Part shown: positions 1 to 64,000 of the stretch, one piece after another
Layout: each line of letters begins with the position of its first letter
Position numbering within the stretch: the stretch's first letter is position 1
Source of the DNA: an uncultured bacterium
Lineage (GTDB): Bacteria; Babelota; Babeliae; Babelales; Babelaceae
NCBI GenBank assembly: GCA_963848965.1
Contig: CAWKFG010000004.1
Coordinates: 1-64,000 of the forward strand
DNA: 64,000 nucleotides
Direction of reading: 5' to 3'
Position numbers and translations under genes: made by a program
The notes under the pieces: generated by a model
Database searches by the model: none
The model's input: the letters and a program-made list of their open reading frames with translations, nothing else
Told to the model about the DNA's origin: nothing

Positions 1-919
<919 letters not shown>

Positions 920-965
920 TAGGGCTCACGGCGGTACGAGTCCCGGAACTGGAGCGGCGCGACCT

Positions 966-1866
966 CTAAGCGCTCGGCCGGCCAGTCTCGCCGCCAGCAG
1001 AACCGCTTCGACCAGGCTGCCCGCGTCGGCAACGCCCTTGCCGCGCGATGTCGAACGCCGTGCCGTGATCGACTGACGTCCGGATGATCGGCAGGCCGAG
1101 CGTCACGTTGACCGCCTGACCAAACGCCAGCGAGCTTGACGGGCACGAGGCCCTGGTCGTGATACGCGGCGATGACGACGTCGAACTCGCCGCTCGCCGC
1201 ACGAACGAAGAGCGTGTCGGCCGGAAACGGACCCGGACACGTCAATGCCTGCGCGACCGCGCGCGTGGCGATCGCCGGCGCGATCACGTCGCGATCCTCT
1301 TCCGTCCCGAGCAGGCCGTCTTCGCCCGCGTGCGGATTGAGCCCGGCGACGGCCATGCGCGGTGACGTCATGCCGAACCGCGGCAAGCGACGACGCCGTC
1401 AGCCGGATGACGCGCGAGCAATCGGTCGGTCGTCAGCGCTCGCGGCGACATCGGCGAGTGGGATGTGCACGGTCGCCAGGACGACGCGCAGCTTCTCGGA
1501 CCAGAACATCATCGCGACGTCGCTCGACGCCGCAGAGATGCGCGAGCAGATCGGTATGGCCTTTCCACGGCAGGCCGGCGGCGGCAAACGCCGCCTTGTT
1601 GATCGGCGCCGTGGCGATGGCCTGCACCCGCCCCGCCAGCGCGTCCTCGGTGGCGCTGCACGATGGCGTCGTAGGCGGCGCGAGCCCGATGCGGCGCTGA
1701 CTTCGCCGCGCTGGAAACTCGCGCGATCGCCTCCGGCGATGTGCGGACCGTAGAGCACCGGATGGCACACGGCGGTGACGCGCGGGTCGCGTGACGCCTT
1801 GACCGCGATCTCGGGACCGATCCCGGACGGGTCGCCGACGGTGATGGCAACGACAGGAACTGGCAC
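966..1866 (-). CDS. pdxA: 4-hydroxythreonine-4-phosphate dehydrogenase (frameshifted)
   Basis: [77 protein letters not shown]. Confidence 0.95.
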
Positions 1867-1910
1867 GTGAGGTTCAGCCGACGGCTTCGGCCCCGACCAA
1901 GCCCTAGCCG

Positions 1911-2913
1911 TCAAATCGTCACCGCCATCCAGTCGGCGACGATCTTCGGGCTGGCGTTGCGACCGAGCGCGTCGTCGGCGGCCTCGACCGTGGCGAAGGC
2001 GCTCGATGACGCGCTCGGTCGTTGAAGGCCGGGGCGAGGTCGCCGAGGTCGTCGGTCGAGATCGGCATGGGCGAGCGGCACGTGCCGGCGCGCCGAGCGC
2101 GCCGAGGTCGCGCAGAAGCGACAGCAGGATGGCCAGCCGATCCGACAGCGCCTCGCGATCGCGGCGGTCCGAACCGTGCTGGGCCAACGCGGCCGCGGCT
2201 TTGAGCCGGCCGGGACGCGCCGGGCCGCGCGCGGCCGCGAGCAGCCCGAGCGCCGCGTCGCGATCCTCGTCGAACTCGTCCGACTGTCCGGCCAGCGCCC
2301 GGCTGACGCTGCCGCCGGACGCGTGCCGCCAGGCGCGTGCGCCGCGCCTGCGTCCATGCCCTGCGCGCTACCAGCACGCGCGCGACGTCCGGCTTCGACG
2401 AGCAGCCCGAATCGCAGGCGGCGGCAGCGCGACTGGATCGTCGGCAGGAGCGTGTCCGCATAGGCCGACACCAGGATCGATGATCGCGGCCGACGGCGGC
2501 TCCTCGAGCGTCTTCAGCAGCGCGTCCTGCGCCTCGCACGGTCATGTCGTCCGCCGGATCGATGATGAAGACGCGGCGCGCGGCCTCGAACGGACGATAG
2601 TTGACCGACTCGAGCACGCGCTCGCGCAGCGTCCGGATCTTGATCGACGCTTCGTCGCCGCTGATCGACGCACGGTCACGTCGGAATGCTGCCCGCGCGC
2701 GATCCGCTGGCAGGTCGGAGCACGTCGCCGCACGCGTCGCCGTCTCTGCTGGCGCGGGCAGTTCACGGCCTGCGCGAGCGCCATGGCCACGGCGCGCTTG
2801 CCGACGCCCTCCGGCCCGGCGAAGAGCAGGCTCTGCGGCACGCGGTCCGCGGACACCGCCTGGCGCAGCAGCGCGATGAGCGGCGCGTGGCCGACGATGT
2901 CGGAGAGTGGCAC
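1911..2913 (-). CDS. holB: DNA polymerase III delta-prime subunit (frameshifted)
   Basis: DIVGH...PQSLLFAGPEGVGK...AQAVNC, RRVFIIDPAD, ALLKTLEEPP, LLPTIQSRC. Confidence 0.9.
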
Positions 2914-2988
2914 GCGCCGATCCTATCGCGCGCCGCGCGCGGTTGCGCCCCTCGCGCGGCCGGTGCCATAATCGCGTGTTGCCGGTCG

Positions 2989-3063
2989 GGGCGGTTAGCT
3001 CAGTGGTAGAGCACCGGCCTTACACGCCGGCTGTCACAGGTTCGAGCCCTGTACCGCCCACCA
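2989..3063 (+). tRNA. tRNA-Val (TAC)
   Basis: Acceptor stem GGGCGGT/ACCGCCC plus ACCA, anticodon arm CCGGC-CTTACAC-GCCGG, T-loop GTTCGAG. Confidence 0.97.
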
Positions 3064-3202
3064 CATTGGAGGGAAAAGTGACTCGACAAGTAAGAAATTA
3101 GAAGTCAGAACTCAGGAAGTCGGCAGATCTGTCAGCGGAGCCGCGCACGTTCTGACTTCTTAGCTTCAAGTTCGAACTTGACGAAGATTTCACAGCCCTT
3201 GC

Positions 3203-3279
3203 GGGGTCGTAGTTCAGTTGGTTAGAACGCTGGCCTGTCACGCCAGAGGTCGCGGGTTCGAGTCCCGTCGGCCCCGCCA
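3203..3279 (+). tRNA. tRNA-Asp (GTC)
   Basis: Acceptor stem GGGGTCG/CGGCCCC plus GCCA, anticodon loop CTGTCAC, T-loop GTTCGAG. Confidence 0.97.
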
Positions 3280-3664
3280 TTTTCCTAAAAGAGATTCGGC
3301 CGGTTGCGCTTCGCCCGGCCGTGGGCTGTCCGAACGATCGGACAGAATCGGACAGCTGAAGCCGCGGTGCCGGTTCGCGCCAACGAAAACAGGCTGTCCA
3401 GCCAGCGCGCCCAGCCGGACTCTGGCCTTTGACGCCAGAGGTGGACGAGATTATTGGCAGGACCTTCCGACCAAATATAGAGAAGCCAAAGAATTTTCGG
3501 CCGTCAACGCACAGAAGTCCGGCGCCAGTCAGCTGCGTGCTAGCATCCGGCCGTTCAATGACATGGAGCGCGATTAGTTGCCGACGGCCGGCCGCGGATG
3601 GCTGCAAGCCGATTCGAGCAGCCTACTCCAACAGTAGTCTAGACGGCTGAACAAAGGACGAGAT

Positions 3665-4081
3665 GTGAAGAGGACGTTGCGCGTTCTCGTGCTGGTGGAA
3701 ATAGCATTCGGACTCAGTAGCATTATTGTCGACTGGTACGCAAAGCGGTTCCTGCCAGACGCTTTGCAGGGCTTCTTGAATCAGACGCAGGAATCCGACA
3801 TCACTGCCCGCGAATGGGCCCTCCTGGCGCTTGGCTTTGGAGATCTCGTGCTGGGAATTGTCGCCTGGGTAGCTGTGTGGCGATTCGGCATCTCACCACG
3901 CGCCCGGTTGCTTTACACGCTCGCGTGGGGAATCTCGATTCCGCTCACTGCCGTCTGGGGTCCGTATGTGTACTCTGGAATTGGCCTCGCCCTGGGGACG
4001 GCCACTGCAGTAACAGCGGGTATGATCCTCGGCATTCTTCATTTCGCGAATCTGGCCGGCCCTTCAGCGACCACGCTCTAA
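3665..4081 (+). CDS. Hypothetical multi-pass membrane protein, integron-cassette-like
   Basis: 138-aa ORF with about four hydrophobic segments; its TAA lies inside the R'' box of an attC site. Confidence 0.7.
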   Translation: MKRTLRVLVLVEIAFGLSSIIVDWYAKRFLPDALQGFLNQTQESDITAREWALLALGFGDLVLGIVAWVAVWRFGISPRARLLYTLAWGISIPLTAVWGPYVYSGIGLALGTATAVTAGMILGILHFANLAGPSATTL

Positions 4082-4168
4082 CACGCCGCTGCAGCCGCCG
4101 AGCGGCGGTCAGGGCGAGGTAGAGTGAGCATCGAGTTCGCCGCTCGCGGCTGAGCGGCAACGTTAGCC
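4076..4168 (+). mobile_element. Integron attC recombination site
   Basis: CTCTAAC (R'') ... GCCGCTGCAGCCG ... CGGCTGAGCGGC ... GTTAGCC (R'); imperfect palindrome with an extrahelical base, overlapping the upstream stop codon. Confidence 0.85.
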
Positions 4169-4180
4169 TGACAAATAACA

Positions 4181-4407
4181 ATGGCGTTGCCAGTGGAGCT
4201 GCCGAGGAATCTTAGGCGGCGAGCCGTGCAGCCCCGGGTCTGCCGGAGGGCGACCCCGCGTGGTCCCGAGACGACGCTCTCGTGGTACTGAAGACACTTG
4301 AGGGCTCAATCATCGCGGTGTTTCAAGTGGATGTTTACGTGGTGCCGTTTGGTCATCACGACGTTATCCATACAGGCCGCAGCGCGAGCTACGTCTACAT
4401 CCGAGCA
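4181..4407 (+). pseudogene. Truncated second cassette ORF, Imm40-like immunity protein
   Basis: ATG 12 nt after R'; MALPVELP...(frameshift)...GDPAWSRDDALVVLKTL...AVFQVDVY resembles the Imm40 AW..DAL...DVY pattern (recognised by eye only). Confidence 0.4.
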
Positions 4408-4529
4408 TCTTGCGCATGATCGCCCCTTTGAAACTGTGTTTTCTCGCCGAAGTGCGGTTTATAGCACACTCGAATTGACGCACCAATGTCGATTCTGGAG
4501 GCGGAGTGATGCCTGACGACGTCGGCCTC

Positions 4530-4696
4530 GCCACGGCGCCGTTGTGCGTCCATTCCATCGCCTACAATTTCATCAAGATCCATCGCACGCTGCGCATGTC
4601 ACCCTGGCGATGGCCGCAAGCGTCACCATGCGCCTCTATAACGTGGCCGATTTGGTGAACCTGCCGATCGAATCGGAGTCGAAAAAAGCGGCGTAG
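4530..4696 (+). mobile_element. IS1-family transposase C-terminal remnant 1
   Basis: AYNFIKIHRTLRMSP(A)MAASVTMRLYNVADLV...ESESKKAA*, matching the YNF.RIH.TLR.TPAMAAG motif. Confidence 0.7.
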
Positions 4697-4709
4697 GACC
4701 GGCTAACGC

Positions 4710-4891
4710 TCAGGGGCGCTTATCCTTGCGGGCCTTTAGGATCTGGCCGATTACGTCTGCAGCGGCCCCGTAGACAACGCCGAAGACCGCGCCCAGGGCG
4801 ACCCCAAGCCAACATTGCCAAAAGCCGCGCCCAATACCACGCCGAGCGCCGCGCCGAGAACAATGCCCATGCCGGGCCTGTGCGTTTCCAT
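4710..4891 (-). CDS. Small glycine-zipper membrane protein (frameshifted), cargo gene
   Basis: METHRPGMGIVLGAALGVVLGAAFG...ALGAVFGVVYGAAADVIG. Confidence 0.5.
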
Positions 4892-4943
4892 GGGGTAAAG
4901 TTTGCGCCCAACGGCCATGCCTTTCAACACCTGTTATGCCAGT

Positions 4944-4966
4944 CAAATTCAAACTGATGTCATAAC
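4944..4966 (+). repeat. IS1-type right terminal repeat copy
   Basis: CAAATTCAAACTGATGTCATAAC, related to copies at 5404, 6037 and 6071 (reverse complement of the 6037 copy is GGTAGTGTCTCAGTTTGA). Confidence 0.6.
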
Positions 4967-5019
4967 GACCTCGACCTCGCGACAGGCCTAGCCGGCTGCG
5001 AGTCCCGCTAGAATGGCGC

Positions 5020-5417
5020 ATGCTGCGACGCTGCCTTGCTCTGTGGCTCGTGGTGGTCGGCACGGCGGGTTGCGCGACGCCACCTGCACCGGCCAGCAAC
5101 TCTATGGGACTGGTCTTCCTGACCCGCGACGGTTGCGCGAACACGGCGAAGATGCGCACCAACCTGGATGATGCGTTGCGGGCGATGAGTCTGCCTGCGG
5201 ACTACCAAGTGATTTGACTTGGCGACGCTGGCAACCACAGACATCCGACCGGCTACCCCACGCCAACTGTGCTCTATCGGGACCGGGATTTGTTTGGGTT
5301 GGCGGTCCCATTGCCGCCTACAACACACCCAGTTGACGGCTCTACCAGGGCGGAGTTCCGTCCTCAGCCGTGATTCAAGAGAAGCTCATGGGCGTCGAGC
5401 GCCCAAATTCAAAGTGA
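5020..5417 (+). CDS. Putative lipoprotein with thioredoxin-like fold (frameshifted); stop codon lies inside an IS-end repeat
   Basis: Lipobox-like TAGC; FLTRDGCANT; GYPTPTVLY.DRDLFG; the last frame ends PNSK* within CAAATTCAAAGTGA. Confidence 0.55.
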
Positions 5418-5426
5418 TGTCATCAC
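5404..5426 (+). repeat. IS1-type right terminal repeat copy
   Basis: CAAATTCAAAGTGATGTCATCAC, 21/23 identical to the copy at 4944. Confidence 0.6.
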
Positions 5427-5449
5427 GACGTCGCCTGCCACACCGGCCG

Positions 5450-5583
5450 GGTTCGACCGTTCTGTCTACAGTTTCATCAAGATCGACCGCTCACTCAGAG
5501 TGACGCCGGCGATGGCAGCGGGTGTGACGAAGAAGCTCTGGGAAGTCGACGCTATCGTGGCCTTGCACGACTCGCCGCGCTAG
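5450..5583 (+). mobile_element. IS1-family transposase C-terminal remnant 2
   Basis: YSFIKIDRSLRVTPAMAAGVTKKLWEVDAIVAL*. Confidence 0.75.
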
Positions 5584-5644
5584 AATCGGCCCGTCCGTAT
5601 GGTCAAGAACCGACTGTGGCGATCTTCATGACAGGGAGGCGGCC

Positions 5645-6044
5645 ATGCTTGTTCAGCTGATCTTGGCAGTCGCGCTCGGGTTGGGCCAGCTGCAAGGCCC
5701 GAGACCTTGATCTCTGGCCGACTCACTCCAGACATCGCGCGCTTTGGCCTCGATAAGATCGTTCGGCAAGCTCGAAGTCGAAGTAGTTGGTCATGACCCT
5801 GTGCCATGCCCAGCACCTGAGCCGCCCTTGGTGCAGGTGTGGGTGTTGAAGACGGACGGAACCTCACTACAACCAAGCGGGGCGCCGGTCCGCCACGAGA
5901 TGCGTGGCAACGGCAAATGCACCTACTGGTGGTCCGCCAGTTTCCCGGATGTTCCAAGAGCTGAGTTGGCTGGAGCGGCGGTGAAGATAGGCGACCGGAT
6001 TTTCGCCAGACTATCGCGCCAGCGCGGCGACCCAGCTCAAACTG
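5645..6044 (+). CDS. Hypothetical secreted cargo protein (frameshifted)
   Basis: RBS GGAGG, MLVQLILAVALGLG signal-like start, continuing in ORF 5744..6079 and running into an IS-end repeat. Confidence 0.5.
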
Positions 6045-6087
6045 AGACACTACCAATAGGGTCGGCAAGGTCAAACTGAGACATACC
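6037..6087 (+). repeat. Two tandem IS1-type right terminal repeat copies
   Basis: TCAAACTGAGACACTACC (6037-6054) and TCAAACTGAGACATACC (6071-6087). Confidence 0.7.
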
Positions 6088-6104
6088 AACTGGGGCCCTC
6101 TTCC

Positions 6105-6381
6105 ATGACCGACACCGAACAGAGACTTCGAGAGAAGCGATTGCGGCGGGCCGCACAACGGCGCGGCTATCGCCTGATCAAGTCGCGTCGTGGGGCCGCT
6201 ACGGCACGGGCCGGATATATTGTCGTGGAAGCCGATGCAAGAGGATGTCATCGTCCTCGGGGCAGAGCCGGCTCCCTTTTCAGCGAGTCTGGACGACGTC
6301 GAAAGGTATCTAATGGATGGGCCCGCGATTCCGCGCCGTCGGAGACGGAGCCTGCCGGTGATCACTAATCCTGAGGGTTAG
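6105..6381 (+). CDS. Small hypothetical, possibly phage-like protein (frameshifted)
   Basis: REKRLRRAAQRRGYRLIKSRR joined to IVLGAEPAPFSASLDDVERYL. Confidence 0.45.
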
Positions 6382-6503
6382 TACGCTGCAACGTAACCGA
6401 CAAGGCACTTGTAGGGGCGCTCTAGATCGGCGGAGTCAATCGTGGGATCGACGATGGACGCGCGGTACGTTCCTTGCCCCTCCTGCGGCTGAGGAGTTCG
6501 AGA

Positions 6504-6826
6504 ATGGAAAAGAAGCGACAGAACGAGGCGCCACCGTCCCCACAATCAGCACCTTCTCAGGACGACACCCGCGTGGCCGATGGCCACTGGATGGAACAAC
6601 TCGAAGAGACCCTCGACGAGGGTGAGGCCCGCGATGCGGTGTGGACACTACCCTCGGCAAAGACACTTCAGATCGGCCGGGCGAGCAACAACAGGCTCGT
6701 AGAGACAACTCGGCGTCTGCAGTTGACGAGCACGAGGACGACCGCGACGTTGAGGAGAACGGCGAGATAGATGAAGTCGAAGGCGTCGAGACGGCTGAAG
6801 CTGAAGGCGAAGAAGGAGACACTTAA
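6504..6826 (+). CDS. Acidic low-complexity hypothetical protein (frameshifted)
   Basis: RBS GAGGAG; MEKKRQNE...DEHEDDRDVEENGEIDEVEGVETAEAEGEEGDT*. Confidence 0.5.
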
Positions 6827-7100
6827 CTAGGTGCTTTGCAAACCCACGGAACCAGAACCGGGTATCCCCGCTAAACGGCCGGATCTGGATCGTGGCCCAT
6901 CCTCGCCCAGACGAGGCGTCCAGCCCAATTCTGTTATCGACCTTGCAGTAGGGACACGCCCACGCCTTCCGGTGAATCGCTGGCACTTCAGCGGGCTCTA
7001 GCGATTCACGAGCGAGAGACGCGGGCCAATCAGCAACTTGCAGCATTACCTGACCGCCGCAGTGGGCGCAGTGGACTGGCAGCGTGACGGGCTCAGGCAC
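6825..7100 (-). CDS. Small CxxC...CxxC zinc-ribbon protein, paralog A (3' end uncertain)
   Basis: MPEPVTLPVHCAHCG...WACPYCK. Confidence 0.6.
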
Positions 7101-7143
7101 GCGTTGATCCTACTCGGTCAACTTGCGTAACAGGCCAATGACC

Positions 7144-7380
7144 CTAACTCTTGCTGCCAAGGGGATCTTCAATCCACTCGGCGCATGACGCCGAGCAGAG
7201 ATGCCCGCGACGCTGAACAGCCGCGTCGGCGGCGTCCTTGGCACGCTGTAAGGATGGGAATGAGGCGTCTAGGAAGCCGCCGGCAGCACCAGCGCGGAAT
7301 CGGGATGGCGTCGTGTCGCGCCGACGAACGGTGCCCATCAGCCCGCCATCGTGCCACCGCGTCCAGGACCACCCCGTCAT
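7144..7380 (-). CDS. Small hypothetical protein
   Basis: MTGWSWTRWHDGG...LQRAKDAADAAV...GHLCSASCAEW. Confidence 0.4.
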   Translation of the reverse strand: MTGWSWTRWHDGGLMGTVRRRDTTPSRFRAGAAGGFLDASFPSLQRAKDAADAAVQRRGHLCSASCAEWIEDPLGSKS

Positions 7381-7743
7381 CGCCTCGCCCATAGCCTCTA
7401 ACGCTCCGAGATTCTGCGCTGCCTCGTCTGAAACAGGGCTCGGTACAGCGGAACCCCTGCCGGAGCTATCGGCATCTGAGAGCCACGTAGCTAGTGCTTG
7501 GTCCTTCGGCGCCACACGGGCGGGCGGTAGCCCTTCCTACCCTTCCGGTCCCCTGATTGCACGGGACTCTTCTTCAATGCCACGGAAACACTCTTCGCAG
7601 ACAGGAAACGCCTCGTCGTCGTGTTGGTGCGAGTCGACTTTGAAGTTCGCCGCCTCCCTCAACGAACCTCAATCGCAACCACGTGACCAGCTGCTCGGCG
7701 AGCATTTGACGGTCGCAGAAGTGACATTTGAGCCCATCTAGCA

Positions 7744-7947
7744 TCAGAGCCTTGCCTTCGGCTCTCCGTGCCCTTGCGTCACTCTGATAACCGAGCCAGG
7801 TAGGTCGAGCCTGACCTCCTCGCGACACCACGGACATTGGTAGCGGGTCTCTCGGATGTCGTCTGACCGTTGCCACGCCGAGACCTCGACTGTGACAGCG
7901 CGACCACAGTGGTCGCAGTGGAGCGGCAGGGTGACGGGCTCGCGCAC
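7744..7947 (-). CDS. Small CxxC...CxxC zinc-ribbon protein, paralog B
   Basis: MREPVTLPLHCDHCG...YQCPWCR. Confidence 0.65.
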   Translation of the reverse strand: MREPVTLPLHCDHCGRAVTVEVSAWQRSDDIRETRYQCPWCREEVRLDLPGSVIRVTQGHGEPKARL

Positions 7948-7958
7948 GCGGCGGTGGG

Positions 7959-8375
7959 TCAGTTCTGGAGGCTGAAATTGACTGTCACGGTCATCACAAC
8001 TTCAACCGGCTCCCCATTCCGCAAGGCCGGTTTGTACTCCCATTGCCTCACGGCTTCCACGGCGGCGGCGTCGAGGGTTGGCTCTACGCTCCTCTTGACC
8101 TCCGGCGGACTCCCAACAAAGCCCTCCTTGCTGAGGATGAACTCAAGGAAAACCACGCCCTGAATCCCGGCGGCTTTGGCCTCCGCAGGATAAACGGGGA
8201 GCACGTTCTTAGTCTTTGTAGGCGGCGTGAAGCCATCTTCCCCACGCCCGCGGGGCTCCTGAGCCCCTACGGCGATGGCGGCGGACGCGAACATGGCGAG
8301 GGTGATCATTGAGATCAGACAACCGAAGTTTCGGCTGGGCATCATCGGACTGTCCTCCGTTAGACCATTAGACAC
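7959..8375 (-). CDS. TonB C-terminal domain protein
   Basis: Signal-like N-terminus followed by PVYPAEAKAAGIQGVVFLEF...LDAAAVEAVRQWEYKPALRNGEPV...VTVNF. Confidence 0.9.
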   Translation of the reverse strand: MSNGLTEDSPMMPSRNFGCLISMITLAMFASAAIAVGAQEPRGRGEDGFTPPTKTKNVLPVYPAEAKAAGIQGVVFLEFILSKEGFVGSPPEVKRSVEPTLDAAAVEAVRQWEYKPALRNGEPVEVVMTVTVNFSLQN

Positions 8376-8377
8376 CC

Positions 8378-8504
8378 AAATTCATGGCTCAGTGCATGGC
8401 CGCGTGACTCCCGCGATGACCGCAGGCGTCACCAGGCGGCTGTACGACGTGTCGTCATCTGGTCGCCCTGTTGGTTGGAATCGGAGTCCAAAAAAGCGGC
8501 GTAG
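8378..8504 (+). mobile_element. IS1-family transposase C-terminal remnant 3
   Basis: IHGS...RVTPAMTAGVTRRLYDVS...ESKKAA*; the 3' end GAATCGGAGTC.AAAAAAGCGGCGTAG is nearly identical to remnant 1. Confidence 0.7.
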
Positions 8505-8507
8505 CGG

Positions 8508-8840
8508 CTACTGAAGGCCTAACGACGCTCGTTGGGCGCAGGCCTTCTGCACACCATACTCCCATCGGCCCTTTCCCATGCTTTCAGTCACAGACCTAAT
8601 ATTGCTGTTGAGAGCAGCGGCGTCAGTCGGCACGTTCACCAGGAGGCAAGGAAATTCCTTTGCCAGGTCTGGATTTAGGGACGAGACGATCCTTCCCGCG
8701 CCGAAATAGACAGTCACGCTATTTGGATAGGCCGGAACCACAGCGACATCTCGCGCTTCGACTGTCAGGCGAGTTCCATCGGGAGACGTAATTTGAACGC
8801 GGGATTGCTGGGAACCGACGGCCTCAACGCGCATCGCCAC
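8508..8840 (-). CDS. Hypothetical cargo protein, probably 5'-truncated
   Basis: 110-aa ORF converging on the transposase-remnant stop and abutting the Rhs fragment. Confidence 0.4.
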   Translation of the reverse strand: MAMRVEAVGSQQSRVQITSPDGTRLTVEARDVAVVPAYPNSVTVYFGAGRIVSSLNPDLAKEFPCLLVNVPTDAAALNSNIRSVTESMGKGRWEYGVQKACAQRASLGLQ

Positions 8841-8855
8841 GCCTCGCAGCAGGCG

Positions 8856-10026
8856 GTGCCGTGCGGGGCGTCATACACGCACAACACGACCGTCACCCTG
8901 ACGGCCGTGCCCGACGCCGGCGCGAGCTTTGCCGGCTGGGGCGGCGCGTGCAGCGGCACAGGCGCGTGCCAGGTCACCATGACCGTCTCGCGCTTCGTGG
9001 TCGCGACCTTCGCCGGGACGCCGACCGAGCTCGTGACAAGCTACTACCACACGGACGCGATCGGTTCCGTTCGCGCGATTACGAATGAGGCGGGCGCCAC
9101 CGTCATTCGCCATGACTATCTCCCCTTCGGCGAAGACACGCAGCCGCTGAACGGCGATCCGATGCGTTTTGCCGGCAAGGAGCTCGATCCCGAATCAGGG
9201 ATGAACTACTTCGGCGCGCGGTATTACCGGAACCTGTATGGGCGTTTCTCGACAGTCGATCCGCTTGGCGGGAGTCTCACGAATCCGCAGGCGTGGAACG
9301 GGTATGTCTATGCGCTGAACAATCCGCTGAGATTCATCGACCCGCTAGGGCTGTATGCCATGGACGGCAATCCGTGCGACGGATCAGACGCACGTGCTAC
9401 GACGGCGAGGAGTACTACTGCTGGCAGCTTTCTGGGTGTACGTCACATTTCGCCATGAGCGAGTTTCAAGCAGAAGCCTACGCAAATCACGCGGCGAGAA
9501 TGGACATTTACTTTACCCAAGTGAGTGCTGGTTTCGAGAGCCAACCCAACGGGGACATGAAGCTCTTGAAATACTCGACAGACACGTCGACGGTGACGAC
9601 TCAGGAGGGAAATTTTCGGGCGGTATCGGGCGGCGGCGCTCTAACCAACCTGTCTAGCGCCAGCCAATTTCGCATCGATCCAGCGAGTCTTCCAAAGGAT
9701 TGCGACAAGAAATGCCTTGAGCGCATCGTCGCCATGACGCCGATGCCAGTGGGTGCGCCAATCTTTGCGCCCGGACAAGCTGCCGCTCTCGCTCAGTTGT
9801 TCGGGCAAGGAGTTAAGGGCGCCGAGGCTCTACTGGCGAAGCTACACTTGGGGGAGCAGGTTTCGCTAGGTGGCGTGACCTGGGCAACACTCAACGAGAC
9901 GAGGCTCGGGCGGTCAAGAACATCATCGACTTCGCCGGAACCAGAGCGAACGACTTAGGAATGCGAGTACAGCAATTACGGACGGAAGCAATTTACCTTC
10001 TCAGGCAGATTCAGGGGAAAAAATGA
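8856..10026 (+). CDS. Orphan Rhs core protein with an InlB-B-like repeat and a C-terminal toxin domain (frameshifted)
   Basis: VTLTAVPDAGASFAGWGGACSG repeat; YYHTDAIGSVR...RFAGKELDPESGMNYFGARYY...GRFSTVDP...NNPLRFIDPLGL; the last frame ends QIQGKK* at an ATGA overlap. Confidence 0.85.
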
Positions 10027-10470
10027 CTCGCCTCGAGCCGTTACTAGCGGAAATCCTGGCCCATTGGGAAGCGTCTGGAATTAACCGTCGGCCGGGTGCA
10101 ACGCTTGAAAAAGATCCAGGGGTTTGAAAGACGCTTCGGCATTGCGCTGCCTAAAGAATTTCAGCAGCTCTACTTGCTACGCGACGGGATGGATGTCGAC
10201 GAAGTCGGTGACGACATGTTTCGTTTCTGGCCGCTTGACGAGTTCAGACCGCTGGCCGAGTTCTTTGTTGCCGCACGCCGGCCGCAGTTTGAAGGCTACT
10301 TTGTGTTCGCCGATTGGTCCATCCGCGCGCTCCACTATGGGGCGCAAATCTCATCCGCAGGTGCTGGCGCCATCGTGAAAACAGACGGCGAATCGACCGA
10401 GCTCATTGCCAACTCCTTGGTGGAGTTTCTGTCGGACTACGTTGAAGGGTTGAAGCAAAAGCGCGAGTAG
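10023..10470 (+). CDS. SMI1/KNR4 (SUKH) immunity protein (one frameshift in an A-run)
   Basis: PGATLEKIQGFERRFGIALPKEFQQLYLLRDGM...FVFADW...IANSLVEFL; ATG overlaps the toxin stop codon. Confidence 0.85.
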
Positions 10471-10916
10471 CCTCCGTCATTCTGACCCTCAATTTGGTCG
10501 TCTTGAGCCCAACAACCGGGTCCCTGTAAGTCAAGGCCGGTGTCAGGAGCCAGGGTCGAAAGTCGTCACTGCCGATTTTCATCGGCCTTTCGCGGGCCGC
10601 AGGCCCCGGTTAACCAGTTGCGAAACTCGTCCCAGACACCCCGCCATACCTGTTTTCGCGTTTTTACTCAGCATTTCGCACGAAATCAACGAGACCCTAA
10701 TTCTCTCCGCCAACTCCGCAATTGTTTGCCGAAATGCTGAGGGATTTCGGTGAATGGTCGGGCCGAAATGGGCTGAGTGACATTTTCGAGTGACATCTGC
10801 GCGATCGACCGCGGCTGGATCGGTCGCCACTTGCCGACTTACGGGGACCCAATGCGAGGGGCACACGCATTTACTCCGGTAAATACGGGTTATCGGCTAC
10901 CCCGTTGCGGTTCATC

Positions 10917-11411
10917 TTACCGATAGCGATGTGTAGGGTTCACGCCACCTAACCAGACGGACGAGCTTTCAGAGGGAACCCGCTCTGCTTTCCTCGCTCG
11001 GGACTGTTCATTCGCCTCCTGGATTTCTTCAATGTGCTGCGCGGCCCAGTCGCGAATCGCACCTAACGGGGTCGTCAATGTCGCGCCGAGAGGGGTGAGC
11101 GAGTATTCGACGGTTACACGCCTGGTTGGCAGCACTTCTCGCCGCACCAGCCCATCGGTCTCTAGAGCACGCAGGTTTTCGGTCAGGACCTTATTGGAAA
11201 TGCCTTCGATCGCCGTACGCAGTTCCCCAAACAAATACGGCCGTTCGGAGAGCACGCCCACGATGAGCGTGGTCCATTTGTCCGCGATCCGATCAAGCAC
11301 GCGACGCGTGGGGCATGCCACACGGTACACGTCGTATTCGAGGGCAGATGTCGGTCGACGGCGCTGTCGGGTGTTCACGGGGGTCACGGTTGCCTCCTTG
11401 CGAGCGGACAT
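10917..11411 (-). CDS. HxlR-family winged-helix transcriptional regulator
   Basis: CPTRRVLDRIADKWTTLIV...FGELR..IEGISNKVLTENLRALE.DGLVRR...VEYSLTPLG. Confidence 0.93.
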   Translation of the reverse strand: MSARKEATVTPVNTRQRRRPTSALEYDVYRVACPTRRVLDRIADKWTTLIVGVLSERPYLFGELRTAIEGISNKVLTENLRALETDGLVRREVLPTRRVTVEYSLTPLGATLTTPLGAIRDWAAQHIEEIQEANEQSRARKAERVPSESSSVWLGGVNPTHRYR

Positions 11412-11517
11412 CGAAACGCCACGCGCTAGGAGTATTGAACCCTGATCCGACGTAAACATGAGCCGTTGTTCCAGTCCGAGACCGGGCAATTCAGACGGAT
11501 CGCGATCTTGGCTAACG

Positions 11518-12286
11518 CTAAAATCCGAACTTGCCGTTGGCGTTCTTCCACTCCGCTTCGCGGGGATGGGCTCGATCGTGTCCCAGTGCTCGGCGATCTT
11601 GCCGTTCTCGACGCGGAACAGGTCGTAGAACGAGCGTGTGCTTGCCGGCGAAGCTGCCCCTCGCTCACGACGAGCACGAAGTTGCCCTCGCCCAGCACCT
11701 GGTGGACCCGGTCGTACTTCATCGTGACGCCGGCCTTGGCCATCGCCTCCAGCGCCTTGCCCAGGCCCGGACAGGCCGTCGCCGATCTGCGGGTTGTGCT
11801 GGACGTAGTTGTCGCCGTCGAAGTAGCCGGCGAGCTTGTCCAGCTGCCGTTGACCAGGATGTCGTCCACGAAAGCTGCCGACGAGCTTCTTGTTCGCCTC
11901 CGTCTTGTCGAGGTCCGTCGGCCTCCGTCGGGCCGTCGGTCATGGTGTGGCCGCTGGGGTTCGGGCCTTCGGCGTCTCCTGCAGGTTGTCCCAGTGCTCG
12001 ACGATCTTGCCGTCCTCGAACCGGAAGATGTCGAACCCGATCTTCGGGCCGAAGAAGTCGTAGTCGGTGTGGGCGAACACGAAGTCGCCGTCCTGGAACA
12101 CGCGGACCGTGTTCACCTTCGCCGAGCCCTTCGGCAGCGGCCTGCAGCAGCGCGCCGAAGCCCGCGAGCCGTCGCCGGCGGCCAGGTTGTGCTGGATGTA
12201 CTTCGTTCGGGTTGATGACGGCGACCGGCGCGGGTCGCCGGTCTCAATGCTTTTCAGCAGTGCGACGACTTGCTGCTTCTGGACAT
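11518..12286 (-). CDS. Tandem SnoaL/NTF2-like domain protein (frameshifted)
   Basis: Two copies of Y.QHN...DG...(F/Y)D.FR.E.GKI.EHWD. Confidence 0.85.
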
Positions 12287-12335
12287 CCCTTCACGCTACG
12301 CCACATGGCGCGCGGTCGCCATAACGCACCTCGCG

Positions 12336-12357
12336 GTAACCGATCGTTGTTGGTTAC
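12336..12357. promoter_or_regulatory. Candidate operator GTAACC-N10-GGTTAC between divergent genes
   Basis: Perfect 6-bp inverted repeat in a short divergent intergenic region near an HxlR gene. Confidence 0.3.
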
Positions 12358-12426
12358 TTGTCGGTGGCCTTATTGCAACCGAAGCGCATCGTCCCTATTG
12401 TGCGAACCTCGGTTTATCATTTCCAT

Positions 12427-13296
12427 ATGTCTACGTCGTCACGCTTGCTCACGGCTCTTGTCATCGGCTTTGTGGTGCTCATGCCGCGCGCGGCTCGTGG
12501 GCAGAACGTGGACACCTGCTCGCAGGAGTGCCTGCTGAAAACGATTGCCGATTTTAAGTCTCACGCCGTGGCGAGGCGCCCAGTCGCACTCGCGCCGAAC
12601 GCCGAGATTCGCGAGAACATGGAAATCACCACGGTCGATAAGTCGGCGTGGCACGACGTGAAAGCCGTTAGGTCGAGCGCGGCCTTTGCGGATGCGGTGA
12701 CCGGCAATGTCGTATCGCGCGACGGCGTCGAACTTGCGGACGGCACAGCGGGCTACATTTCCACGCGGCTGAAGGTGGTGCGTGGCCAAGTCACCGAGGT
12801 GGAATTGAGTTCGGATTTGACCAGAGCGAACTCCGCGTACGTCTTGAATCTACCGCCGGTCTTGACGATGGAAGGACCGGCGACCGAACGGTCGAGCCGC
12901 GAGGCGCTCCAAGCCCTCGCCAACCGCTATTTTCAAAGCCTAACGGACCACAAAGCCGTGAAGGAGGATTTCGACGACTCGCGCTGCAACCGTTTTCACA
13001 GCGGCGCTCAGATAACGAATGTGGGGACGAATGCCGTCGAGGGGCCGGGCAGGCGTACGTGCGTGACAAGTATCGATGGGCCTAAGCCGTGGGGTCCAGC
13101 GAATGAGCAACGTTTTCCGGTTATCGATGCAGAGCACGGGATCGTCTTTGCCGAAACGCTGCTGATGTACGCCAATCAAGTGATGTTCGTGTCCGAGGTT
13201 TTCAAAGTGGACAACGGACGTATCGTGCTCATCGACAACATCGGCATCGTTCGACCTGGACGGAACCATACGACCGGATTCGGAACACGTAAGTAG
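12427..13296 (+). CDS. Secreted uncharacterised protein, possibly NTF2-like fold
   Basis: Signal peptide ending AARG/Q; CSQECL, RLKV..GQVTEVE, VSEVFKVDNGRI; intact 289-aa ORF. Confidence 0.7.
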   Translation: MSTSSRLLTALVIGFVVLMPRAARGQNVDTCSQECLLKTIADFKSHAVARRPVALAPNAEIRENMEITTVDKSAWHDVKAVRSSAAFADAVTGNVVSRDGVELADGTAGYISTRLKVVRGQVTEVELSSDLTRANSAYVLNLPPVLTMEGPATERSSREALQALANRYFQSLTDHKAVKEDFDDSRCNRFHSGAQITNVGTNAVEGPGRRTCVTSIDGPKPWGPANEQRFPVIDAEHGIVFAETLLMYANQVMFVSEVFKVDNGRIVLIDNIGIVRPGRNHTTGFGTRK

Positions 13297-13564
13297 GTTC
13301 ACCTCGCTACGTTCCCACCAACTGTGCGGGGCCAGAGTCGGATAGCAGCGATTCCCAGTCTGCGGCTCTCGACAATGCTGCGTCTGCCTAGGAGGGCGCT
13401 GCTGCGACCTCGGATCCATCACGGGTCAGCCGCGACCGACGTTCGTTAGTCCTGACAAACGCCGCAGGGTTTAGAGAACTCGGGAAGGCTTCGAGGACGG
13501 TAGCCGCTGTGGGGCTGGCACAAGAGTCTCTGAGAAGAAAATTCTCCCGGTGCATCGCGTCGAG

Positions 13565-14600
13565 TGATGGGATGGACTCCTCCTTTCTTTAATAGCGGCA
13601 TGATTGCCGCACGGGCCGGCGCCCGGAGGGGGAGGAGACATCATGGACATGCGGGTAGTGGCTGTTGATCTCGCCAAAGACGTATTCGAAATCGCATGGA
13701 CGACCGCCGTTGGGCATGTCGAGGGACGGCAGCGATTGACGCGGCCACAGTTTGAGCGATTCCTTCGGGAGCTGCCGGCCGGGACGGAGCTCGTGATGGA
13801 GGCCTGCAGCAGTGCGCACCACTGGGGTCGGCTGTGTCACTGCCTCGGGGTCGTCCCGATGCTACTGCCGAGCCAATATGTGCGCCCGTACGTCCGCCGA
13901 AACAAGACCGACCGGTCCGATGCCGAAGCGTTGCTGGAAGCGCGCCGCTGTCGGGGTATTGCCAGTGTGCCGGTGAAGACCGCGGATCAGCAAGCCCTGC
14001 AAAGCCTCCATCGCGTGCGCACCCAGTGGCAGACGGCGCGTACCGCTCGCCTGAATGTGATTCGGGGACTCCTGCGCGAGTACGGTCTGCCGCTGCGGGC
14101 GGGGGCCGTCACGATTCACCGTGTGGTGCCGGGCTTGCTGGCCGACGCGACCACGGCAATTCCGGCGCGGTTGCGGCACGTGCTGCAGAGCCTGCTGGAG
14201 GAAGTCCGCGAGTTGGAGCGGCGGGTTCGGTCGATCGATCAGCAGCTCAGCGACCTGGCCGACGCCGATCCGATCGCCCGCCGGTTGCAAACGGTGCCGG
14301 GTGTGGGCGTCATTGTCGCGACGAGCCTGCTGGGCAGCGTTCCGCACATTCACGCGTTCCGCCGCGGCCGACAGTTTGCGAGTTGGCTGGGGCTCACGCC
14401 CAGAGAAGCCTCGAGCGGCCTGCGGGTACTGGCGAGGAGGAATCAGCAAGCGGGGCGACGTCCACCTGCGGTGTGTGCTGACCCACGGCGCGCGGTCGGT
14501 GCTCTTCAATGCCCAACGACGCGCGCGCTCGCACGCCGACCGCCTGACGCCGATCCAACGCTGGGTCGTCGAGCTCGCCGCGCGACGCGGATACAACATC
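13565..14600 (+). mobile_element. IS110 family (IS1111 group) element: left end plus transposase from 13643, truncated by the junction
   Basis: TGATGGG followed by subterminal IR ATGGACTCCTCC; AVDLAK, VMEAC, KTDRSDA, VPGVG, SWLGLTP...SSG...GISKRGD motifs. Confidence 0.9.
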
Positions 14601-14603
14601 GTC

Positions 14604-17600
14604 CTACCACTCCGGCGTCACCAACCCTGACCGCAAGCGCCGCGGCGACGCGGTCGCTGACCCGGAGGAGCAGGCCGTCCCCGACGCACTCGTCGGGAAA
14701 ACTTGCTTGGCCCGCCGTCTTCGCATCGATCGGTCCCATCGAGGGCCTGCTCGACCTGGTCCACCTCGACCACCGCGTGGAGATCGCCGGCTAGCCCTGC
14801 CGGAGTACTCCACCGAGCTGACCATCGCCGCGACCCGCGCCGGTGTCGTGGACACCACGGCCGGCCAGGTCATCACCGTCGACGTTCGCATCAGCCAGGC
14901 CGACGAACTGCTGGCCACGCTGGTCGAGCGCTTCATGGTGCGTGGCCGCACCGGTGCGGCCGAGCTGGTCGCCCCGGCCTCGGTCGCGACCGACGTGCAG
15001 GACAAGCCACGCGCCCGGCTCGACCGGTTCAAGGTCACTGCGCCGCACCACATGGGTGCGTTCGCGGCCGTGAGCGGCGACCACAACCCGCTGCACACCG
15101 ACGTCCCCGCTGCCCGCCTCGCGGGCTTCGACGGCCCGATCGTCCACGGCATGTGGCTCTCCGCCGTCGCGCAGCGCGCTGCCGCGTCGGTCGGTGCCAC
15201 CCACCGCCCGCGCCCCATCCGCAGCTGGCTGGCCCGCTGGGTCGCGCCGCTGCTGCCGAACGCCGAGGTGGAGATCACCGTCGAGCGCATCGGTGTCGTC
15301 GGTGGAGACACCGTCGTCGAGGTGACCTGCCGCGCCGACGGCGAGCTGGCGATGGTCGCCGAGGCCGTCGTGGCGGCTCCGCGCACGACGTACGCCTTCC
15401 CCGGCCAGGGCATCCAGAGCCAGGGCATGGGCCTCGAGGCCCGCGCCCGCTCGGCCGCCGCCCGTGAGGTCTGGGACCGCGCCGACAGCCACACCCGCGA
15501 GGCCCTCGGCTTCTCGATCCTGGCCGTCGTCCGCGACAACCCGACCGAGCTGTGGGCCGACGGCGAGCTGCACCGCCACCCGGACGGCGTGCTGTTCCTG
15601 ACGCAGTTCACCCAGGTCGCGATGGCCACCCTCGCGGTGGCCCAGGTCGCCGAGATGCGTGAGGCCGGTGTCTTCGTCGAGGGCGCCATCACCTGCGGTC
15701 ACTCGGTGGGCGAGTACAACGCGCTCGCCGCCGTCACCGGCATCCTGCCGCTCGAGGCGCTGCTGGAGATCGTGTTCCGCCGCGGCATGGCGATGCACCA
15801 CTGGTGCCCCGCGACGCCCAGGGCCGGAGCAACTACCGCCTGGCCGCGATCCGCCCGTCGCAGATCGAGCTGGCCGACGACGACGTCGCGGCTTCGTCGG
15901 CACGATCTCGGAGCGCACCGGCGAGTTCCTCCAGATCGTCAACTACAACCTGCGCGGCTCGCAGTACGCCATCGCGGGCACCGTCGCCGGTCTCGAGGCC
16001 CTGGAGAAGGAGGTCGAGGAGCGCCGTGACGTGTCGGCGGCAAGCCGGCGTTCATCCTGGTCCCGGGCATCGACGTGCCGTTCCACTCCTCGGAGCTGCA
16101 CGCCGGCGTCGAGGACTTCCGGGCGCGGCTCGACGAGCTGCTGCCGGAGTCGATCGACCCGGCGGTCCTCGTCGGTCGCTACATCCCCAACCTGGTGCCG
16201 CGGCTGTTCACCCTCGACCGCGCCTACGTCGAGGAGGTCGCCGAGTACGTCGACTCGCCGCTCGCTCAAGCCCGCGCTCGCGGACTGGCCCACCTGGGAG
16301 GCCGACCCGGCCCGCCTCGGCCGCGCCCTGCTGATCGAGCTGCTCGCGTGGCAGTTCGCCAGCCCGGTGCGCTGGATCGAGACCCAGGACCTGCTGTTCG
16401 GCTCGCCCGAGCACGGTGGCCTGGGCATGGAGCAGTTCGTCGAGATCGGGGTGGCCAACGCCCCGACGATCGCGAACCTCGCCTCGCAGACGACCAAGCT
16501 CCCGTCGTACGACGGGGTCGCGCCGAGGATCATGAACTCCTCGCGTGACGCGGCCGTCGTCTTCGCCACGGACACGCCGATGGCCGACGACGAGCCCGAG
16601 GACGAGGCTCCCGTCGAGTCCGCAGCGGCAGCGACCGACGCACCCGCCGAGGCCAAGGCTGCTCCGGCTGCCGCGCCGACCGCGGCTGCCGGGGCCGATC
16701 GTCCCGCCGACCTGTCCTACACGGCAGCCGACGCGACGAAGACCCTGACCGCGCTGCGCACCAAGGTGCGTCCCGACCAGATCGGCACCGCCGACACGAT
16801 CGAGGCGCTGTGCGACGGCGTCTCCTCGCGTCGCAACCAGCTGCTCGTCGACCTCGGTGCCGAGCTCTCGCTCGGTGCCATCGACGGTGCCGCGGAGGCC
16901 GACTGGAAGGGTCTGTCGGCCACGGTGACCAAGCTGGCCCGCACGTACTCCCCGTTCGGCCCCGTGCTGACCGAGGCCGTGAGCGAGCAGCTTGCGCAAG
17001 TTCGCAGGTTCCGCGGGTCGAAGCCGGCGGCGATCGGCGACCGGATCAGGGACACCTGGCAGCTCGGCCCCGGCTGGGTCTCGCACGTGTCCGCCGAGCT
17101 GGCCGCGGGTCCCGCGACGGTTCGTCGACGCGCGGCGGTCTCGCTGGGCTTCGACATCGACCTTCCGACCTCAACTCCGTCGTCGACCACGCCGTGCAGG
17201 CGGTCGGCCAGGCGCAGGGCGTCCAGGTCAGCATGCCCGCCACCGGTGGTGGCGAGGGTGCGATGGTCGACTCCGCCGCGCTCAGCGAGATCACCGAGTC
17301 CATCACCGGCGCCGACGGTGTGCTCGCCTCCACGGCGCGCCACCTGCTCGGCAAGCTCGGCCTCGCCGAGACCGCGGTGACCGACGACTCCGACGACCGG
17401 ACGCAGAGCTCATCCAGCTCGTCGAGTCCGAACTCGGCTCTGACTGGGCCCGCAAGGTCGCGTCGTCCTTCGACGCGCAACCGCGCGGTCCTGCTCGACG
17501 ACCGCTGGGCCTCCGTCGCGTGAGGACTTCGCCCGCGTCTGGGTCGGCGACGAGTCGGCTCGCGAGCGCAGCTTCACCGGGGCTCGACGACGCCGCGGTG

Positions 17601-18736
17601 GCCCAGGCCAAGTGGTGGCTGGACCGCGCCCGTCGGCGAGCAGCGCACCGACCTGGTCTCCTTCTACGACGGCGCCATCTCGGGGTCCGAGAGTGACCGG
17701 GAGTGGGCCGACGACGTCGCTGTGGTGACCGGGGCGGCTCCGGGCTCGATCGCCGGTGCTGTCGTGGCCGACCTGCTCCGCGGCGGTGCCACGGTCGTGG
17801 CGACCACCTCGCGGCTGGACAAGGAGCGCCTGGCGTTCTTCCGCGGCCTCTACCGCGACCACGCGTCGAACGGTGCCGCCCTGTGGGTGCTGCCGGCCAA
17901 CCTGGCGTCGTACGCCGACGTCGACTCGCTCGTCAAGTGGATCTCCTCCCCCGTGGTGGAGTCCGCCGGCGGCATGAAGACCGAGCTGCGCCCGGCAGCT
18001 CTCGCCGACGCTGGTCTTCCCGTTCGCGGCTCCGGCGGTGCAGGGCACGGCGGCCGACGCCGGTCCGCGCGCCGAGGTCGAGTTCCGCATCCTGCTCTGG
18101 GGCGTCGAGCGCCTCGTCGCCGGTCTGGCGGCACATGGTGCCGACCACAAGATCGGCCGACGGGTGCACGTCGTACTCCCGGGCTCGCCCAACCGCGGCC
18201 GCTTCGGTGGCGACGGTGCGTACGGCGAGGCCAAGGCAGCGTTCGACGCCTTCGTGCAGCGCTGGACGGCCGAGAAGGACTGGGCACAGCGGGTCTCGCT
18301 CGCCCACGCCCACATCGGCTGGGTCCGCGGCACCGGCCTGATGGGTCACAACGACCCGCTGGTCGACGCCGTCACCGCTGCCGGGGTCCGCACCTGGTCC
18401 CCGACCGAGATGGCCGCCGAGCTCCTCGAGCTGTGCAGCGTCGAGTCGCGGCAGGCCGCCGCCGGTGCGCCGATCGTGGCGGACCTGACCGGTGGTCTCG
18501 GCGAGGCCGACCTCGACCTCGCGGCCCTGGCTCGCGATGCTCGTGACGCCGCCGAGGCTGCACGGGCTCGACCGAGACGGACCGGGACCGACGACCAGCT
18601 GCTCGCGCTGACCCACCCTGCCGGGTGGGGCACCACGCAGCCCACGATGGACTGGCCGGAGATCAACACGTCCCTCGAGGACATGGTCGTGATCGTCGGC
18701 GCCGGCGAGGTCGGCCCGGTGGGCTCCTCGCGGACC
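14604..18736 (+). CDS. fas: Internal fragment of an actinobacterial type I fatty acid synthase (DH-MPT-ACP-KR-start of KS), many indels
   Basis: SGDHNPLH...PIVHGMWLS (DH), YAFPGQGIQ and GHSVGEY (MPT), DGVSSRRNQLLVDLG (ACP), VVTGAAPGSI and LPGSPNRG (KR), VVIVGAGEVGPVGSSRT (KS). Confidence 0.93.
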
Positions 18737-18944
18737 TAAGTACCATTATACTACCAACATTGCGCACTGCTTCATCAAGCGTACCTGCTGATTCCAAATA
18801 CTTATTAAGAAGATTTCTTAAATCGTCAGGAAGTACTCCTAAAAAACCTTCACTTGCAGTTTCTGCAGTAGGTCCTTCCATACTATAGGTATACTGAACA
18901 GAACCTATTAACATTATCAGACATGCTTGTAATACCATCTTCAT
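18737..18944 (-). CDS. Secreted hypothetical protein, 3'-truncated at the junction
   Basis: RBS AAGGAG; signal peptide then YSMEG; FLGVLPDDLRNLL. Confidence 0.7.
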
Positions 18945-19223
18945 CTTTTCTCCTTTATTACTAGTAATTTATTTATATCTTTATTTATAGTAGCCAAAAA
19001 CCTAGAGATATTTCAATAAAATTTCTTTTTGAAATGTTTATATGCCTTTATTGCACTATGCAGTTTCGTTCTATTATATATTCTATGACTAGTTCCTAGA
19101 AAGAATTGCTAAAAAGATGATAAGCAAGGGAATGAAAATTATGCACCAAAATAAATACTCTTTATAAGAGCGTGCTATGGACTGCTCGTCTTCTTATACG
19201 AATAAACGAATCCTATAAAAAAA

Positions 19224-19244
19224 CTTGAGTGTACTGCACTCAAA
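19224..19244. promoter_or_regulatory. HAIR operator (HspR binding site)
   Basis: CTTGAGT-N7-ACTCAAA, 13/14 match to CTTGAGT-N7-ACTCAAG, just upstream of the dnaK promoter. Confidence 0.85.
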
Positions 19245-19261
19245 TAATATGAGTACCGGCA

Positions 19262-19290
19262 TTGACATATTTGGATTTTTTATGTATAAC
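19262..19290 (+). promoter_or_regulatory. sigma70-type promoter of dnaK
   Basis: TTGACA-17 nt-TATAAC. Confidence 0.8.
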
Positions 19291-19351
19291 TAAAGGGTAA
19301 CGATTTACCTAGAACATAAAGTATATACTAAAATATGGTTGAAAGGAAAAA

Positions 19352-21223
19352 ATGGCGAAAAAGATCATAGGTATAGACTTAGGGACCACTAACTCGGTAG
19401 TTGCCGTTGTAGAAGGCGGAGCTCCTAAGGTGATTCCTAATGAAGAAGGCCAGAACATTACTCCTTCTGTTGTTGCATTTACAAAAGATGGCAAGCGTCT
19501 TGTTGGAGTACTGGCAAAACGTCAAGCAATAACAAATCCAGAAAATACTATTTTCTCTGCAAAGCGCTTTATAGGAAGAAAATATGATGAAGTTCAAGAT
19601 GAATTAAAGTATGTTCCTTATAAAGTAGCAAAAAAAAGCAATGGCGATGTAGCTATTATCGCGCAAGGTAAAGAGTATTCTCCAGAAGAGATTTCTGCAG
19701 GAGTGCTCAGCAAGCTTAAACAGTCGGCTGAAAACTATCTTGGACATCCTGTAACAGAAGTAGTTATTACCGTTCCTGCTTACTTTAACGACTCGCAACG
19801 ACAAGCTACGAAAGATGCTGGTCGCATTGCAGGGCTTGAGGTAAAACGTATTATTAACGAACCTACAGCTGCAGCTCTTGCTTATGGCATGGATAAAAAG
19901 AAAAGTGGTACCATTGCAGTATTCGACTTTGGTGGAGGAACATTCGATATCTCTGTTTTAGATATTCACGAAGGTGTTATTGAAGTAAAATCTACTAATG
20001 GAGATACCCATTTAGGTGGTGATGATGTCGACCAAGAGATCATGCGTTATATTATTGAAGAGTTTAAGAAAGAGCATGGCATTGATTTAAAGAACGATCG
20101 TATGGCTCTTCAACGACTTAAAGAAGCTGCAGAAAAGGCAAAAATAGAGCTTTCAACGTTGCTTGAAACAGAAATTAACCTTCCTTATATTACTGCAGAT
20201 GCATCAGGACCAAAGCATCTTTATCTTAAGCTCTCTCGAGCAAAATTAGAATCTTTGTGCAACTCTATCTTTGAACGGCTTTTAATACCATGCAGAAAAG
20301 CAATGGAAGATGCTGGTGTCACCAAAGATCAAATTGATGAAGTTATTTTAGTAGGTGGTTCAACTCGTATGCCAAAAGTACAACAGCTGGTAAAAGATTT
20401 CTTTGGCAAAGAGCCAAATAGATCTGTAAACCCTGATGAGGTAGTTGCTATTGGTGCCTCTGTACAAGGTGCTATTCTTTCTGGAGAAGTAACCGACGTA
20501 TTGCTTCTTGATGTTACTCCTCTTTCACTTGGTATTGAAACATTAGGGGGCATTACTACACGACTTATTGAACGTAATACTACTATCCCTAGTCGTAAGT
20601 CGCAAGTATTTAGTACTGCAGAAGATAACCAAACAGCGGTCGATATTCGTGTTGTACAAGGTGAGCGCGAGCTTGCACGAGATAATAAAATGCTTGGCCA
20701 GTTTAGGCTTGAAGGAATACCACCAGCACCACGAGGGGTCCCACAGGTTGAGGTAACCTTTGATATCGATGCAAATGGTATTGTTCATGTCTCTGCAAAA
20801 GATAAAGCAACAGGCAAAGAGCAAAAGATTACTATTACAAGTGGCACTGGCCTTTCTAAAGAAGAAGTTGATCGCATGGTCAAAGAAGCTCAAGCTCATG
20901 AATCAGAGGACAAAAAGATACGTGAAACGGTTGAAAAGCGTAATCGTCTTGATGGCCTTATTCTTGAAATAGAGAAAACTCTTTCTCAAAATAAAGAAAA
21001 ACTCTCTCCAGAAGATGTACAGGCTACTGAAAGTGCCCTTACAAAAGCAAAAGCTGCTTTAAAAGAGCATGAAAACGATGCAGAAGCATTACAAAAAGCA
21101 ACAGACGAACTCTTACAAGCATCACACAAGGTAGCAGAAATTCTCTACAAACAAGGCAATGAACCACAACAACCAGGCACTCCTGGTGAAGGTGAAGGCC
21201 CTATTGATGTAGAAGGCAAGTAA
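19352..21223 (+). CDS. dnaK: Chaperone DnaK
   Basis: [35 protein letters not shown]; full length. Confidence 0.99.
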
Positions 21224-21236
21224 TCATATCCCTTCC

Positions 21237-21264
21237 AAAAGGGCAGCTGAGCTGCCCTTTTTTT
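21237..21264 (+). terminator. Rho-independent terminator after dnaK
   Basis: AAAAGGGCAGC-TGA-GCTGCCCTTTTTTT. Confidence 0.9.
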
Positions 21265-21421
21265 ATGTCCTCCTAGGTCGCACTCATAGATAATAAGAGA
21301 TCTTTACTTACTACCCCCAAGCTACGCGACTGTAAAATCTCAATTTATAATTATTTATTATGATGCAAGTTATTTTATATAATTAAAATAAAAATGGTTT
21401 TTACAAATAGAAGGGACCACT

Positions 21422-22201
21422 ATGATTATAGCAAGACTTAGAAAACTACCAGGAATACTTCTAGTAGCAACTTCTCTCTTTTATACACCTTATAGTTTCA
21501 ATCAGCCGCTTCTTCTTGTCATAAACAATACACAATGGAAGCTTGAAATTAAGTATGAATTTACAGAAAAGGGTCTTGCGCAAAGTATAGCAAAAACAGT
21601 GAGTCCTCAAGGTAAAGCCGAGCTCCCAGATCCGCAAAAACTTACCTCAATTAAACTAAAGACTTACGGTAAACTAGCAGGATTGTTTAGTATACCACGT
21701 GAAGTTATAAAGAAAGCTCAAGAAAGTCTTGAGACTGCTCTTGCTCAAAGTCCTACTTTTACCACTGTCATCCTTACCATCTCTCCTAGTGAAGGACCAC
21801 TAAGTCCTATAAAACCTTTTAGATATTCTATTCAGGTTACCAGTAAGACTAAAAAAGTATCTGAAAAAGTTCCTCAAGAACGGCACCTTATAGACGCATT
21901 TCCTGGAGTAAAAGCAATTTTACAAAGAGGAATTGATGTATTACCCCGCCATGTTTTAGAAGTTCCTGTTGATGCCTCTGCTGTAAGTATTGAACATGCT
22001 TATAAAACACTTGTAAGCCGCTGGCAAGAAGCTTTAAAAAAAGCTCGCACCCCGAGCGATATACGGTTTATGCACGATGCGCTTGCATTGTTAGAAAAAG
22101 CATATAATGCTTTAACAAAGAAATCAGCAAAGAGCGAACAAGAGTTTAAAGATTTTGCTTTTAAAAATATTTATACTTCTACGTACTATCAAGAACAATA
22201 A
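21422..22201 (+). CDS. Secreted hypothetical protein with a C-terminal J-domain-like region lacking HPD
   Basis: Signal-like N-terminus; HVLEVPVDASAVSIEHAYKTLVSRWQEA...LEKAYNAL. Confidence 0.6.
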   Translation: MIIARLRKLPGILLVATSLFYTPYSFNQPLLLVINNTQWKLEIKYEFTEKGLAQSIAKTVSPQGKAELPDPQKLTSIKLKTYGKLAGLFSIPREVIKKAQESLETALAQSPTFTTVILTISPSEGPLSPIKPFRYSIQVTSKTKKVSEKVPQERHLIDAFPGVKAILQRGIDVLPRHVLEVPVDASAVSIEHAYKTLVSRWQEALKKARTPSDIRFMHDALALLEKAYNALTKKSAKSEQEFKDFAFKNIYTSTYYQEQ

Positions 22202-22221
22202 GAGGTTTCTTTAAGGCATCT

Positions 22222-23406
22222 ATGAACCAGTGGTGGAAAAACAAAAATGTTTGGGGCTTTGGACTTTCAAGTTTTTTAAGCGATTTCAGTCATGAAATGG
22301 CAACTGCCATCCTGCCAACATTTGTACAAGAGCTAGCAGGAACACACTATGCTCCACAATTTATGGGTCTTATAAGTGGTATTGCAAATAGTATTGCAAG
22401 CCTTATACGTCTTGGTGCAGGAAGGCTGAGTGACCAGCTAGAGCACCGCAAGACCTTAACGCTCATTGGAAATAGCCTTGTTGGAATATTTATTCCTCTT
22501 CTAGGAACGGCACATACACTTTTTCTTGTTTCTTTTTATCAAACAGTTGCTTGGATAGGGCGTGCTATCCTAGGACCTGCTCGAGATACGTTGTTAGCAG
22601 CTTCTGTTACGTTCCATGATTATGGCAAAGCATTTGGACTCCATCGTTCGCTAGATACTCTAGGAGCTATTATGGGGCCTCTTACGGCATCATTTTTTAT
22701 AGCCTATTACGCTCCTTCTACTATATTCTTTATTGCTGCCATCCCAGCTTTTTTCTCTTTTCTCTCGTTACTCTTTTTTACCTACGATATTCCCTCAAGG
22801 CACAAGGAACGGCGCTCTTTTTCTTTATCATTCAAAGATCTTCCCTCCGCTTTTCTTTATTTTGCAGGAGTTATCCTTCTTTTTGGACTCGGGAACTTCA
22901 ACAAGACACTGTTACTTCTTCGCACTCAAGAATGCATCTCTTCTCCTACAGGGCTTACTGCAAGTACCATTATTGTATTATATGCTCTTTTAAATAGCAT
23001 TCGCGCTTTAAGCGAATCTTTTATAGGAGCACTCGCAGATAGAACCAATAAACAGTATCTTCTTGCATTTTTAGGCTTTGGCCTTTTTGGAGTTCTTTCA
23101 CTTGGGCTTGTAGTACCTATACCTTCATTATGGTTTCTGCTGCCACTGTTTATAGTTGCTGGCATCAGTACAGCAACTACTACGGTAGTTATTAAAGTAC
23201 AAACAGCACTCTTATTACCTACTCATATGCAAGGAATAGGCTTTGGTATCATACAGGCAACTGAAGGTATCGCTGTTCTTTTTTCTAATCTTATTATAGG
23301 ATTCCTTTGGAGCCAATTCTCTGCAGAACTTGCATTTAGTTATGCAGCTCTTACCAGTTTTTCTGCAACCCTTCTTTTATTGTTCACTAAGATAGAGCAA
23401 AAATAA
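22222..23406 (+). CDS. MFS transporter
   Basis: About 12 TM segments; SFLSDFSHEM, GRLSD, GKAFGLHRSLDTLGA. Confidence 0.92.
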   Translation: MNQWWKNKNVWGFGLSSFLSDFSHEMATAILPTFVQELAGTHYAPQFMGLISGIANSIASLIRLGAGRLSDQLEHRKTLTLIGNSLVGIFIPLLGTAHTLFLVSFYQTVAWIGRAILGPARDTLLAASVTFHDYGKAFGLHRSLDTLGAIMGPLTASFFIAYYAPSTIFFIAAIPAFFSFLSLLFFTYDIPSRHKERRSFSLSFKDLPSAFLYFAGVILLFGLGNFNKTLLLLRTQECISSPTGLTASTIIVLYALLNSIRALSESFIGALADRTNKQYLLAFLGFGLFGVLSLGLVVPIPSLWFLLPLFIVAGISTATTTVVIKVQTALLLPTHMQGIGFGIIQATEGIAVLFSNLIIGFLWSQFSAELAFSYAALTSFSATLLLLFTKIEQK

Positions 23407-23526
23407 ATGAATAGAGTATGCAAACATTTTCATAGAGTCTTAAACTGCTGTCTGCATAAACCCTTGACTCATCAATCATAATAGAAATATAATTTAGGTA
23501 AGATTTAAAAATAAAAGGAACTTATT

Positions 23527-24321
23527 ATGAAAAAACTTTACTTAATTTTCTCTCTCCTTTCTTTCTCTTTTCTTAGAGCTGGCGGCTCAGAAACAGCAGA
23601 GATGCAAAAGGCACTTAAAGAACATGCACATACATACCTTACTCAATTGCCTGCAGAACTGCGCCATGAGCTAGTAACCTTACGAGGTGCTTCAGAGTTA
23701 AGTGAGGCTATTATCAGTCAGGACGCAGTCAAAGTTCGGGATATTGTAAGAGCAGCTCCGCATTTAGCAACTGCAGCTATGCTCAAGCTAGCAGTTACAG
23801 CGCCACCTCCTCCAAAACCCCAAGGATTCATCCCGTGGCTAAAATCTCAATTTACTCAATTAAAGCAGGAATCCCAGGAGGCTGCTAGAAAAGAAACTGA
23901 GCGAATTTCATTTCATCCAGATTTAATTCGTAGTTATATTGTAAGATTTTTATTAAAAGCAGCAGGGCCCCGTATTGCCATGGAAAAGGATAATGAAGGC
24001 AAAACCATTTTACATTGGGCCGTTAAAAACGGAGACTATAGCCTTATAGAAGAGGTAGTAACCAACAGTCCTCCATTTTTGTTATTTGTTCGAGATAATG
24101 ATGGCAAAAGAGCTCGGCATTATACAAATAACCCATTTATCGAGGGTATATTCAACGCAGTAGAAACCATGTTGCTCAAACAGTTACCAGAGCTACTACT
24201 TATTGCAAACGATCCACGATTATTAGAACCATTATTAAAGGATCCTCTTGAAAAAGGTCCATTTGAAGCTGCTTTAAAGGCTATAAAAGAAGCTTTTAAA
24301 GAACAACAACTTCATTTCTAG
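23527..24321 (+). CDS. Secreted ankyrin-repeat protein
   Basis: Signal peptide; YLTQLPAELR; KDNEGKTILHWAVKNG; RDNDGKRA; upstream TTGACT-18-TATAAT. Confidence 0.75.
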   Translation: MKKLYLIFSLLSFSFLRAGGSETAEMQKALKEHAHTYLTQLPAELRHELVTLRGASELSEAIISQDAVKVRDIVRAAPHLATAAMLKLAVTAPPPPKPQGFIPWLKSQFTQLKQESQEAARKETERISFHPDLIRSYIVRFLLKAAGPRIAMEKDNEGKTILHWAVKNGDYSLIEEVVTNSPPFLLFVRDNDGKRARHYTNNPFIEGIFNAVETMLLKQLPELLLIANDPRLLEPLLKDPLEKGPFEAALKAIKEAFKEQQLHF

Positions 24322-24433
24322 TCGTCTAAAAGATTGTGTTTAGCCTACCAATAAGGCCTATAGTTTTGCAATCCGATAATTCTTGTACAGTTTTTACATT
24401 TTATGCTAGAATTGTACAAGAAAGGTGTAAAAC

Positions 24434-25615
24434 ATGATTATACGGGACTTAAAAAATACTTTAGAAGAAGTTTCAAAACAATTACCTGTCATAGCCATTT
24501 TAGGCCCTCGTCAATCAGGCAAAACTACGTTGGCGCAAACTTCCTTTAAGAATCATATATATCTTTCTTTAGAGGATTTAGACACACGAGCACGCGCTCT
24601 TAACGATCCTCGAGAATTTTTGGAATTTCACCGTAATCCTTATGGTCTTATTCTCGATGAAATTCAAAATGCTCCAGAGCTCTTATCCTATATTCAAACA
24701 TATGTTGATCGTGAAAACGTTTTAGGTTATTTCATTCTTACTGGCTCACAGAACTTTCTTGTTAATCAAGCAGTTACACAAACACTTGCTGGCAGAATAG
24801 CTATTCTCACCCTTTTACCTCTTTCAATTGCAGAGCTAAGAAAAAATAATCTTTTGCCAAACACAGTTGAAGAATTTATCTTTAAAGGAAGCTATCCTCG
24901 GCTCTATGCTCATCCAATTCAACCTTCGTTATGGTATGCCAGTTACACGCTCACCTATATTGAGCGAGACGTAAGGCAATTAGCTTCTATTACAGATCTT
25001 ACTGTATTTCAACTTTTTATGAAGCTCTGCGCAGGACATATTGGACGGCTTGTTAACATCTCCTCTCTTGCAAATGAATGTGGTATTGATTTACGTGTTG
25101 CCAAAGGATGGCTTTCTATTCTTCAAGCAAGCTATATTATATTTCTATTACAACCATATTATAAAAACTTTAACAAACGACTTGTAAAAACACCTAAGCT
25201 CTATTTCTATGATACCGGTCTTGCGTCAGCACTATTGCAGATAGAATCCGTTGAACAACTACAAACCCACTATCTTCGTGGCGAGCTTATGGAAAACGCT
25301 ATAATAGCAGAGTTCTTAAAAGATGTTTATAATTCAGCTCGTATTCCTCATCTTTATTTTTGGCGCGACAACCATGGCAACGAAATAGACTGCCTCATTG
25401 AAAAAGGAACACATATCATACCTGTTGAAGTAAAAGCTGGCAGAACAGTTACCACACGATACTTTAAAGGTCTTAACTATTGGAACGAGCTTACCAAAAA
25501 TAATCCTGCAAAAAGTTATGTTATCTATGCAGCAGATGAAAATCAGAAATGGAAGTATGGACACGTCTTAAGCTGGAAATTCTCGGATACCATTATTACA
25601 GATCTTTATAGTTAA
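24434..25615 (+). CDS. AAA_14 ATPase with DUF4143 domain
   Basis: GPRQSGKTT, LDEIQ, LTGS, KTPKLYFYDTGL, EID...PVEVK. Confidence 0.93.
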   Translation: MIIRDLKNTLEEVSKQLPVIAILGPRQSGKTTLAQTSFKNHIYLSLEDLDTRARALNDPREFLEFHRNPYGLILDEIQNAPELLSYIQTYVDRENVLGYFILTGSQNFLVNQAVTQTLAGRIAILTLLPLSIAELRKNNLLPNTVEEFIFKGSYPRLYAHPIQPSLWYASYTLTYIERDVRQLASITDLTVFQLFMKLCAGHIGRLVNISSLANECGIDLRVAKGWLSILQASYIIFLLQPYYKNFNKRLVKTPKLYFYDTGLASALLQIESVEQLQTHYLRGELMENAIIAEFLKDVYNSARIPHLYFWRDNHGNEIDCLIEKGTHIIPVEVKAGRTVTTRYFKGLNYWNELTKNNPAKSYVIYAADENQKWKYGHVLSWKFSDTIITDLYS

Positions 25616-25749
25616 CAGGTTATACAGTTTTACATCTCATGGCCAAACTCATATAAAAACCTCCAGGGCAAGATTTTGTACAATTTCAGCATTTTGTGCT
25701 ATAGTTGTATAAAACAACAATCGATTATCACTGCATTTTAAAGGACGTT

Positions 25750-26865
25750 ATGAGTATTACCGCAGGACTTGTAGGACTTCCCAATGTAGGCAAGTCTACT
25801 CTTTTTAACGCACTTACTAAATCATCAGTACCAGCAGAAAATTATCCATTTTGTACTATTGATCCACATATAGCTTGTACAGAAGTTCCTGATGAGCGCA
25901 TTAAAAAATTATACGACATTTATAAATCTCCTAAAATAGTTCCAGCGACTGTCCAGTTTGTTGATATTGCAGGCCTTGTAAAGGGCGCAGCTTCTGGCGA
26001 AGGGCTTGGTAATCAATTTTTAAGCCATATTCGTGAAGTACATCTTATTTTACACGTACTACGGTGCTTTGACGATCCTCATATCACCTATACAAAGGGT
26101 GAAACCATAGACCCTCTTGAAGACTATGATATTATTGTCACTGAACTTATGCTTAAAGATCTTGATTCTGTTGAAAAAAGAAAAGTTAAAGTAGCACAGC
26201 TCATGAAAGCGAGCAAAGGTAATGCTATTCAGCAAAAAGAGCTTACTGACGAAGCGGCTTTGCTTGAAAAGCTCTCTGAAGCTCTTAATGCCCATTCTCT
26301 TGAAAAAGTACACCAAGCACTTGCAAGTTCATCAGTACAGACAATACCTCTTGTATCTGCAAAAAATTTTCTTATCATTGCAAATATAGCTGAAGGTGAA
26401 ATTGCAGATGAAGGATATAAAAACAATAAATATTATCAAGCACTCATACAGAAGTTTGGTCAAGAAAAAGTGATTCCTATCAGCGCAAAGCTTGAGTATG
26501 AACTCTCTCAACTTGGTGAACAAGAAAGAAAAGAGATGAGTGAAATGATGGGTGTTACGCAGCGCGGGCTCGATGTTATTATTGCTAAAACATATAAGCA
26601 CCTTGGCCTTATTACCTTCTTTACCTGTGGCCCTAAAGAGATTCATGCTTGGCCTCTTAAACAAGGAATAGCTGTCCGACAAGCTGCTGGTGAAATTCAC
26701 TCAGATCTTGAGCGCGGCTTTATTTGTGCTGAAGTATTTAATTGCGCAGATCTCTTTACCTACGCAAGTGAAACGAAGCTCAAGGATGTAGGAAAAATAC
26801 GCACCGAAGGTCAAGATTATAAAGTAGCTGATGGTGATATTATTCATGTTAAATTTAATGTGTAA
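25750..26865 (+). CDS. ychF: Ribosome-binding ATPase YchF
   Basis: GLVGLPNVGKSTLFNALT, NYPFCTI, DIAGLVKGA.GEGLGNQFL, IHSDLERGFI. Confidence 0.97.
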   Translation: MSITAGLVGLPNVGKSTLFNALTKSSVPAENYPFCTIDPHIACTEVPDERIKKLYDIYKSPKIVPATVQFVDIAGLVKGAASGEGLGNQFLSHIREVHLILHVLRCFDDPHITYTKGETIDPLEDYDIIVTELMLKDLDSVEKRKVKVAQLMKASKGNAIQQKELTDEAALLEKLSEALNAHSLEKVHQALASSSVQTIPLVSAKNFLIIANIAEGEIADEGYKNNKYYQALIQKFGQEKVIPISAKLEYELSQLGEQERKEMSEMMGVTQRGLDVIIAKTYKHLGLITFFTCGPKEIHAWPLKQGIAVRQAAGEIHSDLERGFICAEVFNCADLFTYASETKLKDVGKIRTEGQDYKVADGDIIHVKFNV

Positions 26866-26868
26866 CCT

Positions 26869-27903
26869 ATGACAAAAAAAAGTTTTAAAAGCGATAATTA
26901 CGCAGGCATTCATCCAAAAATTCTTCAAGCAATCCAAAAAGCTAATAGTGGTGATTGTCCTGCCTATGGTAAAGACGCCTGGACAGAGCAAGCCGTACGA
27001 AAGTTTAAAGAACAGTTTGGTACAAATGAAGTATACTTTGTAGCCACCGGTACTGCAGCTAATGTATTAGGCATTCAAGCAGCACTCTCATCATATCAAG
27101 CAATTATTTGTGCACAAACAGCACATCTGAACGTAGATGAATGTGGCGCTCCTGAAAAGTTTCTTGGCTCTAAGCTTCTTACCATCCCTACAGGTACAGG
27201 CAAACTGACCGTAGATCTTATAAAAAAATACGTCTCTGCCGTAGGCAACATACACCATGTGCAACCGAAGGTAGTCTCTATTACACAAGCTACAGAGCTA
27301 GGAACTGTATATACACCCCAAGAGATTAAACAGCTTGCTCAGTTTGTACATAAACAAGGCTGGCTTCTTCATATGGATGGAGCGCGCTTGTGCAATGCTG
27401 CTGCAGCATTAAATGTATCATTAAAAGCTCTTACTAAAGATGTAGGTATTGATATTCTTTCTTTTGGCGGCACCAAAAATGGCATGATGCTTGGTGAAGC
27501 AGTGCTTTTTTTTAATAAAGCACTTGCTCAAGATTTTATCTATATTCAAAAGCAAGGTATGCACTTACTATCCAAGATGCGTTTTATATCAGCCCAATTT
27601 ATAGCTTTGCTGTCAGACAACCTGTGGCTTAAAAATGCACAACAAGCAAATGGTATGGCACAGCTTCTTATACAAGAGCTTCAAAAAATACCTGAAGTTG
27701 ATGTAGCTACTACCAATCAATCAAATGCTGTTTTTGCTAGAATTAACCCAAAGTATATCCCAGAACTACAGAAAGAGTACGATTTTTACGTGTGGGATGA
27801 AGAGACATCTGAAGTACGGTGGATGACCTCTTTTTCTACAACCAAAGAAGATGTACAAACATTTATACAATACATTAAAACTGTTATTAAAAGTTTTAAA
27901 TGA
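26869..27903 (+). CDS. ltaE: Low-specificity L-threonine aldolase
   Basis: FKSDNYAG, TGTAAN, HMDGARL.NA, SFGGTKNG. Confidence 0.92.
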   Translation: MTKKSFKSDNYAGIHPKILQAIQKANSGDCPAYGKDAWTEQAVRKFKEQFGTNEVYFVATGTAANVLGIQAALSSYQAIICAQTAHLNVDECGAPEKFLGSKLLTIPTGTGKLTVDLIKKYVSAVGNIHHVQPKVVSITQATELGTVYTPQEIKQLAQFVHKQGWLLHMDGARLCNAAAALNVSLKALTKDVGIDILSFGGTKNGMMLGEAVLFFNKALAQDFIYIQKQGMHLLSKMRFISAQFIALLSDNLWLKNAQQANGMAQLLIQELQKIPEVDVATTNQSNAVFARINPKYIPELQKEYDFYVWDEETSEVRWMTSFSTTKEDVQTFIQYIKTVIKSFK

Positions 27904-28085
27904 AATCAAGGAAGCCTTTTTCTAGAAAAAGTATTATTTGTAGAGCTTAAGACAAAAGAGAGCTTTAAAATAACGAACCTCATTAAGAATTGTAATGTGT
28001 CCCATAAGCTGTAGGACTTTTTATTGAAAAGCTTTATTTCTTTATAGTACTATTAAATAAATTAATATTAAAATAAGGAGTCTTT

Positions 28086-28862
28086 ATGAATACAAAAAAT
28101 ATTTTTTATGTGGCCCTGTTTTTTGTTCTTGGCATATATAGCATAAAAGCTGCAGAACTACCCCTTGATGCACAAATGTTTGAAGCAATTTCAAAGAAAA
28201 ACTTAGAAACAGTCAAAAAGCTTGTTGAACAAGGAGCAAAAGCCGATTATAAACCTCTTGGTCAGCATGGACCTCCACTTGCTGAAGCTGCGCGAGAAAA
28301 TTCAGCATCTATTGTTGAATACCTTTTAAGTAAAGGTGCCTTGATAGATCAACGTAATATTAGCAATCGAACTCCTCTCATGATTGCTCTTCAAAGCAAT
28401 GCTCCTGATGTTGTAAACGTACTTTTACAACATGGCGCAAACGTCAATGCAACGGATGGACTGAGTAGTACTCCTTTAATGCTCGCTGCAGCATATAGTG
28501 AAGTTCCTCAGGTGAACATCATTAAAGATCTTATTACTAGAGGAGCACAAATTAACATACAAGATAATGAAGGGATGACCCCTCTCCTGTATGCAGTAAA
28601 AACAGGTAATACACCAGTAGTAAAATACCTTCTTACTTTACCCACTATTGATATACATGCAAAAAATAAACAAGGCCAAACAGCCCTTGCTTTAGCATAT
28701 GAAGGATTTGAAAAGACCAATACTGATCGATATAAAGAAATAGGCCGTATGCTCGTTCAACATCTTGGAATTACAGGGCCTGAAGGCAGAATTTCAAAAA
28801 CTGGCATTCAACAAAAGCAACTCCCTGAAGACATACTAAAGTATATAGCTACGTTTCTTTGA
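28086..28862 (+). CDS. Secreted ankyrin-repeat protein with a C-terminal F-box-like motif
   Basis: Signal peptide, about five ankyrin repeats (TPLMIA, TPLMLA, TPLLYA), ending LPEDILKYIATFL. Confidence 0.88.
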   Translation: MNTKNIFYVALFFVLGIYSIKAAELPLDAQMFEAISKKNLETVKKLVEQGAKADYKPLGQHGPPLAEAARENSASIVEYLLSKGALIDQRNISNRTPLMIALQSNAPDVVNVLLQHGANVNATDGLSSTPLMLAAAYSEVPQVNIIKDLITRGAQINIQDNEGMTPLLYAVKTGNTPVVKYLLTLPTIDIHAKNKQGQTALALAYEGFEKTNTDRYKEIGRMLVQHLGITGPEGRISKTGIQQKQLPEDILKYIATFL

Positions 28863-28869
28863 TACAGAA

Positions 28870-28900
28870 TATAAGGCTCGTAGGATAGACGAGCCTTATA
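28870..28900. terminator. Hairpin terminator
   Basis: TATAAGGCTCGT...ACGAGCCTTATA. Confidence 0.7.
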
Positions 28901-29009
28901 CCTAAAAAGTAATTTCTAGATATTTCATGCTTTATCTTGCTTTTTATGGTATACTAAAGTATAGAAGAAAGGAGACTCTCTACAAAGGTAACCTTTAGTA
29001 ATAAAAATT

Positions 29010-29432
29010 ATGAAAAGAAAAAAAGGATATTTTTCAATATCTGCAGTTGCTAAAATGTTTTCTGTACATCAACAGACTATTAGACTGTATGAAAAAGAAG
29101 GCCTTATAACGCCTAAGCGTTCTGAAGGCAATACACGGCTTTTCTCTGAAGAAGATATTAACCGACTTGAAGAGGTTATTTACCTCACTCATAAGCTTGG
29201 TATTAATCTTGCCGGAGTAGAGATGATTCTCCGGCTTCAAAAGCAAATTAAGAAAATGCAAAAAGAGATGAACATCCTTTTTAAGAATGCACAAAATGAA
29301 CTCACTCGAGAAGAAGAAGTTAACAAAGAAGCAGTAAAAGATGCAGCAACTCGACTCGCTAAACTCAAAAAAACTGAACGAGAATTTCCTGAGTTAGAAG
29401 TCAAATTGAATAAAAAGAGTAAGGAGGATTAG
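29010..29432 (+). CDS. hspR: MerR-family heat-shock repressor HspR
   Basis: FSISAVAKMFSVHQQTIRLYEKEGLITPKRSEGNTRLFS...GINLAGVEMIL. Confidence 0.9.
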   Translation: MKRKKGYFSISAVAKMFSVHQQTIRLYEKEGLITPKRSEGNTRLFSEEDINRLEEVIYLTHKLGINLAGVEMILRLQKQIKKMQKEMNILFKNAQNELTREEEVNKEAVKDAATRLAKLKKTEREFPELEVKLNKKSKED

Positions 29433-29433
29433 T

Positions 29434-30318
29434 ATGTGGTTTAATCAAATAAAAACAGCTTTTCTACTAGCAAGCCTTTCAGGGCTTCTTATGCTTTTAG
29501 GAGCTGTACTTGGTGGCACACAGGGTATTATAGTAGCATTTTTTATATCACTCATTATGAATGGGTTTGCCTACTTTTTCTCTGACAAACTAGTACTTAA
29601 CATGTATGGCGCAAAGCCGCTTGATGCAAGTGAATATGGCTGGATCCATGATATGGTAGAAGAGCTTACGCAAAAAGACAATCTTCCTATGCCTAAGCTT
29701 TGGCTTATTCGTACTCCTATGGCAAATGCATTTGCTACCGGAAGGAATCCAAAACATGCCTCAGTTGCTGTCACGACAGGAATTTTAGATATTTTAGACA
29801 AGCACGAGTTACGTGGAGTACTTGCACATGAATTGTCTCACGTAAAAAACAGAGATATTTTAGTAAGTACAGTAGCAGCTACGCTTGCAACAGCTATTGG
29901 TTTTTTAGCAAATATGATGCAAAGTCTTGCTTTTTGGGGGACTATGTCACGCAATGGAGACAGAGACCGAGGATTTAATCCGCTCGTTCTTTTGGTAGTT
30001 GCTATACTTATGCCTATTGCAGCAACACTTATACAACTTGCTATTTCTCGTTCTCGTGAATATCTTGCAGATGAAAGTGGTGCAGAGTTGTCTCATGATC
30101 CATTAGCACTCGCTTCTGCGTTAGAAAAATTAGAAGCACATATAAAGTATGCACATTTGCGCAATGACGATACCGCACATGCAACGAGTGCACACTTATT
30201 TATTGTAAAACCTTTTACTGGAGGCATTGGCGCACTTTTTTCTACCCACCCTCCTATGCAAAAGCGTGTTGAACGCTTACGTAAAATATATGAAGAAATG
30301 GTGCGAAGCACTCGATAG
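29434..30318 (+). CDS. htpX: Zinc metalloprotease HtpX
   Basis: NAFATGRNP, GVLAHELSHV, SRSREYLAD, FSTHPP. Confidence 0.97.
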   Translation: MWFNQIKTAFLLASLSGLLMLLGAVLGGTQGIIVAFFISLIMNGFAYFFSDKLVLNMYGAKPLDASEYGWIHDMVEELTQKDNLPMPKLWLIRTPMANAFATGRNPKHASVAVTTGILDILDKHELRGVLAHELSHVKNRDILVSTVAATLATAIGFLANMMQSLAFWGTMSRNGDRDRGFNPLVLLVVAILMPIAATLIQLAISRSREYLADESGAELSHDPLALASALEKLEAHIKYAHLRNDDTAHATSAHLFIVKPFTGGIGALFSTHPPMQKRVERLRKIYEEMVRSTR

Positions 30319-30325
30319 GACAACT

Positions 30326-30784
30326 ATGAATCAAGGACCTTTTGATAACGATAACAATCAATTTGTTGTATCGTACGAGCTTTTGCAACTTTTTAAATGG
30401 CTCTTTGACCATGAACAAGAAGCACTCAAAAAGTTAGTATCTAAAGCTTTACGTAATGGTCTTCATGAAACTCTTGCGTATCAAACTGAAGGATTTGAAA
30501 ACCCTGAAGAATTACAACAAAATGTAGTAGACTTTTTTGCTCTCTTAGATACCTTGCTTTATGAACTTATTCATGAAACAGAGACAAAGAAAGTTATTCA
30601 GCGTGCACTTATTCCTGCTCTTGATCAAATAGATTCAAAAGTATGCGATGATGTTACCGTTGCAGTAACTGCAGCAAAAGTTACTTCACAATTAGAAGAT
30701 AACCCACTACAAGATCCTAAAACAGCTCTTTGTAAAGAGCTTTTAAAGCGGTGGAAACCTTCTAAAAAACTTTCAATGCACTAA
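30326..30784 (+). CDS. Hypothetical protein
   Basis: ATG 7 nt after the htpX stop; codon usage matches neighbours. Confidence 0.75.
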   Translation: MNQGPFDNDNNQFVVSYELLQLFKWLFDHEQEALKKLVSKALRNGLHETLAYQTEGFENPEELQQNVVDFFALLDTLLYELIHETETKKVIQRALIPALDQIDSKVCDDVTVAVTAAKVTSQLEDNPLQDPKTALCKELLKRWKPSKKLSMH

Positions 30785-30811
30785 ATAAGGACAGCCTTGC
30801 TGTCCTTATTT
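30785..30811. terminator. Bidirectional terminator
   Basis: AATAAGGACAGC-CTT-GCTGTCCTTATT between convergent genes. Confidence 0.8.
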
Positions 30812-32671
30812 TTTAAGTTCTATAACGCGCTCTGGCGTAATACGAATACGTGAACCATCTCGTTTAGTAAGTTCAAATCCCTGAAATCCTTGTTCTGTAT
30901 ATTCACATGCATGATCCTGTAAATATCTAATAGCAACCTCTTCACCTAATTCTAGACCTACACAATCTGCTCTATAATGAACTCCTGCAAATGCACGTCC
31001 ACATGCTATATTACTTGCTAATTTATCAAGCTCAGAACCTACGGTCATTGCTTCCTCACCTTCGTACCTGAGCGGTATAAGATTCGTAGGATCTGTTGGA
31101 TGTACTTTTGTAGGATTATATTTACTGTTTATTTTTACTGTATCATCAAAGAATGCCTTAATAATAGTTGTACAAGCACCGGCAACGACCGCGTGTGAAG
31201 CAGGATAAGACGGATGTACTGGTGCTCCTTGCGGGTATACCTGGCCAAGAAGATAGGTAGAAGCTTCATTAAAATTGAGCAACTGTTGTGGATCTACACT
31301 CTGCAATGACTGTTTTTCGTTTCTTTTACGTATAAGTTCAAGCACATCAACATCCTTATGAACAGCGAAAAGTGAAGAATGAAGTTTAAATTCATTGACG
31401 CCTGTTAGCCGCGCTCTATGCACAAGCCCTGCAAATGCTTCAGGACGCAACGCACGATGTATACGCCATTTTTGAGCAAATGATACCTTCATTGCTTCGT
31501 TCATACTAGTACCTACTAAACTATAGACATCTGTAAGGCCCATACTCACTAAAGGAGCTTCGTTGAGTATGCCATTTGCATTATAAGGAAATGACTTAGA
31601 AAATGGAAATCCGTAAGAGATAAGCAAAGAAACAGTGTTGTAGTATATCTCAAATGGACGATCATAATGGGTAAGGCTTGCAAGGTCACGGCCTGTTACT
31701 GGATAACGCATCTTCTTAAAGTCATAATCAGTAGCTGCATATGTCTTAGGTACGATACCATTTTGTAAAGCTACAAAGTCTTTAAATGAGACACCAAACT
31801 CTCTTTTTTGAGCGACACAGCGTAATTGCTTTGTCTCTATGGCAGCAGAAGGAAATACCTGTGATCCGCTTGCGCTAGGAAATACTAACTTTAGTGGCAT
31901 CAATAAAAATTGTGAAATATACGGTCCTATAAGATCTCCTGCAGAAGTTCCTCTAAAGAGTACTGTTTTATCAATGTGCCCCTCTTTTGTTCGAGGCCCT
32001 TTATAACTCTTTTTATCTAATGTACGCAAAACTTTAAGAGCTGTACCCGTTAATGAAGCTATCTTGCCATCAACGTCAGTACCTCCACTTGTTCCATAAT
32101 CACTAAAAAAAACGTCTCGGCACAGCGCCATAAGATAGACTTCTAGCATATTTGTAGCAGCATCAACACTTGAAAGTTCAAAAAATGGCTCTATCTTAAA
32201 AAGCGATGAATCTCCTCCTGCAGAGCTAAACATATAGGCACCTTGCGGATTAACAAGTTTTATTGTAGCTTGTGCATATCGCTTTACTTGATCAAAATCA
32301 GTTTGTTTACCAGTTCTTATTGCTTCTACAAAGCGAGCATAATTTTTTTTTCCTTCTTCAGTTAAAAGACCTGTTTTTTCATCATGCTCGAACGTTTTTG
32401 TAAAACTTGCAGCAAAAGAAGGAATTTCTCGTTCACTTTTATTAAGTCCTCCTCTTACTTGTATAGAATCTCGTAATAACAGTTGCCTACTTGCAGCACA
32501 ATTACGCCGCTTATATGCTATCAACGGCTCATCTTTATCTGCTCCTCGAAGCTCTCCACACCCATCTTGCGTAAGAATACACGCTTGTGTACTTGTACGA
32601 TTTGTATTTACCGTACTCTGCACAGTGCTCTGACAAAAAATAGTACTTAATAATAAGATAGTATACTTCAT
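30806..32671 (-). CDS. Vanadium-dependent haloperoxidase (bromoperoxidase type) with signal peptide
   Basis: GPYISQFL, QKWRIHRALRPE, HPSYPASHA, ELDKLASNI..GRAFAGVHYRAD. Confidence 0.9.
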   Translation of the reverse strand: MKYTILLLSTIFCQSTVQSTVNTNRTSTQACILTQDGCGELRGADKDEPLIAYKRRNCAASRQLLLRDSIQVRGGLNKSEREIPSFAASFTKTFEHDEKTGLLTEEGKKNYARFVEAIRTGKQTDFDQVKRYAQATIKLVNPQGAYMFSSAGGDSSLFKIEPFFELSSVDAATNMLEVYLMALCRDVFFSDYGTSGGTDVDGKIASLTGTALKVLRTLDKKSYKGPRTKEGHIDKTVLFRGTSAGDLIGPYISQFLLMPLKLVFPSASGSQVFPSAAIETKQLRCVAQKREFGVSFKDFVALQNGIVPKTYAATDYDFKKMRYPVTGRDLASLTHYDRPFEIYYNTVSLLISYGFPFSKSFPYNANGILNEAPLVSMGLTDVYSLVGTSMNEAMKVSFAQKWRIHRALRPEAFAGLVHRARLTGVNEFKLHSSLFAVHKDVDVLELIRKRNEKQSLQSVDPQQLLNFNEASTYLLGQVYPQGAPVHPSYPASHAVVAGACTTIIKAFFDDTVKINSKYNPTKVHPTDPTNLIPLRYEGEEAMTVGSELDKLASNIACGRAFAGVHYRADCVGLELGEEVAIRYLQDHACEYTEQGFQGFELTKRDGSRIRITPERVIELKK

Positions 32672-32956
32672 ATACCCCCTTTTATTAGCAGTATAGCGAA
32701 AGCAGTACTTCTCATACAATATTTAATAACCAATTAATTGTATTTATAAAATATCTTTTATGAAAATTAAATTAATTATTGTAATTTATGGCATGCTTTT
32801 GGTACAGTATATCTAAACAGGAAAACCAAAAGTATAAAGGATCGTATGAAAAAGCATCTTATATGGTTGCTCGCACTTTGCGTTATAGCACAATGGTATG
32901 TAAAAAGTACTCTTACTCCACAGGTAAAGCCCCTTATGAAAGAGCAACAAACCCAA

Positions 32957-33568
32957 TCACTGAAAAAATCCAAGCTCGGTTAGCGCTTCGCGCAGTTCAA
33001 ATAAAGGGAGCCCTAGAATTGTTGAATAAGACCCTTCCACTTTCTCTAAAAACTGCATACCAAATGCTTCAATCGTTATTCCTCCTGTTGCATGTAATGC
33101 ACCAGAGCTCTGAATATAAATATCAAGCCATTCATCAGGAACATTAAATACACAGTAAGCTGACACTGCACGAACAACACGGTGTTCTGTCTGCCAGCTT
33201 TTATCTTTGTAGAGTTTTTTATCAAGACAAAAACCGGTACTTACTAGAGATCCTGCACGAAGAGCTCTAATTTTTTCTTTTGCATCATTATAATCATGCG
33301 GTTTGCCATGAATAACACCCTGCATATCCACTGAAAGCGTATCTGCAGAAAGAACAAAAAGCTTATCTTCTTGTACTGAAGGTAGCACTGCATGCTCCAT
33401 TTTATGCAACGCAATAGTACTGACTAACTGCTCAAGAGGCAATGTATGATCTACAGCTAATTCATCGGCATGTTGTTCAATAGTGTGAAAGGGAATAGCA
33501 GAAAGGGATAAAAGATTTTTCCTTGATTGGGAACTGGAAGCAAGATAAAGAGGGAAACGAGGATGCAT
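32957..33568 (-). CDS. maf: Maf family nucleotide pyrophosphatase
   Basis: LYLASSSQSRKNLL, SADT, GKP, VEGSYSTILGLPL. Confidence 0.92.
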   Translation of the reverse strand: MHPRFPLYLASSSQSRKNLLSLSAIPFHTIEQHADELAVDHTLPLEQLVSTIALHKMEHAVLPSVQEDKLFVLSADTLSVDMQGVIHGKPHDYNDAKEKIRALRAGSLVSTGFCLDKKLYKDKSWQTEHRVVRAVSAYCVFNVPDEWLDIYIQSSGALHATGGITIEAFGMQFLEKVEGSYSTILGLPLFELREALTELGFFQ

Positions 33569-33584
33569 ATACGAACCGTTTGAA

Positions 33585-33659
33585 TGGCTGGGGTGGAAGG
33601 ATTCGAACCTCCGCATGCCAGGACCAAAACCTGGTGCCTTACCGCTTGGCTACACCCCA
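33585..33659 (-). tRNA. tRNA-Gln (TTG)
   Basis: Minus strand TGGGGTGTAGCCAAGCGGTAAGGCACCAGG-TTTTGGT-CCTGG...GTTCGAATCC...CACCCCAGCCA. Confidence 0.97.
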
Positions 33660-33671
33660 ATGGCGTGTAAT

Positions 33672-33935
33672 CTATTCTTGTGAAGCAGTCTTTGAGTACT
33701 CGTTAATAACGGTATCCTCAATAGTTTTACGCATCTCTGAATTAAGAGGATGGACAATATCTCTAAAAGAACCATCTTTGCGACGCCGTGAAGGCATAGA
33801 AACAAAGAGCCCTTTATGGCCTTCAATAACTTTTAGATCGCGCACAATAAAGCAGTTTTCAAAGACAATAGTTGCATATGCCTTAAGACGGCCGCTTTCT
33901 GTTGCTGGATATACCTTTACTTCTGTAATTCTCAT
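33672..33935 (-). CDS. spoVG: SpoVG family nucleic-acid-binding regulator
   Basis: MRITEVKV...LKAYATI...IEGHKGLFVSMPSR...FRDIVHPLN. Confidence 0.96.
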   Translation of the reverse strand: MRITEVKVYPATESGRLKAYATIVFENCFIVRDLKVIEGHKGLFVSMPSRRRKDGSFRDIVHPLNSEMRKTIEDTVINEYSKTASQE

Positions 33936-34101
33936 GAAGCTTCCTTAAAAGTAGCTGTATATACTACTGTTGTTATCTACCTATAGGTATTACTAGTATT
34001 ATTGTACCTTATTCACTACGTTTGTCAACATTTTACCTACGTCTATCATCTATTTTCTTGAGCTTCTATTTTATTACCTTTGAGCATATTTGTATATACC
34101 A

Positions 34102-34130
34102 TTGACACACTTTTCTGTAAAACTTATACT
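34102..34130 (+). promoter_or_regulatory. sigma70-type promoter; a divergent spoVG promoter lies at about 34001-34028
   Basis: TTGACA-17-TATACT on the plus strand; TTGACA-16-TACAAT on the minus strand. Confidence 0.7.
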
Positions 34131-34205
34131 TAATGCAATTAGCATTAATTCCAACAACGCCTCCTGAGGAGTCATCGAAGGCTCTTACAGTATAAAGGAC
34201 CTATC

Positions 34206-35348
34206 TTGAAATACACATTTTTACTTATTCTCTGTTTTTCACTGTTCTTCTCAGCACGAGCAATGGAAAAAATGGACCAGACTCTACCACAATTACCGGC
34301 AGAAATTATAGTATCCATCATGCAGTACCTTAAGGGAGATGATAGAGCATTAAACTTCTTAGCAAGACTCTATGGATTTTCACACGATAGTGCAAGAGAG
34401 ATAGTCGATGCATTTCTTCAAAGAATTCCCTATTATCCGATAACTGATGCTCGAATAGAAGATCTTTTAAAGCTTCACTTTAATACGTTCAGCATGGCTC
34501 TACATAAACAAGTAAAAGAATATATTGTGCCTGCCTTAAAACACCATAGGAATACTCATCCAGTTCGCACGGTACTACACCAGAAAGATTTTGATCAATT
34601 GAGAAAAATGATAAATTTCATAAATATTAACTTGTTTGAAAAAACAGATCCTATGATATCTTACACAAAACAAGAGAAACGTGCTATAAAAAATGCCCTT
34701 TGTACTACTTATAAGTCATTTTCACGCAAGCAACATGGATCACTAAAAGACTGCTCCGAGCAACAGCTTTTAGATCACGCTCATGATCTTACTCGTCTCA
34801 TAGAGGAGTTACAGGTGTGCTGTACTACTCTTACAACATGGCAAAATGCTTATACAACCAAAAACTTTTATAAGTATTTTCCTGTTTTTCTTATGCCATT
34901 ATTAGCATTAGATATAGCGCTTGCTCTTTACTTGTATGGTAGCGAAACATCAGTAGAGCATCCTCTTACTTTTGCTGTAGGAACATGTTTATTCGGAGGA
35001 ATTTTAATAACAAGCTTTTTTTATAAGAAGCTTTTAAATCACTCTGTTTTTTGGTCTATTTTCTCTAGTATGTACTTAATAGCATTACGAGCTTATTGTT
35101 CAAGTCAACAGTACTCAAAGGCTCATGCTCTATGGCCTCTAGGTGTGATAGCATTTGCAGGAACTTTACTCTTTATGCCGGTTATCACAGATGAAGCAGC
35201 CCGACGAGCATTTATAATACCACCTCTGCTTAATCGCTGGTCCGCTACAAGTTATCCAAGGCTTCTTCAGTCTTTTCAAGAACTTATAAAGGATCTAAGA
35301 AGAGCACAAGAAAATACAATGGCTATTCACACATTAGTTCAAGAGTAG
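34206..35348 (+). CDS. Secreted F-box-like protein with C-terminal TM helices
   Basis: TTG start with RBS AAGGA; signal then RAMEK; LPQLPAEIIVSIMQYL; about four hydrophobic segments. Confidence 0.75.
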   Translation: MKYTFLLILCFSLFFSARAMEKMDQTLPQLPAEIIVSIMQYLKGDDRALNFLARLYGFSHDSAREIVDAFLQRIPYYPITDARIEDLLKLHFNTFSMALHKQVKEYIVPALKHHRNTHPVRTVLHQKDFDQLRKMINFININLFEKTDPMISYTKQEKRAIKNALCTTYKSFSRKQHGSLKDCSEQQLLDHAHDLTRLIEELQVCCTTLTTWQNAYTTKNFYKYFPVFLMPLLALDIALALYLYGSETSVEHPLTFAVGTCLFGGILITSFFYKKLLNHSVFWSIFSSMYLIALRAYCSSQQYSKAHALWPLGVIAFAGTLLFMPVITDEAARRAFIIPPLLNRWSATSYPRLLQSFQELIKDLRRAQENTMAIHTLVQE

Positions 35349-35393
35349 CCTTTCTAGAAAGCTTAGCGTCTCCTTGAAAACCTACAGCTTGTC

Positions 35394-36290
35394 CTATAAA
35401 GAACGCATTTTCCTTTCAGCAGCTCTTAATTTTGCAGATCGAGCTGAAGGGTTTCTGGAAAGCTCTTCTGAAGATGCTATTACTATATGCTTAGTAAGAA
35501 TAGCAAACACATCAGAATGTGCTTTAAAAAATTGTTTTACAATACGATCTTCTAAAGAATGAAAGCTAATACATACTAAGCGGCCAGAGTCCTCAAGAAT
35601 ATCAGGAGCCTGTGTTAATAATGACTTTATATTATTAAGTTCATCATTGACAAATATTCGTAGTGCTTGAAACACTTTTGTAGCAGGATGAATTTTCCTG
35701 CTATAAGGAGGAATAACTTTCTGTATAAGCTCTGCAAGCTGCCCTGTAGTTTTTAGAGGGCCATACTCTTTACGGTAAGCTACTATAGCACGAGCAATCT
35801 TGCGCGATTGATGCTCTTCGCCAAGGGTATAAAAAATATCAGCAAGCTCCTGTTCAGGTGCTTTATTAACTACCTCAGCTGCAGTAGTTTTATAATGCCC
35901 TGGGGACATACGCATATCTAACGGAGTATCTGCAGAAAATGAAAATCCTGCACGCTGCGTTATCTGAAATTGAGAAGTACCAAAATCTGCAAGAATGCCA
36001 TCAACACGAGCTATTTTAAGCTTTTTAAGCAAGGGAATTATATGAGCAAAGTTACCCCACTGTAAGATAAGACGATCGCCAAACTGTTCTTGCAATGGAG
36101 GACCATTAAGCTCTATCGCTTTTACATCCCAATCAAATGCAATAACACGACAGGTAGGTTCAGCTTCTAAAATAGCTCTTGTATGTCCGCCGCCCCCAAA
36201 TGTTGCATCGACATACACTTTGTGTGGACGAGGAGAAAGATAGGTTAAAACTTCATTAACAAGAACGGGCTTATGATATACTTCGCTCAT
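35394..36290 (-). CDS. rsmH: 16S rRNA m4C1402 methyltransferase
   Basis: HKPVL, DATFGGGGH, PLDMRM, FQALRIFVNDEL, ISFHSLEDRIVK, ARSAKLR. Confidence 0.98.
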   Translation of the reverse strand: MSEVYHKPVLVNEVLTYLSPRPHKVYVDATFGGGGHTRAILEAEPTCRVIAFDWDVKAIELNGPPLQEQFGDRLILQWGNFAHIIPLLKKLKIARVDGILADFGTSQFQITQRAGFSFSADTPLDMRMSPGHYKTTAAEVVNKAPEQELADIFYTLGEEHQSRKIARAIVAYRKEYGPLKTTGQLAELIQKVIPPYSRKIHPATKVFQALRIFVNDELNNIKSLLTQAPDILEDSGRLVCISFHSLEDRIVKQFFKAHSDVFAILTKHIVIASSEELSRNPSARSAKLRAAERKMRSL

Positions 36291-36304
36291 GCACAATCCT
36301 TAAA

Positions 36305-36329
36305 AAAAGGTGACTTCTCGTCACCTTTT
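36305..36329. terminator. Hairpin between murF and rsmH
   Basis: AAAAGGTGAC-TTCTC-GTCACCTTTT. Confidence 0.65.
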
Positions 36330-36332
36330 ATT

Positions 36333-37730
36333 TTACAAAGTAGTTTCAGCAAGCTCGCTTACAAGGCGAGAAAGCTGGGTACCATGAGAGCCTTTTACAA
36401 GGATAACAGCTTCTCTATCAAGTCTCTTTTTCAAGAGTTCGGTAGCTTCTTGCCAATTTGCTACATGCTCAAACGTGATACCAAGTGGTACTGTTGCTTT
36501 TGTCCATCGTACAAAGTCACCTACCAATATAACGTGGTTGAGTGAAGGAACTTTGCGTAAGAATCTTCCCAATTGGCGATGCCAGAATGGACTATTAACA
36601 CCAAGCTCTAGCATATCTCCAAGAACAGCAATTTTCTGTCCTTTTGATTCTACTTTCTCAAATGCCAATAATGCAGCTTTCATACTTTCAGGACTTGCAT
36701 TATAACAGTCATTAATTAAAATGCCTCGTGCAGCTTTCAATTGTTTCTGCTCAAATCTTCCTGAGATACGTAATGGCATTTGAATACCTTTGACAATAAT
36801 TTCAGAAGGAACATTTAATAAATATGCGGCTGCTGATGAAGCAAGAGCATTAATAACACGCCCTGCATGATTAGTATCAAGCACAATTCTATGGCGCTCT
36901 TTATAAAGCTTTAACACAAAATATGTTTGTGTATTATTTGATTGTATTTTACGAGCTTGTACTTGATTAATAGTCTTACATCCAAAGCGTACCATAGGAT
37001 GACTATATGATATATTAGATAAAATAGATTGATCACCGTTAATAATACCGATATTATCTTCTTTGAAAAACTTGAAAATATCCCGTTTTTCATGTGCAAT
37101 ATCTGCTAATGAGCCAAGTCCTTCCATATGACTGTGACCAATAGCAGTAATAATAGCAGCTGTCGGACGTACGAGCTCGGCCATACGAGCCATCTCACCC
37201 CGTTTGCTGATACCCATCTCAAAAATTGCTACCTCATGCTCTGAACGCATTCGCAAGATATTAAGCGAGAGTCCTAAAGCAGTATTTTGATTGCCTTGAG
37301 AAACCACAAACTTTTTATTATAGAGACCCAAAATATGAGAGAGCATCTCTTTGGTAGAAGTTTTTCCGATTGAGCCGGTTATACCTATTACAGGATACTT
37401 AAAGAAACTGCGCCATGCGGCAGCAAGCTTAAACAGTGCTTCCTGAGTATTTGGTACTATTGCCACAAAGATTTTTTTAAGAAGAACAGGATCTATAGTC
37501 TTAAGAACACTTTCGCGTTCCTTATTAATAATAAGACCTGCAGCTCCTTTTTGTAATGCTTCACCAATAAAGTCATGTCCATCGACCTGACTTCCCTTAA
37601 GCGCTACAAAAAGTTCTCCTTTATTTACTTGACGCGAGTCTATAGTTACCTCGCATACCTCTGGCATCTGCACACCAAGAAATGACACATCTGGCACTAC
37701 AGATTTAAAAAATTGCTGGTCAAAACGCAT
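36333..37730 (-). CDS. murF: UDP-MurNAc-tripeptide:D-Ala-D-Ala ligase
   Basis: DSRQV..GELFVALKG..DGHDF, GITGSIGKTSTKEM, NDCYNASPESM, LGDMLELG, LVKGS. Confidence 0.96.
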   Translation of the reverse strand: MRFDQQFFKSVVPDVSFLGVQMPEVCEVTIDSRQVNKGELFVALKGSQVDGHDFIGEALQKGAAGLIINKERESVLKTIDPVLLKKIFVAIVPNTQEALFKLAAAWRSFFKYPVIGITGSIGKTSTKEMLSHILGLYNKKFVVSQGNQNTALGLSLNILRMRSEHEVAIFEMGISKRGEMARMAELVRPTAAIITAIGHSHMEGLGSLADIAHEKRDIFKFFKEDNIGIINGDQSILSNISYSHPMVRFGCKTINQVQARKIQSNNTQTYFVLKLYKERHRIVLDTNHAGRVINALASSAAAYLLNVPSEIIVKGIQMPLRISGRFEQKQLKAARGILINDCYNASPESMKAALLAFEKVESKGQKIAVLGDMLELGVNSPFWHRQLGRFLRKVPSLNHVILVGDFVRWTKATVPLGITFEHVANWQEATELLKKRLDREAVILVKGSHGTQLSRLVSELAETTL

Positions 37731-37970
37731 TGCTGAACTCCACGCCTTAGAAAGAAACATGTTATAGTGTGATACGAAGATAAAATGGCGCTATTTTTAA
37801 CATTTGTCAAGAATCGAAACTAAAATATATCTACCATACAAGATAGCTTTTATTTTTATTTCTTGCAACCCCTGATTCTATTTTTAACACTTTTCTATCC
37901 AAATAAAAATTTTTAAAAAGATCTAAAAACTTTTAGGGACTCTTACTATACCTCAAGTAATCCTGTATTG

Positions 37971-40133
37971 TCAAATTTTATTTGAAAAATTGTTATTTTC
38001 TACTAGCTCTTTTACTACCTTGCGCATCTTGGATCCATCATGAGGCATAATATACCCTTGACTTTCTAATTGGTCAATAAGACGAGCAGAACGATTATAA
38101 CCTATTCTAAAAGCACGTTGAAGAAGCGAGATAGAAACTTCATTTTTTTGCGAGATAAATGAAAGCACTTCTTCATAGAGATCGTCATCGCACTCTTCCT
38201 CTTGTACTGTCGTTGTCGTAAGCGGTATATATTCAACTGTTTGTTGTGCCTTAATATGCTTTACTACTGCCATAATTTCTTCTTCTGTTACATAAGCACC
38301 ATGCACACGACTTAAGGATCCTTTGGTATCTAAGAATAGCATATCTCCTTTTCCAAGAAGTTTTTCGGCACCTGTCATGTCAATAATAGTTCTTGAGTCA
38401 ACCTTTGACGTTACTTTGAATGCAACACGGCTTGGAAAATTTACCTTAATAAGCCCTGTAATAACATCAACAGACGGTCGTTGAGTTGCTGTAATCATAT
38501 GAATACCTGCAGCACGTGCCATTTGCGCAAGGCGCGCAATAAGATGCTCTATATCTTTACCAGCAGTCATCATAAGATCTGCAAGCTCGTCAATTATAAT
38601 GACAATAAATGGTAGAAGCTCTTCATTTTTTTCTTCAACAGAAGCATTATATTCAATTATATTGCGTACTCCTTTGGTAGCCATAAGAGTATACCGATCT
38701 TCCATCGCTTTAACTGCCCAGCGCAGTGCAGTAAGGGCACGTGCAGGATCTGTAATAATAGGAAATAACAGATGAGCACAATCAGTATAAGAAGAAAATT
38801 CAAGACGCTTCGGATCAATTAAGATGCAGCGCATCTCTTGTGGTGTTTTGCTACACAGTAAGCTCATAAACATCGCATGTAACCCTACAGATTTACCAGA
38901 ACCTGTAGAGCCTGCTACAAGAAGGTGGGGCATCGTTGCTAAATCTATAACAACGTTAGCTCCTAACGTATCTTTTCCTAAAATAAGGGGTAATGAACCT
39001 TTAAAATGTACAAAATGGTCACTGCGAATAAGTTCAGAAAATAGTACTGCTCTGCGCTTACTATGTGCAACTTCAAAACCGATAACCGAACGACCTGGAA
39101 TAGGTGCAATGATACGTAAACTCAATGCTTGAAGAGCAAGAGCAAGATCATCCTCTCGAGCGAGAATGGTACTAATTTTTGTATCAATAGACGGTTGATA
39201 TTCAAAAAGAGTAACGACAGGGCCATGAGTAATAGCAACTACTTTGCCTTCAATACCAAATCGTTCTAGTTTATGTTCAAGCGCACGTGCTTGCTGTTCA
39301 CTTTCAGCTTGTGCTGCTTTATCTACACTGCTTTCTTTTATTACTTTTCCTTCTGGATGTGGTAACTTATAACCACGTCGTAACTGCTCAGGAGTTTCAT
39401 CTTTTTCAACACGTTTTTCAACAAGCGGTACTACTTTCTTTTCTACTTGTATACTATATGCTGGATTTATATAGGTTCCCCAAAAAGGATCTTCGTAAAT
39501 AGTACTCTCTTGCGTATCTTTATCAGATAAGCCTGGAAGTATACGAGCGCTATATGCTCGTACTTTTTCATAACCATAGCTTACGAGTGCTTGTACCTTC
39601 TTAAGACCGTACATACAAAAAGAAAGGAGCGGTGCAAGATATACAATCCACGAAAATTGCATGAGTACAATAAGCATAGACCACAATGCTATAAAAAGAA
39701 ACATATCTGCCATCTTTTCATCAAGAAGAGCGAAGAGCATGCGAGAGCCTACAGTTCCTACTGCTCCTCCAGGACACACGCACGTAAAGAGCTCAAAGGA
39801 ATATCGGTGTGCTATTGTACTACATAGTGGTATACTTACCAGTAGAGTACCTATATGGCTTTTTTTAATAGAACCTCGAGGCCAAAGACATCGCATAGCA
39901 TAAAGACCGAACATTATACTCAAGAGCAAAGCAGAGCTTCCTAAAAAATAAAGCAAAAAGCCAGCGATACGCGCCTGCATATATTCAATACCGCCAAGAG
40001 CAGAAGATACCTCTGTAGTATCATAGAGCAATGAAGGAGTATAAGGATTATAGGTCACTAAAGAAAAAAGTAGTAAAAGAGCAAAGCTCATACTTATAGT
40101 AAAAGTAACCCACCGTTTTACAAGAGCAAACAT
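37971..40133 (-). CDS. ftsK: DNA translocase FtsK
   Basis: N-terminal TMs, PHLLVAGSTGSGKS, IIDELADLMM, ATQRPSVDVITG, gamma domain SISLLQR..IGYNRSAR. Confidence 0.97.
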   Translation of the reverse strand: MFALVKRWVTFTISMSFALLLLFSLVTYNPYTPSLLYDTTEVSSALGGIEYMQARIAGFLLYFLGSSALLLSIMFGLYAMRCLWPRGSIKKSHIGTLLVSIPLCSTIAHRYSFELFTCVCPGGAVGTVGSRMLFALLDEKMADMFLFIALWSMLIVLMQFSWIVYLAPLLSFCMYGLKKVQALVSYGYEKVRAYSARILPGLSDKDTQESTIYEDPFWGTYINPAYSIQVEKKVVPLVEKRVEKDETPEQLRRGYKLPHPEGKVIKESSVDKAAQAESEQQARALEHKLERFGIEGKVVAITHGPVVTLFEYQPSIDTKISTILAREDDLALALQALSLRIIAPIPGRSVIGFEVAHSKRRAVLFSELIRSDHFVHFKGSLPLILGKDTLGANVVIDLATMPHLLVAGSTGSGKSVGLHAMFMSLLCSKTPQEMRCILIDPKRLEFSSYTDCAHLLFPIITDPARALTALRWAVKAMEDRYTLMATKGVRNIIEYNASVEEKNEELLPFIVIIIDELADLMMTAGKDIEHLIARLAQMARAAGIHMITATQRPSVDVITGLIKVNFPSRVAFKVTSKVDSRTIIDMTGAEKLLGKGDMLFLDTKGSLSRVHGAYVTEEEIMAVVKHIKAQQTVEYIPLTTTTVQEEECDDDLYEEVLSFISQKNEVSISLLQRAFRIGYNRSARLIDQLESQGYIMPHDGSKMRKVVKELVENNNFSNKI

Positions 40134-40360
40134 AGTTCCCTCCTCTTTTTTGTTTCAGTGTACTGTATACTACTTCTTCAGCACAAGATCCTTTATGATA
40201 CTTCCACACTTTATGTCGCTGCTTACTAGAATAACGCCAGACGATTTAATAAAATATTCGGTTAAAAAAGAGCAGCACTACATTGAATTATTGACAAAAA
40301 AAAAATATATCCCATACTAAATTGTATATAAAAGCTTATAAACAATTAAAGGAGCACTTC

Positions 40361-40849
40361 ATGTATTATAATTTACTTATTGCTTATCTGTTACTCGGTA
40401 TCTCTGTTTTTGCGATGGATACTCAGTCAATGCTTTCAGAACCTCTGTTAGAAAATGACCATCTTGCTTTACAAGCTCCTATGCTTGGCAAAAAAGAGGA
40501 TATTGAAAAAAGGTTTATAGAAGCAGCAAAGCAAGGATCTATTGAATCCGTTGAATTTTATCTAAAGCGGCAAGTAAACGTTCATGCACGTCAAGATAAA
40601 GCATTACGTAGAGCAGCACGAAATGGACACCTGCAAACTGTTCTTCTTCTTTTACAGTATGGTGCGAATATACATGCAAAAAATAAGTATGCTCTACTCT
40701 GGGCACAAAAAAATAACCATCGAGCGGTTGCCGAACATTTGATTACTCTTAGCAGAGATGTACATGCGGTCCACAAGCAGCAATCTCAAGAAGTTTTTTC
40801 TTCACCATCAGAGAGTACATGCTGTTGCATCTCCTGCAATTTACTATAG
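40361..40849 (+). CDS. Secreted ankyrin-repeat protein ending in a Cys cluster and CaaX box
   Basis: Signal then FAMDT; ALRRAARNGHLQTVLLLLQYGANIHA; C-terminus TCCCISCNLL*. Confidence 0.85.
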   Translation: MYYNLLIAYLLLGISVFAMDTQSMLSEPLLENDHLALQAPMLGKKEDIEKRFIEAAKQGSIESVEFYLKRQVNVHARQDKALRRAARNGHLQTVLLLLQYGANIHAKNKYALLWAQKNNHRAVAEHLITLSRDVHAVHKQQSQEVFSSPSESTCCCISCNLL

Positions 40850-40851
40850 CG

Positions 40852-41610
40852 TCACCTATCTTTTATAAAAAGAGCGATACTCACAGGAATAAGCATGTAC
40901 CATGCAAAGGCAGTTGTAGTACCGTTCTTTAAAAGTATATATACAAAACCGAGCAGTTTATATGCAAGAAATGTAGAAATACCAAGAACTATGGTACCAG
41001 CAAGATTCCAAGAAATTTCCCTCTTTTGCTTAACATACATTTCAAATAATGCTTTTGTTACTGCGGCACCCATCAATGGCATCTGTATTGCAAGAGAGAA
41101 CAGAAATGATTCCTGTAGCGATAAATCTAACCAACAACCAGTTACAAATGTCGCAGCAAGCCGAGAAATGCCAGGAAGTAGAGCACATCCTTGAACGAAA
41201 CCTATAATACAAGCTTTTACAAACGTAATAGTATGAACTTCATAATAAGGGATCCACTTTACCGAAAATAACAAAAGACTGGTGATAAGGAATCCGAGCC
41301 ACAAAGGAAACTTATTACCTTTTACCACAAAATAGCATACAGCAGTAATACTAGCAGCACACATTGCCAACACTGCATATTGTACAAATTCCTCTAAAGA
41401 GGTCCAAGAGCTATAGTTATATAAAAAAATACTATTAATAAGCAGTGTAGGAATATGCATAAGATAGTCTACATTGTTTGATAGAGCTCTTTTTTGTAGT
41501 ATACCTAACATAAGCATCATATGACCAGAACTGCTTATAGGAAGTACTTCAAGGAGAACATGGAGTGCCCAAAGAATATATACAAAATTGTTCCACATAA
41601 TTTTTTTCAC
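40852..41610 (-). CDS. uppP: Undecaprenyl-diphosphate phosphatase (BacA/UppP)
   Basis: EVLPISSSGH, QGCALLPGISR, multiple TM segments. Confidence 0.88.
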   Translation of the reverse strand: MKKIMWNNFVYILWALHVLLEVLPISSSGHMMLMLGILQKRALSNNVDYLMHIPTLLINSIFLYNYSSWTSLEEFVQYAVLAMCAASITAVCYFVVKGNKFPLWLGFLITSLLLFSVKWIPYYEVHTITFVKACIIGFVQGCALLPGISRLAATFVTGCWLDLSLQESFLFSLAIQMPLMGAAVTKALFEMYVKQKREISWNLAGTIVLGISTFLAYKLLGFVYILLKNGTTTAFAWYMLIPVSIALFIKDR

Positions 41611-41700
41611 TCAGATAAAATAAAGCTTTACAAGAATGGTTCTTCAAGATTATACTGCGCATTGCTTTAATAGTCGAATTTTAACGCAAAGGAGTAGGAC

Positions 41701-43437
41701 ATGATGTCCCTATGTAAGCATATATGTATGGCATTCTTTCTTCTTGTACCGCTAACTGTGTATCCCCAACAAATACCGGAAGGTTGCGGCAGGATTCCCT
41801 TTAAAAAACATGTACGGTTGCCTAAAGAGCAGATCCGCAGTTCTGTATGTGGACCTCGTACAACATTTATTCCCCGGTCGCCAGGTTCCAATACAGCACG
41901 ACGTATAGCCGGATGGTACGAATATCTCCCTGGATGTGACGATCGTGTATGGGGGAACCTATCACTCACGGTTGAATATGCTCAATCATTTAAGTCAGAA
42001 CGTATCGCTCAGTACCTCTTTGGAAGTACCTGTCTCCATTTTTCAGGAAGTCAGGTACCAAACCGCTCGACAAGAGATCTTCTTGCAGACAACTTTGGGT
42101 TGCCTACTACCTTCGTAGGAACCGTGTGCTTTAAACCTAAAATTAAAAATGTTATTGTCGATCTTATGTTTCACATAGGACTTGATGAATGGCATGAAGG
42201 ACTCTATTTTAAAACCTATTTCCCTATTGTCAACGCTCGCTGGGATATAGGACTACACTGTAACGAAATAAACAATCAATCACGTACTACATTACCAACA
42301 TTCCCGCCATGCTATATGGATACTGCTACATCTCCTGCAGTACAAAACATTCGAGAAGCACTTTCAGGAACTGCTACCTTCGGTAACGAAGCAGTGCCCA
42401 TTATGTTCGGCGAATTTGCATGTGACCACGTACACAAAACTGGTATAGGAGATATCGAGATGATTCTCGGATGGAATACTCTTCTTACTCCCACTGCTCA
42501 TGCAGGGCCGTATATCATCACCGTGGTCCCTACAAGTAATAAGCCGAACGGCACCGTCGTGTTTGAACCTCTACTGGGTAACGGACATTTATGGGAACTC
42601 GGAGCAGGAGCTTCTGCACACTATACCTTCTTCCAAAGAGGATGTCATACTGCAGGCCTCTATTTTGAAGGGCATGTTACGCACCAATTTAAGGATTTTC
42701 AAGTACGATCATTTGATCTGAAAAAGCATGGACCACTCAGCCGCTATCTTCTTCTTAAAGAGTTCGACGAAAATAACCAATATAATAATAACCTCGTCAA
42801 TACTATAGACTTTGCTACTCGCTCAGCTCGCGTTGGGGGCAGCTTTAAAGTAGATGCTTCTCTTAAACTCGCTTATTTCCATGGTGGACTAGGCTTTGAT
42901 ATCGGTTACAATATCTATGCACGAAGCCGTGAATCGCTCTGCATAGATCGATTTCTCTTCCCTTCAGATTTCAACAATGACCGCCTAGGCATAAAAGGAA
43001 CTGAAGGAGTATGTGCACGTGTCTTTAATACAAACACTAATACACTGACCAACGATACAGTACCCCTTAACTCTACACAAAGTAATGCTACTATACGACA
43101 ACCAGGCACCGTCGATAATCCGCAACCTATTACCGACCTGGCGCCCGGCCTCGTTGCTATTACTTGGGATAGCCCACTCGATCGTACCCAACTTAAACAA
43201 GCATTCAACTCTAATCCGCCGGTCCTCATCTCAGTTAACGAGCTCAGCCGACGCAGCGGTGCAGTACCAGCACAGCTTACACACAAAATCTTTGCTCATC
43301 TGAGCTATGTAGCACTCGACTGCTGCTGGGAACCACAATTTGGCTTCGGTGCCGAAGCTGAATTCGATGGCCGCTCCAAGTTCCTCAGTAGCCTCAACCA
43401 ATGGGGCATCTGGGTCAAAGGCACCCTATCATACTGA
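41701..43437 (+). CDS. Cys-rich secreted putative outer-membrane beta-barrel protein, paralog 1
   Basis: Signal peptide; family motifs FIPRS.G.NTAR, LLADNFGL, RYLLLKEF, DIGYNIY, GIKGTEG, THKIF, NQWGIWVKGTLSY. Confidence 0.8.
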   Translation: MMSLCKHICMAFFLLVPLTVYPQQIPEGCGRIPFKKHVRLPKEQIRSSVCGPRTTFIPRSPGSNTARRIAGWYEYLPGCDDRVWGNLSLTVEYAQSFKSERIAQYLFGSTCLHFSGSQVPNRSTRDLLADNFGLPTTFVGTVCFKPKIKNVIVDLMFHIGLDEWHEGLYFKTYFPIVNARWDIGLHCNEINNQSRTTLPTFPPCYMDTATSPAVQNIREALSGTATFGNEAVPIMFGEFACDHVHKTGIGDIEMILGWNTLLTPTAHAGPYIITVVPTSNKPNGTVVFEPLLGNGHLWELGAGASAHYTFFQRGCHTAGLYFEGHVTHQFKDFQVRSFDLKKHGPLSRYLLLKEFDENNQYNNNLVNTIDFATRSARVGGSFKVDASLKLAYFHGGLGFDIGYNIYARSRESLCIDRFLFPSDFNNDRLGIKGTEGVCARVFNTNTNTLTNDTVPLNSTQSNATIRQPGTVDNPQPITDLAPGLVAITWDSPLDRTQLKQAFNSNPPVLISVNELSRRSGAVPAQLTHKIFAHLSYVALDCCWEPQFGFGAEAEFDGRSKFLSSLNQWGIWVKGTLSY

Positions 43438-43444
43438 TATCCAA

Positions 43445-43477
43445 AGAGCTCTGCACCCTGCAGAGCTCTCTTTCTTT
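43445..43477 (+). terminator. Rho-independent terminator
   Basis: AGAGCTCTGCA-CCC-TGCAGAGCTCT followed by CTTTCTTT. Confidence 0.8.
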
Positions 43478-43859
43478 AGGGGCGCTGCCCCTATAACCCC
43501 GCTGGGGTCTTAACCCCAGACCCCTTTTACTTTCGTTCTTTTTCTGCGTTAAAAAACGCTCAGCGTTTTTTAACAATAGCAGTCCCTTCGGGAATCTCCA
43601 TCAGAGGTGGAACACACCTCTGCTGATAACACTCTGTTTACAGAACTATTGTTGGTATGAAATACCAAAGAATAAAACGTAAGTCAGCAACGGGCAACCA
43701 GGGAGTTCCCCTGGTTGCTTGACTTCGCGGAGCGACTGCTATTGCAAAAAATCGGTACGATTTTTTGCTTTAAAAGACAAGCGAGGAGCTTTAGCTCTGA
43801 AGCTATAAAGTGGGTTGCAAGGGTGTGCCCTTGCCGGGGTCTTAGGGGCAGAGCCCCTA
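43477..43859. other. 383-bp pseudo-palindromic multi-hairpin non-coding element with 25-bp terminal inverted repeats
   Basis: TIRs TAGGGGCGCTGCCCCTATAACCCCG and (reverse complement) TAGGGGCTCTGCCCCTAAGACCCCG, 22/25; inner 11-bp IR 43574-43584/43734-43744; about ten local hairpins. Confidence 0.9.
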
Positions 43860-43966
43860 CCAGCTAGTTAAGAGAAAGCAAATTGGAGATTCACGTAAGA
43901 TCAGCAAAGTGGTAGACTAGGGCACGATACTCAAAAAGAAGCAACACCAACAAAGGGGGTCCGCTC

Positions 43967-45958
43967 ATGAAGCGCTCTGTTAGACATCTTGTCAGTGCAG
44001 TACTGATTGCAGGAACTATTCAAGCAGAAAGCCAGTTTGTCTTTGTGCGTGGCGACACAGTAGAGCCGTGTGGCGACTCTGTGTTGCCCTGTGTCGTGCA
44101 GGATATCTGCACAACGTGTGGTACCAAGTCGTGCATCTCCTGCGCAAAATGTACGTCGCAGTGTGCCCCTTGTAAGCGTCAGAATGGACTCTGTAATACA
44201 GGATGTTTTACCTGCAGCGTTTGCTCGACACGGCTGGGTATCGAAAGTAATGGCATCTGTGTCCAGTGCAATAAGGGTGGCAAATTACCAGATGGTAGGC
44301 TTGGGACCAAGACATGTAAGCAAGAGTGTACTACAACGTGCAATACTGTACGATCTATTTTTATTCCAAGGTCTGTAGGAGCTAATACAGCAAGAGAACT
44401 TGCAGGTTGGCAAGAGTTTATCCATAGATGGTCTCCTGGGAGAAATTATGTGACGGTTGCTCATAGTTTAGGTTATTCGAGGTCCTTTGATCCTGAACGT
44501 ATTGCACGGTACCTCTTTAGTGACTGTACACTGATTTTTTCTGGTAGCCAAGTCAGAGAGAGAAGAGATTGTGAGTTGCTGGCAGATAATTTTGGGTTAT
44601 CTCCGAGTTTTAGAGGACAACTGCGTGTGAGTCCGGTTATCGACAATGTCTTTTTTGATACACAGATCTTTGTAGGGCTTGACGAATGGCTCTGCGGTCT
44701 CTATGTAAGAGCCCATGCTCCGCTAGTGCATACGAGGTGGGACCTGAGGATGCACGAGAAGGTAGAAGAGCAAGAGTGTCCGCCCTTTCCTGCTTGTTAT
44801 ATGGGCCCTGATGAAGCAAAGGCAACTTGTAGCATTGTAAGGGCATTGAGTGGCACCTTTAGATTTGGAGATATGCAAGAACGATGGAAATTTGGCAAAT
44901 TTGCAGGTTGTGGCCTTTCAAAGACGGGGCTAGCAGATATTGATCTTATTGTAGGGTGGGACTTCTTAAAATGCGAGAATTATCATATAGGTATATTTGG
45001 ATTAGTGGTGGCACCAACGGGAAATAAGCCTAAAGGCGAATTTATTTTTGAGCCGGTTATAGGTAACGCAAAGCATGTTGAGCTGGGTGCTGGACTCTCG
45101 GGACATCTGGTTTTGTGGCAGGAAGGGCTTGATCAGTCATTGAGCATTTATCTTGAAGGTAATATAACGCATATGTTCAAAAATAGACAAGTACGTTCGT
45201 TTGATTTGTGTAGACAAGGGCCTTTAAGTAGATATTTGCTTTTAAAAGAATTTAGAAGAGAAGGTGAAGAGCTTATACCTACAGGAAGAATAATCAATGG
45301 TATCAACTTTGTAACTCGGGAAATAGAGACGTGTGTTCCAGTAAAAGGAGACGTAAGTGTAAAGCTTTCTTTGAGAATACCGTGCATCGCAATTGATCTA
45401 GGATATAATTTCTATGGCCATGCGCAAGAGCGGATAAAGTTTTGTAGAGCAGGAGGTGAAAGTACTTTTGGCATTAAAGGAACTGAAGGAACCTGTGCTC
45501 TTGAATATCAAACAGTGGGCACTCAACAACCATTGTCTTTTGGTTCTCTTGTAAAAAAGATACCGCTTAATGCGACACAGAGTAATGCAACTATTACAAG
45601 TGCAGGCACTACCGATAATGCAAAGAAAGTTGCAGTAAATTCTCCTGAAGATATTGCAGTAACTGCATTTAGTAGGCAAAGCGGCTTAATTGTAGGGCCT
45701 GATATTCAAGAAGCTTTTGCTTCCAATCCTCCGGTATTGCTCTCTGATAAAGATCTTAATAAAGATTCTGGTGCTGCTGGCCCAACAGCAACTCATAAGG
45801 TTTTTGGCTATATTGGTTATACGTTTGAAGATGCATGCAGATGGTATATCCCGTATGTTGGAGTAGGTGGTGAATTTGAAGTTGATGCACTTGCTTGTAA
45901 TGAACGAACGAGTCTTAATCAGTGGAGCTTGTGGATCAAAGGTGGTATCTCATTTTAG
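43967..45958 (+). CDS. Cys-rich putative outer-membrane protein, paralog 2, with a CxxC-rich N-terminal extension
   Basis: Same family motifs; ends NQWSLWIKGGISF. Confidence 0.8.
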   Translation: MKRSVRHLVSAVLIAGTIQAESQFVFVRGDTVEPCGDSVLPCVVQDICTTCGTKSCISCAKCTSQCAPCKRQNGLCNTGCFTCSVCSTRLGIESNGICVQCNKGGKLPDGRLGTKTCKQECTTTCNTVRSIFIPRSVGANTARELAGWQEFIHRWSPGRNYVTVAHSLGYSRSFDPERIARYLFSDCTLIFSGSQVRERRDCELLADNFGLSPSFRGQLRVSPVIDNVFFDTQIFVGLDEWLCGLYVRAHAPLVHTRWDLRMHEKVEEQECPPFPACYMGPDEAKATCSIVRALSGTFRFGDMQERWKFGKFAGCGLSKTGLADIDLIVGWDFLKCENYHIGIFGLVVAPTGNKPKGEFIFEPVIGNAKHVELGAGLSGHLVLWQEGLDQSLSIYLEGNITHMFKNRQVRSFDLCRQGPLSRYLLLKEFRREGEELIPTGRIINGINFVTREIETCVPVKGDVSVKLSLRIPCIAIDLGYNFYGHAQERIKFCRAGGESTFGIKGTEGTCALEYQTVGTQQPLSFGSLVKKIPLNATQSNATITSAGTTDNAKKVAVNSPEDIAVTAFSRQSGLIVGPDIQEAFASNPPVLLSDKDLNKDSGAAGPTATHKVFGYIGYTFEDACRWYIPYVGVGGEFEVDALACNERTSLNQWSLWIKGGISF

Positions 45959-46147
45959 AGAGGGGTTTATATAAACCCCCTCTGTTCTTGTTGACAATAA
46001 AGCTTAAACCGTATTTTTCGCTTCATCGGGCAGATTACTGTCTAGCATGTCTATGGATAAACTTTTATTCTTTACTCTTTAAAGCTTCTCTTCTTTTAAA
46101 AACCTGATAAGCTATCGGGAAGTATGAGGTTTAAAAAAGGAGAATTT

Positions 46148-48091
46148 ATGAAATACCTGTTACATATAATGCTCTGCTCTTCTCTTTTTACCAGCATGTA
46201 TGGTGCAGACAAAAAGAAGGTTGATGAGTGTAATCGTGCATGCCCTGAAGTTATTAACCGCCGGCTTCCTCGCAATAAAACGTGTGATGTTCGTTGCTCA
46301 AATCAGTGTTTTGATTGTGGCACTACCATTTTTCTCCCTCGTTCACAAGGAGCTAATACTGCACGTGAGCTTGTCGCTTGGCAAAAACAGTTGCATACCC
46401 CCTACTATGTAGAAAACTATGTAACACTTGCTGCAACTGCTGAATATACACGATCTTTCAAAGATTGCCAACTTGCACAACGGCTCTTTTGCACCAATTG
46501 TCTTACCTTCTCAGGTAGCCAAGCTGCAAACAGAAGAAATGAGCAAGAAATTATAGCAGATTATTTTGGGTTACCTACCGATTTTAGAGGAACTCTTTCT
46601 ATTAAGCCTTTTATAGAAAACTATATAGTTGATCTTAATATGTTTTTTGGCCTTAGTGAATGGCTTCCTGGTCTCTATCTGAGAGTTCATATGCCCATTG
46701 TACATACTCGGTGGAGTCTTGGCCTTGATGAATGTTTGCCATGTGCAGATAAATTTAGGGGTTCAAATAATTTTCCTCCTTGCTATATGTTTAGCAATAC
46801 AGCTCCGGACGTACCGGTATTTACGCCAGGCAATGTAACGTGTGCTATAGAAAATGCTGTTAATCCTCTGCAGGTTTTAAATAACCCTCTTCAGCCCCAA
46901 ACTTCTGGTGCTCTACAATTTACCAATAATAATTGTACAACGCAGAGTATTCGAGAAGCATTGAGCGGCAACTTTACGTTTGGTGACATGCAAGAACGTT
47001 GGAACTTTGGACGATTTGATTTCTGTCCTCGCAAAAAAACAGGTCTCGCTGACGTTGATATTATTCTGGGTCTTGATTTTTGGCAGTCTGATTTTGGCCA
47101 TTTTGGAGCGTTTGCACAGCTTGTCGTTCCTACTGGAAACAAGCCAAAATCAAAATTTATTTTTGAACCTATTATAGGAAATGGCCGCCATCTTGAATTA
47201 GGAGGTGGTGTGAGTATGCATTGGTCTCTGTTCAGTGATCATTGTACCGGAGGACGTAATTTGGGTCTTTATATTGAAGGAAATGTAACCCACTTGTTTA
47301 CTAATGACCAAATTCGTTCATTCGATTTTAGACGAAACGGTCTTTTAAGTAGGTATATACTTCTTAAAGAGTTTGATATTAATAATAGGTATCTTGGTAG
47401 AACTATTAATGCTATTAATTTTGCTACTCGTAATGCTGATGTCTCTATTCGATATAAGGTAGATTTTTCTGCTAAACTTGCATTTGCTCTAGGAGGATGG
47501 AATATAGATCTTGGTTATAACATTTATGCACGAGATCGTGAATGTGTTTGTATAAAAACGGAATGTCCGTGTGACATCGATCAACGACGCTTTGGCATTA
47601 AAGGAATTGAAGGAGTATGCTGTGACAACTTTATGATAATGGACGGTATGGTTATGCCAATACCACCCAATGAAAGCGCTCCTACAAAGTTAGTCAATGC
47701 AACGCAACCAGGTGCTACGATGTTTAATGCAGTACTGCCAACAAGCGGTCCAGTACCATCAGCTACTGCAGAAGAAGTATGTCTTGGTTTTAACAGTAAA
47801 GAGATTGGACAGCAGATGATCCCCGTTGCCGATCTTACTCCTGAAAATGGTTTCATTATTGCAAGAAATGAGCCAGTGCGGATTATTTCTTGTAGAGATT
47901 TAGATCCAAGCTCTGCAGCACAATGCAGTATCCTTACTCATAAAGTTTTTGGTCATTGGGGATATATATGGTACAACTCCTGTTACCATCCTCATTTAGG
48001 CATTGGTGCAGAATTTGAATTTAATGGAAAGAAACCGGAGAGTGGACTTAATCAATGGGGTGTATGGCTCAAAGGTGGTATAACTTTCTAA
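46148..48091 (+). CDS. Cys-rich putative outer-membrane protein, paralog 3
   Basis: RBS AGGAG; RSQGANTAREL; ends NQWGVWLKGGITF. Confidence 0.8.
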   Translation: MKYLLHIMLCSSLFTSMYGADKKKVDECNRACPEVINRRLPRNKTCDVRCSNQCFDCGTTIFLPRSQGANTARELVAWQKQLHTPYYVENYVTLAATAEYTRSFKDCQLAQRLFCTNCLTFSGSQAANRRNEQEIIADYFGLPTDFRGTLSIKPFIENYIVDLNMFFGLSEWLPGLYLRVHMPIVHTRWSLGLDECLPCADKFRGSNNFPPCYMFSNTAPDVPVFTPGNVTCAIENAVNPLQVLNNPLQPQTSGALQFTNNNCTTQSIREALSGNFTFGDMQERWNFGRFDFCPRKKTGLADVDIILGLDFWQSDFGHFGAFAQLVVPTGNKPKSKFIFEPIIGNGRHLELGGGVSMHWSLFSDHCTGGRNLGLYIEGNVTHLFTNDQIRSFDFRRNGLLSRYILLKEFDINNRYLGRTINAINFATRNADVSIRYKVDFSAKLAFALGGWNIDLGYNIYARDRECVCIKTECPCDIDQRRFGIKGIEGVCCDNFMIMDGMVMPIPPNESAPTKLVNATQPGATMFNAVLPTSGPVPSATAEEVCLGFNSKEIGQQMIPVADLTPENGFIIARNEPVRIISCRDLDPSSAAQCSILTHKVFGHWGYIWYNSCYHPHLGIGAEFEFNGKKPESGLNQWGVWLKGGITF

Positions 48092-48195
48092 ATACGTTAC
48101 TTTTGGTATTGCCATCTCATTATCTTTTGTCTACATTATATAAAACAATTAAGTGGCAGTTGTTTTTGAATCTTATAACAAAAAAAGGAGTACCT

Positions 48196-50031
48196 GTGAA
48201 ACGAGTTCTTTCTTCAATCGTGTATATCTCCTTATTGCTTAGTGCAACGGGAGCTACTGCACGAAATGAGAACAATACAAAGCGATGTAATGATAATTTT
48301 TGTGATGTTCGTACGGCAGTACACTTCCGTTCGCAAGGCGCTAATACTGCACGCGAACTCGTAGGATGGCAATGGGAGCTTAATAAACCTCTTATGTGCG
48401 AATATTATGGTTCTGGATATATCGCCTTTGAATACCAACGTTCATTTAAACCAGAACATCTTGCTCGCGCCTTTTTTGGGTCAACTGCACTGCGTTTTGC
48501 AGGAAGTTTAGTACCTGATAGGCAAAGCAATGAACTACTTGCAGAAAATTTTGGACTCTCAAGAACGTTCAGAGGAAGTATCCATTTCTGTCCGAGTATT
48601 GAGAACTTTATTGTAGATCTCGGTTTCTATTTAGGTCTTGATGCCTGGGTTCAAGGACTTTATTTTAGAGCACATGCTCCCTTTGTACATGCTCGATGGA
48701 AACTTGGAGCAACACAAGTACGTAATAACGAAAATGGTGCAGGAAATAGAAAACCAACATTTGCTCCATGTTTTGTAGGAGAAGAGAGCGATCAGGCCGC
48801 ACAAACTATTGAACAAGCGCTGAGTGGCAATTTCCTTTTTGGAGATTTAAAGACTCGGTGGTGTGCAGGCAAGTTTGATTTTTGTAAACGTACGAAAAAT
48901 GGACTTGCAGATATAGATCTTATTCTTGGTTATAATTTCATTAATGATGATTGTTATCATTTGGGCTTTTATGCACAAGCTGTTATTCCGACTGCCAAAA
49001 AGCGTAAAAATGAATTTGTGTTCGATCCTCTCATCGGTAACGGAAGACACTTTGAGCTTGGTGCAGGTATTTCCGCACATACAGTATTGTGGAGTGGCGA
49101 AGATGCTAATGTAGCACTATTCCTTGAAGGAAATATTACGCATATGTTTAAATCTCGTCAATGTCGCCTCTTTGACTTGAGAAATCACGGTCCATTCAGT
49201 CGGTATCTGCTACTAAAAGAGTTTGATAGTAATGGAACTCGTCTTATTTATAATGGTAATCTTTTAAGCGCTACATGCTTTACTTCACGCGATGTTAATG
49301 TAAGTGTAGATGTAAAAGCAGATTTTTCTTTAAAACTTGCTTACCGGTGGTGCGGCTTCGGTTTTGATATAGGATATAATATCTATGGTCATAGTGCAGA
49401 GACTATTGATCGTCGGTGTGACGGATGTCCAACTGGCATCGATAAAAGACGATTTGGTATCAAAGGTACTGAAAATACTTGTTGCTTCAATTTCCCTGTA
49501 GGCATAGTTTCTGAAAATGATCAAGAAATTCCTACAATATTTCCTGAAGGAGCACCTTTTGAAGTTCCTGTACCTGAAGGATGTCCTGCTGTAGCAAGTC
49601 CTGTAGTAGTAAGAAAAGTAGCAAATAATAGTACGCAAGCAGATGCAACAGCATTTAGACCAGGAGCTACCGTAACTCCTACTATTGCCGCAAGTGCATG
49701 TACTGTATGCTTAACAAGAGCTGACAATGTTATTGCTCCTATAGCAGTTGCAGATCTTACTCCTGAAAATGGATTTATTGTAACGAATACTACACGACCA
49801 ACTATTCTTACTACAAATGACCTTAACTTATGCTCTGGTGAAGCTCTTTCAGTGCTTACTCATAAAGTCTTTGGTCATATATGTTATACTTGGATGGACG
49901 AATGCGGTTGGAATCCACAACTTGGTCTTGGTGCCGAAGTTGAATTTGATGGAAAGCGGCACCGTAATGGTACAGAACGAAATGGTTTAAACCAATGGGG
50001 TATCTGGATAAAAGGTGTTATCTCCTTCTAA
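48196..50031 (+). CDS. Cys-rich putative outer-membrane protein, paralog 4
   Basis: GTG start after AGGAG; RSQGANTAREL; ends NQWGIWIKGVISF. Confidence 0.8.
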   Translation: MKRVLSSIVYISLLLSATGATARNENNTKRCNDNFCDVRTAVHFRSQGANTARELVGWQWELNKPLMCEYYGSGYIAFEYQRSFKPEHLARAFFGSTALRFAGSLVPDRQSNELLAENFGLSRTFRGSIHFCPSIENFIVDLGFYLGLDAWVQGLYFRAHAPFVHARWKLGATQVRNNENGAGNRKPTFAPCFVGEESDQAAQTIEQALSGNFLFGDLKTRWCAGKFDFCKRTKNGLADIDLILGYNFINDDCYHLGFYAQAVIPTAKKRKNEFVFDPLIGNGRHFELGAGISAHTVLWSGEDANVALFLEGNITHMFKSRQCRLFDLRNHGPFSRYLLLKEFDSNGTRLIYNGNLLSATCFTSRDVNVSVDVKADFSLKLAYRWCGFGFDIGYNIYGHSAETIDRRCDGCPTGIDKRRFGIKGTENTCCFNFPVGIVSENDQEIPTIFPEGAPFEVPVPEGCPAVASPVVVRKVANNSTQADATAFRPGATVTPTIAASACTVCLTRADNVIAPIAVADLTPENGFIVTNTTRPTILTTNDLNLCSGEALSVLTHKVFGHICYTWMDECGWNPQLGLGAEVEFDGKRHRNGTERNGLNQWGIWIKGVISF

Positions 50032-50036
50032 AGTAC

Positions 50037-50064
50037 AAGGCTCCTCATATGAGGGGCCTTTTTT
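50037..50064 (+). terminator. Rho-independent terminator
   Basis: AAGGCTCCTC-ATAT-GAGGGGCCTTTTTT. Confidence 0.8.
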
Positions 50065-50136
50065 CTATTCATTTTTCTTAAAATACAAGGTATGCTAAAA
50101 AAGCAGTATTTTATTATTACCTACTAAAGGGGGACC

Positions 50137-51189
50137 ATGAACGCTATTCTTTTAAGTTCTCTAGCTTTATCTATCACTTTTTTATGCAGCGCTATGCATG
50201 ATGAATCATCTTCTGGAGAAAGTCATATACAAAGTACTCCACCACGTCATACAAGACGTAAAAGCTTAGATTTTTCACCAAGTGCAAGCCCTTCGTCGCC
50301 TGAGATGCAAGAGCAAGATGTTTTTGAACTCAACTCAAATCTTATACTCAATACTGATCTTCGAAGAAGAGTATATAGCACTATTACTCAAACGAGTGAT
50401 CTACAGTTATCAAGAGCTCTTTCTGACCTTCTTAAAGAGCCCGTAGAAGAACAAGATCAAGATCAAGATTTTGTACAAGACCTTCAATCAGTACTTAAAA
50501 ATAACAAGTCTACATTTAGCAGTGCATATAAACCAAGTAGCCCCCTTAGAAAAGGACTTCATACAGCACTAAGCACAGAAAAACCTCAAGTTACATCCCA
50601 ACGAAGAAAAAAACCATCTGCTGCACATAAAAGAAGCATTTCTTTTGCACCTCATATAGAAGAGCCATCTGTTAGGCCAGAGCCAACACAACCGCTTGTG
50701 CACGAAAAAAAGCCGAGTGAGCCTGCAACACAGTCTCCTTCAATTGCCGCTATACTTAAAGATGCAGTCAAGCCTGCAGAATCACAAAGCACAGAAGTAA
50801 AGCAAAATACACCGGTCACTTCTCAAACTATACCAGCTCAAGCTGCAGAAACGCTACCTGAAATTAAGATAACCGCTCCAACAGAACCGGTTGCACCTGT
50901 AGGCTTAAATCCTACTCTAGCGCAAGAGGCTGCAGAAGTAGCACAGCATGCACATGTTGCTCATACAAATGAAGCTTCTGACCACATAAAAGCTGATCAT
51001 GCAACAGAATCTTCTGCACCGCATGTTCAATCACAAGAACCTCAAGAAGATAAGCATACTGCTAAAGATACTAAGCCCCGCACATGGCTTACCAAAAAAA
51101 GTGTTATAACACTTGGACTTGTAGGCACACTACTTGGCATAGTCGCATATAAGAAATTTTCTGCACAGCAGCACAAAGAAAGAGCATAA
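50137..51189 (+). CDS. Secreted low-complexity protein with a C-terminal TM anchor
   Basis: Signal then SAMHD; S/P/E-rich body; VITLGLVGTLLGIVAYKKF near the C-terminus. Confidence 0.75.
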   Translation: MNAILLSSLALSITFLCSAMHDESSSGESHIQSTPPRHTRRKSLDFSPSASPSSPEMQEQDVFELNSNLILNTDLRRRVYSTITQTSDLQLSRALSDLLKEPVEEQDQDQDFVQDLQSVLKNNKSTFSSAYKPSSPLRKGLHTALSTEKPQVTSQRRKKPSAAHKRSISFAPHIEEPSVRPEPTQPLVHEKKPSEPATQSPSIAAILKDAVKPAESQSTEVKQNTPVTSQTIPAQAAETLPEIKITAPTEPVAPVGLNPTLAQEAAEVAQHAHVAHTNEASDHIKADHATESSAPHVQSQEPQEDKHTAKDTKPRTWLTKKSVITLGLVGTLLGIVAYKKFSAQQHKERA

Positions 51190-51214
51190 AAAAAGAGGCC
51201 ATACGGCCTCTTTT
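51190..51214. terminator. Bidirectional terminator
   Basis: AAAAAGAGGCC-ATAC-GGCCTCTTTT. Confidence 0.85.
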
Positions 51215-51459
51215 TAGTGTTGCAACGTCTGTACGTAATTGATTACTTGGTCTACGGTAGAAAGCTTTTCAGCTTCCTCGTCCTTTATCTCAATACCAAA
51301 AGCTTCTTCGAGCTCCATAATGATCTTAACGCGATCAAGAGAATCTGCTCCAAGACCTTCGAGCGTCGCATCTGGTGCTATTTTTTCTTTGTTAATACGC
51401 AGCTGCTCTGCAATAATAGCACGTACTTTAGATGCAGTTTCACTGTGATCTAATGCCAT
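51214..51459 (-). CDS. acpP: Acyl carrier protein
   Basis: LGADSLDRV..IMELEEAFGIEI. Confidence 0.95.
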   Translation of the reverse strand: MALDHSETASKVRAIIAEQLRINKEKIAPDATLEGLGADSLDRVKIIMELEEAFGIEIKDEEAEKLSTVDQVINYVQTLQH

Positions 51460-51521
51460 ATCGTTATTCCTTATTTAAAACATACATTGCTAGTAAAGAG
51501 TATCATATTTAAGTACAAGAA

Positions 51522-52517
51522 TCACTCTCTCACATGAGAACTCTGTTCTTGAAGAGGATGCGCAGTAAATGCAACTGCTGTTTCTTTTCCTTCTTCTATA
51601 AGAGCTTTCAATTCATCAAATTGAGCAACAGTATCGATACCAAGTATCTTTTTATCTGGATATAATGATTGTATTTCTGCCGCCAACACGTGAGAAGGAG
51701 CAGGAATTACAATTATGTCCATTTCTGCAAATTGCTTTAAGACACTATGCCAATACAGTGGTTCACTAATTTGACGAATAATAGCATCTTGTGCTTTCTT
51801 TGCACGACAGACCTCTTTTGCATCAACATTGGTAATAAGCGGAATTTGAGGGTCCTTAAAGTCTACTTTTGTTAAATAGATTTTAAGCTGTTCTGTAAGA
51901 TCGTGTAATAAGGGTGTATGGAACCCTTCCTCTTCTTCTACTTCTTTTACCTTATCTGCACCTGCATCTGAAGCACCCTCTGCTACTGCATTAACTGCTT
52001 CAATATGACCAGACACAATATGTTCATGCTTATTCTCATAAACAGCAATATGTGCATTACATTGTCCCGAACTGTTTTCTTCACAAATTTGACGCAATCT
52101 GCGTCCTGAAAGACCGTTTACAACTACAGATTTAATATCGAGTTGCTCACGCATTGCTGTATAGAAATGAGCAAGTTTTGTAAGAAGATAGAGCCCATCT
52201 GGAAAACTGAGTGCGAGAGCACTCGATAAAGCACTATATTCTCCTATACCATGCCCTGCAACAGCAGAGAGCGTAACACCTGTTTCTTTTATCATAGCAG
52301 CTGTTGCAGCTCCTAATAAGAAAAGAGCAGGATACGCATGAGTTATTTTACTTAATTCGCTGTCAGATGAAGCAAAGCACAATTTCACGAAATTGATTCC
52401 TAAGCAATTTGAAGCTTCTTCAAAATACTCTTGAACAACACGCGAATTATCGTAGAGCTCTTTGCCCATACCAACAAATTGACTTCCATAGCCAGGAAAA
52501 AGCATCCCAATTTTCAT
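51522..52517 (-). CDS. fabD: FabD-like malonyl-CoA:ACP transacylase homolog lacking the catalytic Ser
   Basis: LFPGYGSQFVGMG; GHGIGEY in place of GHSxGEY; GFHT; QISEPLYW. Confidence 0.85.
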   Translation of the reverse strand: MKIGMLFPGYGSQFVGMGKELYDNSRVVQEYFEEASNCLGINFVKLCFASSDSELSKITHAYPALFLLGAATAAMIKETGVTLSAVAGHGIGEYSALSSALALSFPDGLYLLTKLAHFYTAMREQLDIKSVVVNGLSGRRLRQICEENSSGQCNAHIAVYENKHEHIVSGHIEAVNAVAEGASDAGADKVKEVEEEEGFHTPLLHDLTEQLKIYLTKVDFKDPQIPLITNVDAKEVCRAKKAQDAIIRQISEPLYWHSVLKQFAEMDIIVIPAPSHVLAAEIQSLYPDKKILGIDTVAQFDELKALIEEGKETAVAFTAHPLQEQSSHVRE

Positions 52518-52544
52518 AAAAACCTCCAAACATATGATTATGGG

Positions 52545-53984
52545 TTAGCGCCTTACTCCCTCCTCTTTTGATAGTATCTGTCTAAAGTGATGGAGTCTCG
52601 CTATGCTTTCTTTCTTGCCAAGTAATGAGAGCAGTTCAAACACTCCTGGACTTGAACTTTTACCAGTAAGAGCTATACGCAAAGGCTTTGCAAGATCTGC
52701 AAGAGAACGCTTCAATTGAGCACACAACGCTTTCATCATCTGAGAAAGGGCTGGCGGCGAAAAATCCTCTTGCATATGTAAGGCTTCTTCTAATGCAGTC
52801 ATATCATGCATTGTTTGTATAGTACTCCACGGTTTAAGCTCTTCTGGATCAAACGCATAAGGACGTTGATAAAGAGAACGTAATTCACATTCAAGTTCTT
52901 TAAGAGTTTTAATTCGCTCTTTATATAATTCAATACCACTGGCAAGCGTAGAAGCATCCCAATCTGGAAAATAACTCCTAAAAAGTGGATCAACATCACG
53001 TTCTATGTAAAAGATAATTTCATCAGGCGTTAGCCTTTTTACATAAATGCTGTTCATCCACTCCAGCTTCTTTATATCAAATATTGCTCCTTTTTTACCA
53101 ACGTGGTCAAGGGAAAAATAGCTAATTAATTCCTCTCGTGTAAAAATCTCTTGGTCTCCATGAGACCAGCCAAGACGTACAAGATAATTACAGAGAGCAT
53201 CCGCTAAAAAACCAGCATATTTATAATCAAGCACTGCTGTTGCAGCATCACGCTTACTCAGTTTATTACCATCTGGTCCTAAAATCATAGGAAAATGGCC
53301 AAAGAGCGGAACCGTATAGCCACATGCTTTATATAACAAGAGCTGTTTTGGGGTATTTGGTATATGATCTTCACCCCGTAATACATGTGTAATGTTCATA
53401 TGCGCATCATCTACAACTACTACAAAGTTATACATGGGCGTCCCATCTGAGCGCATAATAATAAAATCATCAAATTGATCTCTATCAAACGAAATAGGTC
53501 CTCGAATGAGATCATCAAAGCTTATTTCATTTATATTATCTGGCACTTTAAATCGTACAGCATACGACTTATTAAGATCCTCTTCGGTTACTGTTCTATA
53601 CAAACATTTTCTATCATACTTTGTATAGCCGCCTTCTTGTGCAGCACTTGCTCCTAAGCGAGCCTGCAATTCTTCCGGAGTACAAAAGCACCGATAAGCA
53701 GTTCTTTCTTCAAGCATCTTAGCAATAACCTGTTTGTGTAGCGGTAAATTTTTACTTTGAATAACTACCGGTTCATCTGCTTCAATGTCAGCCCATGCTA
53801 ACGTCTCTAAAATCGAGGTTGTATATTCTTGTGTAGATCGCTCAATATCAGTATCTTCAATACGCAGAAGATAGACACCGTTATAGTGCCGTGCAAAAAG
53901 CCAATTAAAGAGCGCTACGCGCAAACTCCCAAGGTGTAAATGGCCTGTTGGTGACGGAGCATATCGTACCCGAATAGTACTCAT
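52545..53984 (-). CDS. gltX: Glutamate--tRNA ligase
   Basis: RYAPSPTGHLHLG, RIEDTD, RGEDH, KLSKR. Confidence 0.98.
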   Translation of the reverse strand: MSTIRVRYAPSPTGHLHLGSLRVALFNWLFARHYNGVYLLRIEDTDIERSTQEYTTSILETLAWADIEADEPVVIQSKNLPLHKQVIAKMLEERTAYRCFCTPEELQARLGASAAQEGGYTKYDRKCLYRTVTEEDLNKSYAVRFKVPDNINEISFDDLIRGPISFDRDQFDDFIIMRSDGTPMYNFVVVVDDAHMNITHVLRGEDHIPNTPKQLLLYKACGYTVPLFGHFPMILGPDGNKLSKRDAATAVLDYKYAGFLADALCNYLVRLGWSHGDQEIFTREELISYFSLDHVGKKGAIFDIKKLEWMNSIYVKRLTPDEIIFYIERDVDPLFRSYFPDWDASTLASGIELYKERIKTLKELECELRSLYQRPYAFDPEELKPWSTIQTMHDMTALEEALHMQEDFSPPALSQMMKALCAQLKRSLADLAKPLRIALTGKSSSPGVFELLSLLGKKESIARLHHFRQILSKEEGVRR

Positions 53985-54628
53985 GCTTCAGACCTTATCT
54001 TTGCTTGCGCACGCTGATACCATTGAGAGTCTTTATTTCCTTGTGCGATAATATCATTCCATAATTTTTGTGCATCTTCTTTATTACCTTGTTGCCATGC
54101 ATCGAGTCCTCTATAATAGAGCGCCATATCGCGTGCTGGATTTTTATTATCTTGTGCAAGCTTTTGCATCTGATCTCGTCCCTCTTTTTTAACTGCCTCT
54201 TCTGATGCATCAAGTTTCATAAGAGCAGCTTTAGTAGTATAAAAATAATAAAGAGGGTGCTTTGTATTCATAGAAGTCAGAAGTACATTCATAACCTCTT
54301 GAGCTTCTTTTTGCTTGCCTTGATAGCTTAAAGCATCTGCTTTATAAGCAAGAAAGTAAGGATATAATTTAGAACTCTTATGGCGCTCACTACCTGCTTG
54401 AAATGCCCGCTCAACATCAGCCCAACGGCCAGCATCTGTAGAAGAGAGAGCTTTATAATAGCCATCAATACTTTCTGCAAGATCCTTATATGCTGCTTGT
54501 TCATACCTATCTATATACCAAGCATAACCAAACCACCCAGCAGTAAGCAATCCGCTTACTAATGCAAAAATAAGTACATATTGAATACGCTTAGTTGTCC
54601 ACATATCTTGTGTCACATTTGATATCAT
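53981..54628 (-). CDS. Single-TM TPR-like (YfgM-like) protein
   Basis: N-terminal TM followed by helical repeats; stop overlaps the gltX start. Confidence 0.6.
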   Translation of the reverse strand: MISNVTQDMWTTKRIQYVLIFALVSGLLTAGWFGYAWYIDRYEQAAYKDLAESIDGYYKALSSTDAGRWADVERAFQAGSERHKSSKLYPYFLAYKADALSYQGKQKEAQEVMNVLLTSMNTKHPLYYFYTTKAALMKLDASEEAVKKEGRDQMQKLAQDNKNPARDMALYYRGLDAWQQGNKEDAQKLWNDIIAQGNKDSQWYQRAQAKIRSEA

Positions 54629-54707
54629 ATAAAACTCCACTCCCAATCTTTATATAAACAGTATAAGGGGGCCAATCATCGATTGACCCCCCTCTTTATT
54701 TTCAGGC

Positions 54708-54989
54708 TTACTTTTCGCTCTCATGCTCATGACCTTCATGACCACCTTGTGATGGTACAGGCTCTTGAGCTTTTTGAGCACTACGTGCTTCACCACGCTT
54801 AAGTGCTCGTTCAAGCTTTGTGTTAAGTACTTTTTTTCCTTTATAGAATCCACATTGCATACATGCTTGGTGAGGACTTAAAGGATACTCACACTGTGAA
54901 CATCGCGTCACAGCTTGAGGACGAATATGTTTATTAGCCGAACGTTTATCTCTACGAGCTTTACTCGTTTTACGTTTAGGTACTGGCAT
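54708..54989 (-). CDS. rpmF: 50S ribosomal protein L32 (Zn type) with a C-terminal extension
   Basis: MPVPKRKTSKARRDKR...CSQC...PHQACMQCGFYKG. Confidence 0.95.
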   Translation of the reverse strand: MPVPKRKTSKARRDKRSANKHIRPQAVTRCSQCEYPLSPHQACMQCGFYKGKKVLNTKLERALKRGEARSAQKAQEPVPSQGGHEGHEHESEK

Positions 54990-55070
54990 AAGAAGCTCCA
55001 TCTTGTAACTACATAAAAAATCTTCTAACTATTCTAAGTGTACTTTATTTTACGCAAAAAGGCAAAAAAG

Positions 55071-56588
55071 CTATGGCTGCACCGGTGCAATGCGACTTAA
55101 CCGTTCTATAAGTGGATCTTTTGCTCCTTTTTTTACATATCCACAGCACAGCCTATAAAAAATAAGGCTAGAAAGCGCTGTACCAAGGCCTATACGTGTC
55201 AGTAAGAGCTGCCGTTCTTCTGAAGTTCTACGCTCTTGCGCAGTAAGAACTATATTCTCATCCTTATATTCTTGTTGAGGAACCTGTATATTTTCTGGGT
55301 TGAACGTCGAGTTCCAGGTAGGCTCTGTTACAGGAATAGTATGCTCTTGAGCTTGCGCTGGTTGTGGATTTGGATCTGCATAAGCTTGTCTTCTTGGCTC
55401 TGCTACATATGCCCATGCAAAATCCTCGTGTCCCCTGGGTACACGTCCTTCCTCTTTTCTTTTTTTCTCTTCCAATTCCTGTTTGTAGCGATCCATCTTA
55501 TCTTGTTGAATACGCTCCTGTTCACGCGATAGACGAGCTTTACGCTCTTCTTCTGATTCTAAATGGTTTCTATACTCACAGTGTGCTGCATATAATCGGC
55601 AAAGAAGAGGATATTCCTTTTGTATACTAGCTGCTTCATGATACTTCTCTAGCTCAAGATACATTTTTTCTAAATGATGAATATCATTCTGACGATATGC
55701 TTGCCAAAGAAAATTCTTATCGTGCCTTAATATAACTTCTAAAGCTTGTGGTCTATTATATTCTAAAGCATACTGTAAGGCTGTATTCCCTTGTACATCA
55801 GCAACTGGTAATAACCAGGGAGCATTAAGAAGTAACATATCAACTACTTCTGAGCAACATTCAACAACCGCTCTATGCAAATAGCTTGCATTTTTAGCAT
55901 TACCGTGCTTGAGAAGTTGAGCATCTGTCTTAAAAAATTCATGAATAATGAGACATAGAGCCTGGATGTGCTCTTTCCTATCTTGTTCTTTAACATTCTT
56001 TAATTCTAGCTCACTTACCAAAAGAAAGGCATAGTCTAATGCTTCATGCGAAGGTTCATGTAATTTCAATCCAGCTCTTACAAGCTCAACATCTTTGTAA
56101 TCTATGATAGCAGGCCATGAAAGCTTTCTTAATCTACGCAGAGCACGCGCACGAATCTGCTCTTTCGTTTCTTTTTTCTTTTCTTCTGGTTTCAGCTCTT
56201 CATCTAATGCTCTGAGAGCTTCTTGAAAATCTTGACGATCTTGAAATTGCTTAAATGCTGATTTATTTTTTACAAGATCTACACGAGCACCTCTACGACG
56301 CAAAAGCTCTATAGTACTTATACGTTTTGACAAGAAAGCAAACCAGAGAGGTGAATTTCCATTCTCTGTAAGTCCATTAACGTCAAATCCCTTTTCTATA
56401 TAGTGCTTAATAAGCTGATTATTACCTTGACTAGCAAGCCTATGAAGAGGGTTTGCTGGAGCTTCATTTTTAGGTGCACTGGAAATTTCTTCGCTTGAGT
56501 TCTGCATATCTACACCAGTATGTGGTGGTTGCATAGCATATACAGTAGTACAATAGCATATGAGGAAGATAGTCGCTTTATATATCAT
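55071..56588 (-). CDS. Secreted ankyrin-repeat and coiled-coil protein with a C-terminal TM
   Basis: Signal then YAMQP; PLHRLA, GNSPLWFA, GNTALQYA; IGLGTALSSLIFY. Confidence 0.8.
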   Translation of the reverse strand: MIYKATIFLICYCTTVYAMQPPHTGVDMQNSSEEISSAPKNEAPANPLHRLASQGNNQLIKHYIEKGFDVNGLTENGNSPLWFAFLSKRISTIELLRRRGARVDLVKNKSAFKQFQDRQDFQEALRALDEELKPEEKKKETKEQIRARALRRLRKLSWPAIIDYKDVELVRAGLKLHEPSHEALDYAFLLVSELELKNVKEQDRKEHIQALCLIIHEFFKTDAQLLKHGNAKNASYLHRAVVECCSEVVDMLLLNAPWLLPVADVQGNTALQYALEYNRPQALEVILRHDKNFLWQAYRQNDIHHLEKMYLELEKYHEAASIQKEYPLLCRLYAAHCEYRNHLESEEERKARLSREQERIQQDKMDRYKQELEEKKRKEEGRVPRGHEDFAWAYVAEPRRQAYADPNPQPAQAQEHTIPVTEPTWNSTFNPENIQVPQQEYKDENIVLTAQERRTSEERQLLLTRIGLGTALSSLIFYRLCCGYVKKGAKDPLIERLSRIAPVQP

Positions 56589-56599
56589 AGCAAAACCCT

Positions 56600-58135
56600 T
56601 TATGCAGTAACAGCAGGTTGTCTTTGTTTATCACGAGTATGCGGTGCAAAAATCTTATATAAAATACCGCCAACAACAAGAGAAATGCTACCATAGAGTA
56701 CCGTCTTCTTAGCCCATTTATGAGCCCAGAGCCTTTGGGCCCATGACTTTTCCTCTGATGCGCTGCTTGGCATAGCACCCGCTGCCGAACTTTTTTCCTG
56801 CTGTTTTTCTTTTTGAAGTACAGCATCAGGCTGTTCATCTTTAGATTCCTTTGAAACAGCTGCATGTATGACCGGTTCTTCGATATCATGTGACACGCGA
56901 AGCTCTTGCTGCACGAGTTCTTCCTCGGGAATAAACGGTATACCAGGCTCGTCTACAAGTGCATTAAGAAGCTCTTCTGGAATATCTAATGAGCTCACTG
57001 GCTCTCCTCTATCGTGTGGTACAGGAGACTCGATTCGTCCAGGCTCTTCTTCAAAAAACGGTACGGCTGGTACATCTACAAAATCATTGTGAGGCTCTGC
57101 AATCTGCTGATACCACTCATGAAGTGTCGGGTAATCTCTTCTTACGCGCTCTAGTCCTGCAGTTCTACAAAGAGTACGTACACGCTCTTCTATCCAAGCA
57201 ATTGAATTTCCACCACCTCTTAAACTCTCATGAGGAACATGATAACGCTCGGCGTTGAGCACGAGTAACATATTTACAGCATCTATATGATTACGTTCAA
57301 GAGCACAATATAAAGGGGTATGCCCTGATTCGCCTTGGGCATTGACAGCAAAGCCAACATGAACAAGAAGCGGTAGTAATTCTGGTATATTAAGCTCTGC
57401 CGCTTGATGAAGCGGAGTACTCTGACTATATAATGCACCATTTGTTAGCTGTGGATTTGCTCGTATAAGAAGTTCAATAATAGCAGATACATTGCGAATA
57501 TGCTCTTGCCGCGCCTCTCTATTAGCAATCGGCTGAGCCGCAAGATTCACAGCTTGTTCAAGCGCTTGGTGAGTTGCCATCTCTTGCACAGATAAGCGCT
57601 TGATAGTGTAAGGGTAATATGAATCTATAGTATAAGTTTCTCTTTCTAGTACCCCCCTTACTATATCGGGATTTGCAAGAGCAACTGCCTCTTGCATACT
57701 AAGCTCTTCAGTTTTTTTAATCTCACCATTTAAAGCTCTTACTACTTCTTGATACGCAGGAAGTCGTAAGCGTTCTTGCACATCTTCCATACTCAATACA
57801 TGATTTTTATCTGCACCGTATTTTAAAAGCTCTGCTATTGCACTAATTTGACGGGCCATAACAGCAAAGTATAACGGTGTACGCCCTGACGCTCCCATCT
57901 GCGTGTTTACAGAAACATCTCTTATCAAAACCCAATACTGTATACCTAGTATATCTCCTTGTGTCGCACAGGTATGTAAATGCCCTTCCTCACTCACGTG
58001 GTTAGTTTCTCTTTGTGGGACAGGAGAGGAATTTTGCGCTGCACCCATTGGTGGTAATGGTGGTTCCATACCTTGTAAACCACAAAAAAACAAAGAGCTT
58101 ATTGCGTAAAACGTAAATTTTATTGACCGTAGCAC
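56600..58135 (-). CDS. Secreted ankyrin-repeat protein with a C-terminal TM
   Basis: GTG start after AAGGA; signal then QGMEP; GRTPLYFA, TPLHQAA, GHTPLYCA; LYGSISLVVGGILYKIF. Confidence 0.8.
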   Translation of the reverse strand: MLRSIKFTFYAISSLFFCGLQGMEPPLPPMGAAQNSSPVPQRETNHVSEEGHLHTCATQGDILGIQYWVLIRDVSVNTQMGASGRTPLYFAVMARQISAIAELLKYGADKNHVLSMEDVQERLRLPAYQEVVRALNGEIKKTEELSMQEAVALANPDIVRGVLERETYTIDSYYPYTIKRLSVQEMATHQALEQAVNLAAQPIANREARQEHIRNVSAIIELLIRANPQLTNGALYSQSTPLHQAAELNIPELLPLLVHVGFAVNAQGESGHTPLYCALERNHIDAVNMLLVLNAERYHVPHESLRGGGNSIAWIEERVRTLCRTAGLERVRRDYPTLHEWYQQIAEPHNDFVDVPAVPFFEEEPGRIESPVPHDRGEPVSSLDIPEELLNALVDEPGIPFIPEEELVQQELRVSHDIEEPVIHAAVSKESKDEQPDAVLQKEKQQEKSSAAGAMPSSASEEKSWAQRLWAHKWAKKTVLYGSISLVVGGILYKIFAPHTRDKQRQPAVTA

Positions 58136-58208
58136 AGCTTTTCCTTTCTTTAGCAATAACAAAAACTTTTATTTAGCATAACCATTTGAAGAGTAATTTA
58201 CAAAGGGT

Positions 58209-59306
58209 TTATATAATGCTCCATAAGCCCATAAAATCTTGAGTTACTCTACCTTCTAACTGAAGGTCCCACAAAATATCTCGTAATTCAGTTTCTGGTA
58301 ACCCCGTTTTGACAAGCAGTTCATCAAAAGAAAGAGAACTTACAAGATAAGAAAGCACCTGGTCACTCATACCGAGCGGTTTTGCACTCTCTTCTGACTG
58401 CTTTTTATTAACAGAAGAGGTATATCCTAGTACAGAAAAAATATCTTGAGCTGATGTTACAAGGGATGCTCCTTCCTGAATAAGAGCATGACATCCAGCA
58501 GCAAGAGGATTATCAACAGGACCAGGTACTGCCATAACTTCACGTCCTTGCTCAAGAGCGTAACGCGCTGTAATAAGAGCACCACTTTGTTGTGCAGCCT
58601 GCACTATTATGCACCCTTTGCTTAATCCAGAGATAATACGATTCCTTGCAGGAAAATTACCTGCTAGTGCGCTCATCTGTAATGGAAATGAGCTTATAAG
58701 AGCACCACGCTCTGCTATGTTATGAAAGAGTGCAGTATTACAAGAAGGATACGGCTTTAAAAGCCCAGAACCAAGAACAGCTATGGTACTCCCTTGCGCT
58801 TCAAGCGTTGCTTTATGAACCATGCTATCAATGCCTAGTGCGCCACCACTTATAAGCGTCCATTTTTGAGCAACAAGCTCTGGCACTATCTTTTTTATCA
58901 TGCTATAACCATAACTATCTGCTTTACGAGCTCCTACTAAAGCGAGTGCTCGATTTTGTAAAATTGTTAGATCTCCTTGAACATAGAGCGTCAAAGGTGG
59001 TAGATGAATAGCTTTTAAAAGTTCTGGATAGTCTGCATCTATAATAGTTATTAGTTTTATGCCAGAACGCTCGCTTAAAGCCAGCTCTTTTTCAAGAAGT
59101 GCTTTATCTGAAAGGCCCTCTTTTATTCGCTGTGCAGTGTTTTGAGAAAGATGCCCATAATACATAAGATCTTGTATAGTAAAAGAGTAGAGAGCAGAGT
59201 AGTTGGTTATTGAAGCTGCAGTAAGTGCTTGAAACAGTTTTTCAACAGTTGCAGGACCTACCTTATCTATAAGAGAAAGATGGAGAAGAACAGTACGTAT
59301 TTCCAT
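58209..59306 (-). CDS. dprA: DNA-processing protein DprA
   Basis: YPELLK.I..PP, LVGAR, ISGGALGIDS..H, FPARNRIISGLS, SGALITA. Confidence 0.96.
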   Translation of the reverse strand: MEIRTVLLHLSLIDKVGPATVEKLFQALTAASITNYSALYSFTIQDLMYYGHLSQNTAQRIKEGLSDKALLEKELALSERSGIKLITIIDADYPELLKAIHLPPLTLYVQGDLTILQNRALALVGARKADSYGYSMIKKIVPELVAQKWTLISGGALGIDSMVHKATLEAQGSTIAVLGSGLLKPYPSCNTALFHNIAERGALISSFPLQMSALAGNFPARNRIISGLSKGCIIVQAAQQSGALITARYALEQGREVMAVPGPVDNPLAAGCHALIQEGASLVTSAQDIFSVLGYTSSVNKKQSEESAKPLGMSDQVLSYLVSSLSFDELLVKTGLPETELRDILWDLQLEGRVTQDFMGLWSII

Positions 59307-59317
59307 AAAACTCTTTC

Positions 59318-59349
59318 AAAAAAAAGCGGAAGAGAAAAACTCTTCCGCC
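59318..59349 (-). terminator. Terminator after gyrA
   Basis: GCGGAAGA...TCTTCCGC hairpin with a T-run on the minus strand. Confidence 0.75.
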
Positions 59350-59354
59350 GTTAT

Positions 59355-61862
59355 TTAATGTTCTACGTCAGATTCGTCAAGCTGCACAGGTGGTGACTGT
59401 ACCGGTTTCTGTTCGGATTCTTCACCAGAACTTGGTATTGCAGCAATACCTGCAAGCGTACGATCTCCATCAAGGCGAATTAAGCGTACTCCTTTAGCCT
59501 GACGGCCCATTGTACGCACCTCTTTAGGAGACAATCGTATTATTTTACCATGAACATCTATAAGCAATATGTGAGTGTTATCATCTACAATAACAAGCCC
59601 AATTACTGTTCCATTGCGCTTATCAGTAGGTATAGTTCGCACTCCATAGCCACCCCGATGAGCAACTCTAAAGTCAGTTACTTTAACTCGTTTTCCATAA
59701 CCACCTTCTGTAGCAAATAAAAGATCTTTTTCTTCAGAAACAACCTCCATACCTACTACATAGTCGTTGTCGTATAAACGAATACCTATAACACCTGCTG
59801 CCATACGGCCCATAGATCGAACTTCTGTTTCTTTAAATCTAATTCCTTGACCTAATGCTGTAGCAATAACAATTGAATCTTTACCTGAGCTTAATGAACA
59901 GAAGACCAATTGATCATCATCATTAAGCGTTAAAGCACGGATGCCGGTACTGCGAATATTATCAAATGCTGTAGCTTCTGTACGCTTAATAGTCCCCTTT
60001 TTGGTAAGCATCACAAGATATTTACCAGCAAGGTCTTTTGCACAAAGCAATTTAACAACATGTTCTTCAGGAGCTAATGACAGAATATTGACAACCGCAC
60101 GTCCTTTAGAAGTACGCGATCCTTCAGGCACCTGGAACACTTGTAAGCTATATACTCGCCCTAAATTAGTAAAGAATAACAGTTCATCATGATTACGTGT
60201 AGCAAAGATATCCTGTAATACATCATCAGAATCATCAAGAGCTGCCATACCCATTTTTCCTTTACCACCACGATGCTGTACATTATAGGTACTTAATGCC
60301 ACTCGCTTGATATATCCTTTACGAGTAAGAGTAACTACTACTTCTTCATTTGGTATTAAATCTGCTTCACTGAGTAAATCGATAGCGCCTTCAATACGGC
60401 TACGACGTTCATCAGCATAGTCTTCTTTAATTTCTTTTAACTCTTTAACAATCTCTTTGCGCAATAGCTCTCTATCTTGTAAAAGTGCTTGAAGATATGC
60501 AATTGTTTTTTTAATTTCCTCTAGCTCTTCATGGATTTTCTCTTGTTCAAGACCAGTAAGACGCTGTAATCTCATCTCTAAGATTGCTTTACCTTGCTCA
60601 GGAGAAAATGAGAATCTATTATGTAATTTATTTATTGCCTCTTCAGCTGATTGAGAGTTTTTAATGAGCGCTACTACTTCATCAATATTTTTAAGAGCTA
60701 TACCAAAACCAAGCAAAATATGTTGTCGCGCTTGTGCTTTTTGTAATTCATATTCACTACGCTTAGAAATAACTATCTCTCTATGAAGCAAGAATTCGCG
60801 TAATAGTTGTCGCAACGTAAATACAATAGGCTTATTATCAAGCAATGCAAGCATAAGTATAGGAATACTTGTTTGCAATACTGTATGTTTATAGAGCTGA
60901 TTAAGAGTAACTTGTGGAGTTTCGCCACGCTTTAGTTCAATAACAACGCGAATACCACCTTTATCAGATTCATCACGAATATTAGAGATACCTTCAATAA
61001 CCTTGTTTTTAACTAAATCAGCTATTTTAACGATAAGCTCCGCTTTATTTACCTGGTATGGTAACTCAGTAATAACAAGAGCAGTACCCTTTTTAGTCTC
61101 TTCGATATCTACCACACCACGAACAATCACATTACCACGACCGGTAGTATATGCTCTAACTACCCCAGCACGACCACAAATAATACCACCCGTAGGAAAA
61201 TCTGGTGCCGGAACAAGTGAAAATAGCTTTTCATCGGAGATAGTTTCATCTGCAAGAAGCGCCAAGCATGCATCAACGACTTCGCCTAAGTTATGAGGAG
61301 GAACAGCTGTTGCCATACCTACTGCAATACCAGCAGTACCATTAATAAGAAGATTTGGTAATCTGCTTGGCAAAATAACCGGCTCAACAGTTGACTCGTC
61401 AAAGTTCGGCACAAAATCTACCGTCTCTTTGTCTAAATCTGCAAGCAATTCTTGAGAGATGCGTTCCATGCGTATTTCAGTATAACGCATAGCAGCTGCA
61501 TTATCGCCATCAATTGAACCCCAGTTTCCTTGCCCATCAAGGAGCGGATATCGCTTAGAAAATTCTTGTACCATGCCAACCATGGTATTATATACTGCCT
61601 GATCTCCGTGCGGATGGTATTTTCCTAGTACTTCCCCGACCACACGAACTGATTTGTGGTAGGGCTTATTGTAGTGAAACCCAAGTTGATGCATCGTATA
61701 AAGAACTCGGCGGTGTACTGGCTTTAAGCCGTCCCGTACATCAGGAATAGCTCGGCTTACCACCACCGACATCGCGTAATCAAGAAAGGAAGTTTTTAAT
61801 TCTTCTTCAATCAGAATCGGCTTGATACGAGATTGTGCATCTTTTTCATGCGTTGAATCCAT
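59355..61862 (-). CDS. gyrA: DNA gyrase subunit A
   Basis: RAIPDVRDGLKPVHRR, YHPHGD, AAAMRYTE, GyrA box QHRGGKG. Confidence 0.98.
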   Translation of the reverse strand: MDSTHEKDAQSRIKPILIEEELKTSFLDYAMSVVVSRAIPDVRDGLKPVHRRVLYTMHQLGFHYNKPYHKSVRVVGEVLGKYHPHGDQAVYNTMVGMVQEFSKRYPLLDGQGNWGSIDGDNAAAMRYTEIRMERISQELLADLDKETVDFVPNFDESTVEPVILPSRLPNLLINGTAGIAVGMATAVPPHNLGEVVDACLALLADETISDEKLFSLVPAPDFPTGGIICGRAGVVRAYTTGRGNVIVRGVVDIEETKKGTALVITELPYQVNKAELIVKIADLVKNKVIEGISNIRDESDKGGIRVVIELKRGETPQVTLNQLYKHTVLQTSIPILMLALLDNKPIVFTLRQLLREFLLHREIVISKRSEYELQKAQARQHILLGFGIALKNIDEVVALIKNSQSAEEAINKLHNRFSFSPEQGKAILEMRLQRLTGLEQEKIHEELEEIKKTIAYLQALLQDRELLRKEIVKELKEIKEDYADERRSRIEGAIDLLSEADLIPNEEVVVTLTRKGYIKRVALSTYNVQHRGGKGKMGMAALDDSDDVLQDIFATRNHDELLFFTNLGRVYSLQVFQVPEGSRTSKGRAVVNILSLAPEEHVVKLLCAKDLAGKYLVMLTKKGTIKRTEATAFDNIRSTGIRALTLNDDDQLVFCSLSSGKDSIVIATALGQGIRFKETEVRSMGRMAAGVIGIRLYDNDYVVGMEVVSEEKDLLFATEGGYGKRVKVTDFRVAHRGGYGVRTIPTDKRNGTVIGLVIVDDNTHILLIDVHGKIIRLSPKEVRTMGRQAKGVRLIRLDGDRTLAGIAAIPSSGEESEQKPVQSPPVQLDESDVEH

Positions 61863-62093
61863 AATTAAACCTCTTGTTAAGCCCCTTAAAGAAAGCCCTC
61901 TAAGTGCTTTGAGTTAGTGAATTTCCGTATCTATACGCTTATTATTATACCACAAAGAGAAGATTTTGCCAACTTTAAAACTATTAAAATGGAATTTTAT
62001 TAGCAGTATAAATTTATTTTTCTATTCTAATGAAAAATATCAAGTAGCTGTGACAAAGCACAATGCTTCTACCTTGGCTTAAAGCTTTTCTAA

Positions 62094-63929
62094 TCACCTC
62101 AAAGGAGCTTCTTGTTCCTTACAAATAGGCTGTTTCTCAACTTTTTGAGACGTATGATCGTCTTCACCTTGCTGCCTTTGCCAAAGCTGAGCATATACTC
62201 CCTTAGAGCGCAAAAGCTGATTATGGGTTCCTCGTTCCACTATAGTACCTTGATCGAGCACAAGTATTTCATGAGCATGAACTACAGTAGAAAGCCTATG
62301 AGCAATAACAATAGTTGTTCTATGGGTAGAAATTTCTTCAAGATTCTGTTGAATTTCTCGCTCTGTATGAGTATCTAATGATGAAGTTGCTTCATCAAAT
62401 ATATACAAGGCAGGCATCTTAAGTAAAAGACGAGCAATACCAACACGCTGCTTTTCGCCCCCTGAAAGTTTAAGGCCACGTTCACCTACAACAGTACTAT
62501 ATCCTTGTGGTAAAGAGGTAATGAAAGTATCTAAATGAGCCAATTGTGCAGCTTTTTGCACTTCACTTTCTAGTGCTGTAGGATTGCCATAAGCAATATT
62601 GTGATACAGTGTATTATTAAAAAGAACAGTATCTTGAGGTACAACCCCTATAGTTTGATGCAAAGATTTTTGGGTAACAGAGCGAATATCAACTCCATTA
62701 AGCACAATAGAGCCAGAGTCAACATCGTAAAAGCGAAAGAGAAGCCGCGCTATCGTTGACTTTCCTGATCCACTCGGGCCCACAATGGCAACAGTTTCAC
62801 CTGCAGGTACGGCAAAAGACACTCCCTTTAAAATACCACGCTCTGGAGTATAGCTAAAATATACATTATCAAACACAACCTCTGCTTTATCTATCTTTAA
62901 AGAAGAGGCATGAGATACATCTTTTATCTCTGGCTCAAGGTGCATAACCTCTAAAGCTGAACGCATATCCTGAATACCTCTACGTACTTGATGCATAATG
63001 TAACTAAAATGATTAAGTGGCATAGCAAATTGCAAAAAGTATCCATTAATAAGCACAAAGTCCCCAACATTCATAGTACCATTATATACTGCTCTACCTG
63101 CCATCCAGGTAAGAGCAGTGAGTCCTAATCCAATTACTACTCCTTGGCCCATTTGCACAGTACTATCAGTTAAAAATCTTTTTGTTCCTGCATCTTCTTG
63201 TTCTTTTAAAAGCTCATTTATTTGAGTATGTTCATACTGCTCATTATTAAAATATTTTATCGTTTCAATGTTGAGCAAGCTGTCAACAATACGAGCACTT
63301 GATTGTATACGCTTTTCATTATGATGTTCCTGCGCTTTTATAGATCGGCTCATTGCCACAAAGCTAAAGAAAAGATACCCTATAGTAATAAAAAGCAAAG
63401 CAATACCATAGCATAAGCCATATAGGTAAGAAAGAAGAACTATTACAAGAGTCATTTCAAGAGCTGTAGGAATCAAAAACAACGTAAGCCCCCAAAAGAT
63501 ATTATCATAGCCATGTTGTGCCCGATCAATAGCATTAGTTAATGCGCCTGTTCTTCGCTCAGTATGAAACCGTTGTGATAATGAAAGTACATGATCAAAA
63601 AATGATAAGCTTAACAAACGCATACCGCGCTCAAGGACACGGTATATAATATGTATACGCAACTGTGTTACTATTTGACCCAAAGTCCAAAAAAGCCCAT
63701 AGCTTGCAAGCACAAGTGACAAAAAAGCAGGAGAAAGTGACTGCGTTTGGGAAAACGTATTAACAATAGTTTTAAAAATAACAGGGATACTCAGATTTAT
63801 AGCTATCATAACACCTGTTAAGAGAAATGATGTTATAATGCGTAATCGTATACGCCATTGAGGTACCCATACGTATGGCAACAGTTGAAAAATAATTTTT
63901 GCTGAGGAATAATTTTTACCAGGTGACAT
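62094..63929 (-). CDS. ATM1-like fused ABC transporter (permease plus ATPase)
   Basis: FH.ERRTG, DSLLNIETIKYFNNE, GPSGSGKSTIARLLFRFYD, LSGGEKQR, DEATSSLD. Confidence 0.93.
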   Translation of the reverse strand: MSPGKNYSSAKIIFQLLPYVWVPQWRIRLRIITSFLLTGVMIAINLSIPVIFKTIVNTFSQTQSLSPAFLSLVLASYGLFWTLGQIVTQLRIHIIYRVLERGMRLLSLSFFDHVLSLSQRFHTERRTGALTNAIDRAQHGYDNIFWGLTLFLIPTALEMTLVIVLLSYLYGLCYGIALLFITIGYLFFSFVAMSRSIKAQEHHNEKRIQSSARIVDSLLNIETIKYFNNEQYEHTQINELLKEQEDAGTKRFLTDSTVQMGQGVVIGLGLTALTWMAGRAVYNGTMNVGDFVLINGYFLQFAMPLNHFSYIMHQVRRGIQDMRSALEVMHLEPEIKDVSHASSLKIDKAEVVFDNVYFSYTPERGILKGVSFAVPAGETVAIVGPSGSGKSTIARLLFRFYDVDSGSIVLNGVDIRSVTQKSLHQTIGVVPQDTVLFNNTLYHNIAYGNPTALESEVQKAAQLAHLDTFITSLPQGYSTVVGERGLKLSGGEKQRVGIARLLLKMPALYIFDEATSSLDTHTEREIQQNLEEISTHRTTIVIAHRLSTVVHAHEILVLDQGTIVERGTHNQLLRSKGVYAQLWQRQQGEDDHTSQKVEKQPICKEQEAPLR

Positions 63930-64000
63930 AAGACCACCTCTTTCTTATAATATACCCAGGAGGTATCACTTTTCTTTTGAATATCTAACTTTACCTATGT

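Follow-up and report, generated by a model that had tools for sequence, protein, structure and literature searches.

Mirror-image, strand-specific compositional halos flank copies of a hairpin-rich palindromic repeat in a Babelaceae genome

The locus studied herein raises the question of why the strand composition of a bacterial chromosome should flip, in mirror image, around a palindrome set between two paralogous genes that are read in the same direction. It lies at 43.7 kb of a window of 64,000 nucleotides (the whole stretch of DNA analysed) from contig CAWKFG010000004.1 of assembly GCA_963848965.1, an uncultured member of the Babelaceae. The sequence comes from one assembly only, of metagenome type, and four of its contig ends bear foreign high-GC caps. 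Hand counts given in an earlier note on this DNA proved exact (49 G and 96 C at 43021-43320; 82 G and 50 C at 44401-44700; 41 G and 45 C at 42421-42600; 49 G and 23 C at 44881-45060). The features of the locus are as follows.

41701..43437, + strand: paralog 1, a predicted outer-membrane beta-barrel protein, pointing toward the element
42200..43458: left halo, + strand C-rich and outward - strand G-rich, GC raised; 3' part of paralog 1
43445..43469, + strand: terminator-like hairpin directly past the paralog 1 stop codon (I6)
43459..43877, no strand: imperfect palindromic repeat element, ~420 bp, GC 0.48 (nhmmer bounds, blastn copies)
43477..43501: left terminal inverted repeat, hairpin AGGGGCnnnGCCCCT, 25 nt, 88% complementary to 43835-43859 (pair I2)
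43548..43574: perfect 13-bp hairpin of an A-run and a T-run, the left arm "A-type" module (I4, copy alignment)
43599..43718: asymmetric core, with hairpins at 43599-43625 (I11) and 43694-43718 (I12)
43744..43768: perfect 11-bp hairpin of an A-run and a T-run, the right arm "B-type" module (I8, copy alignment)
43835..43859: right terminal inverted repeat (pair I2)
43878..45900: right halo, outward + strand G-rich, GC raised near the element; most of paralog 2
43967..45958, + strand: paralog 2, 40% identical to paralog 1, pointing away from the element
46124-48091 and 48055-50031, + strand: paralogs 3 and 4, beyond the halo and used as internal baselines

Our results confirm that the strand-skew flip is real and mirror-symmetric, with the palindrome at its centre. 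In 300-bp windows, + strand skew goes from -0.30 at 42950-43249 up to +0.33 at 45200-45499, changing sign between 43400-43699 (-0.157) and 43550-43849 (+0.087), and GC climbs to 0.53, versus ~0.37-0.40 in the surroundings. The right-side skew maximum lies 1-1.5 kb out and does not adjoin the element. Taking S as the skew over 1 kb to the right less that over 1 kb to the left, the locus reaches 0.324, which ranks within the highest 0.21% of the 33,886 positions scored in the genome. The outward strand had been described as G/T-rich on both sides; the G-richness holds and the T-richness hardly does, pooled AT skew being only -0.02 to -0.05, a slight value explained by the loss of A.

The inflection in third-position skew on which the earlier note had made its reading depend is present at the element, with values of -0.37 to -0.81 in the final five windows (60 codons each) of paralog 1 and mostly +0.07 to +0.64 in the windows of paralog 2. 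Within 1250 bp, NNY codons end in C in 55/121 cases and NNR codons in G in 8/47 in the left halo, and in the right halo the counts are 39/77 for G in NNR and 24/103 for C in NNY. The third-position skew of paralog 1 (-0.41) is in the normal range for + strand genes of its replichore; its oddities are a raised GC3 and a gradient, and the gene with the wrong sign is paralog 2. Amino-acid composition, which had been named as a possible cause, does not account for the skew: at the 128 alignment columns with an identical residue in all four paralogs, the third bases still differ (G10/C31 in paralog 1, G28/C11 in paralog 2, G9/C20 in paralog 3, and G14/C19 in paralog 4). The family of paralog 1 is large and Dependentiae-associated, without a Pfam or NCBIfam model, and its assignment as an outer-membrane beta-barrel comes from modelling (AlphaFold2 pLDDT 89.5; best Foldseek matches to FapF, a COG4313 channel, FadL, autotransporter barrels, and porins). 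Paralog 2 has an additional Cys-rich N-terminal stretch.

A chromosomal origin or terminus of the ordinary kind at 43.7 kb would agree with the local minus-to-plus flip and with an FtsK gene 3.5 kb away. This candidate is refuted, and we regard it as next to impossible. The cumulative skew of the window's contig falls monotonically across all 873 kb, with no contig-wide flip, and the local flip reverts by 50 kb, where genes change orientation. Further, dnaA is on another contig (C1:473 kb), no DnaA box, allowing one mismatch to the consensus TTATCCACA, occurs in the nine copies of the element and the 100 bp on either side of them, and the same flip is found at the eight further copies. The earlier opinion that a canonical oriC fits poorly is thus upheld.

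Those copies carry the argument beyond a single locus. In the 1.7-Mb genome, nhmmer finds the element at nine loci, seven with full copies and two with right-half copies. S is above zero at all nine, six of the seven full copies lie within the top 0.35% of positions, and copies supply the four highest S peaks genome-wide and six of the top eight. The polarity of the halo is identical on contig C4, whose + strand is C-rich throughout, and on C1, whose + strand is G-rich, and the halo is therefore independent of replication direction. At the half copies, the armed sides have a halo (28/71 and 32/69), whereas the armless sides do not rise above baseline (21/103 and 9/82). A halo is lacking at two of the 14 full-copy flanks (C1:159240 left and C1:353743 left), and flanks with away-reading genes are less uniform, four of nine being near baseline. 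The genes that flank the copies are mostly unrelated to one another, the only related ones being members of the outer-membrane family; the halo also flanks a second Glu-tRNA-synthetase-family gene and an FtsH homologue, and further halo neighbours, judged from their translations without a family scan, are FtsY-, TolB-, and ATPase-like. The halo is thus found at almost every copy, regardless of neighbouring genes or chromosomal replication direction. A role in diversifying surface proteins, as had been proposed, is not supported; the halo is not specific to them and lies beside these other, housekeeping genes as well.

The element itself is a hairpin-rich, MITE-like palindromic repeat, with inverted repeats at its termini, a pair of A-tract/T-tract hairpins, and a further pair of hairpins in the core. 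Its fold as single-stranded DNA has an energy of -114.3 kcal/mol (z -15.3 versus shuffles), compensatory changes are found in 26 of its 124 consensus pairs among the seven copies compared, and both core hairpins are preserved by such changes (alignment columns 165-185 and 256-284). The strict form of the terminal hairpin had all 10 of its listed matches inside element loci, compared with 18/37 for a relaxed pattern. The arms are themselves G-rich outward in all seven full copies. An Rfam search returned no family for the element, and neither a partner transposase with matching ends nor a RAYT was found.

Copies lie 6-40 bp past the stop codons of upstream genes, and the left-arm A-run/T-run hairpin resembles a bidirectional terminator; these terminator-like hairpins, together with that position, place the element in transcriptional punctuation. 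One reading, which we consider unlikely, is that the arms drive strong outward transcripts, running antisense into the upstream gene, and that template and non-template strands mutate or are repaired differently, perhaps with R-loops, as a bacterial counterpart of eukaryotic GC-skewed bidirectional promoters. The sign fits, since the RNA-like strand would be G-rich on both sides, GC is elevated around the centre, and all seven full copies have at least one side with a gene transcribed away from the element. However, no sigma-70-type promoter was found in the window copy (a consensus that may not be this phylum's), and a scan of seven copies found no conserved outward promoter in the arms, the hits that score 9/12 or better lying in unique flanks. 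A Mfd/TRCF domain was not found in the genome, and RNase HI is present. The halos also show no clustering of G, with G3 runs rarer than in shuffles and no G4 motifs.

The strand specificity of the halo emerges most clearly at two-fold synonymous sites (NNY and NNR) within 1250 bp of copies, with observed values set against expected ones. In genes that read toward the element, C/(C+T) at NNY is 249/577 = 0.432 versus 0.242 expected (p 5e-26), while G/(A+G) at NNR is 0.303 versus 0.286 (not significant). In genes that read away, G/(A+G) at NNR is 256/647 = 0.396 versus 0.273 (p 2e-8), while C/(C+T) at NNY is 0.212 versus 0.246 (not significant). A single transition axis is therefore shifted, the A<->G balance of the outward strand toward G, with the complementary classes at baseline; four-fold sites agree. 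At the level of genes, toward-flanks reach at least 0.39 in 6/7, a level attained by 1.8% of the 3' ends of 996 control genes (binomial 2e-10), and away-flanks at least 0.41 in 5/9, versus 5.2% of 1210 controls (4e-5), both cut-offs having been picked after the data were seen. Toward-reading genes show an effect no weaker than away-reading ones (odds ratios about 2.4 and 1.75), and an outward transcript there would be antisense to essential genes; this equal or stronger effect is predicted by symmetric repair synthesis and not by transcription of the downstream gene.

The shift also decays with distance. At outward A/G sites, the G fraction is 0.50 at 0-500 bp, 0.38 at 500-1000 bp, 0.33 at 1000-1250 bp, and about 0.30 at 1250-2500 bp, and farther out it is mostly 0.25-0.29 (one bin 0.35). 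The T/C class is approximately flat at 0.2-0.28 in most bins, the exceptions being 0.33 within the closest 250 bp and 0.31 in a single distant bin. The shift is maximal in the first 500 bp and falls to about 0.28 over roughly 1.5-2.5 kb. No neighbour-base motif marks the shifted sites, a point against a sequence-specific deaminase, and they lack the 5'NAC3' hotspot context of Escherichia coli. The earlier expectation of both C>T and A>G on displaced DNA is borne out in its A<->G part only; synonymous sites give no sign of additional C>T on the outward strand, which also counts against divergent transcription, and GC rises. The present-day composition fits more A>G or, equally, fewer G>A on that strand.

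The first option of the earlier note was that DNA synthesis or strand displacement starts bidirectionally here; on this view, the copies would be secondary, abortive starts (hairpin-, R-loop-, or nick-primed strand displacement) whose short outward leading strands leave a miniature origin skew. The polarity is that of an origin, with G-rich strands leaving the centre, arms included; the mirror symmetry is independent of chromosomal replication direction, and the extreme folding potential recalls single-strand initiation signals. Nevertheless, we judge this improbable, more so than divergent transcription. Besides lacking DnaA boxes, the copies are GC-rich (0.47-0.52), with no AT-rich unwinding region and no adjoining initiator gene. 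The replication skew of the chromosome combines low C with high G (leading-strand four-fold sites, C 0.094/G 0.112 versus C 0.143/G 0.077), whereas the halo alters G only, and a range of ~1 kb demands synthesis that is nearly always aborted and yet inherited.

It is also conceivable that no local mutation process operates, and that the pattern reflects codon or amino-acid preference (for example, in highly expressed genes), prior skew at the sites where the element inserted, flanks exchanged for foreign DNA, or a fault of the assembly. The raised GC3 of the flanking genes could accompany expression-linked codon bias, a strand-specific C excess occurs in a few genes far from copies (for instance, the group II intron maturases and C1:631383-633074), and the assembly does have foreign high-GC contig ends. 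Even taken jointly, these versions seem to us very improbable. The two-fold and four-fold synonymous shift follows orientation to the element, not the gene, and decays inside genes; the L21 gene that adjoins one copy has baseline composition; the neighbours, only some of them identified (by search or by reading translations), are mostly unrelated; and flips this large are otherwise rare, the genome's top four being copies. Reading frames run uninterrupted from halo to normal sequence, and a synonymous-site difference of 10-20% far exceeds sequencing error. Finally, no such gradient is seen in GltX orthologues from 11 genomes of the family or in FtsH orthologues from nine. The element was found in none of the 30 relatives searched, and a whole-genome scan of the nearest relative showed no comparable repeat at its top skew flips.

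Association with the element, strand specificity, decay with distance, and absence from related-genus orthologues are established, and they give strong support to the earlier suggestion that the element drives local mutagenesis. We consider an element-anchored, strand-asymmetric mutation bias as such to be probable. One result goes against it: when amino-acid changes in paralog 1 were polarised using a homologue with 87% identity and an outgroup with 69%, the 24 on this genome's branch included seven A>G, three T>C, one G>A, and eight ambiguous changes, contrary to the strand-specific expectation for a toward-reading gene, although these changes are few, selected, and non-synonymous.

As to how such a bias might arise, our favoured explanation, held tentatively and at somewhat less than even odds, is an outward A:T>G:C bias that arises when the broken palindrome is mended by repair synthesis. 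Repeats that form hairpins or cruciforms are prone to nicking and breakage. If the palindrome were recurrently nicked or broken, the 5'-ended strand could be resected for ~1 kb on either side and resynthesised, with DNA synthesis heading outward. Should this refill synthesis evade mismatch correction, misinsertions of dGTP opposite template T would be fixed as A>G on the new outward strand (T>C on its complement), and many rounds over evolutionary time would yield mirror-image G enrichment and higher GC. Against this version, the genome encodes MutS, MutL, UDG, and endonuclease V; mismatch repair is hence not missing. Neither an SbcD C-terminal domain nor a Y-family polymerase was found in this 88.7% complete genome.

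Compared with known systems, the halo shares mirror symmetry and outward G-rich strands with the GC-skew switch at bacterial origins, but it spans kilobases rather than megabases, occurs at nine sites rather than one, lacks DnaA boxes, dnaA, and an AT-rich region, and raises only G, with C unchanged and GC content higher. Eukaryotic CpG-island bidirectional promoters are GC-skewed and form R-loops, and they resemble the halo in raised GC, a central flip of skew sign, and a scale of ~1 kb; the differences are that this is a bacterium, that no promoter was found in the element, that G is unclustered, and that the halo extends, antisense, into the genes upstream. Among bacterial MITEs and composite palindromic repeats are Correia/NEMIS, ERIC, REP/BIME, and the Rickettsia palindromic elements. 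Like them, the element is small, non-coding, dispersed, and intergenic, carries terminal inverted repeats along with stacked hairpins, and often lies just past a stop codon; unlike most, it is larger (~420 bp), and no transposase or RAYT partner was found. We know of no report that such repeats are flanked by compositional halos, and a literature search for one found none; the pattern looks like a local, strand-specific mutation process that is new for bacteria. In Foster et al. (bioRxiv 10.1101/346874), uncorrected polymerase errors in E. coli are mainly strand-biased A:T>G:C transitions, the same dominance as in our halos, although that mismatch-repair-defective spectrum is genome-wide and concentrated at 5'NAC3', whereas ours is local to a repeat, without that context, and in a genome with MutS and MutL. 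In Saini et al. 2013 (PMC3681665), yeast inverted repeats raise mutation in reporters as far as 8 kb away on either side, by a route of breakage and resection followed by faulty synthesis, matching our locus in its long hairpin- or cruciform-forming inverted repeat and its two-sided, kilobase-scale effect. That system, as described there, is a eukaryotic laboratory assay dependent on Pol zeta and Sae2; the present one, for which no candidate nuclease or error-prone polymerase was found, is a bacterial evolutionary footprint with a strand-specific A:T>G:C signature, a range of ~1-1.5 kb, and nine natural loci.

On the + strand of the window, GC skew reverses across an intergenic palindrome that lies between two genes read in the same direction. 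Specifically, in 300-bp windows, the skew falls to a minimum of -0.30 at 42950-43249, crosses zero between 43400-43699 and 43550-43849, and reaches a maximum of +0.33 at 45200-45499, with a GC peak of 0.53 in a surrounding region of 0.37-0.40; it is negative again at about 50 kb, where the genes switch to the - strand. The intergenic stretch, 43438-43966, contains a palindrome, imperfect and about 420 bp long (hereafter, the element), and we use "halo" for the flanking sequence in which the outward strand, running 5' to 3' away from the element, is enriched in G.

Features of the element and its neighbouring genes in the window
41701-43437, + strand: paralog 1, flanking ORF, read toward the element
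43477-43501 and 43835-43859: terminal inverted repeats of 25 nt, 88% complementary, each with the hairpin AGGGGCnnnGCCCCT
43548-43574 and 43744-43768: perfect A-run/T-run hairpins, one per arm
Asymmetric core: two further hairpins
43967-45958, + strand: paralog 2, flanking ORF, read away from the element, 40% identity with paralog 1
46124-48091 and 48055-50031, + strand: paralogs 3 and 4, downstream of paralog 2

At the 128 alignment positions with an identical residue in all four paralogs, the third bases include G10/C31 in paralog 1, G28/C11 in paralog 2, G9/C20 in paralog 3, and G14/C19 in paralog 4. The contrast is thus not due to amino-acid composition, because it is found at same-residue positions. 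An earlier note, made from the sequence alone, had proposed a mirrored skew halo here; its four hand counts of G and C were all exact on recount, the third-position skew inflection that it called for is present at the element, and amino-acid composition fails as an explanation. Four-fold-site skew is usually negative in + strand genes of this replichore (-0.07 to -0.57 in most), and paralog 1, at -0.42, is odd mainly in its raised GC3 and its gradient, while paralog 2, at +0.17, has the wrong sign for its replichore.

The paralog family has no model in Pfam or NCBIfam. Paralog 1 had 254 homologues at E <= 0.001 among 8,000 candidates scored, two of the named ones being from 'Candidatus Dependentiae bacterium', and Foldseek matched an AlphaFold2 model of it, made with 36 sequences (pLDDT 89.5, pTM 0.85), to FapF (E 5e-11), a COG4313 channel, FadL, autotransporter barrels, and porins. 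Two homologues, encoded on contigs of 9.3 kb and 165 kb, are respectively 87% and 69% identical to paralog 1. The paralogs end in SY, SF, TF, and SF, and the flanking ones are predicted to form closed beta-barrels of the outer-membrane type with a C-terminal aromatic residue. Because the model matches outer-membrane barrels, the earlier description of these neighbours as surface proteins is reasonable; a dedicated role in diversifying them finds no support, because the halo is not specific to surface-protein genes. At its N-terminus, paralog 2 has ~90 additional residues (43967-44350), very Cys-rich and with CxxC-like spacing, that paralogs 1, 3, and 4 do not have. The longest paralog 4 ORF begins 37 bases ahead of the paralog 3 stop (48055-48091), and its real start is probably further downstream.

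The element belongs to a family. A blastn search combined with an nhmmer profile placed nine loci on two contigs of the genome (C4, which begins with the window, and C1), comprising seven full copies and two right halves.

Copies of the element (contig and position)
C4:43459, 268394, 477223, 671087 and C1:159240, 305423, 353743: full copies
C4:472154, 551528: right-half copies

The seven full copies are about 410-440 bp long, the other copies share 72-85% identity with the window copy over long alignments, and the terminal inverted repeats are conserved in all seven, as in miniature inverted-repeat transposable elements (MITEs). Copies typically sit 6-40 bp past one gene's stop codon and 100-370 bp ahead of the next gene. 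All 10 listed matches to the strict terminal hairpin form fall in the nine loci, and the ends often read T|TAGGGG...CCCCT|A, with no consistent duplication beyond a possible TA. As single-stranded DNA, the element folds at -114.3 kcal/mol (z -15.3), equalled by 0/100 shuffles, and 26/124 base pairs of the consensus structure are kept through changes on both sides; the arms are of two module types. Its length and inverted symmetry thus allow hairpin or cruciform formation, as in palindrome-induced mutagenesis. A gathering-threshold Rfam run on the window placed no family on the element and only three tRNAs elsewhere, and an E-value run gave five weak matches, all far below threshold. In this genome, which is 88.7% complete, no autonomous partner with matching ends was found, and PF01797 (the Y1/HUH REP-associated transposase, RAYT, that goes with REP/BIME repeats) had 0 matches. 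An IS630-type transposase at C4:128-131 kb is split by a group II intron and has no terminal-hairpin match nearby. A 21-codon frame in the core of the window copy was rejected as a gene, being stopped early in the other copies on inspection by eye.

The family appears confined to this genome among those covered. It was found in 0/30 relatives, and the genome that carries it is a single metagenome-type assembly. Exact-pattern scans, which diverged relatives of the element would escape, gave only chance matches: one among public genome contigs, on an archaeal contig that has the hairpin alone in common with the element, and, for two patterns among public metagenome contigs, 0 and 3, of which two fit the element model at the pattern only and the third not at all. 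Among sequencing runs, none of RNA is listed for this sequence; two soil DNA runs contain 6-8% of sampled words and, over 40000-51500, seven short pieces (136-256 bases), none crossing the element. At four contig ends, the sequence is capped by DNA of 55-74% GC (window 1-18600, C1:1-9000, C5:1-5000, and the last ~7000 of C5); the window cap ends in an abrupt GC change at about 18.5-19 kb and carries tRNA-Val and tRNA-Asp. The caps resemble either foreign DNA or chimeric junctions with a different organism, and they were left out of the C4 baselines.

The halo recurs at nearly every copy of the element. With S taken as right-hand skew less left-hand skew, each measured over 1 kb, S is positive at 9/9 loci, six of the seven full copies rank in the top 0.35% of 33,886 positions, and the four highest S peaks of the genome, and six of the top eight, are copies. 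The genes beside the copies mostly bear no relation to one another: among them are a second Glu-tRNA-synthetase-family gene and an FtsH homologue, both identified through orthologues, and others that, judged from their translations, appear FtsY-, TolB-, L21-, permease-, MutS-, and ATPase-like. Across the 14 pooled flanks of full copies, read on the outward strand, G drops from 0.247 over the initial 250 bp to about 0.19 past 1.5 kb, A is reduced (0.28-0.29 vs 0.316), C is slightly reduced, T is unchanged, and GC declines with distance from 0.42 to 0.37. The element arms have the same outward polarity in 7/7 full copies, and the halo has the same sign on C4 and C1, despite their opposite replication skews. 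The halo is independent of gene orientation and replication direction.

Synonymous sites, which are free of protein constraint, show the same element-centred shift. At four-fold sites in the first 500 bp, genes read toward a copy have C of 0.25-0.32 (baseline 0.094 or 0.143, by replication strand), and genes read away have G of 0.17-0.18 (baseline 0.112 or 0.077); the baseline is regained by 1.5 kb in the former and by ~2.5 kb in the latter. At two-fold sites within 1250 bp, C/(C+T) in NNY codons of toward-genes is 249/577 = 0.432 vs an expected 0.242 (p 5e-26), while G/(A+G) in their NNR codons is 0.303 vs 0.286 (not significant); conversely, in away-genes, G/(A+G) is 256/647 = 0.396 vs 0.273 (p 2e-8) and C/(C+T) is 0.212 vs 0.246 (not significant). 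The sole displaced balance is that between A and G on the outward strand, not a symmetric enrichment in GC. By 250-bp bins, the G fraction at outward A/G sites runs 0.50, 0.50, 0.38, 0.38, and 0.33, then about 0.30, and is mostly 0.25-0.29 past 2.5 kb (0.35 in one bin), and the shift fades over about 1-1.5 kb; the other site class stays near 0.2-0.28 in most bins, the exceptions being 0.33 in the nearest bin and 0.31 in a distant one.

Single flanks gave 0.39-0.52 in 6/7 toward-flanks and 0.41-0.51 in 5/9 away-flanks, and the armless sides of the half copies were at or below baseline (21/103 and 9/82). Against controls drawn from the 3' or 5' 1.25 kb of all genes >5 kb from any copy, with the C1 and C5 caps also excluded, the flank counts have binomial probabilities of 2e-10 (toward) and 4e-5 (away), at thresholds picked after the data had been seen. 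The four-fold, two-fold, single-flank, and distance-decay evidence together make it very improbable that the pattern has a non-mutational explanation. Amino-acid composition or expression-linked codon bias was rejected as the main cause, the shift being synonymous and dependent on orientation and distance. Neighbouring bases had little effect (odds ratios 1.25-3.9, no motif), and a sequence-specific deaminase was set aside for lack of such a preference. Far from any copy, three genes (C1:631383-633074, C1:366675-367553, and C1:134478-135668) have a strand-specific NNY C excess (0.47-0.54) with normal NNR G.

By comparison with other genomes, the pattern is derived. The GltX-family gene that precedes the C4:268394 copy has, over its final 150-250 codons, a GC3 of 0.40-0.53 and a third-position skew between -0.33 and -0.69, whereas means for 11 orthologues lie near +0.1. 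The shift reaches codon positions 1 and 2: over codons 360-420, their skew is -0.40 (orthologue range -0.30 to +0.03, n=11), and their GC is likewise past the 11-orthologue range within the 60-codon stretch closest to the peak of the halo. For FtsH, which follows the C1:305423 copy, third-position skew over the first 375 codons is between +0.12 and +0.43, compared with -0.06 to +0.13 in nine orthologues. A whole-genome scan of the nearest relative, G010, whose FtsH is 74% identical and which was the only relative scanned, revealed no palindrome-with-halo family among the top flips. There, 5/13 S peaks of at least 0.30 lie at the ends of a 2,564-bp repeat with nine 100% identical copies, presumably an ordinary, recently active mobile element, and the remaining peaks have no repeat in common; the same phenomenon was thus rejected for G010. 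Copies of this repeat occur in nine places (e.g., C2 of G010, 1286491-1289054), one of them flanked on both sides by internally repetitive stretches of ~1.1-1.5 kb (74-87% self-matches, offsets of roughly 100 bp).

A mirrored skew flip resembles the mark of a replication origin, a reading that the earlier note had thought a poor fit and that is now discarded, for a terminus as well. The genome (1.73 Mb, 5 contigs, 37% GC) has no chromosome-scale skew switch here, as cumulative skew along the 873-kb C4 declines monotonically between position 1 and 860 kb, and the genome's single Bac_DnaA match is on C1 (473371-473850). Within one mismatch, TTATCCACA, which we take to be the DnaA-box consensus, occurs 0 times in any of the nine copies +/- 100 bp (genome background 0.27 per kb), and the GC of the element, 0.47-0.52 vs 0.37 for the genome, is not that of an AT-rich unwinding region. 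Abortive bidirectional initiation at the copies would give a like polarity; it is nevertheless improbable, given the absent origin features and a spectrum unlike the genome's own replication skew. An FtsK gene lies at 37971-40133, 3.5 kb to the left of the flip; this proximity seems a coincidence, because the window is tens of kb or more away from the likely terminus, placed by skew at about 570 kb on C1.

One potential explanation, possible if short of probable, is that the family acts as fixed bidirectional "mutation lamps", with outward synthesis rewriting the ~1 kb flanks by strand-specific A>G and thereby altering codons and residues of essential genes. Each copy would repeatedly set off outward DNA synthesis, through repair of a break or nick or through abortive initiation. 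In the version we favour, the palindrome would be recurrently broken or nicked, and the 5'-ended strand would then be resected and refilled outward; at a two-ended break, the strand remade on each side would be the one running away from the break, and misinsertion of dGTP opposite template T would yield A>G on it. Everything here beyond the element-centred outward G shift is what we infer, and in composition alone, more A>G is not separable from fewer G>A. One study gives A:T>G:C as the uncorrected polymerase error of E. coli (10.1101/346874), and another describes mutation on both flanks of yeast inverted repeats through resection and faulty synthesis (PMC3681665). A two-flank rise that falls with distance, as expected of palindrome mutagenesis, is visible here solely in base composition. 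Against this reading, the halo shift lacks the NAC context of E. coli. Among the 24 amino-acid changes of paralog 1 polarised, with the 87%- and 69%-identical homologues, on the branch of this genome, coding-strand A>G numbers 7 vs 3 for T>C; these changes are few and non-synonymous only, and the T>C excess expected there is not seen.

Outward transcription from the element, or R-loops formed by it, would give the observed sign. However, the window copy has no promoter-like site and the arms no conserved outward promoter, extra C>T is absent, Mfd was not found, and the effect is similar or larger in toward-genes, for which reason a symmetric DNA process fits better than transcription of the downstream gene. 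R-loops are also opposed by a GG ratio of 0.85 (0.9 genome-wide), G3 runs below those of shuffles, and 0 G4 motifs in the halos, and we regard this explanation as unlikely. Selection for G-quadruplexes or G clusters is likewise not seen in the halos.

The repair synthesis we favour would depend on a hairpin nuclease, on resection, and on synthesis that is error-prone or uncorrected. Against it, an SbcD_C domain and a Y-family polymerase were not found in the 88.7% complete genome, which does have MutS, MutL, UDG, endonuclease V, and RNase HI; these five led us to reject repair-gene loss as a simple cause. Pol I is present as well. The genome also holds ten MutS_V-domain ORFs in 1.7 Mb, namely a canonical one at 270 bits plus nine divergent ones at 70-110 bits in frames of 685-1193 aa (ORFs in the set include C4:668998-671052 and C4:117256-117816); one of the ten adjoins the C4:671087 copy and the rest lie away from copies. 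Reverse-transcriptase mutagenesis was rejected, both RT genes being group II intron maturases far from all copies. Of these two introns (C4:126500-132000 and C4:443000-449000), one appears to split the IS630-type transposase (HTH_33 + DDE_3) and the other a YhcG/DUF1016 PDDEXK nuclease gene; NNY C is very high in both RT genes (0.61-0.77).

A small repeat seems to exert a strand-specific mutation bias of its own on the adjoining kilobase, nine times in one genome. If true, this would be a new cause of kilobase-scale heterogeneity in skew and GC, another reason for scans of skew and GC to return false "origin-like" or "island-like" signals, and a natural read-out of hairpin-DNA processing in a cell not culturable alone. 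Further, selfish repeats would be able to alter adjacent proteins, as the first and second codon positions of the GltX-family gene suggest. The usual explanations of local base composition in bacteria are the direction of replication, the strand of the gene, expression, and foreign origin, and a full-text search of a limited collection turned up no account of halos in composition or skew near bacterial repeats. The element itself is ordinary in kind, a palindrome resembling a MITE. What seems new, to the best of our knowledge, is the mirrored, strand-specific footprint on the genes beside it, which, if the mutational reading holds, would be the first natural genome-encoded record in bacteria of local mutagenesis induced by secondary structure.

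Follow-up and report, generated by a model that had tools for sequence, protein, structure and literature searches.

In enterobacteria, BIMEs are mosaics of palindromic units and linkers arranged in a set order at gene 3′ ends, and REP sequences have reported roles in ending transcription or in shielding the 3′ ends of mRNAs. Small, non-coding and present in multiple intergenic copies, bacterial MITEs such as Correia, ERIC and RPE carry terminal inverted repeats that allow them to form a long hairpin. REPINs have a symmetric layout with invariant blocks, compensatory hairpin changes and singlet remnants (PMC3116915). Among other systems, palindrome-associated elements derived from IS200/IS605 have hairpin ends and no target duplication (PMC6006769), palindromic hairpins at poxvirus and parvovirus termini occur as flip and flop isomers (PMC8956199), and small hairpin-associated inversions occur in plastid DNA (PMC6342102). 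Searches of the literature on palindromic repeats in Dependentiae, or on MITEs combined with inversion and compensatory changes, found nothing relevant.

The window analyzed here is a 64,000-nucleotide stretch of the genome of an uncultured member of the Babelaceae, whose assembly comprises 1.73 Mb in five contigs with a GC content of 37% and an estimated completeness of 88.7%. At 43477-43859, the window contains a 383-bp non-coding, hairpin-rich element with about ten hairpins. We consider it probable that this element is one copy of a lineage-specific, nested-palindromic repeat of ~385 bp that is, or formerly was, mobile in a non-autonomous way, comparable to REPINs, BIMEs and MITEs.

The element and its relatives in the genome resemble REPINs in having symmetric inverted units that form a long hairpin, invariant blocks beside a more variable part in which changes compensate each other, dispersed extragenic copies, half-unit remnants and no visible target duplication, but at 383-406 bp they are three to five times larger than the segments of 71 and 110 bp given for REPINs (PMC3116915). 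They also differ from REPINs, which come as tens to hundreds of ~100-bp units, in occupying nine loci and not hundreds, in carrying several local hairpins in each half, in having a center that occurs flipped, and in that no RAYT/Y1 gene was found. With BIMEs they share variants built from exchangeable modules and a placement at gene 3′ ends; unlike BIMEs, to which they have no sequence relation, they lack alternating REP units and possess terminal inverted repeats and a fixed length of ~385 bp. Their small size, non-coding nature, dispersed multiple copies, terminal inverted repeats and long-hairpin fold are those of MITEs, but they show no target-site duplication, the 88.7%-complete assembly has no resident IS with matching ends, and the copies are only ~80% alike and yet structurally intact. 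Hairpin ends and the absence of target duplication also recall IS200/IS605, and the genome does have TnpB-type genes with hairpin ends; however, the ends of these TnpB elements show no sequence relationship to those of the family, a Y1 TnpA was not found, and the element is two-fold symmetric, whereas IS200/IS605 ends are asymmetric. Because defining features of each named family are thus missing, we file the element as one that works like a REPIN, BIME or MITE and not as a member of any of these families.

The layout of the window copy had been described beforehand from the letters alone (hereafter, the sequence-only reading). The sequence and a repeat finder confirmed the terminal inverted repeats with their paired TAGGGGC-NNN-GCCCCTA hairpins, the mirrored hairpins at 43502-43519 and 43817-43834, the palindromes at 43548-43574 and 43744-43768, and the core hairpins. 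A perfect 11-bp long-range stem exists as well, although its 3′ partner lies at 43735-43745 and not, as originally given, at 43734-43744. The features are as follows (forward-strand coordinates of the window).

43477..43859: the entire element, one of nine loci of the family, arranged as A (L arm, core h1..h2′, R arm)
43477..43493: terminal hairpin of the left end, TAGGGGC-GCT-GCCCCTA, forming the outer portion of the 25-nt terminal inverted repeat at 43477-43501 (repeat finder)
43502..43519: second hairpin of the left arm, CTGGGGT-CTTA-ACCCCAG; a T-rich spacer runs from it to 43547
43548..43574: hpA, 27-bp perfect palindrome GTTAAAAAACGCT-C-AGCGTTTTTTAAC with 13-nt arms (repeat finder)
43574..43584: left inverted repeat CAATAGCAGTC bounding the core (repeat finder)
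43575..43743: core, 169 bp (query positions 99-267), pseudo-palindromic about the hairpin 43652-43668
43599..43625: core hairpin h1, CATCAGAGGTG-GAACA-CACCTCTGCTG; stem covaries, center GGTGGAAC..CACC conserved
43652..43668: central hairpin TTGGTAT-GAA-ATACCAA, at the two-fold center
43694..43718: core hairpin h2, GCAACCAGGG-AGTTC-CCCTGGTTGC (repeat finder)
43735..43745: right inverted repeat GACTGCTATTG bounding the core (repeat finder)
43744..43768: hpB, 25-bp palindrome GCAAAAAATCG-GTA-CGATTTTTTGC with 11-nt arms (repeat finder)
43817..43834: second right hairpin GCAAGGG-TGTG-CCCTTGC, helix 3 of the R arm, with three pairs changed on both sides
43843..43859: terminal hairpin of the right end, TAGGGGC-AGA-GCCCCTA, forming the outer portion of the terminal inverted repeat at 43835-43859

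The element lies in a 529-bp spacer between two ORFs on the + strand (41701-43437 and 43967-45958). A terminator-like hairpin of the upstream gene, with an 11-bp stem and a T run, occupies 43445-43469, directly before the left end. The 25-nt terminal inverted repeats (43477-43501 and 43835-43859), which form hairpins and give the element sharp ends, agree at 22/25 positions (88%) and are conserved in all full copies, and the pairing of CAATAGCAGTC with GACTGCTATTG, perfect over 11 nt, extends imperfectly to 43 nt (43552-43594 with 43724-43766, 74%). Both strands folded far below their shuffled controls, which was one of the checks that the sequence-only reading had named: the + strand reached −187.4 kcal/mol as RNA, compared to −112.6 ± 5.5 for the shuffles (z −13.7), and the − strand gave a z of −12.9. 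With DNA parameters, the z was −15.4, and the whole-element folds under both RNA and DNA parameters pair the two ends of the element with each other. Mechanical ORF calling gives three frames of 50-57 aa that overlap the element, but its copies differ by 1-4-nt indels and there is therefore no conserved reading frame in the family, in keeping with the earlier view that no ORF is present. The earlier statement that there is no tmRNA signature likewise held, as ARAGORN found no tmRNA in the element and no Rfam family reached the gathering threshold there; in an E-value search of Rfam, the best E-value was 0.13, outside the element, and all scores were far below threshold. A consensus scan of 43300-44050 on both strands returned no sigma-70-like promoter. 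One DNA read run placed on 42000-45500 of the window yielded three 151-nt contigs, none of them over the element.

BLAST, segment-wise BLAST and nhmmer profiles of the L arm, core and R arm agreed on nine loci in the source genome, and none of the three methods detected further copies. A copy count had been proposed earlier, with many copies taken to suggest a MITE or REPIN, and the outcome points in that direction. The loci are as follows (contig:coordinates, the window copy being the first).

C4:43477-43859: full copy
C1:159250-159633: full copy
C1:305439-305825: full copy
C1:353753-354140: full copy
C4:477235-477623: full copy
C4:671100-671487: full copy
C4:268412-268817: complete variant in which both arms are R-type and both core halves h1-type
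C4:472152-472355: truncated copy, cut at the exact core center (the central hairpin)
C4:551528-551752: truncated copy

Complete copies measure 383-406 bp, have a GC content of 48-52% compared to 37% for the genome, and fold at −170 to −215 kcal/mol. All nine loci are intergenic and share no conserved ORF, and their neighbors are unrelated (tolB-like/ftsH, rplU, ftsY, gltX, a MutS-domain gene, an ATP-synthase subunit, transporters and ankyrin-repeat genes). Seven of the nine begin 4-84 bp past the 3′ end of a gene, the R arm faces a gene 5′ end at 7/9 loci, and in four of the five head-to-tail gene contexts transcription would reach the L arm first. Relative to the direction of replication, the arms are oriented 6 to 2 and the cores 5 to 4, which gives nothing clear, and no regular placement of the loci along the replichores was seen.

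Pairwise identity among the copies ranges from 77 to 95% for L arms, from 79 to 92% for cores and from 76 to 88% for R arms. The L, core and R segments give incongruent relationships, and the copies are therefore mosaics of exchangeable modules, namely an L or R arm and an h1 or h2 core half. At the position of the second left hairpin, other copies have CTAGGGCC/GGCCCTAG or CCAGGGG/CCCCTGG, and the terminal 26 nt exist as two alleles (GGGGC.. and GGGAC..), either of which can occupy either end. The two halves of the element are 58-61% identical in inverted orientation, compared to ~50% when shuffled, and the L profile matches reversed R arms with E-values of 9e-6 to 0.12; judged by these likenesses, the whole element is an old inverted duplication. 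The variant at C4:268412-268817 is a true palindrome that folds at −215 kcal/mol. Recent palindromization of this copy was considered and rejected, its halves being only 69% alike. No direct repeat flanks the ends of six of the seven complete copies, and the seventh (C1:353753-354140) has GCTAGC on both sides, a sequence that is itself a palindrome. Just outside the terminal hairpins, AACT(A/G)T recurs at 4-5 ends and GCTAGC or CTTAGC at 3-4 ends. Because of these recurring short motifs, the true ends of the element may lie ~9 nt further out.

While the copies drifted to ~80% identity, their hairpin stems were kept by compensatory substitutions. In the core, 12 of 54 pairs have changed on both sides and 93.1% of cells remain paired; none of 500 shuffles reached 12 (mean 4.7) and slid controls gave 1-5, in a comparison that ignores kinship among the copies. 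Four of these changed pairs belong to core helix 3 (h1). The R arm shows the same pattern, with 6/29 pairs changed on both sides, 98.3% of cells paired, no shuffle out of 500 reaching 6 (mean 1.3) and no such pair in slid controls, kinship again being ignored. For the L arm, the figure of 4/27 is a count alone, without a shuffled or slid control, and all the structures scored in this way came from the same copy sequences. The left terminal stem is one example, with GGGGC/GCCCC in some copies and GGGAC/GTCCC in others. Selection on structure, which the sequence-only reading had proposed from the single copy before it, thus gains stronger support from compensatory changes between copies. Other parts hardly vary at all: the hpA stem is identical in all six full copies, the hpB stem is nearly invariant in 10/10 R arms, and the h2 hairpin is identical in five of the six full copies, the sixth (C4:477235-477623) differing at one base.

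Depending on the copy, the ~170-bp core points one way or the other with respect to the arms. By segment BLAST, the core of each of the other five full copies is opposite to that of the window copy, at 82-93% identity. When the two truncated loci are included, two of eight readable loci have arrangement A (the window copy and C4:551528-551752) and six have arrangement B, making the window copy the minority isomer. The inversion breakpoints fall inside the flanking repeat CAATAGCAGTC/GACTGCTATTG. The inverted repeats that flank the core are 11-21 bp long; this inner repeat is perfect in two of the six full copies (window and C1:305439-305825) and imperfect over ~20 bp in the other four. The window core is closest to that of a B copy, C1:353753, with which it is 90-93% identical. 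Moreover, a derived end, GCTTGACTTCGCGGAGC, is common to both A copies, and the same B copy has it with one base changed. Since the A copies share this derived core end, one old inversion may account for both of them, and the flip is probably historical.

Both A loci lie upstream of genes of an outer-membrane-like family, at distances of 108 and 77 bp, and the six B loci lie elsewhere; by a rough post-hoc estimate, the chance of both A loci preceding such genes is ~0.002. This placement may reflect shared ancestry, target preference or function. The downstream flanks of the two A copies could not be aligned beyond the element. In the window, four tandem paralogues of this family (578-663 aa, ~40% identical) span 41701-50031 and have the features of secreted, Cys-rich, outer-membrane-like proteins with a terminal aromatic residue. 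A Pfam scan of two members gave no match. Six clear members of this protein family were counted in the genome, and each of the 40 other genomes of the taxonomic family contains matches.

We examined the corresponding spacers in relatives from other genera of the family. Of 29 relatives' loci, 22 have ftsH directly after tolB and on the same strand, with an estimated spacer of 93-217 bp in 15, 313-477 bp in three and 948-1295 bp in four; the source genome has 610 bp there, made up of a 387-bp element and 223 bp. The L, core and R profiles matched none of the ten relatives' tolB-ftsH spacers against which they were run, and among the seven shorter ones, which were folded, six had a z between −1.2 and +0.3 and one had a z of −3.1. 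At the window locus, the genes on either side of the element are themselves tandem paralogues of the outer-membrane-like family with 40% identity. Among 19 relatives' loci with the downstream gene, a clear counterpart of the upstream gene was present in two, G010 and G024, at 53-54% identity. The orthologous spacer is at most ~105 bp in G010 (~30 bp if a visible ATG is taken as the start) and a few hundred bp in G024, and the tested stretches of the two gave z values of −0.9 and −0.7, compared to −10.8 for the 529-bp spacer of the source genome. Because the orthologous spacers of relatives are short or unstructured and do not contain the element, we regard the element as an insertion.

Searches further afield were consistent with a lineage-specific family. 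BLAST found no homologue in 40 relatives or, with two candidates scored per genome, in the 260 other genomes of the phylum that were searched; a covariance model of the core found none in the genomes of 40 other members of the family, and the plasmid and phage collections searched gave none either. An exact-pattern scan of genome contigs gave two matches, both in Bacteroidales MAGs, which cover 28 core-profile positions only and lie inside apparent coding sequence. A first scan of metagenome contigs and three scans of viral contigs gave no match. The second metagenome scan returned 29 stretches, of which 24 match no profile and five have a match confined to the R profile's first 32-49 positions, corresponding to a generic A/T hairpin.

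The genome contains several mobile elements, none of which resembles the family at its ends. The pattern of the terminal hairpins is confined to copies of the family. The IS5-like element ends in AGAGCCTATC, which is unrelated to the family ends, and the same is true of the ends of the IS110 copies and the TnpB elements. Resident IS copies are 99-100% alike. In contrast, no two family copies are near-identical, and there is therefore no sign of recent movement. A search for Y1/RAYT proteins (PF01797) had no match at E ≤ 0.01 in the 88.7%-complete assembly, whereas the control search matched in 6/14 genomes; a search for a Y2 transposase also had no match, which says little, since the same search matched in none of the control genomes either. 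The recombinases found were two Xer-like tyrosine recombinases, one large serine recombinase of 486 aa and the IS110 transposases; none adjoins a copy of the family, and no small invertase was found in the genome. One gene for an RNA-guided transposase of the IS110 family (396 aa, NCBIfam NF033542) lies in the window at 13604-14794, and three more near-identical IS110 copies, of another type, are found elsewhere. The TnpB zinc-ribbon domain had eight matches, some of them fragments and one with a stop, with IS605-like hairpin ends and no Y1 TnpA found. Matches are located as follows.

C4:638627, 514783, 332362, 613811, 82606 and 753771; C1:415345: TnpB zinc-ribbon matches

If the family is a mobile repeat, as we think probable, it would have spread without target duplication by recognition of its folded palindromic ends. 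The likeliest route, which we put forward tentatively, would be one in which an enzyme acting in trans transposes the element as a folded single strand, as in REPIN/RAYT or IS200/IS605; this mobilizing enzyme would be absent or lost from the 88.7%-complete assembly. Recombination or template switching between the inverted repeats of 11-21 bp on either side of the core would have flipped it, and the stems would have persisted because either mobility or a host function, for instance a block to transcription or to exonucleases at the 3′ ends of genes, depends on the hairpins. Several observations stand against a mobile repeat: no candidate moving enzyme was found in the assembly, there is no sign of recent movement, nine loci are few for a REP or MITE family, and conservation is highest in internal parts (hpA, hpB and h2) rather than at the ends, an unusual pattern for a transposon. 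The compensatory pattern, moreover, fits a functional RNA or a protein-bound DNA structure equally well. A structured RNA family would consist of ~385-nt paralogous ncRNA genes, or of 3′-UTR elements transcribed by read-through from the gene upstream, whose hairpins might, for example, terminate transcription or protect the 3′ ends of mRNAs. Extreme folding, a raised GC content, covarying stems, the position of seven loci shortly past a gene 3′ end and the prevalence of L-first copies in head-to-tail contexts would all suit such a family. The two strands, however, fold alike, with similar alifold energies and G-U/A-C counts, and the difference between strands in each copy (−8.7 to +5.5 kcal/mol) has no consistent sign with respect to the direction of transcription. 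In addition, copies differ in how their core is oriented relative to the arms, one copy is reversed relative to its neighboring genes, no sigma-70-like promoter was found in or beside the window copy, and there is no Rfam match. The inner stems of hpA and hpB are also only 3-4 bp long, compared to 6-10-bp GC stems in most other A-tract/T-tract palindromes of this genome, and on the same ground their interpretation as ordinary bidirectional terminators was rejected. We consider a structured RNA family unlikely, and the single undescribed ncRNA gene suggested by the sequence-only reading does not agree with a multi-copy family whose strands fold alike and whose core is flipped. An origin of replication, or a site of single-strand initiation, that primes from a hairpin on each strand has only the two-fold symmetric hairpin layout in its favor and is hardly conceivable at nine loci, with the window copy (C4:43.5 kb) far from the turning points of cumulative GC skew (~C4:860 kb and ~C1:570 kb) and the element missing from the orthologous spacers of relatives; the DnaA-independent origin proposed earlier is thereby refuted. 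The other proposal of that reading, a REPIN- or MITE-like substrate of an HUH enzyme, was borne out as far as a multi-copy repeat is concerned, but no HUH enzyme was found.

The flipped core and the near-invariant palindromes beside it allow other explanations. A multi-locus invertible switch, with parallels in fimS and in the mpl promoters of Mycoplasma penetrans, would flip the ~170-bp core in vivo and thereby change the expression of the gene facing the R arm. Like an inverton, the core is bounded by inverted repeats; in addition, it is found in both orientations in different copies, the hpA and hpB palindromes beside these repeats have invariant or nearly invariant stems, as binding sites would, both A loci precede outer-membrane-like genes, and the R arm mostly faces a gene 5′ end. 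Unlike an inverton, it contains no promoter-like site in the window copy, as far as a consensus scan can tell, and no dedicated invertase was found, the recombinases present being remote from every copy. The inner repeat is unlike a shared recombinase site because it differs between copies and is perfect in only two of six; the single old inversion suggested by the derived core end (found in one B copy too) may suffice, and the neighbors of the B copies are housekeeping genes. We regard a switch of this kind as quite improbable. There is likewise only a slight chance that the copies are BIME-like sites of chromosome architecture, whose palindromes and A-tracts are bound by a nucleoid protein, gyrase or similar and which were spread and kept for that role. 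Such sites would explain why the A6/T6 stems of hpA and hpB stay nearly or wholly invariant against ~20% drift elsewhere, why 15 of the 31 A5+/stem/T5+ palindromes in the genome fall inside family elements, and why orientation is immaterial and the strands symmetric. However, no binding protein can be inferred, the loci are not regularly placed along the replichores, and a conserved host function is not indicated because the family is absent from all relatives searched. A different account of the core takes its two orientations for flip/flop isomers, produced by folded single-strand (rolling-hairpin-like) copying or resolution, or by an unrecognized enzyme acting at the A6/T6 palindromes of hpA and hpB. 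An asymmetric segment within inverted repeats that exists in two inverted-complement forms does recall the viral and plastid cases, but those are replicon ends or single loci, whereas here the forms sit in different dispersed copies, and we think this account rather doubtful. If it were true, the family would be a new kind of bacterial hairpin transposon, or a multi-locus DNA switch, in an ankyrin-rich bacterium with a small genome.

The mobile-repeat interpretation replaces that of an origin or unique ncRNA with one that can be tested. With ~20% drift and nearly every stem still paired, the family offers a clean natural case for asking what preserves bacterial palindromes, the candidates being selection on a hairpin-dependent step and hairpin-templated correction. 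The flipped core, the copy with two R arms and the half copy show that the element rearranges around its own symmetry. For annotation, it illustrates that GC-rich islands in an AT-rich genome are easily mistaken for RNA genes.

Genes for tRNA-Val, tRNA-Asp and tRNA-Gln are found in the window at 2989-3279 and 33585-33659. Elsewhere in the genome, an 11.9-kb region with an internal duplication and two IS110 copies (C1:385924-397839) lies near the gene for the large serine recombinase (C1:377109-378569) and may be an integrated mobile element.
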